This document shows, piece by piece, positions 1 through 64,000 of a stretch of 64,000 nucleotides of DNA. The DNA lies in assembly GCA_965637545.1 (NCBI GenBank), contig OZ281498.1, forward strand, positions 12,834,001-12,898,000, read 5' to 3'. The stretch is from Phallusia mammillata (Eukaryota). Under the pieces are notes generated by a model. The model was not told the origin of the DNA. It saw nothing but the letters and a program-made list of their open reading frames with translations, and searched no databases. Numbering within the stretch: the stretch's first letter is position 1; each line of letters begins with the position of its first letter. A program made the position numbers and the translations under genes.

Positions 1-643
1 CTACACATAAAACAGCGAATCAAATAAATTAACCTATTAAAGCCTACAGAATAACTAATTTAACATAAAAAAACTCTACACGACGTTTTATGTTTGCGAA
101 AATCAATCCAGAATCCATCATTCCATCTAGTTGTAGTTGGAGAAACCACCCTAAACAAGAATTGAGAAGTGAAAACGAAACTCACTGAAGCATGACGGCT
201 ATGTCTAAATTGTAGTTTTCCCGAAAGCATTTGGTTGTTTGTGTGAACAACTATCAAACATTAATTAAGTTGACCGATAGGCAAGTCTGATTTCCTCGAA
301 TCGCATGATTTTGTGTTTTTTATTGGGATTAAAAATGTAACAAACCAATCCTTTTCAGACACGTTTGTTCAGAACTGGATCTGTGGGAAATCACAGTTCT
401 GCTGGAAGGGGGCGCCACTGTACCTCGTTCAAATAACCGCGAAAAAATGCGTTTTTTTTTTTGCTGCAGGAGCGAAACGCTTCAGTCGTCTTTCTGTCTG
501 GTCGTAGCTGGCACTACCGTTTCAATTTTTGTAAACAGCCGTTTTGCCGTTGTTGCATCTGATTCATACTATATATGCTGCAGTTGGTCTTAGTGTAATG
601 GACGTTAGTCGATTTGCTTGATAATGATGAAATACGAGTTAAA

Positions 644-3600
644 ATGAGAAAAGTTTTGCAGTTTTATTGTGTCGTGTGGTGTTTTCTGGCCGCAAATACT
701 CGGCGCGTTCGAGACCGGGCAGTCGCAGACATCTTAAACTTGCAGCAAGTTTACAGTGGACCAAACACGTTTTGCGATGGTAAGTTGTTCTTTTTTATAT
801 CCTCAAGTCTTACATGTGTGTTTGATCTGTATCCATAGTAAGCTTGGTAGCCTTCTGACACATTTTTTAACAAATAAAAATTGTCAAAGTAAAAAATGGC
901 ATATATTTGTACTGGCATGGAGTGTAAGCGATTGTTTATAGTGTAGCCTATCACAGACCAATTAAAAGTAGGCCTATTTTTGGCAGCTGCTACTAAGCCT
1001 TCACTTCAGACACTTATTATCAACTATGGGACAGTTTACGTTGGAGCAACGAATGCAATTCTGCAAATTTCCGCCAACGACTTTCGATTGACGAACACAT
1101 ACAAAACGGGACCTCAGAACGATAGTGTCGACTGCACTGGCCCCCACTATTGCAAGGCAGGCCTATGCAAGGCCAACAAGAATCTTTTTTGCGTAAATAA
1201 CTACAACAAGATTCTGGTGGCTGGCAGAGGAATGCTCATAGCCTGTGGAACAGCACATAGAACGTGTGACTTGTTGCAGCTAAATGATGTGTCCCAAGTT
1301 TATTCCAATGAAACTGATCTAAAATGTGGCTTCCCAGAGAACTCTATACTATCGGTCCGCAATCCAAATATTCAATTGACTTCCGCTGTATACCTTAATC
1401 CAGCGCAGCCCAACGGAAAAGATGATCTGTTGTACGTTGGTGCGGCGGATGACAAAATGACTGACTGCATTTCGGATCTTGTGGACATCAACTACCTTGA
1501 CCCTAAATGTACAGAAATGTCAATCAAAACCTATCAAGCACCAAGGGCCACAGCTGCTTACTTCAAAGAAGAGGATGATTCAAAAAACTATGTGCAGTTT
1601 GGCAAGGCTGACAGCACATCGTTTATTTATATGTGGTCAACGTCAAGTCATGTTTTCACATTACGAAAGTCAAATAACATGGTAACAAGACTTTCCCGTG
1701 CCTGTCACAAGCAATTTTTCACTGCTGATTCCAGTGGAGGAGAAACTGAAACTGCCGATGATGGTTATGCTACATACATCGAATCCGAAATCAATTGCCA
1801 GGTCAATTACGTGACTTTTACCAATGCCACTGCGGCTGAATACACCAACGGAAACCTTTTTATCTTGTTTACAAATTCTTCTTTGAACAAGCATGTCATT
1901 TGCTCCAGTCCACTTTTGAATATAAATGAAAAACTCGACGCAGCCAGACAGTCTTGCTTAAGCGATGATCCAAATAAAGCGGCCAAATTGGTGAACAAAT
2001 ATGGTTTAGTAATAGATTGCCAAAATGTTCAAATAAGCAAAAAGGGGGTAAGTAAAATTTTACACGGTCCATCCATTTTGTTAAATATTAATGACATATA
2101 ACCTTTTTTGTTTCAGATTAACTGCCCCATATCGCAAAATGTTCTTGATCATATTTTTTTTGAACATATTGGTGGAATCCGCAGCAGTAACCCGATCGCA
2201 ATAAATGAGGTGGTTTCATTTAACACGAGCCACTATGGCGACCTAACGGGCTTCGTGTCAGCACAAACTAAAACCAACACTGTTTTCTTTGTTGGCACGG
2301 GGAAAGGTTTAATACTTAAGGTTAGAACAAATTGTTATTACCTAAAAATTGTCAATGATTAACACGCATGCGAAACAATTTAGACTCACAACCAAAATGC
2401 ACAAACCGTAGTATCGGAAGAAATTACAGTTTCAGCGAAGGCAATACTGAAAGACTTGAGAATTGACAAACAAGAGCAACACGTGTTTGGCCTGACGTCC
2501 GCTGAGGTACAGCAAACAGCATTCATGTTGGCGCGTGAGTATCGTAGTTGGTGCTGCTTAGTAATGAGTATTTGAATTGTGTGTTTTAGGTATTTCGGGT
2601 TAAGGTAGAGAACTGCGAATCTCTCACTACGTGTGGAGCTTGTCTTTCATCGAATGATCCCTACTGTGGCTGGTGCATTCAGCAAAGCGCGTAAGCTATT
2701 AATTTCAAACATTAGTCTTTTCTAAGTGCCAATACATTTCATTGTTTTTCGATTGCATGATCAGCAAATCCAGACCATTTCATGTAACACCCAATGACCA
2801 TGTCAAAAAACGTTGCAAATATAACGTCGTTTAGCTGTGTCGGGTCTGAAATACTGTGAACTTCAAACGAGGCCAAATTGTTTGAATGCGACATGTTTTT
2901 TTTAATTTTCTCGGTTAAATTTTCTTACTGTTTCAAGATGTACATCAAACCAAACGTGCGGTCAAGAAAATGTCTGGGTTGGGTTTGGACAAGATCAAGG
3001 CAAATGTCCCCTTGTTGCCACGTTTCACCCAATGCACTTATCCATCAACTCTGTAGCTGAGGTTTGTGTTTTGTCTGTAAACTTTATGCAGCTTGTAACT
3101 TGGGTCTGTCGTACTGTATCAGCATGTTCAGACTCTTGTATGGCAATGTCGAGTCCCGAGCGTATTCTCTTAATTAGTGTCTCGCGTGTATCATGTCTGC
3201 AATGGCCTCGGTCAGGATTTACCACAAGTTGTGTCTTAGTATTCAATGTAACTAAAACTGCCCGTTTCGTACAGATGCAACTGAGCTTTACAGGAACAGC
3301 TTTGCCTGTACAATCTGGATCATTTACTTGCCGTTTTACCCGCACGGCCGGCGGTCGCAAGTACCTGGACGTTTCCTCCATTCTGACCAATTACCCAAGC
3401 ACTCCAAGTTGTAGTTTTTCTCCTGGACCAAGCCTTCCTCTGGCTGCGAACGAAAATTCAGGTAAATTTGGTTGTTTAAGAAGTTGTTAATTAGTTAACA
3501 TGTGTTTTCTGTTTTTTTCCAGACCATGTCAACGTAACGCTGACCATTGATTACAACGGGAAAGTTATGGCGGAATCTGCTCATTCAATTATAGTTTACG

Positions 3601-6600
3601 ATTGTAGCTTGATCAATCAACTGAATAACCAAACTATGTAAGCTGTTTTCTGTTATCTTGGTAACCTAAAACTAAGTTATTCAACAAATGCAAGTTAATA
3701 ATAGAATATATAACGGTTGAAATGAATCACACCAACACAAAGATAGAAACTGACAATGTATAAACTAATATATAATTCTGTGTTACGATCACAAGACATA
3801 TCTTGATTAAAACATGAGCTGCCAATCTAGCACCCCAACTAGGACAAATGAGTCATGTAGGTTTGCCTGCACCAGCAGACTCGACCTACGTAATAGCTTG
3901 CGATACACATGCTGTTTCCGGAAAACGTGTGACAGGAAACAACATTTTGGACGCAGGTGCTCGTCGTGTGAAAGCAGCAAATGGAATTGCACGTGGTGTA
4001 TTCGTAGCGAGACGTGCTCCAACGATACTTGTACAGATGGGTCGAAGGTGAACCTTATTTCTGAATGCCCAACTGTAGTCGGATTCGCCGATTCACCAAC
4101 TCACATCATTCCTTATGGAGTTGAAAAGACCTTCATTCTCAACACCAGCAATCTTAACCCAACCTTAAACGTAATACTTGCTGCCTGTATTAAAAATTCA
4201 ACAATGTGCAATAGAAATTGATTTGTGTGTAATTGTAAGAAATTGTTTCAATTGTACAGGCTTAGATTAGTTTCCATTCCTTTAATGTTGCTTCGATGAT
4301 TTAAAACATGACAAAATACTGAACTTTTTGTTTGGTTCCAACTAGTAATGTCCCTGTTGTCAACCGACTTACTTTTCGTTCATATGCATTAGTGCATCTT
4401 CTTTTATGTTTGCGCTTGCGGATATATCGCTATTTTGTGTGTATGTTACAAAACTAGATATCGATTTATTATGTTTTGCAGGGAGTTAAGGAGTTCAAGT
4501 GTATATACGAAGTGTGCGGGCGAACAACCAAGTCACAATCGACTGTGAATATTAACTCTATGACCGTGGAGTGCGCGGCATCTGCCCAATTGGTGAGTAG
4601 TTTTGCTCAGGAAGCCCTGTCCATTGAAAACATGTTGCTGGCATGAGATCCCTTAACAGCTTGTTTACAAACATTTATTGAATAATGTCTTGAAGTACCC
4701 TATGATTATGCAATGAGCCATCTTTATCATTTATTGACTTGATACTTAATTTACATCAAATTGTAACTTATATTCTCGTAAAATTATCAAGGCACTTTGC
4801 ATTTAGGTTTAAGGGTTCCCCATTGTGTGCCTCTATTTGTTCCTAAGTATTGTCATTATTTACTGTTGAGCATAAAATGACCTTATTTGCAGCGTCATAA
4901 TTGATAATTTTTGGACTTTCAGCTTTCCTGCGACCGGGAGCATTACGACGTCCGTATTTTTCTGCAGAGAGACAATTACGTCATTGACTCGCCCAAACCT
5001 CCGACTGGTAATGCGTTATGCTTACTTACAGTGATTGATGGCTATGGGCCACGACGATACGAGTGAAAACCGTGCCCGTTAAAATGCTACCCATTTCCGT
5101 TGGCTGAAAACTTAGCATTTTCAACTTTACGATATTTAGGATTTGTTAAAGTGACCTTTGGGTTCCAAAATCGATGTTGGTCCTGCCATTCAATGTAGAT
5201 TTTTTGGCATTTAAAGAAAATAACGGGCGTGGCAAATTTGTATATATTTGCTAATAAGGAATGGTTTGTTTACTGTTTGCGACCAGATTTTCCAACTCTG
5301 TACATCTGGTGCGAAAGGCAGTTGTGCATGTAACGCCAAACCAGAAGTGTAGTCGTAACGTTTTAGGGAAAAAAATGTTGGGTACTATCTATTACACTGA
5401 ACACCATCAATGTCAGCGTTTTGTCGGTTTTGTTTCAGCCACTGTATACAATTGTGAGAAAAATTCGCGCGACTGCGCAACTTGCTTACAATTTCGGAGG
5501 AAATTTTCCCAATGTCGCTGGTGCAACTCCACATCAAAGTGTTTGACAGCCAACCAATGCCCAGCAGCAGACGCTGTGACAGGAATAGGACAGTGCGCGG
5601 CTCCAATCATTGCTTCGGTAAGCGTTGTTTTAAATCCCAATTCGCGAAAACATGTCTCCGCTGAATTGATTCGCAATCGGCGCCATCATGTAACGTCCCG
5701 TGTCCTTCTGAACCGAGCTAGAAATGTCTTTAGAAAAAAAAAACATATTTTGATAAGTGAGTATACTTATCTCTTCCCAAAGTAGGATGGAATGACTCAT
5801 GGATGTTACCGATACGATGGCAGTGGACAGTTCTGGATAACTGAGCTTGCATAACAATTGTTACACTTCCGTCAACAGATCTTGCCCCTGAATGGCCCAG
5901 TCCAAGGCGGAACTGACGTCACTATTCAGGGCGTAAATATGGGCGCAGTGGCGTCTGACATCGTTAACGTAACGATCGGCAACCTTCCTTGTATCTCGGA
6001 CCCCCAGCGATATCAGCCATCCACAACGTAAGTTTGCATGCTCAAAAAGCTCAAGAACATTACAACAATCGGTGTGTTGGTTATATTACTCTGAACTTAA
6101 CTGTACTACGTATGGCTGAATCAGCAAAATATGTAGGGATTTTGTATGTGCATGTTTAAGGTTAGTTTTTGTCAAACAACATGAAAGATAGCGTTTTAAC
6201 ATGTGTATTTATTGTGGTAACAGATAAAATGTTATGTTTTTTAAAGCTCTAATGTTTGTTTTATATTTCTTTTTTAGTATTGTTTGCAAAACAACCAGTG
6301 CCAAAACATCTTTTAGCAGTCGAGTCATGGTTCAAACCAACTACAGTCGGGCTGTTTATTCCACTAATCGTTTCTTTTACAGAGTAAGTACTTCCATGAA
6401 TTTCTATAGGATATTAACTGTTTTCGTGTTAGCCATTTCAGAGGAGGCGTTTTTGCCAGTGAGTCATGTGTGCGTTTTAAGTCACAGCACGACGGAACTG
6501 GGAATTAATTGAATTAGGCTACAAACGCAGACGTCGCGCACAACATAGCCTGTATGTTGAATTATTATTGGCCATTTGTATTGTACAGTACACGCGTCTA

Positions 6601-9600
6601 TAATAACGGAAGCATTCGTTGCACATTTCAGAGAAGGCCATGGTGTTTGTTTAAACGCCATTTTACTGTTTGTTTTTGGTATCTCGTGTGATACTGGCCA
6701 GAGGAACTGGTTAACGATTAACCGACGTTTATGATGTTGAGATTCAAAATTGCCGCGAAGAATAAGAAATTAATCTTGAACTGGCTATCGTCACTCTGCT
6801 CTTAAACAAATCAAAGTTTGCCACATAGTAAACTTTCTAGTGATGGGACGATACCAGGTTTTGAAGCGAGTACCGATACCGAGTACGAGTACCACATGTA
6901 TACAGGGTTTTTTTTAAGGTTTGGTTTGGGTGACCGCTAAGTAGTTTTAAGAGACCGCAAGTGTTTCATTTAAATACCAAAAAATAGCCATATTTGCTTA
7001 TTTGGGAAACCGCTGGAGAAATTTGGGGGACCGTTTCGGTTTTCGGAAAAAAAACACTGCATGTATATACCTTCGATACCGAGTACTTAAGTGTGGTGTT
7101 GTACTTAGTTGTATATCACAGGTTAATTTATCTGCCATGCTCGGGGAACAGGTGTACACACACACATGCCGAAAATTGTAATCCCCGCGTGATAGCGAAA
7201 AAGATATACGTAAACTGACGGGACTTTTTTCCAGTTTTGTGCTGTCCGAAGCAAATATGGGCATAAAGTTGCCCGTATTCATATGGTGTAAATCGGCCTT
7301 CGGTACTCGCACGTTGGTATCGAAAACTGAGACAAAATGTTTCGATACCAAGTACCGAGTGCCGGGTACTCGTCCCATCACTAAAACTTTCCTTACAAAC
7401 CATTCAACTAGTCTTACTGTAATGAAAGTGGTTTTAGTATTAATACTTATGGCACATAACTGACCATTGATTTTTGTTACAAGATTGTTACTGTCAAAGA
7501 TATTGCACCGACAGAGGTGATCAGCAAAGCAGAGGTAACTGTATCGGGCAGCGGATTAAACGTCGGCAACAGTGCCCGGATTGTAGTCAACGGAAACTCA
7601 AACACCTGCAGTTACCGGTAAGTTTATGTTTCGTTAAACAGGCAGCTAGGTTTTAGTTTTCTGTGTGAAGTGACACTTATAATTTCAGTTATCACTGGGG
7701 CTAATTTCAGCAGTATTTTTATTTTGGCAAGTATGACGTCCAATAAGCACTAAGAAGTGACGTTGGTAAATTGTTGTTGGCTGTTGACAGTTCCCTGGTA
7801 TGATGCTGTGTGCGCTGACTAACGTTTTGGCTTCGTTACTGGGCCGGATGCTATTGGACGCAGACAAAAACACAGAAAAAGGCAAACGCTGCAATTACCC
7901 CAGAACGATAAACATAGCTAGTAAATTTGTGCTTTTTGGATCATTGATAGACAGTTTTAGAGTTTTGTTTAATTAAAATTGTTATGACTAGGAATTTTTT
8001 TTATCCGCTTATGTACCAAGTTGTGTTGCTTTCATCAAAAATGACAGATTAACAATGACTAGCAACACAAAGTTGTTGGCATACCCCTCGTGTAAACTCT
8101 AACATAATTAATCATTGTTCGTACATTTTTGACCTCTTGGTTTATCAACAGCAATGAAACTACGCTTGTGTGCAAAAGCCCCGAAACAACATTGCCCGGG
8201 AATTATACTGCAAAAGTTGAGGTCGATGGATTTACGGTGACCCTTAAAGTTCCCCTGGAGTATTTTTCAATTCCCCGTATCACACAGAAAGCTGACATCA
8301 ACAGCTTTAGCAGGTACCTATTTATTTTGATTTACACAGGGCAACAATCATGGGCGCCGCCACGTAGGGGCAAGAGGGGGCACTTGCCCCCCACTTGGAA
8401 TTTCAGTGTACCTCAATTTAACATATTTAGCAGCAAACCTAATTAAAGTGGCAGCGTGGGGATTTGTGACATCGTTTAATGCTTTAACTTTTAGGCAACT
8501 CAATTGTGAAGTACACGATTTATGGCTTCATATCTAACAAATTCTTGATGTGGTAAAGTATCAGCCAAAATTTGCCCCCTCTTGGTAAAGTATCAGCCAA
8601 AAAATTAGAACAATAAACGAAATTTTCACTATACTGGTGATGAAGGATCTTACGGATTGAAACCATTTCCCATCAAAAGAAGGAACGCTTAACGTATTGT
8701 TGTTTATTTTCTGTTTCGTATTTCAGTGGAGGTCGTCTGGTGGACATTCAACTCAATGACGTCAGGGGCGTCCAGACCGCGTCACTTCTTGTTGACGGCG
8801 GAAAACCTCAGGTAACCTAAACAAAAGAAAACATTTTTGGTCTCATTGAACTTACGTGTTGAAGCCTAACCGTTGTTTCCCGTAGTTGCCAAAACCACTT
8901 TGTGTCATAAACGCGGTCAGTAATTATGTGGTCAGTTAGGGCTGGGTTTGGTCATGTTTCAGCAGAGTAATTATAATACAATCGGTCACAGTGGTTTTTC
9001 CAACCTGTTTGATCTTTCACGTGTAGTAAAACTATTAGGATTCGTGCCGGTTGATCAGATATACTGCCTTGCTCGTCCACCTCTTTGAATACCAACCTTG
9101 ACCAATTTGTAACAGTACAAACTAAACCACTTCTTAGCAGATATTGCTGGATAGGCCAATTTAGCTATGTGCACTATTTTTACATTAATTGGATATATAC
9201 TCTTTAAAACGTAAGATACCTTTCTTTCGTTTGTTAAAGATTTACTTATCTTTTCGGTTGAAAAAATTTTTGATAGTTTTTGTCAGCAAAAGAAGTTTCC
9301 TGTTTGTTTTTTGTTTCCAAAAATAAAATTGATAATAACGAAAGCTGAGAATTTTAGTCTACTTCCCTAATCACTTGACAGTCACACAGAATTGCCACAA
9401 ATAAACAATTTGTATTGCTGTGGCCGTAAGCAAGTCCTCCACAATTTTTAGGTGGTTGCGTGCTTGTGTGTTTACTCACGCTTTTTATTCGGCTACAGGC
9501 GTGTCGGATTAACAGAACATCGTCTGTGGTGAGTTGTCCTATGCCACAGGAGCCACGAGTGAGCGGCAATAGGAAACGACGCAACGTTTCTCCTTCCTCA

Positions 9601-12600
9601 ACAACAAAACGCTGTAAGTTACCTTTTAAAATTCGAAACCTGCCTTTTTGACCTCCTAGTCCCCTTTTAGAGTTCCTAGACTTTAAATCGACAAAAGTAA
9701 CAAGTTTGTAACCGATTTATGACAAAGCTGAATGGAATGCATTTTTGATTGGGAATGTTTGAAATATATATTTTGTGCCATCTTGGTCCACTAGATGTAG
9801 TACTTTTCTCTACACATGCGTAATACGCGATTAAAAAAACTTACAATTTTAAAATGCAGTATACGGATCCATCTTCGTGTTAAAATTTTGTACCTTAACA
9901 TTATATGCTAAAACCGAACGACCGCATAGTATAGCGTGTTTACAAGCTCAATATCACCGAGTTTCCTGTTACCATCATTCTGTAGATAACATAAAACATG
10001 ATCAGCCTTATTTGGTCGGTTCAAACAAACGTTCAAATAATTGTAGGTAGGCTTATACAGTATTTTACAAAGATTTATCTAGGTAAAATATATAAAGGTA
10101 AACAATTTCGAGGCACTAAATAATAAAGTGAATTAAACTACATCCACAGCATACAATGTATCAATTGTACTCAACGGGCAACAAACGATAGCGGCTGGAC
10201 TGGTGAAGTTTCAGGATAATCCTCAACTCAAGTCAATTTCTCAACTTCCCTGCGCAAGTGCCACATCAGCTGGAGTGGGAGTTGATGATGGCAACGACAC
10301 ACAGTCTTCAGCTGCAGACACTGTAGTCGTTCAAATTCAGGTCAGTAAAGCGAACATTACTTGTTATTGGTTTTTAAAGGGTTTTCAATTTGAGCAAGAT
10401 CTTTCTGGTGTAAATATTTACAGTAGCTGACTGTGTAAAGTATGCAACATGAAACCTTTTGGATTCCAGGAAACCTGTCGGTTTTTTACGTCAGTGGTTA
10501 GGACGCTAAAGGTGAATTAACCACAGTTCGATTATTGTGTACGAAGACTTGCTTCACCGTCCTTTTAAGCTGTACATCGTTGTCTGTGATGCTTCTGTTG
10601 TCAGTTGCAAATTAAATAAAAGAAGCCTATTTATAATGCAACAAAAAAAACTCTGGCTTACGAGCCTGCACGTCAAGCTACTTTAAGAATACATACTACC
10701 TATTGATTGCCAGACTGTCCGAATTTTCAGTTTCACATTTCACGTCTATCACTGCAATATTTTTGGCTTGTATTTTGTTGTGATGTATGTCGGCATTGCA
10801 AGATACGAAATCCTGATTTAAGCTGACATTGCAAGCACTTTCGTGCGACAAGGCGTTGGTATTAGGGCTAATTTTAGTAATTAGTGTTTTTTCTCCAAAA
10901 TCTGCCAATTATGAAAGCTGATCTGTTTAGCTTTAAATCGATTACATGTTCTGTATATGATTCCGTTTTTACCACAAAATTGATAATTTATGTAATATTG
11001 GATTTGTGAAATGTTTAACAGCGTTAATGCATACCAGGAAATTTGTTACCCAGGCAGATTCTGTGCATCAATTGATTTACGGCTAACGCGTTAAGTATGC
11101 CTATTTTTGCAGGGGACCGGATTTGCTAACGCCAATTCTAAGAAAACTGATTATCAGGTAGCGCTAATTCTTTCCAGTACCGCGCCAATCCCTTGTGTGG
11201 TATCATTCATCGAACCATCTTCCCTTTTCTGTCGTGCACAAGCAAAACGTCTAAAGCAGTACGAAAACAACAAAATTGCCATACAGGTAATGTCGAAAAA
11301 AGTTGTTTGTCCAATTTGTGCCTATTTCAATGTAGTACCGTCTATGGTCTGTGTTTGTTAAGTTAACCCTATAGAAATGCATCCATTAACCGTTTACTTC
11401 GTTCCTTTTTATTGCTTGTCTTATACATTGATGCCACAACTACGAAAAATGGCCCAGATATACAATAAAATACCAAAACCAGAACGGTTGCTGGTTCCAA
11501 TTAGGATATTTAGTTGTTAAGAACAAATTATTTTAAAATATAAGTGTATTGTGGAAATAAACATCTTGTATAGTTTCACGTTGACATTGTTGCGCAATCG
11601 TGTAGAACGTTCTAAAATTTGCTTCGTTTAAGCAGTAGTCTTTACCAAATGCCCTCATGTGAGCTTAACAGACCGTAAAATTCACCTTACTGCAAACAAG
11701 TTATGCCGCCATCACCGTTACATGACTAAAGACGTGGTATTTTGTAAATTATCTGTGCTCGAAAATAGCCCAAACTGCCTTTAAATCCCGCCCATGACCA
11801 AACGTAACGCACAGTGCGAAGAAACGGACGTGCTCTCCTTCCGTGAAGCTCGTTTTCGGCGCGTTATGTCGGTTCGTGACCCGCAAGCCATCTGCATGAC
11901 ACGCCTGTCACCAATTTTTTATAGCGCGCCATAAAAGCGGCCTAGACTGAATTATTAAGGCATCAGGCGTCCATAAAACAATTTTTAGTTTAGCAACAAT
12001 AACACTTCAGGGCGGACTAAAATATCTGGGGATTGATACTTATTAACTGTTTGGCCAATTTGTGGCTTAAAAGAAAATGTTTAGGCAACATCTGCCATAA
12101 AACGTTCAGCCCACATCATTTGCACATACTTCAAATATAGCGCTTTTTGTCCAGTGCACTCGGCCGTATGAAAGAACTTTTACAAAAAAAGTCTTGTTTT
12201 ATCCCACGGTGTAGGCCTTGTAACATTGTGCTAGTAGAGGGAGGTAGCCTAAAGTCAATATAGCGACATATCGTTTTTATACTTTTTTATATTTGTGTTA
12301 AAACGCATGTCGTAATTTAGGCTATTATAAATACATTATTTCAATTTTATTAGGTTTCATCTGGAAACTGGACGGACGAGGTTCCCAATGTCGTGTATTG
12401 CAAAAGAACTGAACAGATTTTTATGTATATTATCATCCCTGTTGCTGCGGTGATGCTGGCCGTTATACTGATTCTTCTGGTCAGATATCGAGTTCAAAAG
12501 AAAAAGCAAAAAAGAGAAAGAAAATTGATAATGAGCAAACTCGACGACCTGGAAAATAAAACAAGGGAGACTGCCAGAAACGGTAGGTTGCGTTTTACCA

Positions 12601-15600
12601 ACATTCCAAAATAATTTTCCCATTTTTGTTACAAAATTTTAATAAACATCGTCACCAGTAACAGTCACTACCGCGCGTGCCGATTTACTTGTTATTTTCA
12701 TGTGGTAATGGCTTCGCGTGCCAATATTTTTGTGGGTAATAGCGGTTTGTGCCAGGTGCTCGCAGAAAGTGTTTTGTGCTTGTAGGTGGAATTTTAAGAG
12801 AATGACATGATAAAAATTGAAAACAAGCAGTGCAACAGGTTAAAGTAGTACTTCAATATAAACACGCAAATTGGTTGGCGTGCCATGAAACACCACCTTG
12901 CGTGCCAAACCTTAGTGTGATTTTGTTTGCTTAAGTTAGCACAAAAACGAATCCATGTGTTTTATAACTTGTTTGCAAATTAATATCGTTGAGAAAAGTC
13001 GAGTGGTAGTGTGACGTATCAATAAATGTCAATATTTCAATGTATTTTTGTATTATTTTTATAACAACAAAGCATTGGATTTTACAGCTTACTACGAGCT
13101 GCAGGTCGGCTACATGACCAACCTCACTGACAATTTATCGGATCGTATCACGTACTTGCCTACAACGTCTTATTTTACTCAAACCCTGTTTAACAAGACA
13201 ACCGGCCATCCCGTACAGGACCGCACGGTACGTTGACCTCTGTTTAGCCTTAATATCCTACAAGCGGCATGGTAAAAGGAAGTAGCCCGTATTTCCTCTT
13301 ATTAGAGTCTGCTTTTGAACTCAGTATCGAGGTCTTGCTACTGTTTTGTTTTGGCATATTCTTTTGGTACACAAAATCGTTTGTGTAGAAAATTTTATTT
13401 ATTTCTATTTGGTTTTCGAAATGATCACCCTTCAAAATGAAAAGCGCCCTCTTTTGATGAAGAATGCTTTACATTCTTTCCAAAAGTTTAGCTTTAATTT
13501 ATGTCCTATATTTTGTACACTGCTATTTTCGCCCTGCAGGCATTGCAACACGAACCTGTAAACACGATGGAGGCTCTCAATGATTGGCTGCTGCTTTTAA
13601 AGAAAAGGGATTTTCTCATAACGTTTATTCGCATTCTGGAAGAGCAACGCCGCTTTACCGTGCAAGACAAGTAAGTGTGCACTTTATCAATTTTTAGGGT
13701 TTGCATAAAAATATTTCTGCAACCCAAACTGCATTAAAAAGTTAGTCGTGCTTCGTCAAAGAAGCACACTTCAAATGCTCGTTGTGCTTTAAATTTATCG
13801 AACATGTGTTACCCTTATTTGTAAATTTGCTTTTATTTCCGCAGAGGAAGTGTAGCGTCATACCTGACAGCTTGCTTGTTGTCGGATCTCCCCTACTACA
13901 CCAAGTATGTCAAACGCTCATGTGTATAACATATCCCTTACTAAACCTCTATTAAACCGTCCCTTGTTTTGTTGCAGGATTATGTTCGAGCTCTTGTCGC
14001 ATTTGATTGAAAAACACGTTGCCAAAAATCCCAAGCTGCTTTTGAGAAGGTAAGCACTATTGTTTTGGTCAAAAATCCCGGGGATTTTGTTGATGTTCCC
14101 GCAATGATTGTTTGTCTGCAGCTCATTTTCCATACCCTTCCTATTTAAATGTAAACACAGAGGGGTTTGCTGTGAAGGCAAAATGATTTTGATTAAATAT
14201 GTTTTAACATTAAGACGCAATTTTCAAGTAATTGCATTTGGAAATTCTCAGACAAACACCAGTCTGAAAATTAACTTTTAATTTACGCACAACTTGTCGC
14301 AGATCTGAGTCGGTTGTGGAGAAAATGGTTTCCCACTGGCTGTCTATCACCCTCTATGACGATTGCATCAAGGTATGTAGCCAGTTTACGTTGAGATATT
14401 TTTAGACGTATTAATTTACGCTGCATTGCCAGGAGAGCGCCGGGAAACCGATTTTTCTGCTCACCAAGTCGATTCACTATCTCGTGTCGAGCGCGCCATG
14501 TGACGTCATTGCCAACAAAGCGATGAACAGCCTGAACGAGATGACGCTGCTTGGCTCCGAGATATCGCATGAAACCGTGGTACGTAGGTTCGTTGTGTTA
14601 TTGGTGCGAGCGATGACGCAAGTTACAGTGGACCACCTTTTACGGAATTAGCTCGTAAACAATGGACTCACATCGCACAGTATACGTTAACTTATGTTTC
14701 CTTCGGCCTGATGTACATTTGTTTGCGGACACCGGCTTCGTATAATCAGACGTCGACAGGAAATCCCCGAGGTCACAGGCGGTTTACCGCTGGAAAATGG
14801 CCAGACCGCAAGGCTTGTACAAAGCTGGCCTTGGGACCACATGTTCACTTACAGCTGTACTTTAAACCTTGGCAAACGTTTTGATGTAGCTACAAAACGA
14901 AGTTATGTTGTATGACTGTACACTCGTCAGTCATAACCGAACACATACATACAGTATTACGTTAACATTATGGGGATAAAAACCTAAGAATTGAGAAAGA
15001 GTGTGTTGCATTAAACTACACGCAGCCTTCTTGGGTACTTGGCCAAATATAAATTACCTTTACTTCTGACCATTTTGTTCGTTAATATTTTAGATAGTTT
15101 GTCACTTTGCAACTGCACTAAAGCTTCAAACGGGGTCCATTTATGCCAACAAATTTGTGAAACTTACGCTTAAAATAACTCACTTAAAAACAGCTTTAAT
15201 TTGTGCTTGGGACCAAAAATGTTAACACGCCAGCACATGTTTTATGGTAGATTTTGCGCGCATGTATTGATGATGGTACGTCAGATCGCGATAAATCGAC
15301 TGTGGAGGTGAAAGTTGTGAACGTGGACACAATTACTCAAGCAAAGACGAAAATCATTGAAGCTGTGTATAAGGATCGTCCTTACAGCGAATGTCCAAAG
15401 CCGGATGATCTGCAGTTAGGTTCGTTTACAGATTTCTGTTAATCATTGTTTTGTGTCCAAACGGCATTTCCCACAGTCTTAATGCAACGGGTGTATGTAG
15501 AGATTTTGGCAACAGTGGCACAATGCTAATATAACATATGCCTCTTAAATAATATTTAATAACGCTGCTTGCTGGTGTAATGCTCTATTTTTATTGGGAC

Positions 15601-18600
15601 CAGTCCAAAATTTGATATAAAATTCGACTGTTCGGAGCCCATATGTCACACCACGTAAATCGCATTCACGATAAACCCGGGTGAACCGGCCTACGTAGAA
15701 CTGGTGTGTTGTCATTCTCCGCAACAATATGTCGCAACGTATTTCTTTCCGATTACAGAACTACTGAGCTCAACTGACCGAAGAGAAGGAATAGTTCTTT
15801 CCGATATTGATGCCACATCGGAAAAAGACGGATATTATACCAAACTTAATACACTGAAGCATTATAACGTAAGCATAAACGGTTAATGTATATTTTGCGA
15901 TAGGGGGAATTGTTTACCTTTTTAGGTTCTTGAAAGATATGATTGCAAAAACGTCGTACAAATTGCCCAAAATTGTGCGCCATAAAGTCGTACAAATTCT
16001 ATCAAAAATCGGCAAAAATGGAACAAGAAATTGCGTGTATTTTAACCAAAACACATATTTCAACAAATGATCACAAACATATTTCTTGCTTTTTTGCCGC
16101 AGTAAACGTTATTATGTTGGTATTGTGAAATATGCTCCTCCTATTGGCGGCAATTAGCCATTGCGTCTTTGGTGCGTTTGTCTCGACCACTTATGATGGG
16201 TGACAAGCCGCACGCTCGTCAGGCAAAAAGCTGTCATTAATTACAGCTGTCAATCACATGATGGGTGGCGAAATCGCGATGATTAAATATCCGGAACGCT
16301 TTTGTTTTTTGTACAGGTTCCCAACAATGCAACAGCTATCCTTCGCCCACCCGGGGAAGAAACGCCAGGTAAATTGCTATTTATGTATTTGGAATTGTTT
16401 TACGTGGGAATTTCTGTCGTTTCCATACACTGTGTATAAATTAAACGCATTTATGATTGCAGTCCTCATACGGAAAAAAAACACAATAAATTTGAAGACA
16501 TCTTTTAAAATTTATGAATCACTGTATAAAACATATATAACTGTGTATAAAATGAAGTGGAAACGATATCCGTATATTTTACTGAATCCAAAATCAGCGG
16601 TCTAAGAGTGTGTAGAATAACAAGAATAGCGTCTATGCTTGGGATGTAAAGTGACATCTCGGGTGGGTCATAGCCTTTATTGTTGTCGCTCTGCTTACGT
16701 CACTTCCAACCCGTTGACTAATTCGTTGTGCTGTGTCAAGTAAACAAAATACTCAGCTAGCTTTTGCTGTTATGAAACAAAGTCAACCAATACCGACGTT
16801 GTAATTCATTGTTGTTTTGTCCTAACCGAAAGATGATGAAAGCCAACGCGGAGGCTTCGAGCAGTTTCTTGATCGCAACTACAGTTTCGATATACACCTT
16901 CCCGATATTTCACGCAGTTAGTAGTTTTGGAATCCTTAGTCTTTTGGGATTGCATGCACTGGTTTTCCGCCATAATTGCGCAATTTCAAGTTGCAGTGTA
17001 CGCCCAGACTACATTAATTTTGACTAATCAATCGCAAAACAGCTGCACATTTCAATCACCACACTATTGAATGCAAACAATAAAATTTGTGCAAAGGATT
17101 GTGCATGCCAAATTAATCGCTGGAAGGCAAACGCCCACCCCTAGCACACTGCATTGGACAATATAATCCCAGTGTAAGAAGCAAGCCTACAACGGTGCCT
17201 GCGCTGCACAACAGTTCCATGGTGATTGCGAGGCGTCATGTGAACGGAATTATGTTTCAGACTGATTAGTTTCCTATCAAACAAATGTAATGTACTGTAG
17301 ACCGCTGCTGCGGCGCATATGGTATGTGCTGACCCATACAATGTATGTGGATGGCTGCGTTTAACTAACAGGCGCTGAAAAGACTGAAACTTCCGCCTGC
17401 GAGTATGTGCAAATTATGCTTATCTCGCACTGTGCATGAAAATATAGCCATTTGTTGAGCAAATCAGGAACCGCAATTGACTGCTGCCTAATAATTCTTA
17501 ATTTTATGTCAATTTGGCATTTCGAGTGTAATACATCTAGAATCTGCACCGATTTGTTTCAAATGGATCCAGTGTATTGCCTGCATAATATTGCCACAAC
17601 AAGGCTGGCTCATTAGAAGAGCTGTTATTGTTTGTCAAAAAAGTGCTGATGAGTATGGGCAAGCCCAATTTTATGCTTATGTAATGCAAACAATGTTTCA
17701 TTTTGCAGCATCACAAGACTCCAAAGCGCCGTTGCTGACAAACGAAAGAAGGACTTTGTATCATCTGGTAAGTTGCGAACCTTGTGAGCTTGTAGCACGA
17801 GCGTGTGTTAAAACTCGTATCGACCCATGCATTGAAAAGACGAACCCGACCCCTGACCAAACCATGCACTACAACAGTAATCAAGGAAATTGTTGGCTGT
17901 CGCTAACTGTGCTGGTTGCCTCCATCAGGGATCAACATGTCACGTTGTACCAGGGCCACTTTGCGAAGTTACAAAGTAGCATTTCGAATAAAGCAGTATT
18001 TGTGAGCCGCTTGATATTAGATGAAATCGTTGGGCAGCCATTAAAAAATCGATAGGCGGTTTCCTTACCAGACAGCAGCGCGATGTTGTTGCTGTCCTGT
18101 AAAGCAATCTAATTGCTTTATCGAAACAAATAAATCGACCAATCAATTACCACAGATTCATCCACGTGACGACGAATCGGCCAACGGGGGAATAGGAATG
18201 GATGATGATAATAACAGTGGAAAAAAAGCCAATACTGTCATCGACAATCTGATGAAACGACCATTCCAGGAAATGTATCTTACGCGGATGGTTCGTGCAA
18301 AGGTGGGAAAATCCGCTTTTAATTGCCTGATAACCCATTTGGCACAACCGTTATCGTCAAATTTCTTTTGTTTACCAGACCACACTCCAAGAGTACGTTG
18401 ATGGTGTCTTTAGCGCCATTTTGTGTCCAAAACCGCTCCCGAAGTCCGTGAGATATTTCTTCCAGTATTTGGATGCCGAGGCAGCCAAGCACAAAGTTAG
18501 CGACCCTGAAGTCATTCACATTTGGAAAACGAACAGGTGACAAAACAGAAAAACCCCATAAACACTACAATTTATGGGAAATGACTTAATGGTTTTACTG

Positions 18601-21257
18601 ACTGCTAAAGTCATTACTGACTCCTACTAACAAGAGGAAGTTTAAACGATGTGAGTCAGAATAGTGTCTGCGCCCATAATTAGCTACATACTAATCTATA
18701 TCCTGTTATAATACACGTGATATATTTCAAAACGATCACCACTAGGGATGGGCCGAGCCGAGCCGGAACCCGAGTACTCGGTACCGAGCATCGCTGTTTT
18801 TAATGCTCGGTGCTCGGCCGAGCAGTTGCACAAACTGACCCGAGCGTTAAATTTGCATATTTATGCCCTGCTAACATACGAAACTAGTGTTCTAAAGGGT
18901 GTCTATGAACAAAAACAAATGATTTTTCAAATGTATTAGATAGTGGAAAAACGCATACTTAAAGGGCATGTACAGCTTAATAAAACATCGCCGGTGACGT
19001 AAGAGATCTTGTAGAGCTAATACGTAGAAAGGGGATTTTTGTGACGTCATAATGCACCGAGCGTTCTCGGCCGAGCACCGAGCATTAAAGTGAGATGCTC
19101 GGTGCTCGACCAAACAGAACATTTGTAGTTTTGGCACATCCCTAATCACCACCCTATTTAAATTTCAATCATGTTTTTTAGCCCACTGGTTTAGCATAAC
19201 GGAAATGCATCTAAAGACGGGTTTAGTTTCAAAATAGACCTCTTGCAGACCTGGCTTGTTATGATACCTCTTTATGTGCATGTTTTTATAATAATTTGAC
19301 GACAAATATTTTTGCCAAAACTAATAGAATGCGTGCTTTGTATAACACACAGAACATAAATGGTAATAATGTTACAATATTTATCCAAAATGCAGCTTGT
19401 TACTTCGGTACTGGGTGAACGTGCTTAAGAATCCCGAATTTATCTATGACACAAACAAAACGGCGATCGTTGACACTTGCCTCAACGTGATCACACAAGC
19501 CTTTATGGATGCATGTACAACTAGCAACAGGAAGCTCGGCCACGTAAGTCCTGATTCATTCTCACTTTAAGCTATCTTTACCTTCAATGGTGTCGCCCGG
19601 CAGTATTGCAGCACTTTAACGCTACGTCATTCCATTCAAAACATGATTTGATGTTTTATAGGTAGCACATGAGTTGTTTGCTGGCTCGTTACAGTCACTA
19701 AGTTAGTGTGACTCCTAACACTTTATCAGTTGTTGTTGAATGGCTATGTGCTCTTTTTTACTTTCTGTTTACTATCAAAGGTTTCGGCGAACTACTGGTA
19801 CTTTCGGTTTTCTAAACTGCTTTAAAAACCTGAACTTGGTCTATACGATCACGCGTAGATACAAATCCCAGCCCACTTTCGGTTTTCAAAACTGCTTTGA
19901 AAATCGAAACTTAGTCTGGGTCAACTAAAGCGTACAAACAAGTTCTCTAAAGAAATATAACTTACATGCTACTAAACGGTAAACGTAATCTGATTAAGGT
20001 CAAACCTTGACTAGTATTGTACAAATACATTAGGCATATTTTTGATCTGTATTTTTCTTTATTGACGATTGACATGTAAATGGCCACTTCAAGACTTTGG
20101 CAAAATATCAGTACCGCTTTGTTTTTTGTTGCGGTTTGCTTCTTGTCAAAAGAACAGAGGTGTAAGTCGGGTAGAACTTCGTGTTGGTTCGCGCTCTAGT
20201 TTGAAGAAAACGGGTTCGGCCGTGGAATTGGGCTTCTTTGGGGTTCGGGCCGGGTTCTTTGACCCGCTTTCAACTCACACCACAATCATGTAAATGTGTG
20301 TAAAGGTTTCGTAAAGCCCATGTTACTCTTACTCACCACAAACCATCAATACACATGCGCCTGTAAATGATAAAGCGATTTTATTTGTATTTTTTAGGAT
20401 TCTCCCTCAAACAAGCTTCTCTATGCCAAGGATGCCGAACATTACAAAGTGATGGTTAAAGAGTAAGTAGAGTAGCCGCTTCTTTTTGTATTGCTTAACA
20501 TGATTCACAAAATCATTTCAAACTCTTTCAGATTTTTTGTGAACGTTTCCAACACTGCAATTTTGAGTGAGAAGGAAATGAATGATGTGCTCCGCAAAAG
20601 ATCCACCGTAAGTAAAACATATGTATATAACTGTTATGTGCCCACCACCTATTTCTACATAAATTCAAACTGTAAACATCTAAAGCTGATACTCTACTTC
20701 CATTTTAAACAAAACAAGATGATGGTGCACAACTGTTTACCAAAGTTGGGGAAATTTATTGTTTACGTAGTTTGCATCCTTTACTGACCATTTTTCTATT
20801 GCACTAAAGGTTGTCATAAGCAAGTCTAAGTAAGGCATTTCGGAGCATTTGGGGTAAAATAGAAAGTATTAAGAGCTCAAAACTTGTGGAGCGTTGTTTT
20901 TATCAACCCGATTAACCTCATTGGTTTGTAAACACGCGATGTACATGCAAGTGGTGGTTAAATGCTTAACGCTTTAGCATTATTTTTGTCAACAAACCCT
21001 TTTTTATCTTGATAGGAATATGGAGGAGAGCTGAACGAAATGGCTGCAGCACAAATGCTTTCCAGCTATCTCATAAAATATCGTGAACAGGTATAAAAAG
21101 GTTTGTTTATGAACCGCAGAGACAATTATACACATTCATTTAATATCCACAGGTTACCGACAGTCTGCGAGAAAACGAAAAAGAACACTTTGCCAAGTCG
21201 GTTGAGGTAATTTGTCAAAAACTGGGCGACAGCAGTTGTTGTACTACCATGGTTTGA
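644..21257 (+). CDS. PLXN: Plexin (Sema - 3x PSI - IPT repeats - TM - split RasGAP/RBD), about 38 exons; class not resolved (A/B-like)
   Basis: GT-AG exons join in phase: 644-779, 987-2047, 2117-2320, 2384-2506, 2590-2690, 2938-3061, 3275-3461, 3523-3637, 3957-4170, 4482-4592, 4923-5007, 5439-5617, 5879-6027, 6278-6383, 7484-7617, 8152-8313, 8727-8810, 9499-9613, 10192-10340, 11113-11286, 12354-12582, 13088-13227, 13540-13670, 13845-13904, 13978-14049, 14303-14372, 14433-14579, 15251-15419, 15759-15868, 16317-16368, 17709-17767, 18156-18302, 18379-18536, 19396-19543, 20398-20462, 20532-20607, 21016-21090, 21153-21257. Motifs: Sema YVGATN and FFVGTGKG; [24 protein letters not shown]; [20 protein letters not shown]; cytoplasmic [66 protein letters not shown]. 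The last exon is uncertain. Confidence 0.95.
6838..7383. mobile_element. Non-autonomous hAT (Ac-like) MITE in a plexin intron
   Basis: TIR TAGTGATGGGACGA...TCGTCCCATCACTA; perfect 8-bp TSD AAACTTTC (6830-6837 and 7384-7391); subterminal GTACCGA/GATACC repeats. Confidence 0.9.
6903..7059. mobile_element. Short hAT MITE nested inside the 6838-7383 MITE
   Basis: Termini CAGGGTTTTTTTT...AAAAAAAACACTG; perfect 8-bp TSD CATGTATA (6895-6902 and 7060-7067); a second copy lies in the opposite orientation at 29276-29437. Confidence 0.88.
8551..8602. repeat. 20-bp direct repeat in a plexin intron
   Basis: TGGTAAAGTATCAGCCAAAA at 8551 and 8583. Confidence 0.7.
18743..19144. mobile_element. Non-autonomous hAT (Ac-like) MITE in a plexin intron
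   Basis: Termini TAGGGATG...CATCCCTA; perfect 8-bp TSD ATCACCAC (18735-18742 and 19145-19152); many CCGAG/CTCGG subterminal motifs. Confidence 0.9.
19800..19918. repeat. Diverged tandem duplication, 75-bp period
   Basis: ACTTTCGGTTTTC(T/A)AAACTGCTTT(A/G)AAAA..AACTT(G/A)GTCT at 19800 and 19875. Confidence 0.75.
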
Positions 21258-22343
21258 CGATTGATCTCATCGACTCAACTCAGGGACGCCGTTAATGGCG
21301 GCGATATCGCCGCGGAAGGGTGTTTGTCTAATGTCAGTCTTAGTTACTCCTTATCAAATCAGTGATAAACCTGCGTTTTGTCTGGCCAGCACAGAATCAC
21401 TGTGAAGGTCGAGAATTTATCTGTCCTTAAAGTATCGCAACGTTCCCGTCTCTGGTGTATTTTAATTCTGCCTATTTCCAAACGTCCTTACTTTTGACTT
21501 TGTATGTTTTTTGTATTCTTTTTACTTACCTGTGTAGTTTAACATTTTATCAGCCTTGCAAATCAAATTGTGTTTTGTGAGTAAAGTTTCATAATTTGTC
21601 CCTATCGCGTTATTTACACTGATGGTGTTTCGTACCGAGTATGTCTTCAATTTGATTTTTAAGATTAAAAGCAGTCGTTGTATTTGCATCAACCGGTTGT
21701 ATTTTGTACTGTGTGACACATTGCAATATTTGAATCGTTTCTTTTTTCATTATTTCTTATTGTTTGCAGCAAATATTTCCAGCAGGCGTTAGTCATCAAA
21801 CTTTTCGTTTCATTTCAACATGCTTGACATTTCCAATTAAAATTTGAAGCCTTTGACAACAGTTAGAATTGCCCGAACCCAGTAGAGAAAGCTATCTATT
21901 AGTTTTGAGACACCTTGACCAAAAAACAGCACGCAACGTTTACAAATCCTTTGCATGTCTTCTTTTGTCCATGTCTGTGGTTTGTAAGGTTAGGCAAGCA
22001 GTGGACGTATGGACGCCGCGCTAACGAAATGGGAGCCAGTCTCGGTTCATGAAAGAGCACTTTTTATCTTCCATAAGATACAGCTCGGCTCTAGAACAAA
22101 CTTTCACGGCCTAAAAAACGCTGATGAAGCTAACCGCGATACGGTCGGCGACACGCTCTTTTACAAGTGAAGCCAAGCAGAAATTGCTCGCAAAGCAACG
22201 ATTCTCTGCTGCAATGACTTGACAAAAACGCTGACTTCTTATTTTAAGTAGCCTTGCGAATTGAATTCTGGTTAAACTTACAAGTTTTTTAATTCGAATG
22301 TTTTTATTTTGTGCGTATTATAAGCTATTGGTGATCAAATAGA

Positions 22344-25300
22344 ATGGGTTTAAATACAAAAGTTGCGATTTCTGCATTTTTGTTGGTTTCCGTTTTGTCG
22401 TTGTGTGAGGCGAAAGATCGTGTGTATTTTCTCGCTATAAAAGAGATCATATGGGATTATGCGCCTTCAGGAATGAACTTGCTAACAGGCAACAAACTAG
22501 ACTATGAAAAGTAAGTTCTGTATTAAAGTTATAATTTGTTTTTGTTGCTTGTAAACATTATTCTTTTGAAGGATCCCTCGGATTTACAGTAACATGTACA
22601 TTGGAAAGAGGTATAAGAAAGCGGTGTACAGACGTTACACAGATAAAACGTTTCAAACTGAAATTCCTCATGATCCCAGCCTTGGGTTTATGGGGCCCAC
22701 AATACGATCGGAGGTAAGCACCAATCCACATCTGGTTTTATTTGTGGTGAGGTATTTTGGTATCTGTGTGCATTGTTTAGATTGGAGATAGGATCATTCT
22801 CCATTTGTTCAACAACGCATCAAAGATTTACTCTGCTCACCCGCACGGAGTCTTTTACACCAAATCCAACGAAGGTGCCAAGTATTTTGATAACAGCACA
22901 GACTCGGGCGATGATTCTGTGCCTCCCGGTGGACATTACACATACGAGTGGGAAGTTTTGGCCGAGTAAGTCAACCCATATCACTCATTATAAACAAGTG
23001 CAAGTAACTCCTTCAAAGGATAAAGAATTATCGAGACAAAATACATGTATATTTATGCGCAGGAAGCGAAATCCAACCGTTCAGGCACTCGTTTACTTTA
23101 CAGATACGGACCAGCCAGGGACGACCCAAACTGCCTTACATACATGTATCACTCTCACACTCATTCTCCAGTGGATATCAACTCTGGTCTAATCGGTGCC
23201 TTGCTCGTCTGCAGACAAGGTTATTAAAGTGTTTTAATGAAGTTTTCAAACAAAACATATTACTAATCCCTATACAAGCATATTTATTTATTAGCCACTA
23301 TTCAAGTATGAGTTATATTCGTTACAGGCACGTATCGAGAAGACGAAACGCGAACCGACGTTGATCACGAATTTGTTGCTCTGTTTTTTATTGCTCACGA
23401 GAGGGAAACTTGGTATTTCTGGGAAAATTTAGAGGTTGGCTATAAAATAAATGACTTTAAAATGTGGGCAAAGTCATTTACACCAACTTCAATCTGTTGA
23501 TAGATTTTCATGCCGGGGCAAACCGTTGACATTAATGAGCGGTATTTTCAAAAGGGAAACAAGATGCACGCAATTAATGGTTACATGTATAGCAACACAC
23601 CAGGTTATCAAGTTTGTCAAGGAGACACCATCAGTTGGCAAATGTTGGGCATGGGTTCAAACCGCGACCTTCACCCGATTACGTTTCAGGGTCAAACGGT
23701 GGGTTTTCAGGGTCAAATAAGATGCGTTGTTGCATAACGATTGTTACTGTGTGGTATTGACAATTGTAGATGCTCCATCAACATCACCGCAAGGACGCTT
23801 TTATAATGATTCCGGCGACATTGGCGACTGCAATCATGAAGGCGGATAACCCAGGGGTCTGGACAATAGCCTGCAAACTATACAGTCACTATACAGGTAA
23901 AACGCACTGTTGATGGCGTTTTCTAACATCTGTAAAACACTTTTTTGGAAAGCTAATATCTTCCTCAATATGTAACAGAGGGCATGATAGCGTTGCTGGA
24001 AGTAGACCCAGCTTGCAGAAAACCTACCTCACCACTGCCAGCCGAGAGTTTGACCGGTACTGTCCGAGAATACTTTGTTGCTGCCGAAGAGGTTTTGTGG
24101 GATTACGGACCAAATGGAGTTGATGGATTTACTGGGGAAAGTCTCACCGCTCCCGAGTCGTAAGGAAATTTTAGCTTCACACTTGCATATAATGAACATC
24201 ACCAGGCGTAAAAATTGTTTACACGTATGTGCAAGTGTGAAAAGTGTAAATTCCACAACTAAGCTTAAATGTTAAAAGAGATTATAATCCACAATAGTGG
24301 TGTGTAATTCATAAAAGATTATAATCCACTATAGTGGTGTGATAAAAAGGGAAAGGTAGCAAAAAAGTACATTAAAATATTGTTTAGAAATTCAGCTACA
24401 TTTTTTGAGCAAGGCTCAGACCGTATCGGTGGACTTTACAAGAAGGCGGTTTATCGCGGATACACAAATGCCAATTTTGACGTGCTAAGTCCACGTTCAG
24501 ATGACATGGGAATACTCGGACCAGTTATTGCAGCTGAAGTTGGTGACACAGTGAAGATTGTGTTCAAAAACAAAGCTACACAAAACGTAATTTCCAGTGC
24601 TTACTTACATTCTCTTTCAAAACAATGAAATTTAAATTGGCAAGTCCACTGAAAAAGTCGATTATGGTATAACTATAAATGTTACACATAAACAGCATAA
24701 AAAATGTGAGGTAATGAAATGAGCCAGTTTAAGGTTTTCCGACCAATGTATTTTATTGAAACCTTACATGAATAGCCCATTCTATTTGAATAACGTTTTT
24801 CTTTGCTAAAATCGTTTTATGTAGGCATTTAACATGGAGCCACACGGTGTATATTTTTCTGAAGCCAGTCCGGTTCTGCCACAAACGAAGCACACTTACA
24901 CCTGGTACGTCTTTCAGCCTTCTTTTTTTCTGTCGTCAGCTAAAAAGATAACACTTGTTTTACAGGACTTTGCCGGATACGGTTTCACCGGGTAAAAATG
25001 ACCCCAACTGCATCGCATTTGTTTACACATCTTCTGTAGAGTACATTTCCGACTCCAACGCTGGCCTTGCGGGGCCTATTCTGGTTTGCAAACGAGGTAA
25101 ACGGTTACTTTTACCTTATAAAAACAATAGATAATCATATTATTCCAAGCAAAAAGTTGTCAGTTTATGACCACCAGATTATATATGCCACTATAACACA
25201 TGACACTATAATAAATGATCTATATTCTAATTACTGTTTAAACTCGAGTTTTTTTTTGGAATTAGCAACACAAAACGTGACGGTTTTTATTTAAAAAAAA

Positions 25301-28300
25301 CCTTCCCATGACACAATAATTAAGCCGTTATGATGACATTTTCAATCACTACAGGAACACTGGCAAGAGAATTGGCAAAACGCAACAAGTTCGTATTGAT
25401 GACTGTATATGATGAAAACCAAAGCTGGTTTTTTGATGAAAACGTGAAAACTTTTACCTTGGATCCCTCTTCTGTCAACAAGAAGAGCGGAGATTTTAAA
25501 GAATCCAACAAGATGCATGGTAGAAGCTTATAGCCAGTCCACGGCACTCCAGTTTGTTGGAACTAACAGACTAAATAAATACCATAAACATTACTGCCAA
25601 GGTAGTGGTGTATATAGAATACATCGTGTAGACGTTTCGACAATCTCTGTTGTCATCATCAGTACATGTTTATGATGTCTACCTTGGCAGTAATGTTTAT
25701 GATTAAACTACTTTTCAAGTCCGTGCATAGTGTTCATAAATAAATACCATTTACATATAACTTGACAATGTATCGGCATACGTATCGCTTTAAAAATTAA
25801 TGCTAAAACTAATTACAGCTATCAACGGACGAATGTATGGAAATCTGGCAGACATAGATCTATGTACAGATGAGGACACCGTGGTTCACTTGCTTGCTGT
25901 CGGCACCAAAGTGGATATCCATGCTTTCAAGTTTGATGGGGTGAATGTCAAACTCAAGTATGTGCTTATACGTTGCCTAGTTTCTCTAGCTAAAGTAAAC
26001 GTGGCAGAGTTTGGTTTCACTTAATTCTTAATGCACTGAATGGTGTACAAAAATTATTTGTAACTTTATGCGTACATAAACACTTTATCATAGCTATGAA
26101 CGAAAATAATTTTTTGTGTATCTAAGTAATGTATCGCAAGCCAATTATTAAGTAGGCAACATTGTATTTGTAGTGGTGTGAGCACAGGAGCTGTTAACTT
26201 GTTCCCCCACATGTCACAAACAATAGTTGTCCGCCCTGAGCATGTTGGTTCAGGCATGATGTACTGCACACTCATTGAGCATGTGGCGTCCGGAATGACG
26301 GCGGTTTTCAACGTATGCAAAGATATAGTATATTTACATTTATTCAAATTCTATGTGCGTTTGAAATCTGTTCTTAATATTGGTTAGCGGAAAATTTAAA
26401 TTTTCGTCAAAACTGATGGTGATTGTTAATAATTGGGAGGTGTTTAGTATTTTTTAGATTTATACCCGATAAACATTTTTGATCACATATTTAACTGTAC
26501 CAGTCCAGAGTTTGCAACCCGGAATCAAGTGTTGAAGCTGCTGCTCATGTTGTTGCTGACGAAACGTCAACAGTCAGGAGGTATTACATCGCAGCAGAGG
26601 AGGTAATGTGGGATTACTCCCCAACTAGGATAAACATCGACCACGAATCTGTCGACATCGAAGGAAACCACGGCTACGATCACGCTCACAGGGAACTGGG
26701 AAAAACTATTGGTAAGACCCAATTATTACTTCACAGCGTTTAAATTTCACTTGGTAGATAAACTTGACTTGGCTGTCATTAGACAGCCGTTGATTCAAAC
26801 AAGTGGTACGCAACTTATACAGGCGTTGGTAAAATAAAAATTTGTGGTACTGTCGACAATGAGAAAATGGTTGCGAATGGGTCCTTTGTTTTAAACTGTC
26901 GTAATTTAACAGGTTCCATTTACAAGAAGGCGTTGTATTTCGAGTACACTGATGACACATTTACTGTTAAAAAGCCAAAGGCAACACATCTGGGTTTCCT
27001 TGGACCTGTTATCAAAGGCGAAGTCGGCGATCAAATTATGGTAGAAAACTGTTTTGACGTCTAAACATACAGCTCTTATCCAACCTACTTTTATCTTAAA
27101 GATAACGTTCCTTAACAAAGCGAATCGGGATTACAACATGCATCCATGGGGAGCAGTGGACCCTGATGCATATAACTTGGATACAGAGGCTGTCAAACCC
27201 GGACAACGAAAGCAGTATTCGTGGACTGTAATAATAATTTAACATTTTTTTCTAGTTTACAGAGTTTAAGATACAGTTTCTTTTGTAGATACCAGCGTCA
27301 GCCGGATCGACCGGGGAACAACCCAGCTGTTTGTCATTTATATATCTTTCAATTGTTGACAGACCTAATGACGCAACTGATGGACTAATGGGTCCACTTT
27401 TGGTGTGCAGAAAAGGTACGTTTGAGAAAGGGGATTAAAAACTGTCTATAACTGTGCAATGTGCAGTACGTTGGTGCACAGTGTTGGAATGGTTCGTAGT
27501 CCTTGCCGTTACTTTTGTGATAATAAAAGCGCTGGCAATTTTTGAAATGTACAATTTTATGCATATATATTGACCTGATTTTTGGTGACAGGTGGTTTGG
27601 ACAGCGGTGACGTCGATGAAGAATTTTTCCTACAGTTCCAAGTAGTTGATGAAAATCTCAGTCATTATATCGACGAAAATATTGACGAGTTTATCGGGGT
27701 TGAAGGATTTAATAAAGACAGCGGATCATTTGTCGAAAGCAATAAGATGAAAGGTATCAAGATGCAAAGATGACGAAACACCGAGTAGATATAAAGTTTA
27801 AAATAATGTTTTATTCTACAAATAAATCGAATGTGTATAGTATATGTAGAATATGTATAATTCTGCAATTTTTTTACACAACAAATTAGTGCTAAATGTT
27901 TTGAGCTGAACTTCCAAATTATTTCTTTCTCCTATTATATGAAACCCGTTGTTTGCTTGTTAACTATATTGTACGTCGAATTTTTTTAGCCATCAACGGT
28001 TTGCTCTCTCATGTCGATGGCCTAGTGATGCACAAAGACGATCGCGTTCGTTGGCATCTGATTGGCTGGGGTAATGAAAAGGACTATCATTCGGTCCATT
28101 TCCATGCACACACATATGTTTCCATGTAAGCATATCTACAATCTATATGCAAGTTTTTAGATAAAATACAAAAATAATTTGTTTGTTGAATTTAGAACTG
28201 ACGGAATTTATCGTGGTGACGTATTTGACGTGTTTCCTGGATTTTTCGGAACAGTGGAAATGAGAACTATAGCTCCCGGTGATTGGTTACTGCACTGTCA

Positions 28301-29133
28301 CGTGTTTGATCACATGCACGGAGGGATGGAAACCACATACAGTGTACTCGAAGACTCTCGTGCAGGTGACTTACCTATTTTTTTCAGAAAATAGTTGAAA
28401 ATTTTGTCCTTGTTAACAGTTAGAAACGAAAATACGTTGTTCGTACCCCAAAAAGTCAAAATACCAGATTTTTACATGTAGGAACACGTTTTTCTTTATT
28501 TGTTTGTTGAAATCACTTACTTAACAGCAATATTTCTATAGACTCAGACATATGAGTTGCTGTTGCAGATATATTTTTGAAAGTTCGAATATTGGTTACA
28601 AAATATTATTTTTTCTAGCAATCGGCAGTAACAGAACTCGTCAGCGTACATCTTGCGACGCCAGACAAGATGGTGAAAACTACATGTTAAGATGCAACAA
28701 CATGAACATCGCCAGAACCAGCGATCTCTTTCCAAGCACTAGATGGAGGTTAATGGCTAATGACGAAAGTGACAATAGCATTAAGATTTTGACAAGGAAA
28801 GTCACTTCGCTTGATCTAAGCTACAATAGTTTGACTGAACGTCAAGTAAGAAATTTGCTGATCAGGTTTCCCAACCTTAGAGTTCTAAAGCTGACTGGTA
28901 ACCCAATAAGAAAGCTTAGCAAGTATCTCATTATGCGCAACAAGCTGTTGAAAACCCTGGTTCTCCGTAACACGCCATCTTTTCAACGCATTACTAAGAA
29001 TTTCCTCCAGACCAAAACTGGCAATCGAGACTTTGACCTACTTGACTTTTCCAACAACCCACAGTTACAACCAGCCTGTCAAAGTCACTTATTCATGAAC
29101 ATGGACAGGCTTGTGGCTTGCCGTGATTCTTAA
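22344..29133 (+). CDS. HEPH: Six-domain ceruloplasmin/hephaestin-like multicopper oxidase, copy A, with predicted C-terminal LRR exon (22 exons)
   Basis: Signal peptide [23 protein letters not shown]. Exons 22344-22510, 22572-22713, 22781-22965, 23104-23219, 23328-23434, 23504-23698, 23770-23896, 23979-24159, 24388-24586, 24825-24904, 24966-25096, 25355-25519, 25819-25957, 26174-26312, 26504-26711, 26913-27040, 27102-27227, 27289-27415, 27592-27753, 27990-28125, 28196-28365, 28619-29133. Three WDYAP/WDYSP-YKKAVY-GPxIxxEVGD repeats. Cu ligands: [50 protein letters not shown]. The symbol indicates the family (CP/HEPH), not strict orthology. Confidence 0.93.
24279..24341. repeat. Short intronic tandem duplication, 37-bp period
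   Basis: AGATTATAATCCAC(A/T)ATAGTGGTGTG at 24279 and 24316. Confidence 0.8.
25583..25701. repeat. Perfect 23-bp inverted repeat enclosing the hammerhead motif
   Basis: CATAAACATTACTGCCAAGGTAG (25583-25605) and its exact reverse complement at 25679-25701. Confidence 0.9.
25625..25668 (-). ncRNA. Minimal type I hammerhead ribozyme (Penelope-like retroelement type)
   Basis: Minus strand reads CAUGUA-CUGAUGA-U-GACAA(CAGAGA)UUGUC-GAAA-CGUC-UACACG: catalytic core, 5-bp stem II, palindromic ACGU stem III, GUC cleavage triplet and a UGUA/UACA stem I. Confidence 0.75.
28619..29133 (+). CDS. LRR module exon (Cys N-cap, 4 LRRs, Cys C-cap), predicted last exon of oxidase copy A
   Basis: Repeats [46 protein letters not shown]. 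Acceptor ttttttctAG|CA is phase 1 and matches the phase-1 donor GCA G|GTGAC at 28365. Confidence 0.8.
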
Positions 29134-29275
29134 AGGTCTAAAAAGCGCATTGTAAGTTGTCACTAACTTTGTCGAAAATGGCATCATTATTAACCATGTA
29201 GAATACGCAGGTTCGTGAACAAATTAACAGACCGCTTGAATGTAGAAAATACTTAATGTCCGATATGAGCATATG

Positions 29276-29437
29276 CAGTGTTTTTTAAGGTGTTTTGGGG
29301 GACCGTTTCGGTCAAATTTCTCCAGCGGTTTCCCAAAATTTGGACTTGCAACTACAGTACTATTTTTGGTATTTAAATGAAACACTTGCGGTCTCTTAAA
29401 ACTACTTAGCGGTCACCCAAAACTTAAAAAAACGCTG
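29276..29437. mobile_element. hAT MITE of the same family as 6903-7059, between the convergent oxidase 3' ends
   Basis: Termini CAGTGTTTTTT...AAAAAAACGCTG; internal sequence is the reverse complement of 6903-7059 (GGGTGACCGCTAAGTAGTTTTAAGAGACCGCAAGTGTTTCATTTAAATACC); degenerate TSD AGCATATG/CTGATATG. Confidence 0.85.
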
Positions 29438-29609
29438 CTGATATGTTTCAACTGTACAAAAATATTTTAATTCAAGGTGAAATTTGAAGTAGTCTATACT
29501 CTAGTCTATGCTGGTATTGTGTTTGTCATTCTAGCTTTGCTTTACACGAAAAATATAGTTACTGGAACTTTATTAGTGATGTCTTTTTCAGCATTTTACA
29601 CTTACAGTT

Positions 29610-30148
29610 TTACTGCTGGATTTTCAAACATTGGTACAAGACGCGTTTGCGAAAAAATGCTTGATTAAGACACGATGGAAAGAGTTTAGGATTTTCAGAC
29701 AAATCCAACAAATTAAAATCAAAGTATGGGTTGTCTAAAACCAGTGACTTCGAAACGTAAAACAGGCTTGAGTTTTTAAGACTTAGTCGCTTTAAAAGCT
29801 TGTTGTCTGATATTAAGTTTCCAATAAGAAAATGAAGATTGTTGTTACTTAGGTCAAGGGAATACAGATTTTTAAATTTCGACAAAATTTCGCGACTTTC
29901 AAAATAATTGAACTGGTTGTTGCTTAAATCTAAGTGCCACACATCCCCTGGCGAGACAGAAAATGCTGATCCGTGAGGCAGACGAACTTTAAGTATCATA
30001 TTTTCGCCGAAGAGGTCAGTTGCTCTCTTTAAGTCCATTCCATCGCAAAGACAAATAAGCTTGCCTCCAATCTTCTTCATGTCGCAAACATCCCGTTTGG
30101 TTGCCGAACGGGACAACTTAGCTTGCGAAATTATCGCTGGTGTGATTT
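29610..30148 (-). CDS. LRR module exon, predicted last exon of oxidase copy B
   Basis: Repeats [45 protein letters not shown], with flanking Cys (VCDMKK..LICLCD; PSCL..YQCL). Acceptor ttttttatttAG|AA is phase 1 and matches the donor at 30280. Confidence 0.8.
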
Positions 30149-33100
30149 CTAAATAAAAAATATTCACAAAATAGAGTAACATTTTAGTTTAAACTCTTTT
30201 TTACCACCAAAGATATTTCAAAAAAACATCAAGAATGTCTAACCAAATGTTATGGAGCTCATTCGCCAGAATTTCCTACCTTTTTCCAGCACAATATACG
30301 TAGTTTCCATTCCCGCTTGGATGTGTTCAAACACGTGACAATGTAACAGCCATTCACCGACTGCTACCGTTTCCATGTCAACGGTGCCGAAAAATCCAGG
30401 AAAAACATCGAACACGTCTCCACGATACGATCCGTCGGTTCTAAGAAATGTTGCGAAAATGTGTTTACAAGGACATAGAAACGCACTAAAACAAAATAAC
30501 ATTTTCCGAGAGCTGTACTCTGGGGTTACTCCGGTACTCCTAATGTAACTTACAATACGAAATGTGAGATAGGGATGAACATTACAAATTGCACAAACAA
30601 GCGTTCCTAGAATATTACCCGTCTTTTGAAACTAGATGTTATATTGCAAATTAAATTTGCGTATTCCCACTACACGTCAAGCTCCATTTAAGTGACGAGA
30701 CACTTGACTCGATATCCTGTGGATTTTTTTTTTGCTTTAACGAAACCGTTTCGCAACGACAAATTTAAAAAGGGGGCATTGCAAATAAACCTTGACTTAA
30801 CTCAAACAAATCGTCGGGTCCCATAGGTCTCATAAGTATATTTAAAACTTGTAGAAACGCCAAAAATAACAGAACATTTGCATGGGCAAACTCATAAAAT
30901 CACAGATAAGGATTAGCTAATAAACGAAATTTAGAAAGAGATATATAGAATGAATTTATGATACTTACATTAGTCGGAACGTGTGTGCATGGAAATGGAC
31001 AGAATGATAATCTTTTTCGTTGCCCCAGCCAATTAAATGCCACCGCACGATGTCGTCTTTGAGCATTGTCAAGCCGTCGACGTGAAATAAATATCCGTTT
31101 ATAGCTAAACAGTAGAACAAACATTACAAATTTTGTATTTTTTGAAACGTTTTCAAACAGATACGTACTCTTCATTTTGTTGCTTTCAACAAACAATGCA
31201 CTTTTCTTGTTAAACTCCTCTGGATCCGCACCGATGTATTTCTGAATATTTTCGTTCAAGTAATGACTCGTGTTTTCGTCAACAATGTGGAACAGGAGAA
31301 AGAATTCGTTGTCTATTTCCATGGTATCATAAGCACCTTAGAAAAACAGGGAAAGTACAAATTTTAATCGAATTTACTTTTCAATCAAATGATATCAATG
31401 TTTTTTTTTTACCAGAAAGCTTTTGCGAATTTTAAGTTAAAATGAACCAGGATGGAACTTTTTAGGTTTAATGTGAAAATTACCTGGTTTGCAAACCACC
31501 AGGGGACCCAATAAACCATCAGCTGTATCAGCTGACCTATCAACTGATGACACATATATAAATGACAAGCAGCTGGGCTGATTTCCAGTAGGTGAAGCCG
31601 ATTCCGGGATCTGCGGAGTTTAAACGCATATGTGTGAAAGCATATGAAGTAAACACATTTGAAAAACAAGCAAAATGATATTACAACGATTAACTTTTTC
31701 TGAAAAGTCTTTTGGCTATAGTTTAGTGAGTACTTACTTTCCAGATATATAACTTTTTCTTGCCAGGATCCACAGAGTTTTTTCCCATCTCATATGACTC
31801 AGGATCAATTGCACCCCATGGATGCATATTGTATGGTCGATTCGCTTTGTTCCAAAACAAAATCTACAAGTAGCAAGGAGTGTAAGGCACTCATGCAATA
31901 ATTTGCCTTCGTTGGCTAAATGTAAATTAAGGACAAAAAAGCATACCCTTATCGTATCACCAACTTCGCCCCTAATGGCCGGCCCCAGTATTCCGAAATG
32001 GTCAGGTTTTGACAGTTTCACAGTGTATGTGTCATCTGTGTACTCAAAGTACAGCACTTTTTGGTATTTGGAACCTACAAAAACATTCTTTTTATTGTAG
32101 AACACACAGTAAAGTTATACTAGCCGCTTTCTCACCTATAGTTTTTCCAGGTTGCCTGTGTAGATGAGTGTAGCCGTAATTTTCTTTCTCGTGTATTGAT
32201 TGACCTTTCAAGTTAACCTCAGAGGGATTGTAATCCCATGTTACCTCTTCAGCCGCGATGTAATATTGCCGTACAGTAGATTTTTTAACTATTTCACTGT
32301 CTTCTTCATCGGAAACAACTGAACTGTTGCAGTTTTTCGCCTTAAAACATAAAGCGTGTGGTTAAATTGAGATCGTTGCAGAAGCATACAATACTTCTTA
32401 TCCACCCCAGCCATAGTTCGGTGACGTATCTCATGCAATGTTTGCCCATTATTTGCATCAAACCAAAAGCAGGTAGTGTACATGAGCAGAAATGCAAATG
32501 CCATGAATATTGAGTAAGCATATGTTGCTCATTAGTCATGTTTAACTTTTTTTCTTAACCTGCTTTTTCCTACCGTGTAAATTGCGAAGAGGCCTGACTT
32601 GATATGATCCATTAGGCTACAGAAAACCAATCCTTTTCCAACTTCATCAGCACGAACATTTACGGTTTGAGATGTGTGAGCAAAAAGGTTGATCGCACCC
32701 GTACTTATACCGCTACAAAAAGATCGAATTAGCAACATAAATCACATTTTACGTGGTTTATAAAATGGATTGCATACTTAATTTTAACGTTGATTCCATC
32801 GAACTTAATAGCATGAATGTCATATTTGGTACCGACAGCAAACAGGTGAAATATCGTGTCCTGGTCTGTGCAGACCTCAAGGTTGTTCAGGTTTCCAAAC
32901 GATAACCCGTTAAGCGCTGCAAAACAAAACGTCGGATTAGCCCACCCTATAGAATTGCACTATAGACCCGTATTGCCTTGGGTTTGTAAGAGTCATGAAC
33001 CTAAAACGAATTTCCATAGAGCCAGGTTTCGCTATACGTATCGACTCTGATACATTCGTTAACTAGGACGTTTAATGTCAAAGCGGTTTTACAATTGGTA

Positions 33101-36100
33101 GGTGTCAAAAGATATGTCTGACCTAACAATTGATTTTTTAAAATAAACATTGGCCCATGGGACTGATAAAATATTGTTACCATAATTTTGAAATCAATAG
33201 TGAAACTTACAATGCATCATGTTTGACTCGGTAGGTGGATTTTTCGTGACGGGCTGTGTCATGAAAGTTTTCATATTTTCATTAAAATACCAACTGTTTT
33301 GTTCTTCAAAGATTGTCACAAGAAGATATTTGTGGCGTTTGGCCATTTCAGAAACCATCGTGCCTAAAAAGACAAAACCTGTTGATAATCTTTCAAAATT
33401 TTGATTTAGGTCATGGACAAACCTTTTTTGCAAACTACCAAAGGACCAACAAGCCCCGCGTTTGAGTCGGCCACGTATTCCAACGACGATGTGTATAAGT
33501 AAGTTATGCAATTGGGATCATTTTCACCTGGTGACACTGAGTCAGGAAGAGTCCTTTTTGAACATAAACACGTTTGATGTAGTTAATTTCTATTGTGTAT
33601 CAACATAATAAAAACATCTGCTTCAAGCTTTCTCGTTTGCAAACATCAAATACATAACAAACCACAAAATAATAACACAAGTGTTGCACGAGTTTTTTTC
33701 TGAAATATCTTACCAGGTGTATGTGTGTTTCTGACCAGGGAGAACAGCATTGGCTTCGGCAAAATACACTCCTTGTGGTTCAAGGTTAAACGCCTGTAAT
33801 TGCGTCACAAGTTGTATGTGTGCATCTAGTTGGCTTTATTTAGCATCGGTACTTGCGTAGAACAAACAATTGCATTTTTCGCGACTGTATTTAGAACATT
33901 ACCTTTCCATTCTCCTTTGATTCATGTGCCGGGTTTCGCCACAGTAAGGTGTATTGTTGGGTAAAGAATACGTACCAAGCCCTTTCTTAAATAAATCAGG
34001 GCGTTGTTTTTATTTTTACATGTTTTCTAAAATGGGGATTGAAAACTTTCCCACTTGTTTCTAAATTAAACGCGATGTACTTGATAGGGGCCATTGTCAT
34101 GATTTCGTCCCTAAATAACTATATTTTTCGCTTCTAGCAATTTTAAGCAAGCAATGCTTACGTGTTTTGCAGCTTTGTTTTTGAACAGAACCTTTAGGGT
34201 ATCGCCAACTTCAGCTATGATTGGCGGACCAAGAATTCCCATGTCCGCAGTCCGCTCACTTTTTACTGTAAAGTTTCCGTTTTCGTAACCTCGATAAACC
34301 GCTTTCTTGTAAACACCACCGATAGCGCTACCATCGGTCTTAAAGTAAGTAGATGAGTCACTGAAACAAAGAACAAGTTTTATTCCTATTTGTCAACAGG
34401 AATTGTGGATATTACGTTGGCATAAATTCTTAAAGTTAAGGTAGTAACTAGTGATGCACCGAACCCGCCTAAAAAGGTTCGGGCGGAAACCGAATATTCG
34501 GCCACGAGGCCGAATAATTTCGGCCGAATTAGGCCGAACCTAAAATCCCCGTTTATATGAATGTTGCCAACTGAACCTTGTGTCGTTGATGCGAGTGAAG
34601 TGAATTATGATAAATCAAAATCACTTTCACAATGCGGAAGTTTTACTAAACTTGTAATATTTTGTAGACAATGTGGCTCGTATTTTATAAACACAACAAT
34701 TAGTTAATTTATTACGTTTCGTATAGGCGAAAATGATAGTTTAGGCATTAATTCAATGCAATCAAAAAGTTCGGTTTCGGCCGAATTTTAGAAAAAAGTT
34801 CCGGCCGAAACCGAAACATCGAAAAACAGCGTATTCGGCCGAAATGTTTCGGCCAACCGAAACTTCGGTGCATCACTAGTAGTAACGTTTCAAACAAAAA
34901 AATGTTCCACGCCCACACAAAAAGAGTTTTACCTGCCATTAGCGTCGAGTCGTTCACCGGTAAGTTGATTTACATTGCTCGGTGCATAATTCCACCAAAC
35001 CTCCTCCGCTGCTATAAAGTATTCACGAGTTTTTCCTGTCAGACTGTCCGACGGAACTGAGGCGTTTGGCTTTTGACACGTTGGATCCACGTACATTAAC
35101 GCCGTCATTCCCTCTGAAATCAAGTTGATGGATCCTTATTATGTATAACTGGCCATGTATTAAAGGTTTGTCTTCACAATATAGCAAGATCCTATATTCC
35201 AAATAACCCCAGGGAGTAAACTTGGTTTGGGAAGGCAGAACACCTCTCCAATCCCTGCCCATATTGTTTTTTTCGTTGCCAAAGAGGGCTATTTTTCGTT
35301 ATATATGGCGTCATAGACAATGCTTTGATCAGGTCTGTCGTTTTTTGTTATGACGCCAAATAAATCCCTTTTGAAGTTAATTCTGGCATTAATTTGCAAA
35401 GTAGAGCCGATGAAGTACTTGATTTATGGCAATCGTCCTGTGTTGTCTTAAATTGTCAAAACCTGTGTAATGGCTGTATAACTTGCAGGCGATGATCCAT
35501 CTGCCGGGGTTATCGGCTTTCATAATTGCTGTCGCAAACGTTGCTGGAATTGCGATCATCGCATCCATACGATGGTGATGTTTCAAAACCTTAAATAATT
35601 TGAAAACGTTTACAAATCTTACGTATCTTTGTCAAAGTGCGGCTTTGTCCAAATACATTACAAAAAGTAAAAATCATAATTCACATATTTAGTTGTTTAC
35701 ATATTTAGGATTAAAAAAAACACGTTTGAAAAAAATGTGCTGGTTGTCGTTCCTACCGTTTGCCCTTGAAACTGAATTGGGTGCAAATCTCTATTCGATC
35801 CCATTCCAATGATATGCCAGCTGATCGTGTCTCCCTGACATACGTCGTAGCCTGGGGTGTTACCGTACATGAATCCATTTACCGTGTGCATTTTGTTGCC
35901 CTTTACAAACAGCTTATCGTTGAGATCAAATCCTTCGTCAAGATTGTTCATCTGAAAGAGAAACACCGGTTTTTAAGTTTTGTTGAGTGGGTCACATCTA
36001 ATTTGTTTCAGATGTTTAACTATTGTTTTACGTTTTAGTCGTTACTGCAACTCTGCAGTCGGTATTAGGGTGAAGGTTGAAGAAATGGCGTTGACTGCGT

Positions 36101-37231
36101 TGGTTAGAACCAATAAGTTGGTGCAAACTAACAACAAGCTTATAGACAAATGCAGTTGCACAAAAAAATCCCAACGTGATGGTGAAAACGGGAGTTGTAC
36201 TCACCCGCATGTTTTCCCAGAAGTACGAGCTTTCCCGCTCGTGGGGTATAAAGAACATCGCAACGAATTCGTGGTCGACATCCCTTCGTGTTTCGTCGTC
36301 TTTGTAAGTTCCTGTGTAGCGCCATTGTCAAATACTGATTCATATTGCCAAAACAAAATGTTTTGTTTGTAAATAAAATCGAACCTGGGTTACAAACTAT
36401 GATGGCCCCGATAAGACCGGCATGGACGTCGATCGTTGAGTCGGAATGGGAATGATAAGCCCAAGTTAAGCAATTTGGATCGTCCGGTGTTGGTCCGAAC
36501 CTTTAATAAATGATTTTGAAATCTTAAGTTATACTACAATTATGTAAATGGCCGTTGCTGCTCAGAAAAACCAACAAATACGTTACAAACATTGTAAAAA
36601 CTTACTCTTTAACAACTTCCCAAACGTAAGTATGTTCTCCGCCTGGCTGAACGCTGCTGCCTGGACCATTGGTTTTGTTGATGCCATAATTTGCACCTTC
36701 GTTGTTTTTGGTGTAAAATACGCCGTGAGGGTGGATTGAATAGTTTTTTGACGCATTGTTGAAAAGGTGCACAATAATGCGATCCCCGGTCTACATCAAA
36801 ACTCATTTAGAATTAAGGTAAGGGGGGCTATACAACACGTTTTTAAAGATATGTACTGACCTCAACCCTCATCGTAGGGCCCATAAACCCTAAGTTTGGG
36901 TCGCGCGGTGCTTCCGTTTGAAACGAGCTGTTGGTGTATTCCCTATACACCGCCTTTTTGTAGGTCTTTCCCAAAAACATGTTACTGTATATGTTCGATA
37001 TCCTGCAAGAACACAAGAAAATATTTTTCACCTTAACAATAATTTACAACAGCAAACTAAGAAGCATTGTCCTTACTTTTCGTGCGAGAGCCTATTTCCT
37101 GTGATGATATTCAAATCAGATGGGGCGTAATCCCACATAATCTCTTTGATTGCAAGATAATATGTTTTGTCTTTTGCGGCACAGCTTCCTGCAAGTATCA
37201 TCAATAGGGCACTAAAAACAACTCGCCCCAT
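29610..37231 (-). CDS. HEPH: Six-domain ceruloplasmin/hephaestin-like multicopper oxidase, copy B, with predicted C-terminal LRR exon
   Basis: ATG at 37231, signal peptide [19 protein letters not shown] then [18 protein letters not shown]. The exon series, intron positions and phases match copy A. Ligands: [50 protein letters not shown]. No frameshift or internal stop was found when the exons were joined. The last oxidase exon ends at 30280 (AAA G|GTAGG). Confidence 0.92.
34449..34878. mobile_element. Non-autonomous hAT (Ac-like) MITE in an intron of oxidase copy B
   Basis: TIR TAGTGATGCACCGAA...TTCGGTGCATCACTA; perfect 8-bp TSD GTAGTAAC (34441-34448 and 34879-34886); GGCCGAA/TTCGGCC subterminal repeats. 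Confidence 0.92.
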
Positions 37232-38266
37232 GTTTATTCTACTGACGCAGCTTTAACCAGACCTTGGCAAATGAGTTTCTAAATGGCAAAAGTTTAATTT
37301 GCAGAGTTGAATAAGTTCCTTAAAAAAACTTCGGGCCTGGAAGTCAACTGTTCAACTGATTAGGACCTAAGCCGTTCCAACTTTGTTCCAAAAGGACAAA
37401 ACATCTATTTTATATCGGATTACTGCACTTTTTTGGTGTTTGCTTCTTTTTTACCCTGACTCATCCAGCTTGAAATTGACTTGCCCTCTGGCAAAAAGTT
37501 TGCCCGATTCACAAATTCAAAGTGGTTTTTGAAAACCCGCAAAAGCGAAGGCAAATTTAGAAATGTGAGAAAAAGCTGGGAGGATGAATTAAAAAGCAAC
37601 ACTGTCGTGTAATTTTGCTTTCTCGTGGGGTGCTGTTACATGGTTTCTCAAGTTTAAAATTCTATATTTGTTTTTTTTTCTCCTTCGAGTTGTTTCAAGC
37701 CTTAAAAAATGTATGCATTGAAACAAACTGTATTATGGTTTCATTTTAAACGTTTGCTTGTGCTGATTGTTTAACTTTGTAAATGCAGGTGCAACATAAA
37801 ATAAAGCTTACATAGGGTATATTCAATTGCCTCTGAAAAAACTCCTTGGTCTGCCTCAAGTGGAAACTGTTGACGGACGTAAAGCGTTGAAAGTCCCAAG
37901 TGTATTTGCAATTCTATAGGGCATGCAGTGTAGAAAAAGTAGCAACTAACAAAATATACTATTAACGCAATTGCTAAATTACATATATTCTGTAAAGTAC
38001 TCGAAGAAGTATCACAATAAATACAAGTTCCCAATATTTGTCCAAAAGCAAAAAAAAATAGGAAAAACGTCAATTAAATATAGAAGTTGTACTAATAGCT
38101 AATGTTAAAGAAACAATGTGGGCAGTTTCAATTTCAACTCGCATAAACGAAGCAGGTTGTAGTAACATGGTTGCAAATGCAAATGAAAGCCAGTCGTGAG
38201 TGATGTATAGGTCATACTAAAACCACAGTTGCTTTACGTTGTTATTGGTTGCATTCTTGCACTTGT

Positions 38267-40203
38267 TCAGAAGAAAAAGTTATTGAAATCACGCAAAAAT
38301 ATGAAACCGATTATCATAAGTGCGGTGGTGCTCAAGATGGAAACTATGTACTTGGAAGGGACGAACGTAAAATTGTAGCAAATCTTAGTTCGATGTGTTT
38401 GTGCAGGTGTAAAATGCTCAGCCAGCATCTCCTAAACAAAATATTGTTAAAGTGACGATACACAATTAAATCTGATGGATATGCTGCAAGTTATTGCAAT
38501 CAGTGTTCACAAACCAAAAACTTAAAAACCCACCCAACCGCCGTTTGCCACTACCCATTCGATGACAGTGTGTTTCATGTAGTCACTGGCGGTTCTGATG
38601 ACGCATTCAACAAGTTCGGAATTCCCCTGAATGAAAACCATTTAGTAAGTTTAAAAGTTCCTGAAAACTTATTTTACCGATTTATTACATTGATTGTTTG
38701 TGGCCAATTGGCTGATAAGTTTTTGCTGTAACTATTTTTTATTGTCTCCATCTTAACCCCGCACAGTCAACCGCATTGCGGAAAATAATGCCAAACTTTC
38801 TTTGTGTGACAGAAAAATGTCTGTTTTCCTTTTTTATCGCTTGCATTAAGTTGTTTTGCTGTCACACATTGTTTTTTTTGTAGTGAAGTACACCTATAGT
38901 AAATCGAGTGTGCAGTTTTATTGCACTGACATTACATCAAGCAATATTAAGAGCATGATTTATGGTAAAAATGGACACGAAGCTTACAATTTTCACAAAA
39001 CAAAATTAGTTTGACACAATAGCTTCGTGTAGCCTACTTGGGTCGCGAAACTTTGGGGCCTATTTTTGTGGTTCGCGTCAAAAAGCGTTTGTAGAAACCC
39101 GCATTGGGAGATTTTCTGTTTGCAAAACAACAGACTGGTATTTTCTATACCCACACGATCGCACCAATTACCTGCGCGACGCAGTCAACAGCCAATTCAC
39201 CCGCCACGCAAAACAACGAAAGTAATCTTCCCCAAGTAAAACTTTGCGGGTGTCCTCCCAATATGTGAGTGCCAAGCCGAAAGTACAGTCGTTGCAATGA
39301 TGCTTCGGAAAACCGCCTTTTCACGATGTGCGTGAATACACTTGTGTACACCACGGGATAATGTTTTTCGAGATCACAGCCTGGAATAATATTTTTAAAG
39401 GCATTTTATGGCATTTGTGTGATACTATTGGCTTGTTAACAAACACAAAGTAAACAATAAGCAAGCAATTGGCTGTGCAGCGATTTATGCCAAACGAACA
39501 AACAAGGTACAGGGAGGTAAATACAGATAATACGAACCGTGTGATTATCAACCTTTAATGGTTCCTCTTGAATAAGCACTCAACCATCAATAAAAATGTA
39601 AAATTCTGTCTATTTCGAGGAAAAAACGGTGGGTCACAAAGGAAACTAGAATGCCCAAGGAGGTCTTATTGACTACCTGTGTATTTTGTTGTTGTTTATG
39701 GGTGGGTGTCGGCAGTAGGGGCTTACATTCGTAGCCCCATGAAAAACATCTCGTGGTCACTTTGACTTAAGAGTGTTATGGGCCCCGGTTACAAAACTCT
39801 ATGTTATCCTAATATTGCGCTTGCGCATAAAACAGTCGAATGAGGATGATGGTGTAACATCAGCTGGTAAATGTGATAAGATGCTGCAATTTCGGAACGT
39901 TATTATTACCTACACCCGACATGACATTTACAGTTTAAACAGACACTTTACATTAAAGCTGGCGTATATTGATGAACACGCAGCGTTACAACAGCTTAAC
40001 CACATGTAGCACTTACCAAGGTTCAGGATCCGGTTTGACAGTGCCTGATCGCTGGCTGGTTCAATCTGGGTTACATGCACCTGCTGTTCGTATCCGCTAC
40101 GTTTGAGCCGATAGCACACGTAATCCCTGCACAGTCCCGCTGCTAACACGCAAGCTTCGTCGTAAACTGCCGGAACAAACACCGAGTCATCACCGCTCTG
40201 CAT
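38267..40203 (-). CDS. BOK: Bcl-2 family protein BOK (BH4, BH3, BH1, BH2, C-terminal TM), 4 coding exons
   Basis: Exons 40203 (or upstream ATG 40305)-40017, 39380-39172, 38626-38534, 38431-38267. Peptides AGLCRDYVCYRLKRSG, LNLGCDLEKHYPVVY, FTWGRLLSLFCVAGELAVDCVAQ, WVVANGGW and a hydrophobic tail IVSILSTTALMIIGFIFL align with human BOK (LGREYVHARL, ITWGKVVSL..LAVDCVRQ, RRRGGW). The start codon is uncertain. Confidence 0.88.
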
Positions 40204-40488
40204 TACAGAAGGTGACAGTTCGCCGGCAAGTTCTTCATCCTTTGTCTTGCTTGTCTTGCTTCCTCTATAACCAACAATGCAGGTACAAAAGTGCGTTTGT
40301 GACATCACTTCGTGTCACCTCACGCAGCTGTATAAAGTCAGTCTATAAGCTGTGATAACACCCCGCAGCCTACTTAAATTGACATTTTGAAATGTCAATT
40401 ATATTACGGCAATTAACAACGACAGCAATTAGTGAAGAAAAGCCTATGCTACATACCAAAAGTTCTGTCAATGAATAGCACCAGCTTG

Positions 40489-40543
40489 TTGATAAAACCA
40501 TTAACATCACCTCTTGATAAAACCATTAACATCACCTCTTGAT
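40489..40543. repeat. 25-bp tandem duplication upstream of BOK
   Basis: TTGATAAAACCATTAACATCACCTC x2 plus a partial third copy. Confidence 0.85.
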
Positions 40544-41437
40544 TTGAAAGGTATTTTCCAGACATTGTAATATTTTGGTATTGCGCCTTGCGGACTGATA
40601 TAGTCTTGTTGCCTTGCAATTTAAAGGGGCTGAATTAGGCTATTGCATCTACCACAAATCGACGCTCACAATTTAATGATCATTAAACTCATGTTTGTGA
40701 CGAATGACAATCTTTTTTACAGAAAATAACCGTCAAATCAATATGCAATGTCCGACTAGTTACCTCACTGTTTAGCAGTAAGTATCAATAGCAAATATGT
40801 ATTTAATGACAACTGTACTTAAGCTACTGTAACTGGTTATAAAGGTTTTAATTTCAACTGTCCTTCATGTTTCTTGACACTAACGCACACTGCATTTATA
40901 GTTCAAAGACTTGAACAACTAACGTGGTTGAACCTATTTGGTTCTTCACATACACCGTAACCAAACTTGAATGCCAAGCACTGCACTCGTCTGGGCGCCT
41001 ACACTGAACCAATTCCAACACTCACTGAGGCATTTCAACAACGTCACAGGCGTGATCAGGGCTTCCGTGCAAAAAGCGCCGAGTTGCATGAACCGGTGAC
41101 AATTGCCCTGCAGGTCACTCGTTTAACAAAACTTTGCTGACTTGATTACACGCTGACAGTGCACTGATTCAACCTATAAATCTACACTATAGGAAATTAT
41201 TTTAAGACAACCACAGCACACATTACATGCTTCCATCCGTGCTAAAGGCACGTCAACTTTTATTGTACGTCTTTTTTACTTGAGTCACCTCATGACTAAG
41301 ACTTGCATAAAGCCCATAGACTCACGTAACAATTAAACAGCGTGCGTTCTTTTGTCCCGCTAAACAAGAATCGATGTTGCTGATAGCCAGGTTGGGATGG
41401 AACTTGGGCATAGCGGCCTCTACGGAATTTAGTTCTT

Positions 41438-44339
41438 TCATGTGTCAGTTGAAGATTTTAATAGTGTATTTTGGCATTCGTCTCCGGTTGGTTTCAAGCG
41501 CAGAGCTTTCAGTATTTTGCGCAAACGCACCGAACAAATTCGACGACAGCGTTTGTTCCACAGTCCTTCTTTTCTCTGGAAAAGGCGCAACTGGTCTGAA
41601 ACACAACGAGACAAATAATGATATTTGAACACACGTACCGGAATTCGGTTATTTTACATGGCTATTCCTACGGTAAACGTAGACGTGTAGCATGTCTTGC
41701 ATTGTACAAGGCAATTTTAATAAATGTTAGCCACTTACTACGACCATGATATCAATAATTTGCTGTCATATCATTTCTAAGATTGTTATACCATTTCTAA
41801 GTTTACAATTAACTTACATTCGCTGGTGTAGCCAATGGGCTGAAAGACGCCACGTAACCGTTTTTCTTCTGCAAAGCGCTCGTATGTGCTTTGTCGCAAA
41901 GTAAGAACTTCCCGTTGTTTTAGGTCTGGTTGACAGAAAAGATCAAATTTACTTGGAGATGACATCGCTACAACAAGAGCTTGAATAGCTCAAAACGGTA
42001 TTGTTTGATATTACAAGTTTAAATCTGTCTTTAAGGGAATTGACAATATTGTACCAGGAAGTTAAACAAATACAATTAGTAGTTAAGTAACTTCTCTCAC
42101 ACATGTGTAATTTAATTCGAAATAACAGACTGGATCAAACTTCATACCTGTATTGATAGACCAGTTGTAAATACGAACTGAAGTGGGCAAATGAACTGCC
42201 AACACATTATCAAAATGCTCAGTGCTGTTATGTTTATCCACAGAAGATGTGTTTCCAATCGTGTTCACAAATTGATAAACTGCTATACACGACGTCTTGT
42301 TATCCATGTTATTTTCTTGTACCCTTTTTAGAGACTTGTGTGTTGTTTCGCAACGTGGGCAGCAACGATTTTTCTCTGGGCTTTCGCAGGTTTCTTGGGA
42401 ACGTACAATGTCACATTTGGGCATTTTGCACTTTACTTCACCGTTCTGTCAACAAGCAAAAATCGGTAAAGATGTTGCACAATAACCCAAACGTCAAATG
42501 TAGGCTATTGTTGTTTGCGATGGGTCGAGCTACTAACACAAGAACTCACAGCAGAAAAGGTTTGCTAAATACGGATAGGTGGCGTACCGCAGTTATTTAA
42601 ATTAACATTACGACTGCATGGTTAGGGACTAATTTAACAAAAAGCTCTGGATTTTTAGATTGATGTTATTTCTATTATTGTTATGAAACCTCATACTAAC
42701 CCTAATAGCCCTAAACGTCAGCATTTTTTACACAAACTGCATTTAACATATTTGAGCGCGCCACCTACCGGAATTTAGCAAACCCGTCTGCTGTAAGTAC
42801 TGGTGTTAATAGCTCTACCTTTGCGATCTTTAAACAGATCAAAATATACCATTTTTTTCACTAAACCTCCAGGACTGATAGGTGTGGAAATGCTAAATAG
42901 GTTGAGAACTATAATAATCACATGCCGAAAAAGACGCCAGGGGGTGCTACAACATTATTGGTGATTTTAAATAGCTCAGAGTTCGAGCTCGTGAAAAAAA
43001 AACTTGATTCCATTGCAGTTGTTGCATGAATTTTTAGCTTAATTTTTGTTTGTTCTACGTTCTAAGTTTCCTAATTCCATAAACAACAGTTTGTTTTGTA
43101 TTAGGCCTAGTCCACGCAAATCATATAAAAACTGATGTTTATGTTAATCTTACCTCACAACTGCATTCTATGCATATTTTCTTGTTTGCTTGCGGCAGTT
43201 CTGCCTTCCATGTGTCGCCACTTCTATGATCTTTGCCCGCAAACGTACAAAATTGGTTCGGATTCAAACTGTCTTTTGTTAAAGTCTGCATAAAAGGATG
43301 TCTTATGTCGCCCCCAGGTAAACGATTTTCAGTTTTGGGAATTTGCAAGCCTCCATCGACTTGAACCGGAAAGTTGGGCATGGTTCTATCGGTACAAACT
43401 GGGCAACAATCCTTGTCTGTAAAATCCGGTTGAGGACAAGCAATGGGTAGGCACAATTTAGTGCGACAGTAAGTTTCACCAGCCTGTTGATATAAAATAG
43501 TTAGAAACATTAGCATTATTCCACGTTTCTTCCGCTGGGTGGACTGCTGAGACAGGCGTCGGTTTGATTTGATTAATTTTTCGTAACGACATAAGTAGGA
43601 TATATGTGCTAACCGTAAGCATTTTAAAATCATCTAAAAAACAAGCTATCGCTTACCACACAAGCACATTGTCTGCATACGCTTCGGTCAAGGGAAATCT
43701 GTTGATAATTTTTCCCAGAAAACGTTTCACCGTGTCTGTGGTAAACCCCATTCTCGAAACAAACCGAGTTTTTTCTCGGTACGGCAGATCCCACATTTTC
43801 ATTATCTGTTGGCCACCCACCACTGTTCGTCGAAACCTTAAAACTAAAAAGGTTTGGATGTTTCTCAGTTTGACCAGTTACGCCAATACCCTCTGAACTT
43901 GCAGTATGACCATACATTGCAGTTGATTCACACCTCTTGCACTTTGTGTTTCCCTGGACAAACCAACATGCTGTTTTAAAACAAGGTAGGGTATGTAAAC
44001 CTCATTTATATAAAAGCACGTATACCCTACCATTTTGCAAACGCAGGTCAAACAGAGGTTTTTAGCCAAACCCGTGTTGATCGGACTCCACATCTCACCG
44101 TTGTTGCGAACTATTCCGTTCATTACACAACTCGACACGCCTAAAGTTACAAAATGTGTTAAGTAAGCCTACATCAGTTATTGTTGTCAGTAAGTTACAA
44201 AATTAGAGTCACCATTATTTATTCAAAGATCGGAGTGCATGCAATGTTTACCTGTAGGATAGCCACTGGTTTTCAACGTTAATCCAAGTATAAAACACAT
44301 TGCTTCGAGACAGTGAGTTAAACTATGAGCAGAAAGCAT
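41438..44339 (-). CDS. CHRDL: Chordin-like protein (signal peptide, 3 VWC/CR repeats, CHRDL1/2-type C-terminal domain), 7 exons
   Basis: Exons 44339-44252, 44140-44031, 43953-43657, 43483-43154, 42445-42148, 41925-41818, 41595-41438. VWC2 CFENG..CRQCACVAGETYC..CCPVC; VWC3 CTFAG..CIECSCENGEVKC..CCPRC. The tail VRIYNWSINTDLKQ..RCRRICSVRLRKILKALRL resembles the CHRDL1/2 C-terminal domain (VEVHVWTIRKG..CSSRVCRTELEDLVKVL). Confidence 0.82.
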
Positions 44340-46187
44340 GTTAAACTAGCCAGGCTACTTCCAGTACAGAACCACTACTAAAATATAAACCAAATCACAC
44401 CGTCAACATCGTCGCTTTAACTCAGATGCATTGAAACAGCAAAGAAGTTATTTGCCGCTGGAAAAAAAGCTTGCCTGTTGAAGAATGCCTTCAAAAAGAG
44501 ATTAGCGACACCCGTGTCATTGTTTTTGATGGCGGCCGTGATAATCCGGCGACTTTCAGGTGCAGTCCTGTAAAGGTTTGTCAAGTGGTGCAAATGGGAG
44601 AAGAAATGTATTGACAAGAACACAATACAAGGTGTGAGTGGTTGCCGAAGTAATGGGACATCCTGACGACTTGATCTTTACACATTTAGCTCACAATAGT
44701 TTTTTTTAATGTTTTTTTGTTTGATTTCATACTTTTATATCACAAAAATTAGCAAAAATGGAAGGATGTCATGCTGGCAATTCCCATCCTGCGAAAGAAG
44801 AAAAATCCTAAGTAACACATTTTCATTTGTCATACATTTCTTGGATTTTGTCGATATTTGTTGTGACCATCATTAACAAACCCTTTACATTGCTTTTGAT
44901 CATAGATGGATTTTTACGAGCTGTTCGCTTTGCGCGCTGCGGAGCTGTAAGTTGTTTGCTTGACAATAATCAAAACTTCGTCTACGTATGTGAACCGCTT
45001 GAGCTCAATGCGTTGTGCTCGATCGGCGGCTTCTTTATAGTTCGGTGCATTGATACTGCTGACTGTTGAGTGCCGAAACATTGTTTGCATTGGACGTTGC
45101 TGGCATTAAGTGCAATGGAGCAAACGTCGCCAGCAGACTGTGTTGTTTTTTGAGTTTATAAACCGCTATGGTTTGGCTTAAGTGCGGTAAAGTTAGCAAA
45201 TACATTCAGTACATTTTCGTTTGTTGTTATGTTAAGGCAAGATTCAAAAAAGTGTCTAAGTGGCAGCATAATATTTGTCGATTCATGGAAATAGATATTA
45301 TGTGAAACAAACAACCGCAAATGGTTACAAACGTATAGAACGAAAGGGATGGTGTCTTATTTAGGCAAGGTGCAGTTATACAAATCTAAACTGTCAGAAA
45401 TGTTATGTACACACTGTCAGAAATAAGTCTCACAAAAATATGAAAAACAAACTGAAACTAAATGTGTACAGAAATAATCACCATAAATATAAATTTTATG
45501 AAAACAACACAGTGTTAGTAATTTGCCACCCTGTATAGGCATATGCTTTTTTTTTGGTTTGGTTAAATTTTTGCCAATAGGCATGTATATAAGGCTCTTT
45601 TTGTTTCCGTTTAATGCTGATGTAGAATTAAATTCCAAGCAATATTTGATTGTGATTGCTTATTTAATATTTGTTTTTCATCAAACTAAGTTTTCTATAT
45701 ATTATATGTTTCAGGTACATATATTGCTCTTGCTTATTTTTTTATTTATTCTCCTTATCCGTGTTTTTTTGTGTGTATTCAATGTCTTTAATGTTGTTTC
45801 AAAGCTGTGTTTTTGATTGTTACTTATACCCTAGCGGTGTTTGCTTGGGTTGTTCACGAATATTATTATGTTGAAGTGCTAATTTGCTTTAAAATCACCA
45901 CATTTGCACTGAAACAGATTTTATGATTTTACACTATCAGTGAGGTAGATTGCCATGGTTTTGTTGAAGGGTAAATGTGTACACCATGTTGTTGCACTGA
46001 ATTTTGAAAAGTGAATGTTTTTTATTTGTTGACAAACTATTGTTGAACATTGAAATATTGCATGATGCTTTTTCTAACAAGTAAACAAGATATATTTTCA
46101 AAATTTATTAGACAATAGCTTCTTTGAATGTTTGTGTGCTGAAAAGACTACAGCCCTTGTGGCTTACTCCATGCTCTTGATTGCAAT

Positions 46188-49100
46188 ATGCCTGTGCCAA
46201 CAATGGAAAATAGCAATGTAGCAACTAATAGAACACCTGAATATGATCACCACCTGCAGCGCTCTGAAGGATTGTGCCACACAAATGAACGTGTATATGA
46301 TAGAGAAAATCCATCATCTGAGGTAAATATAGCATAAATGATAAAAAAACATTCCAGCAACAGACATACTATGTAATAGCATACTTGTGTTAATTTAGTA
46401 AAAGTTAATAAAAGATGAAACAACATCATACATTTTAAGTACATTTGCATGATTTTTATAATTTCCCCTGCAGCCTGCAGGTAATGCATTTTTTAGCATT
46501 TTTGCAACACTTTAGTACAATAAGGACTAAAATAGATATCGGTATTGATTGGACATATTTAACACTTCCAATTGATGATTTGGACTTCAAAGTTTAGATA
46601 GTAAATTGTAAAACTGTTTAGGATAACGTTCTGCATTTGTCGGTCAAACACCTCCCTACAAACGTACATATTGCATGACTGCGCACATGCCCCAATCGAT
46701 ACAAGGCTACCAACGGTAAACAATGGTCAATGGTACATCTGTGTTCTCGTCTCACGGCGCCCGTTCGCACCCAATGATCGCCCGGTTTCCGGTGAGGTCG
46801 ATCCTACTTGCAAAGTTGACACGCTCATCTTCAGTGGTTAGCTAGGCAAAGTGGGTAGACAGACTCTTTTAGACGACGAACGGTGCTTCCTCCCTTAGCT
46901 TTCTGTGTTGTTTCATTCATTGTGGCGAGAGGGACAAGTGCAGGGCAGCCGGGCCTCCAACATTCCGACTTTATGGTTGGCAAAAATCAGAAAAGAAAAA
47001 ACCCGCAATCCTAGTGAAAGGAGGCTGTTGTTTCAGTCAGCTGTTTTCAGTGGGTTATCAAAGAAAGAAATCATTGCTAACGCGAGGGATTTAAAACTAA
47101 AACTTAATATGGTTCATATACAAGGATTTTTTACGATGTTAGTATCTCTGAACAGTTTAGGTTCTATACACTCGATGACGTATTACTTGTACTTACGGTG
47201 TGTGTCTAAAACTTAACGAAGGTCTCTGTAAAAAATGTTATGTTTGTCTGTGCAGTAGATAGTTTTTTTGTGACGTTTATCCAAAATGCGGACAGAGAGA
47301 CCGCCGAGTGCCGAAGGCTACAGCTGTACAGTAAATAGCTCGATTTAAAGAACATGACGGCACTTTGCATGTTGTTGAAATAAATTTCTTTGCCTCCGGT
47401 GTTTCATTGAATTGTCGGCGTAAAGACTGAAATAAAGGTATTTTGTCGTCGTAAGAATACTGTACCTAAGCCAGTACATCACTTTCAGATTTTTTGGGGG
47501 GGATTTTCAACACCTAACCATTTGTCTGGTAACGGTATGGAATGCAGCAATATGGGTAAAAAAATGAGAAATCCACTCTAGCTTTGCATGCATCGATTGT
47601 TGGTTCGTGCGAGGTCGGTTGCATTTTAAGTGTCGCACTTCGCGCCGTATGACGTAAATGCGCTTCCAACATGAATCGGTTCAATTTTTCATGAGCCTGG
47701 TAGCTTCGCCTTGCGCACAGAATTTTCATTTGCCAAACTAACAGATAAAGTGCGAGGGCATCTTTTGCGTCAAACTCGTAATCGGCAAACCTGGGTAAAA
47801 TGTATTCAAATGCAAACTGTTCACAAGATGCATATTTTCCATCACAATTCTGCATTGCCCCGTCCCGGTGGTCTTGAACTCTTGCCAGTCACGTTTCTAT
47901 CCTGTCTGGTCATGTCTAGCGGCGCTTTCGCTTCTAAATTCATTGCATTTATGGACATTTGGTAACTCGTGACCTGTTCGGTGTGATTCCGTTTAGTAGC
48001 CTCGTTTACATATATCAGATAATTTTGTGATATATTTTAAATATCTCTGTTCGAGGACATGGTAATTTCTTCAACAAACTTTTTGGAATGACTATAGCCT
48101 GAACAAGATGTTTTTATATCATACACATACCGGGCGGTAAGGTCGTGGCAGTCACTTGTAAGGCGGAACGAGACTCAGAGCCACTGCACTGGCGTTTACC
48201 TGCATGCTCTGTCAAATCTAGGTCACACGTCACACAGTTCATCCGTTCACACATGAACAGTGTTTCGCAGCGGCAGGTTTTTGTACCAAACTCAGTGTCC
48301 AATTGCAATGCATTGGTATAAAGGTCTTGCGCACCGCGAGTGACACTGGTCGTTTCAGCGTGATTTGTACACGTGTTAGTTTGATCAATCCTCCACACAG
48401 TACTGTGATTTGAATGGAACCGTCCAATCGTTTCCGGTGTGTTGTGTATGGTATTCGGCTCATAGTGACTGTTCATTCCGAGCGCACAGTACAGAGCGTC
48501 CCGTTGGTATTTTGCAGTGTTGTGGTTCCCAGATTTTTCGTAGCGGCGAGGCTGATGCGCTTGAATTTCGCAAGACACTCGCTGGTACGCCTAAAAGCTG
48601 TTTATCAATGTGCCTCAGAGCAGAGCCTAGAATTCTCGACGGGCGGGCTTTTCCTACATCGCTAAAGCGTCTGGCCGTCTTTGCCAAGTGCCAGTTCCTG
48701 TTTTTGTGTTTCTCGCCGTAGACGTCGAGAACTTGAAGGGCTTTAATAAAGGCAACAAGTAGGCATTTTGCGAGTTACGATCTGATACCAACACACGGAG
48801 AAGAGTTGTCCCATGTGACATCGACTGTAGTCAGATAGCGAATGGGTGAGAAAATATATTGCGGTTTCTTTTTGGCTCAGAATCAGGTACTTTTAGCAAG
48901 ACACGCAATTGCCACGTAACGCGGTAATGTGCGATGATTTCGGTCCCGTTTTCGCAGTATGCCTTAGCTCGTGTGTTTTATTTGTGCAGTTTTAGGTGAT
49001 GGAAATTGTAAAATTTACATTTTAAAGAAAAATATTTTGTTGATGATGTATTGAAAAAGGATTTAAGAAAAAAAAATTTGTTGAAAAAATTTTTTTACAG

Positions 49101-52100
49101 AACAAAGGTTCATGTTAAATTGATTTTTGTTTTAAAAATAGGAAAGTTATGTTGTTGTTAGAAAAAACTGTATGTTGTGTTGGTGTTTAAACTTTGATAA
49201 GTTATCATGATGGTGTTTTTACCACAAGACACTGCTTTGTATAATGAACCACACCTGGACTACTTGGATGACTTTAAGGGGCCCCAGACAATGCATGAAC
49301 ATTTCATTCCAGGGGTTAATGGGATGCAAATGCATATTCCACCACAGCCGGTAATAACTAATTTTGCTCTTAAATTTTAGGGGACAAATTGTGTTTGCTA
49401 CATTATATATCATGAACTATTCAATTTTTGCGCTATATAATTTTTTTGCAAATATTTAGCATATCTTCATTTAAAATTTCACACCTGGTAGAAATATTTA
49501 TAGCGGTGTTTTATCAGTTAAACCTATATTGGCATAAGTTGAAGTTTGTTAAAGAATTCTTGCAGAGAAAAAAGTTTGTCCAGTTGAACACACTATCCAA
49601 TATTTATTTTTGTTTGTGACACCGTTTTGTGATTATGAATGTTATATGCTTCTTTTTTAGAATGTGATACTTGTACAAGTCAACCCAGGTGAGACCTTCA
49701 CAATACAAGATGATGGCTCATACAGGAGCATTCCAGGTAAAAGTGTTGCATGGTCAACCTATGTTATACCAGCAGCTTGTCGTAATTAAATGCAATGTTT
49801 TACACCAACATCAGAGTTTTTATCTTGGATTATATTTTTTCCTAGGCCCAGCCCAAGTGCCAATGGTATTTAACAATGGAGCCATACCCACTATCAATGT
49901 TCCACCCGGTTATATTTCCCAAGTGATTGAAGAAAATGGTGTTCGAAAGGTTGTTGTATTGCCAAGCACCAGCACTCCTGGTTTGGATTCCCCAAATACC
50001 ATACTAGCCCACCATGCCTACCATCAACCTCACCTTCCCTTCCACAGTTTCATTCAGTCACCTGTTCAACCTGCAATATTTCAACATTCTGTAAGTACAG
50101 TTAGTGCTTGCTTAACACAAACCATCAATTCTTGTTCATGGGTGTGATAAACTTTTGTGTTAAGCATTGGTGTAAAAATTTTGTCAACACATCTTTGCAA
50201 TAGAATCTTTGTAGGCCATTGGTAAACCTAAAACAAAATTGTTAAATCTACAAGAAATTTGAATAACAAGCACTCGAGCAGATGGTGCTTTTCCTCGACC
50301 ACCCCTGTCCTCATGTTTATTTTAGTGTATGTCTCACCACATCTTGATTCATTGATCGAATATAAAGCACACAATTTTTGTGGAAAACACTTGTAGTCTG
50401 TAAAAACTTTGAGTTTGTAACTTTTATAGTGCCTTTATTCAACCCTTAAACAAACTAATCAGTATTGGAAAAGTTTTGATAGTTTCTAATTTTTATTTTC
50501 ATCTATCTCCTCTGCCTTAGATGATTCCTTCTCGGCCAGATGGAAGTATGCAGTTTGCACCCCCTATTGCAGCGTATTTTCCAGATGAAAATCATCCAAC
50601 TGGTATGAAAAAATGCAGCATGTTGACATACTTAGCAAAACTAATAATTAACTTGGGTTGCAAATTAAATTTACCTGTGTGTGTGTTTTAGTCAAGAGTT
50701 TCAACCCAGAGCAGCCAGTGTGTCTCCAGTGTGGAACTATTGCAGACAGTCTGTGTATCATACAACAAGCAGAAATGTACCCTGATCTAGTCTTTAGCAT
50801 ATCCAATGACAGTGACGAGTTCGTTCAAAGTTTAGACAATGCTGCCCCTTTTTCCTACTGTAAACACAGAAGTGAACAGAACACCACAGTTGGTGTGCAA
50901 GTCAATATGTACAAAGATGAAAATGGAGACCCTAGTATGTATTCAACTAGAATAAAGAACGCTTACTGACTAGCTAAGTTACAGTTTTATACTGAATAAA
51001 GTGTTTGTTATGATGTGGTCATGAATGTGAATGAATGATGTGTGCGTGTTACACTTGTGAAGGGTTTTGTTGAAGTGCTTTCATAATGTTCAGTGGAGCA
51101 TTGGATTGGTACACGTAGCCTTGTTAGCTTAGTCAAAAGATTCTTAATCAGCTGTGTGTGTTGGGCAGTTTCAGAAATTGAATAATTATTCAAGATTATA
51201 ATCTTCATAAAGTGGTTTGTGTAAACTGATCAGTTGTACAACTAACAGGATTAAAAAGTTATCAGGTAACTCAAATGCAATAAAGTTGACATGGTTATTC
51301 AGTTAGAACTAAAACAGTCATCAGAGAACTGCCTGTGATACACCAATGGTGCGTTTTGTCAGTGGCTTTCATGGGGTATAAGTAAATGATAAAGGTGTTA
51401 CATTCTGTTTCAGTTACACATTGTTTTGTTAAGCTAAAAAGTGTTTTTGAGGGAGTCTAGGACCTTAAATTACTGATTTTGCACTACAGGTTTTGTTATA
51501 TATGTAAAAACAGCTGCTTATAGGTGTACCTTTGTCATTTAGGTCTGTCAGATTCTTCCTTGAGCTCGCCCAACAATAGTACACATTCCATAAACAACCC
51601 ACCTATGCATTCTGGCTCACCTCTGCCCAATAGCCTTTCAACGGCTGAAAGGATGTCAAAAAAACTACAAGAAAGACAGCAAAGAAATCAACCTCCCAAA
51701 AACTCTCCTGAATCATCATCATCACTTACATCTTCACCTTCTTCCTCTTCATCATTTGTTCCATCCCAAAGTGCAAGTCCTGACTCTCATAATATGCCAT
51801 TCTCAAATGGACATCCGCAAAACACTTCTTTTATTAACTTGAGCCCAGAGCACATTGGCCAGCACCATATAGCTCATTTTACTATACCAAATCGACAAAC
51901 TTTTCCTGTTTTTCCGAAGAACATGCAACTTATTACGGATAGGGTAAAACTGGCTGAAAATGATCACCAAACTTCCAATGATGTCAAAGGAACAAGTCAA
52001 TCTGAAGGTAAGACATACAATTTACACCTGAATTTTATTGTCTACCAGGTTAATATACTACCGTAGTGTTTTACATAAAGTGTGCTTTAAATCAGTACAA

Positions 52101-55100
52101 CATTGGTTGTAATGTGAAATTTTAGAAGGATTTTAAGAGCCGACACTATTATATGTTTGTAACTCATGTAGGCTTCATACATAGGTGCGCTATAGTAAAA
52201 TGCTGACCCTTCAGACTGAAACCTTCAGTACATTTTGCTTTGTTAATGATACAAAACAAACATTGTGGCCATTTTTCATAACACACCACACTGTTTTATC
52301 ATGTTAAATAAAAAAATAATTTTGGATTAGGTCTTGTGTAAGGGAAACCAAGTTGCTTGTCTGAATTCCAGACATATTTCTTTCCAAACAAAGGGGTCAA
52401 GTAAAGTGGCATTTGGACCCAAGATGCCTTTTAAAGCCACCAAGGCTGGCTTATGTAATGTGTGTGATAATGATGTATTGCTCATTGACAAATGTCTGGC
52501 TACTTCAGACCAAAACTCATCTTTTCTGCATCAACAGTGTAAAATAAATGATAATTATTGTTATAGGTGGCTGTTCAACACTCTCTGACCTCCTAAGCAG
52601 CATATCTAAACCTACGGTAAGAACACACAAAATGCTATATTCCTAAGTGTCAATGATTCAGTTGATATGGATTTTGTTTAGGTTTTGGATCTTAAACCAA
52701 GAAAGGTCCACCTGGTTTGGCCTCAACTTACTACTCAAAGTCGAAATGTGACAGATGAATTACAAAACTCACTTGACTCCAAGGTCATTAACTTTGAGCT
52801 GATGCTGTCATGTCAAAAAAAGAGTCCAGGCAAATTTGAAGTTGTTTATAGGTTAGTTTTTCTATCGTTTACATGGTTGTTAAAACATTTTGTTACATAC
52901 AAATTTTATATTTTTAGTGGGCTAAATAGATTCTACCAGTTGACAGACTTACGGCCTGCAACAGACTATTGTGCCAAGTAAGCACTATGTACAATTTGCT
53001 TTGTTTTAATGTGTGATGTGTCAAAACTTTACAATTGGTGGAAGGATTGTATCTTATTGCACTGTGATATATAATTGATTACTGATGTGTTCGTTGTACC
53101 CATGGTATAACAGACAATTTCCTACCTAGCTTCTGTCAATTGATGCCATTGATAGCATATGCTTACTCTGTTTCAAAACTGCATGTATTCTGCCAGGGTG
53201 CTTGCTATGTGTGATGCACATAAAGGTCAGCCATCAGAGTTGTTGACATTCCATACACCCAGTTGTGAACCCGATACACCTGCCCCTCCAAAACTTTCAA
53301 GTCGGACAAAAAATAACATTCTATTAAAATGGGTGGTGAGTCAGTATGTTATATCATGCTAGCTATGAATTTATTTAGAAATCCCCTTGAGTTTTTAACA
53401 CATAGCTCTCCATAGCAACACCGTATTAGTTGTTTGCCCCATGACTCAACCCACTTTTACGTAGTGGGCAGTGCTCCTCCGCTATTCAAGTAAAACTGAA
53501 CAAATTGTTGGTGACCAAACTTGGTTTTTCTGCCACCATGTTGGCTTCCTTAATGTTATTGGCCAAGCTTTGATTACAGAGCATGCATTTGTGTCACTTA
53601 AGATTGTGGCAGGAAATGAACATTGCTGTGCAAGTACTTCCTAACTGGATGTTTTGTACGTCATTTGAAACTTGAAAGCTTTATATTTAGTTTTTATCAA
53701 CTGCTGAATGGTTTTGTTACATGTTTGTCCAACTTCAGGGGATAAACATACGAAAGCAAAAAAAAAACTTATATTTTTTGTTGGCAAAAAAAATCACAAC
53801 AAAACTTGCTGTTTACCATAATACTGTTTACCATAATGTTTGTGTAAACAAATGACTGCATACCACAAAAACCAAAACAATTGATTTTCAAACAGCATTG
53901 TTTCCAGTTTAACAATCAATCTATTTTTAATGGTAGTAATATAACTGTGAGGTATTGTGTTCTTACACGGCAATGCAAATTCAGGCACCTGCTGATAATG
54001 GTGAAAAAATTGTCAAATATCATTTGGAATGGGATGAAGGAAATCATGGCAGTGGCTTTCAACTTCTGTTTAGCAGTTCACAAAAGCAGTACAAAGTAAC
54101 AAAACTATCTCCTGCACATTCTTACAAATTTCGACTTGCAGCAGAAAACAAGATTGGAACAAGGTAGATTTGTGTGTAGTTTACGTCGTTAAAAATTATG
54201 CAGATATTTAATATTATAATTGTTGATAAATGCAAAAGCCTGCCCTTTTGTAACAAAATATTGAAAGGCTGCTTTGGTTAATTCGTTGCTTTTATGAACT
54301 GTAAGTCTGCATTATAAATGACCAATTCTGCAAAAGACTTGTCTGGTGTAGCAAAATTTAGATGCTAGTGGCAAAGTCCTAAGACTCTAGATTAGTGGTT
54401 CCCAACATTTTTTGATACTATCTAAAGATTTAAAACATTTTGTTCATACCTTGTTGCAAATTAGTTGAACAAACATCCTTTAGGGTTGACTTTATATGTC
54501 TGATTCTGAGCTGCTTTTAAGAAAACAGTTTGTTTTGGCCCACATCACACCCAACCAAGGTTGTATGATTAAGTACAATGACAACTGTTCTAAACCACAT
54601 TTGTATCAAAATTAATTCTAAAAAGGTATTCGGAATTGTTATACTTTCAACTGTGGATCGTAACATCAATGCAACATATAAATATTGAATAGCATAAAAT
54701 TATTGTGGTATTTCTGGTTTATTCAAGATATCACAATAAGCAGTGTAAAAATGTACATGGTAACAGTTACTTTGTTAGTGTAAAGAGACTGAACTTGATG
54801 CGACTATTCAAGTCAAATTCCCTCCCTAAAGTCTCCCCGTTGGTAACCAATGGTAGAGAAGTAGTTCTTGGTTTGTCACTGCTCAAAATGAATGATCATA
54901 TGTCACGTGTCAGGCGTCAAGCATCGAGCATTGATTGCCTCCGTCGATTGACTTTGCCTAACAGTAGCTCCACTTGCACCACTGGAGGTGCCGGGTTGAC
55001 ATTTGCCAGAAGTGCTTTTAACGACGTGCGCCGTTCTATTTTCATTTGCCAGTGGCTGGAGTACGGAAGTTTGTTATCAGACCGCGGGAACTGTTCCTAC

Positions 55101-58100
55101 CAGCCCCGAAGCTCCCAGACTTGTAAAGGCTACTGTGAAAAGCTTATCACTGCAGTGGTTACGCGCAAGCGGTGACGTCACTTCGTTTACCCTTGAAATG
55201 GATGAGTCCGCAGGTTACGGATTCCGACCAATCTATAATGGCCTCGATACAAAGTTTACTGTCAAGAATTTACGCCGGAGTTACCACTACCGATTCCGGG
55301 TAAGCCCCCTGTAAAATACAAACCATGTTTTTTGACCTTTGGCACAATTTTGTTCAGTGACGCCATTTCTCTAGTCGTTGTCTTAGAGATTACTGGCCAG
55401 ATTTTCTTTTTTTAGATGTGAAAAACACGAAAAAACGTTGGCCAAGTTTTGTTGCCTCAGAACCAACTATAATACAACATTGTGTTTGGTTTATGGGACA
55501 AAACAGCACTAATGTTTTTGCACATTGATGTTTTTGTAACCACTTTTTTCGCATTTTAGTTGTGTTGCCACAACAACGAAGGCAAGGGTAAGTGGAGCAG
55601 CGTGGTATCTTTTCTCACTTGCCCAGACAAACCTCAAGCACCAGGCAAACCCAAAGTCAAAGGCATCGTTCACGCCAAATTCTTTAAGCTAACCTGGGGT
55701 AAGTCTGTGCAAAACTTAACACATTGATTCTGCTCTTGACACATAGTCCAAATTAACGCATTACTTTTTTCAAGTACCACTTCTGGCTTTAACTAGTTTT
55801 GTATTTTACGGTTTTGTCTTCCATTATCAGTTATGACTATTTTTTATATTGTCAATTTAAATCTGGATTATTTATAAATTATGACAAGCAATATTGAAAT
55901 TTTACATTTTGAAATATAATTTCAAGACACTTTTCCGCGGCAGTCAATAGTCGCACTTGGATATGCGCCGATGGTAGCTTCACCATTTTTATATTGTGTG
56001 ATACGAAGCAGTGTCCCGAGCTCTCAACATTCAACGTTCTTGGGCAAAAGGAACACTAGCAGTTATGGTCCATGCGTGTAACACGTATATGCTTTGTACA
56101 GATGCCCCCAACGACGATGGTGGATCAGATGTTCAATTTTACACCATGGAAATGTCACGTGAGCGAAATCGTCCAATGAAAGTAATTTACACTGGAGCTG
56201 ACCAGGAATGTCTTGTGGAAGACCTCGAACCAGGTAAACCAAATATAATGTGCTTGTAAAATGCCCCTTTCTGTACGGATGCCATAGCCCAGGGGTCGGC
56301 AACCTTTTTTACACTGCGGACCGTTTTTGAAACTGAAATTTTATCGCGGACCGGCCTTCAAAAATACTACAAATAGTCAGGTTAAAAAAGCATAAATTAG
56401 GTTATCATCCCTGGAAAGCACGGGCAAAATGTTTCGAAGCACCTGACCTGAAAACGTATACGGCCCGGTAACAAACTCCTCGCGGACCGGTACCGGGCCG
56501 CGGACCGGCGGTTGCCGACCACTGCCATAGCCCACAAATTGCATAGAAGGCATCGAATCTAACCGCTTGTAAACGCTCGAAATAACGAGACCACTTATAT
56601 TGGATGTGTGACTGTATAAGTCGCGCATTATATGAGCATAGAGATCTGCCAGAATCTTTTCGCTTTCTGCGTCAAACACTACGCTCACAACTGACTTCGT
56701 GACTCAATCACGTGCAAACCCAAGCGTTTTTGGACACGCGAACCGAAATTAATTTTCCGAGGCTACTAGTTTCTCGGGTTCACGACCGTGTTTGTTTCAG
56801 GTCACACCTATAGACTTCGCGTCTTCTGCTCAACAGCGGGCGGAGCGAGCCTTCCTTCCGAAGTTGCCATGGTAACGACGCCGCCAGTTATCTCAGGTGC
56901 CTGTGACGCCCCGATGATCGCGCTACGTCCAAAACCAACATGTCTCACTGTTAAGTGGGGTGAGTAGAGAAAATTCGCTTTGTTTAAACTATTAACGATC
57001 CACAGTAACTTGTACGACTTGCACGCTGTTTGCTGACAAGATTTGTGGCATAGAGTGCAGCAATGATGTGTAGAGAAAGGTTAACTGATCTATTTTACGT
57101 GTTAACGGAATTTTAACCTCTACAATTTACTACACATAGCGCTTAGTAAAACTGCTTTAAGTGTAAAAAAAATAACACCCGCCTAATTGTCGCGAACCTT
57201 TGGCCTCAAACCTGTTTTGGCAGCGACATACTGCAAGCCACAGGAATTCAGGCTCGAGATAGGGCGTGTTTACTTGCGCACTTGTCGGTGGCTGATTTGT
57301 GCTTCCGCTCTGTCTGGCGGCAACTCACTGTGTGACACATGCTGTGCAGATGTCTGCTAGCCTCGGATGTCGGTGACATTCGCTGTGCCTTTTTCGGTCT
57401 CAAGTTGAACTTCTTATTACATTTTCCCTCATCAGTTTTCTTGCAGTATAACACTTTTTTATTACTTTCGATCGTATACGCACCGATTACTATGTATTTT
57501 TTTTAAATGCCTTTTGTGCAAAAATTTAAAGCGGTCCACGTACATTTTAACCTTCTGAAATATTTTTGACAACAATACCAATAAAATATCGCGTTCAACT
57601 GGCGTGAAAACGGAGTTTTAATGTAGCCATCTTTTCCCGGAAATCTGTTTTTAGCATCAGTTGAGTGTGCATAATGTTGTCATGCATTACTGTATCTCGC
57701 AGATTCTCCACAATACGCCGGTGGTACGAGCGTCTCTCATTACGAAGTCAGCTGTAAGCCCAGCGGCGATCCGACAGTCGAGGGGACGGCACCGGTCATC
57801 GCGTACAAGGGCGCTGAACGCGAATGCACAGTTGGAGGTCTGAGGCCCGGCACCCAGTATGATTTTCAAGTGCGCCCGATAAACAAAGTTGGGGTAGGTA
57901 CACGGCTTGGTCAACATTCTTTTCTATACTTCAAAGCGGCTGTGTTTGTTTTTGCGCGACCTCATGGTCTGGATACGTCCTCACTTGCGTTATTAGTATG
58001 TTGTTCAAGCGACTGCGCCCCGACTGTCTGGCTAAGCGACAATCCACTGGCTTTACGTCTGCTTGCTGTCTCCCGAATATTGAGGCCAACAAAAACACGT

Positions 58101-61100
58101 CTGCTCGCCTTTGCAGATCGGTCCATGGTCGGAGCCTCTTTTGGCGGTAACCAGCGCTGGTACTCCTGAAAAAGTTGATCTTCCTGTTGCCACCGTACTT
58201 TCAGCCACATCGGTGCACATACAATGGCAGGTACGTACATGTAACACCACATTCGTGTTTAGGCGATATATGGACATGCCGGTTTCTGTAAATCGGCTTT
58301 TCCAGAGGATATTATACAAACTAAAGCCAAGCCCTTGGGCAAATACGTCGGTATATTACAGACCGCTGTGGAATTCAGCGCATTCGGATTGTCAGAAATA
58401 ATACACACCCTGTAAATACATCATCCACATAAGGTGTTAACCTTATTTGTCCCGAAAGTAATATAATGAACACTTCGAATAACACAGCTTTATAGAATAA
58501 AAAATATCCTTAAAAGCAAATGAAATGTGCACCTGGATCTGAAAAGGCCAGCTGACCAAACACCTGCCAGTGTGTGCGATTATTAGAATCGCCTAAATTG
58601 GTTGCCAAGTCAACCGCTGATGAATTTCACTCGGCCTTTTACAATCATTTACAGAACGTGTGCGGATGACGTCAAATATAAGGGTTTATCTTCTATAAGC
58701 GGACCACATTACAGACGTAATTCGGCTCGTTTTTCATTTTGCCTCATCAGCAGCCAGCGGCCTTTTCTCTAATGTTCCATACAGTACACTCGAAATTCGC
58801 GATATTACATTAGCCTATTGCGTCACAAATGCCATTCCACCCCGCGCTGTTGAGTCAGGCACCAAGGCACGATTAATGTTGTCTGACATTCTGCTTTCAG
58901 AGTCCGACCGACAACGGAGCTGAAATCATCGGATACAGAGTCCAATGGGGTTCTGCTGAAAGTTCAATGTCGGTTGTCACTGTTGGTCCTGTGCTTTCCC
59001 ACCACTTGCATTGCCTCACACCAAACACTATATACTTGTTCACTGTTCAGGTAGGAATGACTCACTCCAGCTATTACTGAAATATTGCTTCTGAAGTAGA
59101 CCGTTTGGGATACAATAGCTCGGATTACAGACACAATGTTTGCGGATTAGTAGCTAGTCATAAAGAACGATGCCATTTTTGGGCCAAATGGTAATCAATT
59201 TCGGATGATTTGAAAACTGTTTTGTTTGGGTGATACAAGATTATTAGATGATGATTCATAGGCTATTGCCATTAGCAACGGTGGGTGTTCTGGTATTCTT
59301 TTGTCTTTGAGTTGTTTTCCATGCGCGAAAGTAGTTGCTGGTTTCCTCTGCGGCTGCTTTGCTTTAGCTGTAAAATGCAAAACTGTCGGAAAACTGTGCA
59401 AGCTGGCGATTTTTGAACGCCGTTCTGTAAAGGTTATGCACGAATACCAACACTATGCTGTATACGCGCATCAATAATAACAATTACTGGGTATTGGTGG
59501 CAACCTGTGCTTTCAAGCGTGAGCTTTGAGTACACAAAACAGTTGCTTTATAAATTTAGCAGTACCATAACGAAACCAACGACATGCTTAGATGTGGGTC
59601 ATTAAACGCTGCCAAATATGTCGCTGTTAACTTTTTATGCGACCTTTTTGCATCGTCATGTGACGTAAAGATCAGGTCACTTAAATATCATAACGAGCGC
59701 TAAACTATTTAGCTGCTGCGCTCAAAGCACATGCAAAACGCCACTTCCAACATGAATGTAAATTTATTAACGTTTCTCTTTCGGTGGGAGCCGATCCGGT
59801 TTTTCCGCTGTATCAAGTTGCTTTGTCAGCGCTAGTGTTGGCAGAAATTCACAGGCGCCGTGATGCTTTTGTTCACGGAATCAAATCAATTTCCGTATTG
59901 CCACATTTTTGCCAGCTGGAAAAAGTGATACGTCGGATTGGTGGCTGATTTGTGTGTAATATATTGCAAATACAAATTTTGCATGTATGGGTCTGAGCGA
60001 CTGCTTAAAACGTATAAATAGTTGCCCATTAGCATTTACGAAGTTTCTGTGTGTTTGTTGACCTCATTATATTGCTTGGCGTCATTCCCCTAATAGCATT
60101 TGCGGTCCTTTGAATAAACATGTTAGGTTGATTCGTTTCAATGTTCACAGCTCAATGGTTTCTAAAAATAACATTGGTTTGCTGTTTTATACCAGTAGTT
60201 GTGTCAAGACCACAAAGTGTTGTTTCAGCTATACATACTGGCAAGATAAAAGGCCCGTGTAGCCCGGTTTGCCATGAAGTTTACATAAGTTTATGGGCGT
60301 TGCCTAAATCATTATTGTTGGAATTGCACCTGACACACCCTAAAAATGCGGGATTGAACAAATAAAATTTGCTGTTTGGGCATCTGGAACAGTAAGCAAT
60401 TTACAATTTCTTGAACTTATAGCAGATGCCTGATGTTTAATTGTGGGTCCTCCCACATATACTTTTGTCCGATTTTTTTTCTTGTACTGGTTTGTTCCAA
60501 ACGTTTGGTCAATAAAGAAGGCTTTAAACTTACAAAGTCGATCCTCCCAAAGTTTAATTCCGAATGACCCAGCGGTTTACCCACAGGCCCCGAAATGTGA
60601 AATTTTATTTTTTGTGTATTCTTGTTTTTACGCTTTTGGAGCTAAATGGTTATTGTTGTTTTTTGCGACAACATAGTTCTTTCTTTGTGACAGTTTTAAC
60701 AAACCCACGGAGTTCTCTGTGCGTTTACTGTTTTCTTTTTCGTTTTGCAGGCTGTGAACAGCGTGGGTCAAGGAGCCGTGTCTGACGTTGGTTCCGTGAC
60801 CACGCTCCCGTCATGCCCCCAACGCGTGATAAACTTGCGACAGACGGTCACAGAAACCACCGACGATGACGAAATTTGCGGCAGTATGAGCAGCCAGACC
60901 GGTTCTGCAATCCAGTGGGACGCGCCCCACGATAATGGGTGTGAAATAACGAGTTATAAAATCCATGTTGCTGAGCAACGCCCACGTGGCCAGCGAAAAG
61001 ATGTGGTCGATGGCACCGAATCAAAAGTCAGTGATCACGTGTATGAAGTTGAGCCAGATGCCACTGTTTACTGCTTTGACGATTTGAAACCCGACACACA

Positions 61101-63247
61101 ATATAGGTAATAAGTAAAATCGAGTTGGTGTTTTGGGTGGGTCATCCAGTAGTGGTACGTTAATAAGTGTATGGATTACTTTGTTTTTAGGGTTTGTGTT
61201 TCTACATTTAAACATATGTCGCATTAGGCAAACTTGACCGAGTCTTTTTAAAGCAAAATTCAGATGTGTGGCATTTCAATAATGCCCTTTTCCACTCCCT
61301 CAGCCGCACCTGCCTTTCAAATCTCAAAATACGCGTTTGCGTTTCCACATTATTATGGGCCCCCTTTCCTTTTTTTATTGATTTTACTCAAATTGTGTTT
61401 TTTTATTTCTTTTTTTTATGTTTTTTTTATTTCATTTTTTTTTTCTCCCCAAAGTTTGTCCGACTCGTTTTTCCATCAAATGTTTGATGGATTTGGATGA
61501 AATTTACACAGATGGTAGATGTAGTTATGTAGATGTGCATCCCACTTTGTTTTTGTTGATAACCCCAGTATTTACCCCGCTAGCCCCCTAAAATGGGTAT
61601 TTTTCCCCCGAAGTTTGTCCGACTCGTTTTTCCATCAAATGTTTGATGGATTTGGCTGAAATTTACACAAGTGGTAGATGTAGTTATGTAGATGTGCATC
61701 CCACTTTGTTTTTGTTGATAACCCCAGTATTTACCCCGCTAGCCTAAAATGGGTGAGTTTTTAAACAGTGTCAGAATTGGCTGAAATTTAGATTTCTTGT
61801 ATAGTATGCCATTTATAGGTGTCGATTGTTGCGTTCAACCCTGTAGTCCTAACATTTACCCCACAAGCCCCTAAAGTGTAAAACGAATTTGTATGTTACT
61901 GGTCACTACAAACGAAAGATTTCTTTTGAGCAATAGTGTTACAAGGGCAACCAGTTGTATGTTGCTCGTTGTTGGGTTGCTTGGTGGTCGTTTTTGCGCC
62001 ATGGCAGTTAGGGGGTTGTTAACAGCCCTATGACGTCAGAAACATTAACGGTTGTTGATCAAAACACCTCTAGTGGTCGAAATTTTAAACATTGGCGGAT
62101 TTGGCTGAAATTTTGCAGTACTATTGATTGAGTCATTGTGGTTTTTATATATTTTTTAGTTTGTGTGTCGAACCCAATTAGTTGCCCTACTAGCCCCCTA
62201 AAATGGGTCAGTTTTTTAAAACGTTAAATAGGACATACTTCAAACAATATCTGGGGTGAATCTAATTTTATAGCTTGTATTCTACATAGTATTATTATTT
62301 AAGCCCAGTGCCGATCACTGTGTTTTACCTTACAACACCCGACTTTCTCATGGTTATCTCTTGAATTGCATTATTTTCAACTTTACGTGTGTGGGGACCC
62401 ATGAGTTTTTGCCTGCAGAAACGACAGAAGTTATTAAAGACGATGGCTAATATGGGACCCAATACAAAATAAGCATAGGAAATATATTTATGTTTTAAAA
62501 TAGGTTATAGTGTATATGCAAGGGCAATATGTGCTAAGCCACCCTTCTAGTGGTATTCGCTTTCACTGCCAAACATTTGGCGTCAACAACTTTGTTGTCG
62601 TTTCAGCATCAAGGTTTGCGCGGTAAACTCCATCGGGTGCGGAAGTTTCAGCGAAGCAGTAGAATTGCGGACCCGGCCCTTACCACCCGATGCCCCTGCT
62701 CTGTCGTGCGTTCAAACCACCTCTAACTCGCTCAAGCTGAAATGGGGCGATGGCAAAAGCAGTTTCACTAATAGCATCCAATATCTGCTACAGATGCGTG
62801 ATAAAAACGGCAGGTAAGGAATGTATGGGTGAATTGAAGCACTGGCTGAAATGTTGGTGCAAAAACAGGTTGTGCAACAGGTGTTTTGATTCGCTTTTAT
62901 CCTAAACTGCAATCAATGGCATGGTTACTACGTACACATCTTCAACTTCCAATTACAGTAGAAAATTACTAGCTTTTGTTGGCTTTCTTTTATCACTCTC
63001 ATTGTGGCCCTAATCATAAATTTTCACTTTACCACGGTGTATGTTTTTCTATTCATTTCATATTTCAACTACTTGTCAAGGTTTGTGACTGTGTATCGAG
63101 GATCCAGTTGCTCCCATCGAATCCATCGGTTGAACGAAGACACAACATACCGCTTCCGTATTAACGCAAGCAATAGTGAAGGTGAAGGTCAATTCTCAGC
63201 AGAGTTTGCAGCAACAACATCAGTCCAGATGCCCCCAATCATGGAAG
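46188..63247 (+). CDS. FNDC3: Fibronectin type III domain-containing protein 3 (FNDC3A/B co-orthologue), 3'-incomplete (continues past 64000)
   Basis: NVILVQVNPGETFTI, GPAQVPM..VPPGYISQVIEENGVRKVVV, ERMSKKLQERQ, DLRPATDY and APADNGEKIVKYHLEWDEG match vertebrate FNDC3. Exons 49661-49736, 49846-50090, 50521-50602, 50692-50934, 51543-52007, 52567-52616, 52682-52851, 52918-52977, 53197-53335, 53985-54163, 55053-55299, 55560-55698, 56102-56233, 56801-56959, 57703-57893, 58117-58230, 58901-59050, 60751-61106, 62607-62813, 63081-63247. The first coding exon 46188-46322 (MPVPTMENSNV..ENPSSE|GTAAAT, phase 0) is a lower-confidence candidate. Confidence 0.9.
56290..56524. mobile_element. hAT (Charlie-like) MITE in an FNDC3 intron
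   Basis: TIR CAGGGGTCGGCAACC...GGTTGCCGACCACTG; perfect 8-bp TSD CCATAGCC (56282-56289 and 56525-56532); GCGGACCGG subterminal repeats. Confidence 0.92.
61452..61754. repeat. Tandem duplication with a 159-bp unit, inside a larger repeat-like intronic block
   Basis: Units start at 61452 and 61611 (AAGTTTGTCCGACTCGTTTTTCCATCAAATG...), nearly identical; shared sub-motifs recur to about 62210. Confidence 0.9.
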
Positions 63248-63586
63248 GTACATTTCAGGCGAAGTCGCGACTTTTGTTGACTATCATACATTTTTCACGA
63301 CTGTTTTTAAAACTTACACTTGGTTGTTGATGATTTGAAAATATTGCGTTTGTCACAACGACCAAAGATCGCAGGTCATTGAAATTTTTACGATAAGGAT
63401 GTGACTCGGTGACATGGTATGTTATCAGAATATGTAAACTCTTTAGTTAGAGTCTAAAGTCGGAAGGTCATGTTAACGCAGTAGTTGTACGAATTACTAC
63501 ACTGTTAGAACCCATATGTATGTACTCGAAATTTGAGAGGACTGTCTCAACTGCCAACAGAATCAGTCAGTAAATTAGAAAGTAGG

Positions 63587-63619
63587 AATATATATTTCGC
63601 CTAATAATGGCATCATCAG
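63587..63619 (-). ncRNA. Possible degenerate minimal hammerhead motif in an FNDC3 intron
   Basis: Minus strand CUGAUGA-U-GCC(AUUAUUA)GGC-GAAA-UAUAUAUUC; core, stem II and palindromic stem III are present but stem I is poorly paired. Confidence 0.4.
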
Positions 63620-64000
63620 TCTTTTAACAATTTGCACAGTTATCGTCGGTATGCATGGCGGCTGTTGGAGGTTTAGATATTGCCCATCCACGACAATTCC
63701 ATATGTATGTATGTTGAACCATATGCAAGTCATGTCAGAACTGTGAAATCAATACTAAGTCACACGCTACGTTCTTAAGTCTCTGGTAATTTTCATAAAT
63801 GCCGTGTGTGCACAGATGGGATTTAGTCTTTTAGTGCGACATACAAGATAACAATAGAGTAAATCAAAAACTGCACCATTATTTTGATCCTTTGTAGCTA
63901 GAATTTGCTACTATGGTTTTAGGTTTGCTCGCCCATTCCAATAGGTTAAAATAATTGCGTTGACTTGAGACATTTTGTTTCAAAATTAAATGAATCACTA

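Follow-up and report, generated by a model that had tools for sequence, protein, structure and literature searches.

The question raised by this locus is whether a six-domain copper oxidase can carry an LRR module as its C-terminal tail. Enzymes of this type are textbook components of iron metabolism; whether they are secreted, carry a GPI anchor or have a transmembrane helix determines where they reside. We analyzed a stretch of 64 kb from the ascidian Phallusia mammillata, here called the window, which contains two convergent, intact copper oxidase genes of 22 exons each, encoding 1220 aa (+ gene) and 1216 aa (- gene). Our main reading, to which we assign a probability of roughly 0.7, is that both genes specify secreted six-domain oxidases with a Cys-capped LRR last exon and that this tail would have a docking or targeting role. 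Each gene would thus encode a multicopper oxidase of the ceruloplasmin/hephaestin family extended by an LRR module of about 170–180 aa.

Structure of the two oxidase genes

In both paralogues an uninterrupted ORF comprised a hydrophobic signal peptide, six cupredoxin domains with copper ligands and, at the end, the LRR exon (Table 1). This last exon of approximately 170–180 aa is attached via a phase-1 intron exactly where ceruloplasmin ends. The two proteins were 58.7% identical over 1222 columns, the exons were collinear and the splice sites were located at matching positions. The earlier note had described phase-1 donors at 28365 (+) and 30280 (-), each followed by an LRR exon, and every one of these sequence features was found. 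Its bounds of the last copper exon hold for the + gene, whereas the outer bound of 30460 proposed for the - gene lies about 20 nt inside the intron and the exon runs from 30440 to 30280.

Table 1. Features of the two oxidase genes and their surroundings in the window
Feature	Coordinates	Strand	Remarks
+ gene exons 1–21, signal peptide and six cupredoxin domains	22344..28365	+	ATG 22344; joined exons encode 1220 aa in one ORF, the only stop being terminal
+ gene exons 1–7	22344-22510, 22572-22713, 22781-22965, 23104-23219, 23328-23434, 23504-23698, 23770-23896	+	
+ gene exons 8–14	23979-24159, 24388-24586, 24825-24904, 24966-25096, 25355-25519, 25819-25957, 26174-26312	+	
+ gene exons 15–21	26504-26711, 26913-27058, 27102-27227, 27289-27415, 27592-27753, 27990-28125, 28196-28365	+	
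Part of intron 19 included in the abundant 5'-truncated transcript	27833..27989	+	contigs of X1, X9, X17
+ gene last copper exon	28196..28365	+	phase-1 donor cag/GTGACT after 28365
+ gene intron 21	28366..28618	+	253 nt, GT..AG, phase 1; skipped in contigs of X1, X5, X9, X17
+ gene terminal LRR exon	28619..29133	+	Cys N-cap, about 4–5 LRRs, Cys C-cap; 170 full codons and stop
High-copy repeat between the two genes, in or just past the + gene 3'UTR	29265..29415	.	RNA contig depth 700–900, many loose ends
gene terminal LRR exon	29610..30148	-	stop 29612-29610; 179-codon ORF intact, all four Cys kept
gene last copper exon	30280..30440	-	phase-1 donor aag/GTAGGA after 30280
gene exons 1–21, signal peptide and six cupredoxin domains	30280..37231	-	ATG 37231-37229; 1216-aa ORF from Met

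The LRR exon of the + gene is preceded by the acceptor ttttttctag/CA before 28619 and ends with a stop codon at 29131–29133, the 3'UTR extending to at least 29340. Read-through of the donor would terminate with ...GDLPIFFRK and a stop at 28392–94. In the - gene the last intron (30279–30149, 131 nt, phase 1) ends with the acceptor ttttttatttag/AA before 30148, and read-through of the donor would terminate with ...ITFG and a stop. The high-copy repeat situated between the genes is no part of the oxidase-LRR fusion.

The six cupredoxin domains were made up of three tandem A-type repeats (31–33% identical, E 1e-56 to 1e-58). The repeat start R.Y[FY].A..E..WDY.P was located at aa 26, 376 and 716 of the + protein and at aa 22, 372 and 707 of the - protein. 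Both proteins contained the copper motifs HPH, HSH, HFH and HCH, and type-1 sites of the form C-x4-H-x4-M were present in domains 2, 4 and 6 (that of domain 6 being the HCH motif), with Leu replacing Met in domain 4 of the - gene. Exon 19 matched ceruloplasmin with E 1e-15 to 1e-18. Residues 1–87 of P0001, a public product of the + gene described below, aligned with human ceruloplasmin 974–1060 of 1065 (E 5e-52), which was the best match among solved structures; the tail therefore begins where ceruloplasmin stops. Judged by sequence, both genes can be assigned to the six-domain multicopper oxidase (ceruloplasmin/hephaestin) family.

In ferroxidases the residues that bind iron are found close to two type-1 sites, those of domain 4 and of domain 6 (human E935/H940/D1025 and E597/H602/D684/E971). 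In the ESNKMH segment of domain 6 the E of ESNKM was kept and the iron-site His was replaced by Lys in both paralogues. At the position equivalent to D1025 the + gene has D and the - gene E; both have kept E971, and ESNKMH of domain 4 was kept in the + gene.

Fold and conservation of the LRR exon

The LRR exons of both genes are homologous, as had been claimed: they shared 33% identity (BLASTP E 1e-20), compared to approximately 63% for the oxidase bodies, and four Cys were conserved. Neither exon has a signal peptide or a Met of its own, yet the four conserved Cys are typical of secreted LRR caps. Pfam matches of the + exon were LRR_4 with 22.3 bits (E 1.6e-4) and LRR_8 with 20.7 bits, both below the gathering score of 27; those of the - exon reached 10–13 bits (E 0.1–0.7), below the gathering threshold as well. 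Precomputed LRR_8 hits were carried by the relatives P0022, P0029 and P0083.

AF2 models of the exons had a mean pLDDT of 90.9 and a pTM of 0.87 (+) and a mean pLDDT of 88.8 and a pTM of 0.83 (-) with the same fold. In VIA-align the predicted + tail matched extracellular capped LRRs with Z 11.7–12.5 and an rmsd of 2–3 A over 108–128 residues, the neighbours at Z ~12 being the TLR3 N-terminus, VLRs, Slit2 D4, GPIb-alpha, LGR5 and NgR; Foldseek matches of the predicted tail to such proteins had E 5e-4 to 5e-3. The tail of both genes is thus predicted with high confidence to fold as a Cys-capped extracellular LRR module. With small modules of this kind (Slit2 D4, lamprey and hagfish VLRs, the GPIb-alpha N-domain, the TLR3 N-terminus and the amphioxus VLR-like Bf66946) the predicted tail has in common an LRRNT-like beta-hairpin cap with two Cys, parallel rungs and a C-terminal helical cap with two Cys. 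However, Slit2 D4, VLRs, GPIb-alpha, TLR3 and Bf66946 share only 15–25% identity with it, and none of them is attached to an oxidase.

The N-cap pair C12/C25 (numbering of the + copy) was kept in all eight sequences that cover the N-cap, P0083 starting after it, and the second C-cap pair C153/C167 was invariant in 9 of 9 aligned sequences. These paired cap cysteines, predicted to form disulfides, would imply passage through the secretory pathway. The C-termini ...LVACRDS and ...LYQCLKIQQ end 3–5 residues past the last cap Cys, and a hydrophobic stretch indicating a transmembrane helix or a GPI signal was not present at the C-terminus of either predicted protein. Discoidin (F5/8 type C) domains were not found in the tail, which matched LRR families only (Pfam) and LRR folds (structure searches).

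The earlier note had proposed looking for the linkage in related genomes, and the same layout of copper exon, phase-1 donor, phase-1 acceptor and LRR exon was present at five further loci, which belong to at least four additional marine genomes. At each of the seven loci examined (W+, W-, L008, L003, L005, L006 and L007) a phase-1 donor was located 8–11 codons past GM(E/Q)T.Y, and the acceptor after it, likewise phase-1, had a pyrimidine tract. Locus L005 has also kept the tail-to-tail gene pair, and its orthologue of the - gene LRR exon encodes a 59% identical protein with the same splice phases. In P0152, a Tara-derived gene prediction, the LRR N-cap directly follows domain 5/6. For the LRR exon, dN/dS was ~0.24–0.28 in the two comparisons with estimable dS. 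This indicates purifying selection on the LRR exons, whose ORF and four Cys have been preserved in at least five genomes. Phase-1 exon shuffling is the probable origin of the exon, and its gain would predate both the duplication of the paralogues and the split of several related marine, presumably tunicate, lineages.

Transcripts across the junction

The joint 28365 to 28619 (GT..AG) of the + gene was found in RNA contigs of four runs from four studies (X1, X5, X9 and X17), given by the tool as 28363 to 28617 with 'cut +2'. Further joints of this gene were 27227 to 27289 and 28125 to 28196, and an RNA contig spanned 28617–29340. The product of the + gene is already public as a 260-aa 'hephaestin-like' protein (NCBI CAB3252517.1, UniRef A0A6F9DEX9, here P0001). 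It contains the predicted junction peptide ...LEDSRAAIGSNR... and reads ...VLEDSRAAIGSNR... across the Cu-LRR junction. Like the + gene it has the last two copper exons spliced to the LRR exon, with one residue difference in the compared stretch; unlike the full + gene it is a 5'-truncated ORF from an internal Met, for which only Cu-oxidase_2 is precomputed. The splice proposed for both genes is consequently in use in the + gene, whereas the - gene yielded unspliced low-depth RNA only: for its joint 30280 to 30148 no spliced RNA was found, and contigs 29888–30176 and 30220–30720 (depth 4–8) run across the splice sites.

The six-domain oxidase with an LRR tail is supported by the ORFs, but the + gene RNA seen was a 5'-truncated transcript and not a six-domain mRNA. 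The contigs of X1, X9 and X17 (1244, 1244 and 1179 nt) start at 27833, preceded by 24–59 nt foreign to the window, and the contig of X5 starts at 27937. RNA depth was 0–6 on the upstream oxidase exons versus 6–90 on the 3' unit. The joint of exon 19 (end 27753) with exon 20 (start 27990) was present in no RNA contig, and no RNA read linked the LRR exon with the oxidase exons upstream. The intron 19 sequence 27833–27989 closes the frame upstream, so that P0001 starts at ATG 28027. Given the truncated contigs, the low upstream depth and the missing joint, the only documented LRR-containing RNA cannot encode the secreted oxidase. Since the abundant transcript is 5'-truncated, no read makes that connection and the - gene RNA is unspliced, the full-length fusion mRNA (exons 1–19 with the LRR exon) is something that we strongly infer rather than observe.

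These data could also mean that the LRR exon is used mainly or only in a separate short transcript, begun inside intron 19 or at an unplaced alternative first exon, and that the oxidase ends otherwise. Such RNA would hold only the last two copper exons and the LRR exon and would be a non-productive or non-coding by-product or give a cytosolic half-cupredoxin-LRR protein. The contig starts within intron sequence, the depth and the missing joint agree with this, as do a TATAAAG at 27790–27796 (37–43 nt upstream of 27833), the start of P0001 exactly at the first in-frame ATG left once the intron is retained, and its 260-aa ORF, the longest, which lacks a signal peptide and lies behind several upstream ATGs. 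Nevertheless, we regard it as unlikely. Disulfide caps cannot form in a product without a signal peptide, but both the ORF and its four Cys are conserved under purifying selection. The phase-1 donor right after the copper motif is conserved at all loci, which matters only if the copper exon is translated into the LRR exon. Moreover, both full-length ORFs are undisturbed and include a signal peptide, and AATAAA was not seen in intron 21, read by eye, to give the oxidase another end. Assuming that the sampled RNA is, as is probable, embryonic, low full-length expression there proves little.

Less likely still is the reading that the RNA contigs, together with the NCBI entry, stem from a nearly identical copy of the 3' end elsewhere in the genome (a partial duplicate or a retrocopy) whose breakpoint lies at 27833, and would thus tell nothing about the locus in the window. 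The 24–59 nt preceding this position were absent from the whole 64-kb window when searched at up to 3 mismatches, no AG directly precedes 27833, and all four runs differ from the window at the same two sites (28851 A>G and 28869 T>C). However, alleles of one locus would equally give 99.8% identity, a haplotype indel in the intron accounts for the loose end equally well, and the linkage at the + locus is conserved in other species. Furthermore, a retrocopy must descend from an mRNA spliced from 28365 to 28619, so the junction itself stands.

It is just as improbable that the - gene LRR exon is an unused duplication relic and that only the + gene makes a tailed protein: besides the unseen joint, the read-through contigs and the weak Pfam matches there is an intact ORF with all four Cys, a donor, acceptor and phase that are conserved in the L005 orthologue, and a well-predicted common fold, and expression of the - gene as a whole is so low in these runs that missing joints are uninformative.

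In public databases the + junction is named hephaestin-like or ferroxidase and the LRR tail is unremarked. A full-length (~1200 aa) Cu-oxidase and LRR protein was recovered neither by an exhaustive profile search of 1.84 billion representatives nor from the ESM Atlas, so that the complete architecture is not backed by an independent gene model. The literature search found no paper mentioning an LRR tail on these oxidases. The truncated public ORF at the + locus, with no full-length model found, constitutes a practical annotation problem.

Possible role of the tail

Returning to the secreted, LRR-tailed oxidases as the preferred reading, the tail can be compared with the C-termini of known family members. 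Ceruloplasmin (PDB 1KCW, 2J5W, 4ENZ) is, like both predicted gene products, secreted and built of six cupredoxin domains from three A repeats, with trinuclear-cluster His motifs in domains 1 and 6 and type-1 Cu in 2, 4 and 6. It ends 5 residues past the aligned block, or gains a GPI anchor by alternative splicing, whereas in the Phallusia genes a phase-1 intron leads to the LRR module. Hephaestin and HEPHL1 (zyklopen) share the six-domain family and an extension after domain 6, which in vertebrate hephaestin is a single transmembrane helix; the Phallusia extension is instead a predicted soluble LRR domain. Factors V and VIII, which were among the PDB sequence matches (E 1e-18 to 1e-30), combine an A1-A2-A3 core of the same family with acquired C-terminal binding modules. 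These are discoidin C1-C2 domains, to which a B domain is added, and little copper chemistry is left in the core; the Phallusia proteins have an LRR module instead and retain all Cu ligands. Factors V and VIII, in which appended binding domains re-aim the same scaffold, are a precedent for targeting it in this way.

An LRR tail was not seen elsewhere on this enzyme family, and its probable function is to dock the secreted enzyme onto a partner. Our preference is for docking or targeting as a substitute for a membrane anchor: on the predicted fold, the tail may be a protein- or glycan-binding module that would cause the oxidase to dimerise or would keep it at, or direct it to, a partner on the cell surface or in the matrix, and so take over the job done in vertebrates by the hephaestin helix or the ceruloplasmin GPI anchor.

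The pattern-recognition-coupled oxidation or matrix cross-linking suggested earlier finds support only in the fold class of the tail. It is doubtful that the tail is a specific VLR/TLR-like recognition module aiming oxidising activity at a defined ligand, perhaps the surface of a microbe, a component of the tunic or matrix, or a cell-surface partner that handles metals. If so, it would represent a tunicate 'recognition-coupled oxidase' without counterpart in other animals, and the fast-diverging tails of the paralogues would recognise different targets.

Tunicates are known for unusual metal handling. In sea squirts and related marine genomes, where the LRR tail has been preserved by selection, it would offer a third means of positioning the enzyme, and the tail could be used as bait for the role of these oxidases in tunicates.

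Gene models of the two convergent oxidases

The two ceruloplasmin/hephaestin-type oxidase genes, located on the plus (22344-29133) and on the minus strand (37231-29610), were compared strand against strand. This gave 22 collinear exon blocks (+ 22335-29130, - 37252-29613), with splice sites at identical positions in both copies. After joining of the exons each gene contained one uninterrupted ORF, of 1220 aa (+) and of 1216 aa counted from Met (-), respectively, and the two paralogues were 58.7% identical overall. Both proteins started with a hydrophobic, signal-like N-terminus and contained three A-type repeats (31-33% identical, E ~1e-57), which results in six cupredoxin domains. Each protein also has three type-1 sites and, for the trinuclear cluster, the His pairs HPH, HSH, HFH and HCH. 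A leucine-rich repeat (LRR) tail formed the C-terminal part of both joined ORFs, and a hydrophobic C-terminus was present in neither protein.

Reading of the window sequence confirmed, on both strands, the exon and junction coordinates proposed in the earlier note. The start of the tail was also placed relative to ceruloplasmin by means of P0001, a public Phallusia mammillata protein of 260 aa. Its residues 1-87 align with residues 974-1060 of the 1065 residues of human ceruloplasmin (E 5e-52), thus the tail begins where ceruloplasmin ends.

Features at the 3' ends and the iron site of the two oxidase genes (window coordinates; in sequences the slash marks the splice site)
Feature	Position or length	Strand	Remarks
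Plus-strand gene, last copper exon	28196-28365	+	bears final copper motif; phase-1 donor cag/GTGACT
Plus-strand gene, last intron	253 nt	+	followed by phase-1 acceptor ttttttctag/CA
Plus-strand gene, LRR exon	28619-29133	+	ORF exon opened by phase-1 acceptor
Minus-strand gene, last copper exon	30440-30280	-	bears final copper motif; phase-1 donor aag/GTAGGA
Minus-strand gene, last intron	131 nt	-	followed by acceptor ttttttatttag/AA
Minus-strand gene, LRR exon	30148-29610	-	opened by acceptor
Domain-6 iron-site motif	27741-27753 / 27990 (+); 31181-31169 / 31104 (-)	+ and -	end of exon 19 / start of exon 20

Where ceruloplasmin has ESNKMH in domain 6, both paralogues have ESNKMK, with Lys in place of His. 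In domain 4, ESNKMH is kept in the plus-strand gene, and Leu replaces the axial Met in the minus-strand gene. With Lys at the domain-6 His position in both proteins and the domain-4 site kept in the plus-strand gene, the two oxidases can be called ferroxidases only tentatively.

Fold and relatives of the LRR tail

The two tail exons are homologous, as the earlier note had proposed (33% identity, BLASTP E 1e-20), and four Cys are conserved between them. Pfam LRR_4 and LRR_8 matched the plus-strand tail with E ~1e-4 and 22 bits, which is under the gathering score of 27; the matches on the minus-strand tail were weaker. AlphaFold2 models built with a nine-sequence alignment reached a pLDDT of 90.9 and a pTM of 0.87 for the plus-strand tail and 88.8 and 0.83, respectively, for the minus-strand tail. 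Using Foldseek and VIA-align, the plus-strand model grouped with extracellular capped LRRs (Z 11-12.5, rmsd 2-3 Å, 108-130 residues). Its structural neighbours were the TLR3 N-terminus, lamprey/hagfish VLRs, Slit2 D4 and GPIb-alpha as well as LGR5, the Nogo receptor, Slitrk1 and amphioxus Bf66946. According to the models the tail is a small module consisting of an LRRNT-like cap, approximately 4-5 LRRs and an LRRCT-like cap.

A profile of both tail exons was searched against 1.84 billion representative proteins, whose clustering at 50% identity could hide a member. The best match was P0001 (NCBI CAB3252517.1 / UniRef A0A6F9DEX9), which is annotated as 'hephaestin-like protein / ferroxidase' and assigns the window to this ascidian or a very close relative. 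This record is a truncated ORF with Cu-oxidase_2 as the sole precomputed domain, and in this form the junction is already public. Tail-profile relatives from single stretches were short ORF calls only (P0001-3, 6, 16, 22, 29 and 83). A homologue search with P0001 among proteins of 143-455 aa resulted in three matches, including the Tara-derived gene prediction P0152 (310 aa), in which domain 5/6 is followed by the copper motif and the LRR N-cap.

The search for Cu-oxidase plus LRR architectures suggested in the earlier note returned no full-length example: the 1.84 billion representatives contained no tailed oxidase of ~1200 aa, and no cluster of the ESM Atlas combined the two families. No full-length tailed model was therefore found in the searched databases, nor did the literature search yield a paper describing an LRR-tailed six-domain oxidase. 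The six-domain protein table of Vasin et al. 2013 (PMC3600357) includes the Ciona intestinalis proteins XP_002119762.1 (1670 aa) and XP_002122537.1 (1434 aa). Judged by these table entries, both greatly exceed the length of an oxidase with six domains and might contain extra domains or represent merged models.

The relatives of the tail exon were short ORF calls on contigs of other marine genomes. In every locus that was long enough to be judged (L008, L003, L005, L006 and L007) the LRR exon lay downstream of a last copper exon, with both on one strand. In all of them the donor, of phase 1, lies 8-11 codons past GM(E/Q)T.Y and the acceptor, likewise of phase 1, is preceded by a pyrimidine tract; the introns between both exons ranged in size from 131 to 1517 nt across loci. 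L001, L002, L009-L011, L013 and L014 share a sequence family with L008. All four cysteines of the caps and the asparagines of the LRRs were kept in the nine sequences with the exception of P0083, which starts after the N-cap. Where dS was measurable, dN/dS was ~0.24-0.28; dS was saturated in most pairs.

In the contig L005 (Logan DRR090687) a second LRR exon is additionally represented by its end (1623-1706, minus strand), ~540 nt beyond the first and on the opposite strand, compared to a tail-to-tail spacing of 476 nt in the window. The tail-to-tail gene pair is therefore older than the split from that species. As a control, metagenome contigs were scanned with an alignment of the copper exon. 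Among the 80 loci obtained only two more had an LRR exon, both from the same species as L008. The LRR exon was absent in the copper-exon relatives L016, L018, L019 and L024, each with 1.7-5.5 kb of downstream sequence.

Transcripts across the junctions and status of the LRR exon

Logan contigs of four sequencing runs from four studies (X1, X5, X9 and X17) were compared with window positions 27000-31500. They were taken as RNA because the assemblies were small (14-30 Mb), most intron and intergenic sequence was absent and GT..AG joints were present. The joint 28365->28619 was found in all four runs (28363->28617 in the aligner output, cut shifted by +2), as was the joint 28125->28196, and P0001 reads ...VLEDSRAAIGSNR... 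across the junction. The splice into the LRR exon, which had been claimed for both oxidases, is thus real in the plus-strand gene; for the minus-strand gene these runs gave it no RNA support.

The contig bearing the joint (1244 nt in X1 and X9, 1179 nt in X17) covers 27833-28125, 28196-28365 and 28619-29340. It retains 157 nt of intron 19 (27833-27989; the canonical exon starts at 27990), preceded by 24-59 nt (...CTGCTGGATGAGCAATACTTGGTC) foreign to the window. The retained piece closes the frame upstream and the first in-frame ATG, at 28027, is the start of P0001. The plus-strand RNA on record is therefore a 5'-truncated transcript. Its depth was 90, 21, 57 and 6 across the four runs, and that of the upstream oxidase exons 0-6. 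A spliced joint further upstream (27227->27289) was found in X17 only, and none of the contigs of the four runs carried the joint of exon 19 to exon 20 (27753->27990). From these data the LRR exon could belong for the most part to a short transcript that lacks a signal peptide or is non-coding, which we consider unlikely given the need of such a module for secretory entry discussed below.

The 59-nt loose end had no match in the 64-kb window at up to 3 mismatches. An ascidian spliced leader was rejected as its source, the piece being too long and no AG preceding 27833, and an AT-AC intron was rejected as well. A TATAAAG is located at 27790-27796, and the truncated transcript may result from an intronic start plus a haplotype indel. 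Alternatively, it may originate from a near-identical partial copy elsewhere. That the RNA derives from such a partial duplicate or a retrocopy seems quite improbable to us, and the junction stands even then.

In the region of the minus-strand gene, contigs of low depth (4-8; 29888-30176 and 30220-30720) ran through both splice sites and are therefore unspliced; spliced RNA at this junction was found in none of the four runs. The tail of this gene could accordingly be read as an unused relic, a view to which we give little credence.

We would rather hold, with a probability of roughly 0.7, that the coding sequence of each oxidase gene truly ends in the LRR exon. An LRR with putative disulfide caps and no signal peptide of its own can be maintained by selection only when it enters the secretory pathway behind the oxidase. 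Moreover, the conserved phase-1 donor directly behind the copper motif serves nothing else, and no AATAAA for an alternative 3' end was seen on reading intron 21 of the plus-strand gene. Whereas the vertebrate relatives are anchored by a transmembrane helix or GPI, the Phallusia mammillata oxidases would carry the LRR tail in its place. The tail would take over from this anchoring and most likely dock, target or dimerise the secreted oxidase. It would represent a domain that a well-known enzyme gained in a restricted lineage.

Other features of the window

Pfam searches with the other large ORFs of the window gave no match of note; the longest ORF (980-2101, plus strand, 373 aa) was without Pfam match. 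An ORF of 164 aa on the minus strand (43142-43633) had a weak match to the VWC domain below threshold (E 1.7e-4) and may form part of a nearby gene for a secreted protein, as one of its exons. Between the two oxidase genes, at 29265-29415, RNA contigs reached a depth of 700-900 with many different loose ends, and this segment looks like a high-copy SINE/MITE-like repeat transcribed in many contexts.
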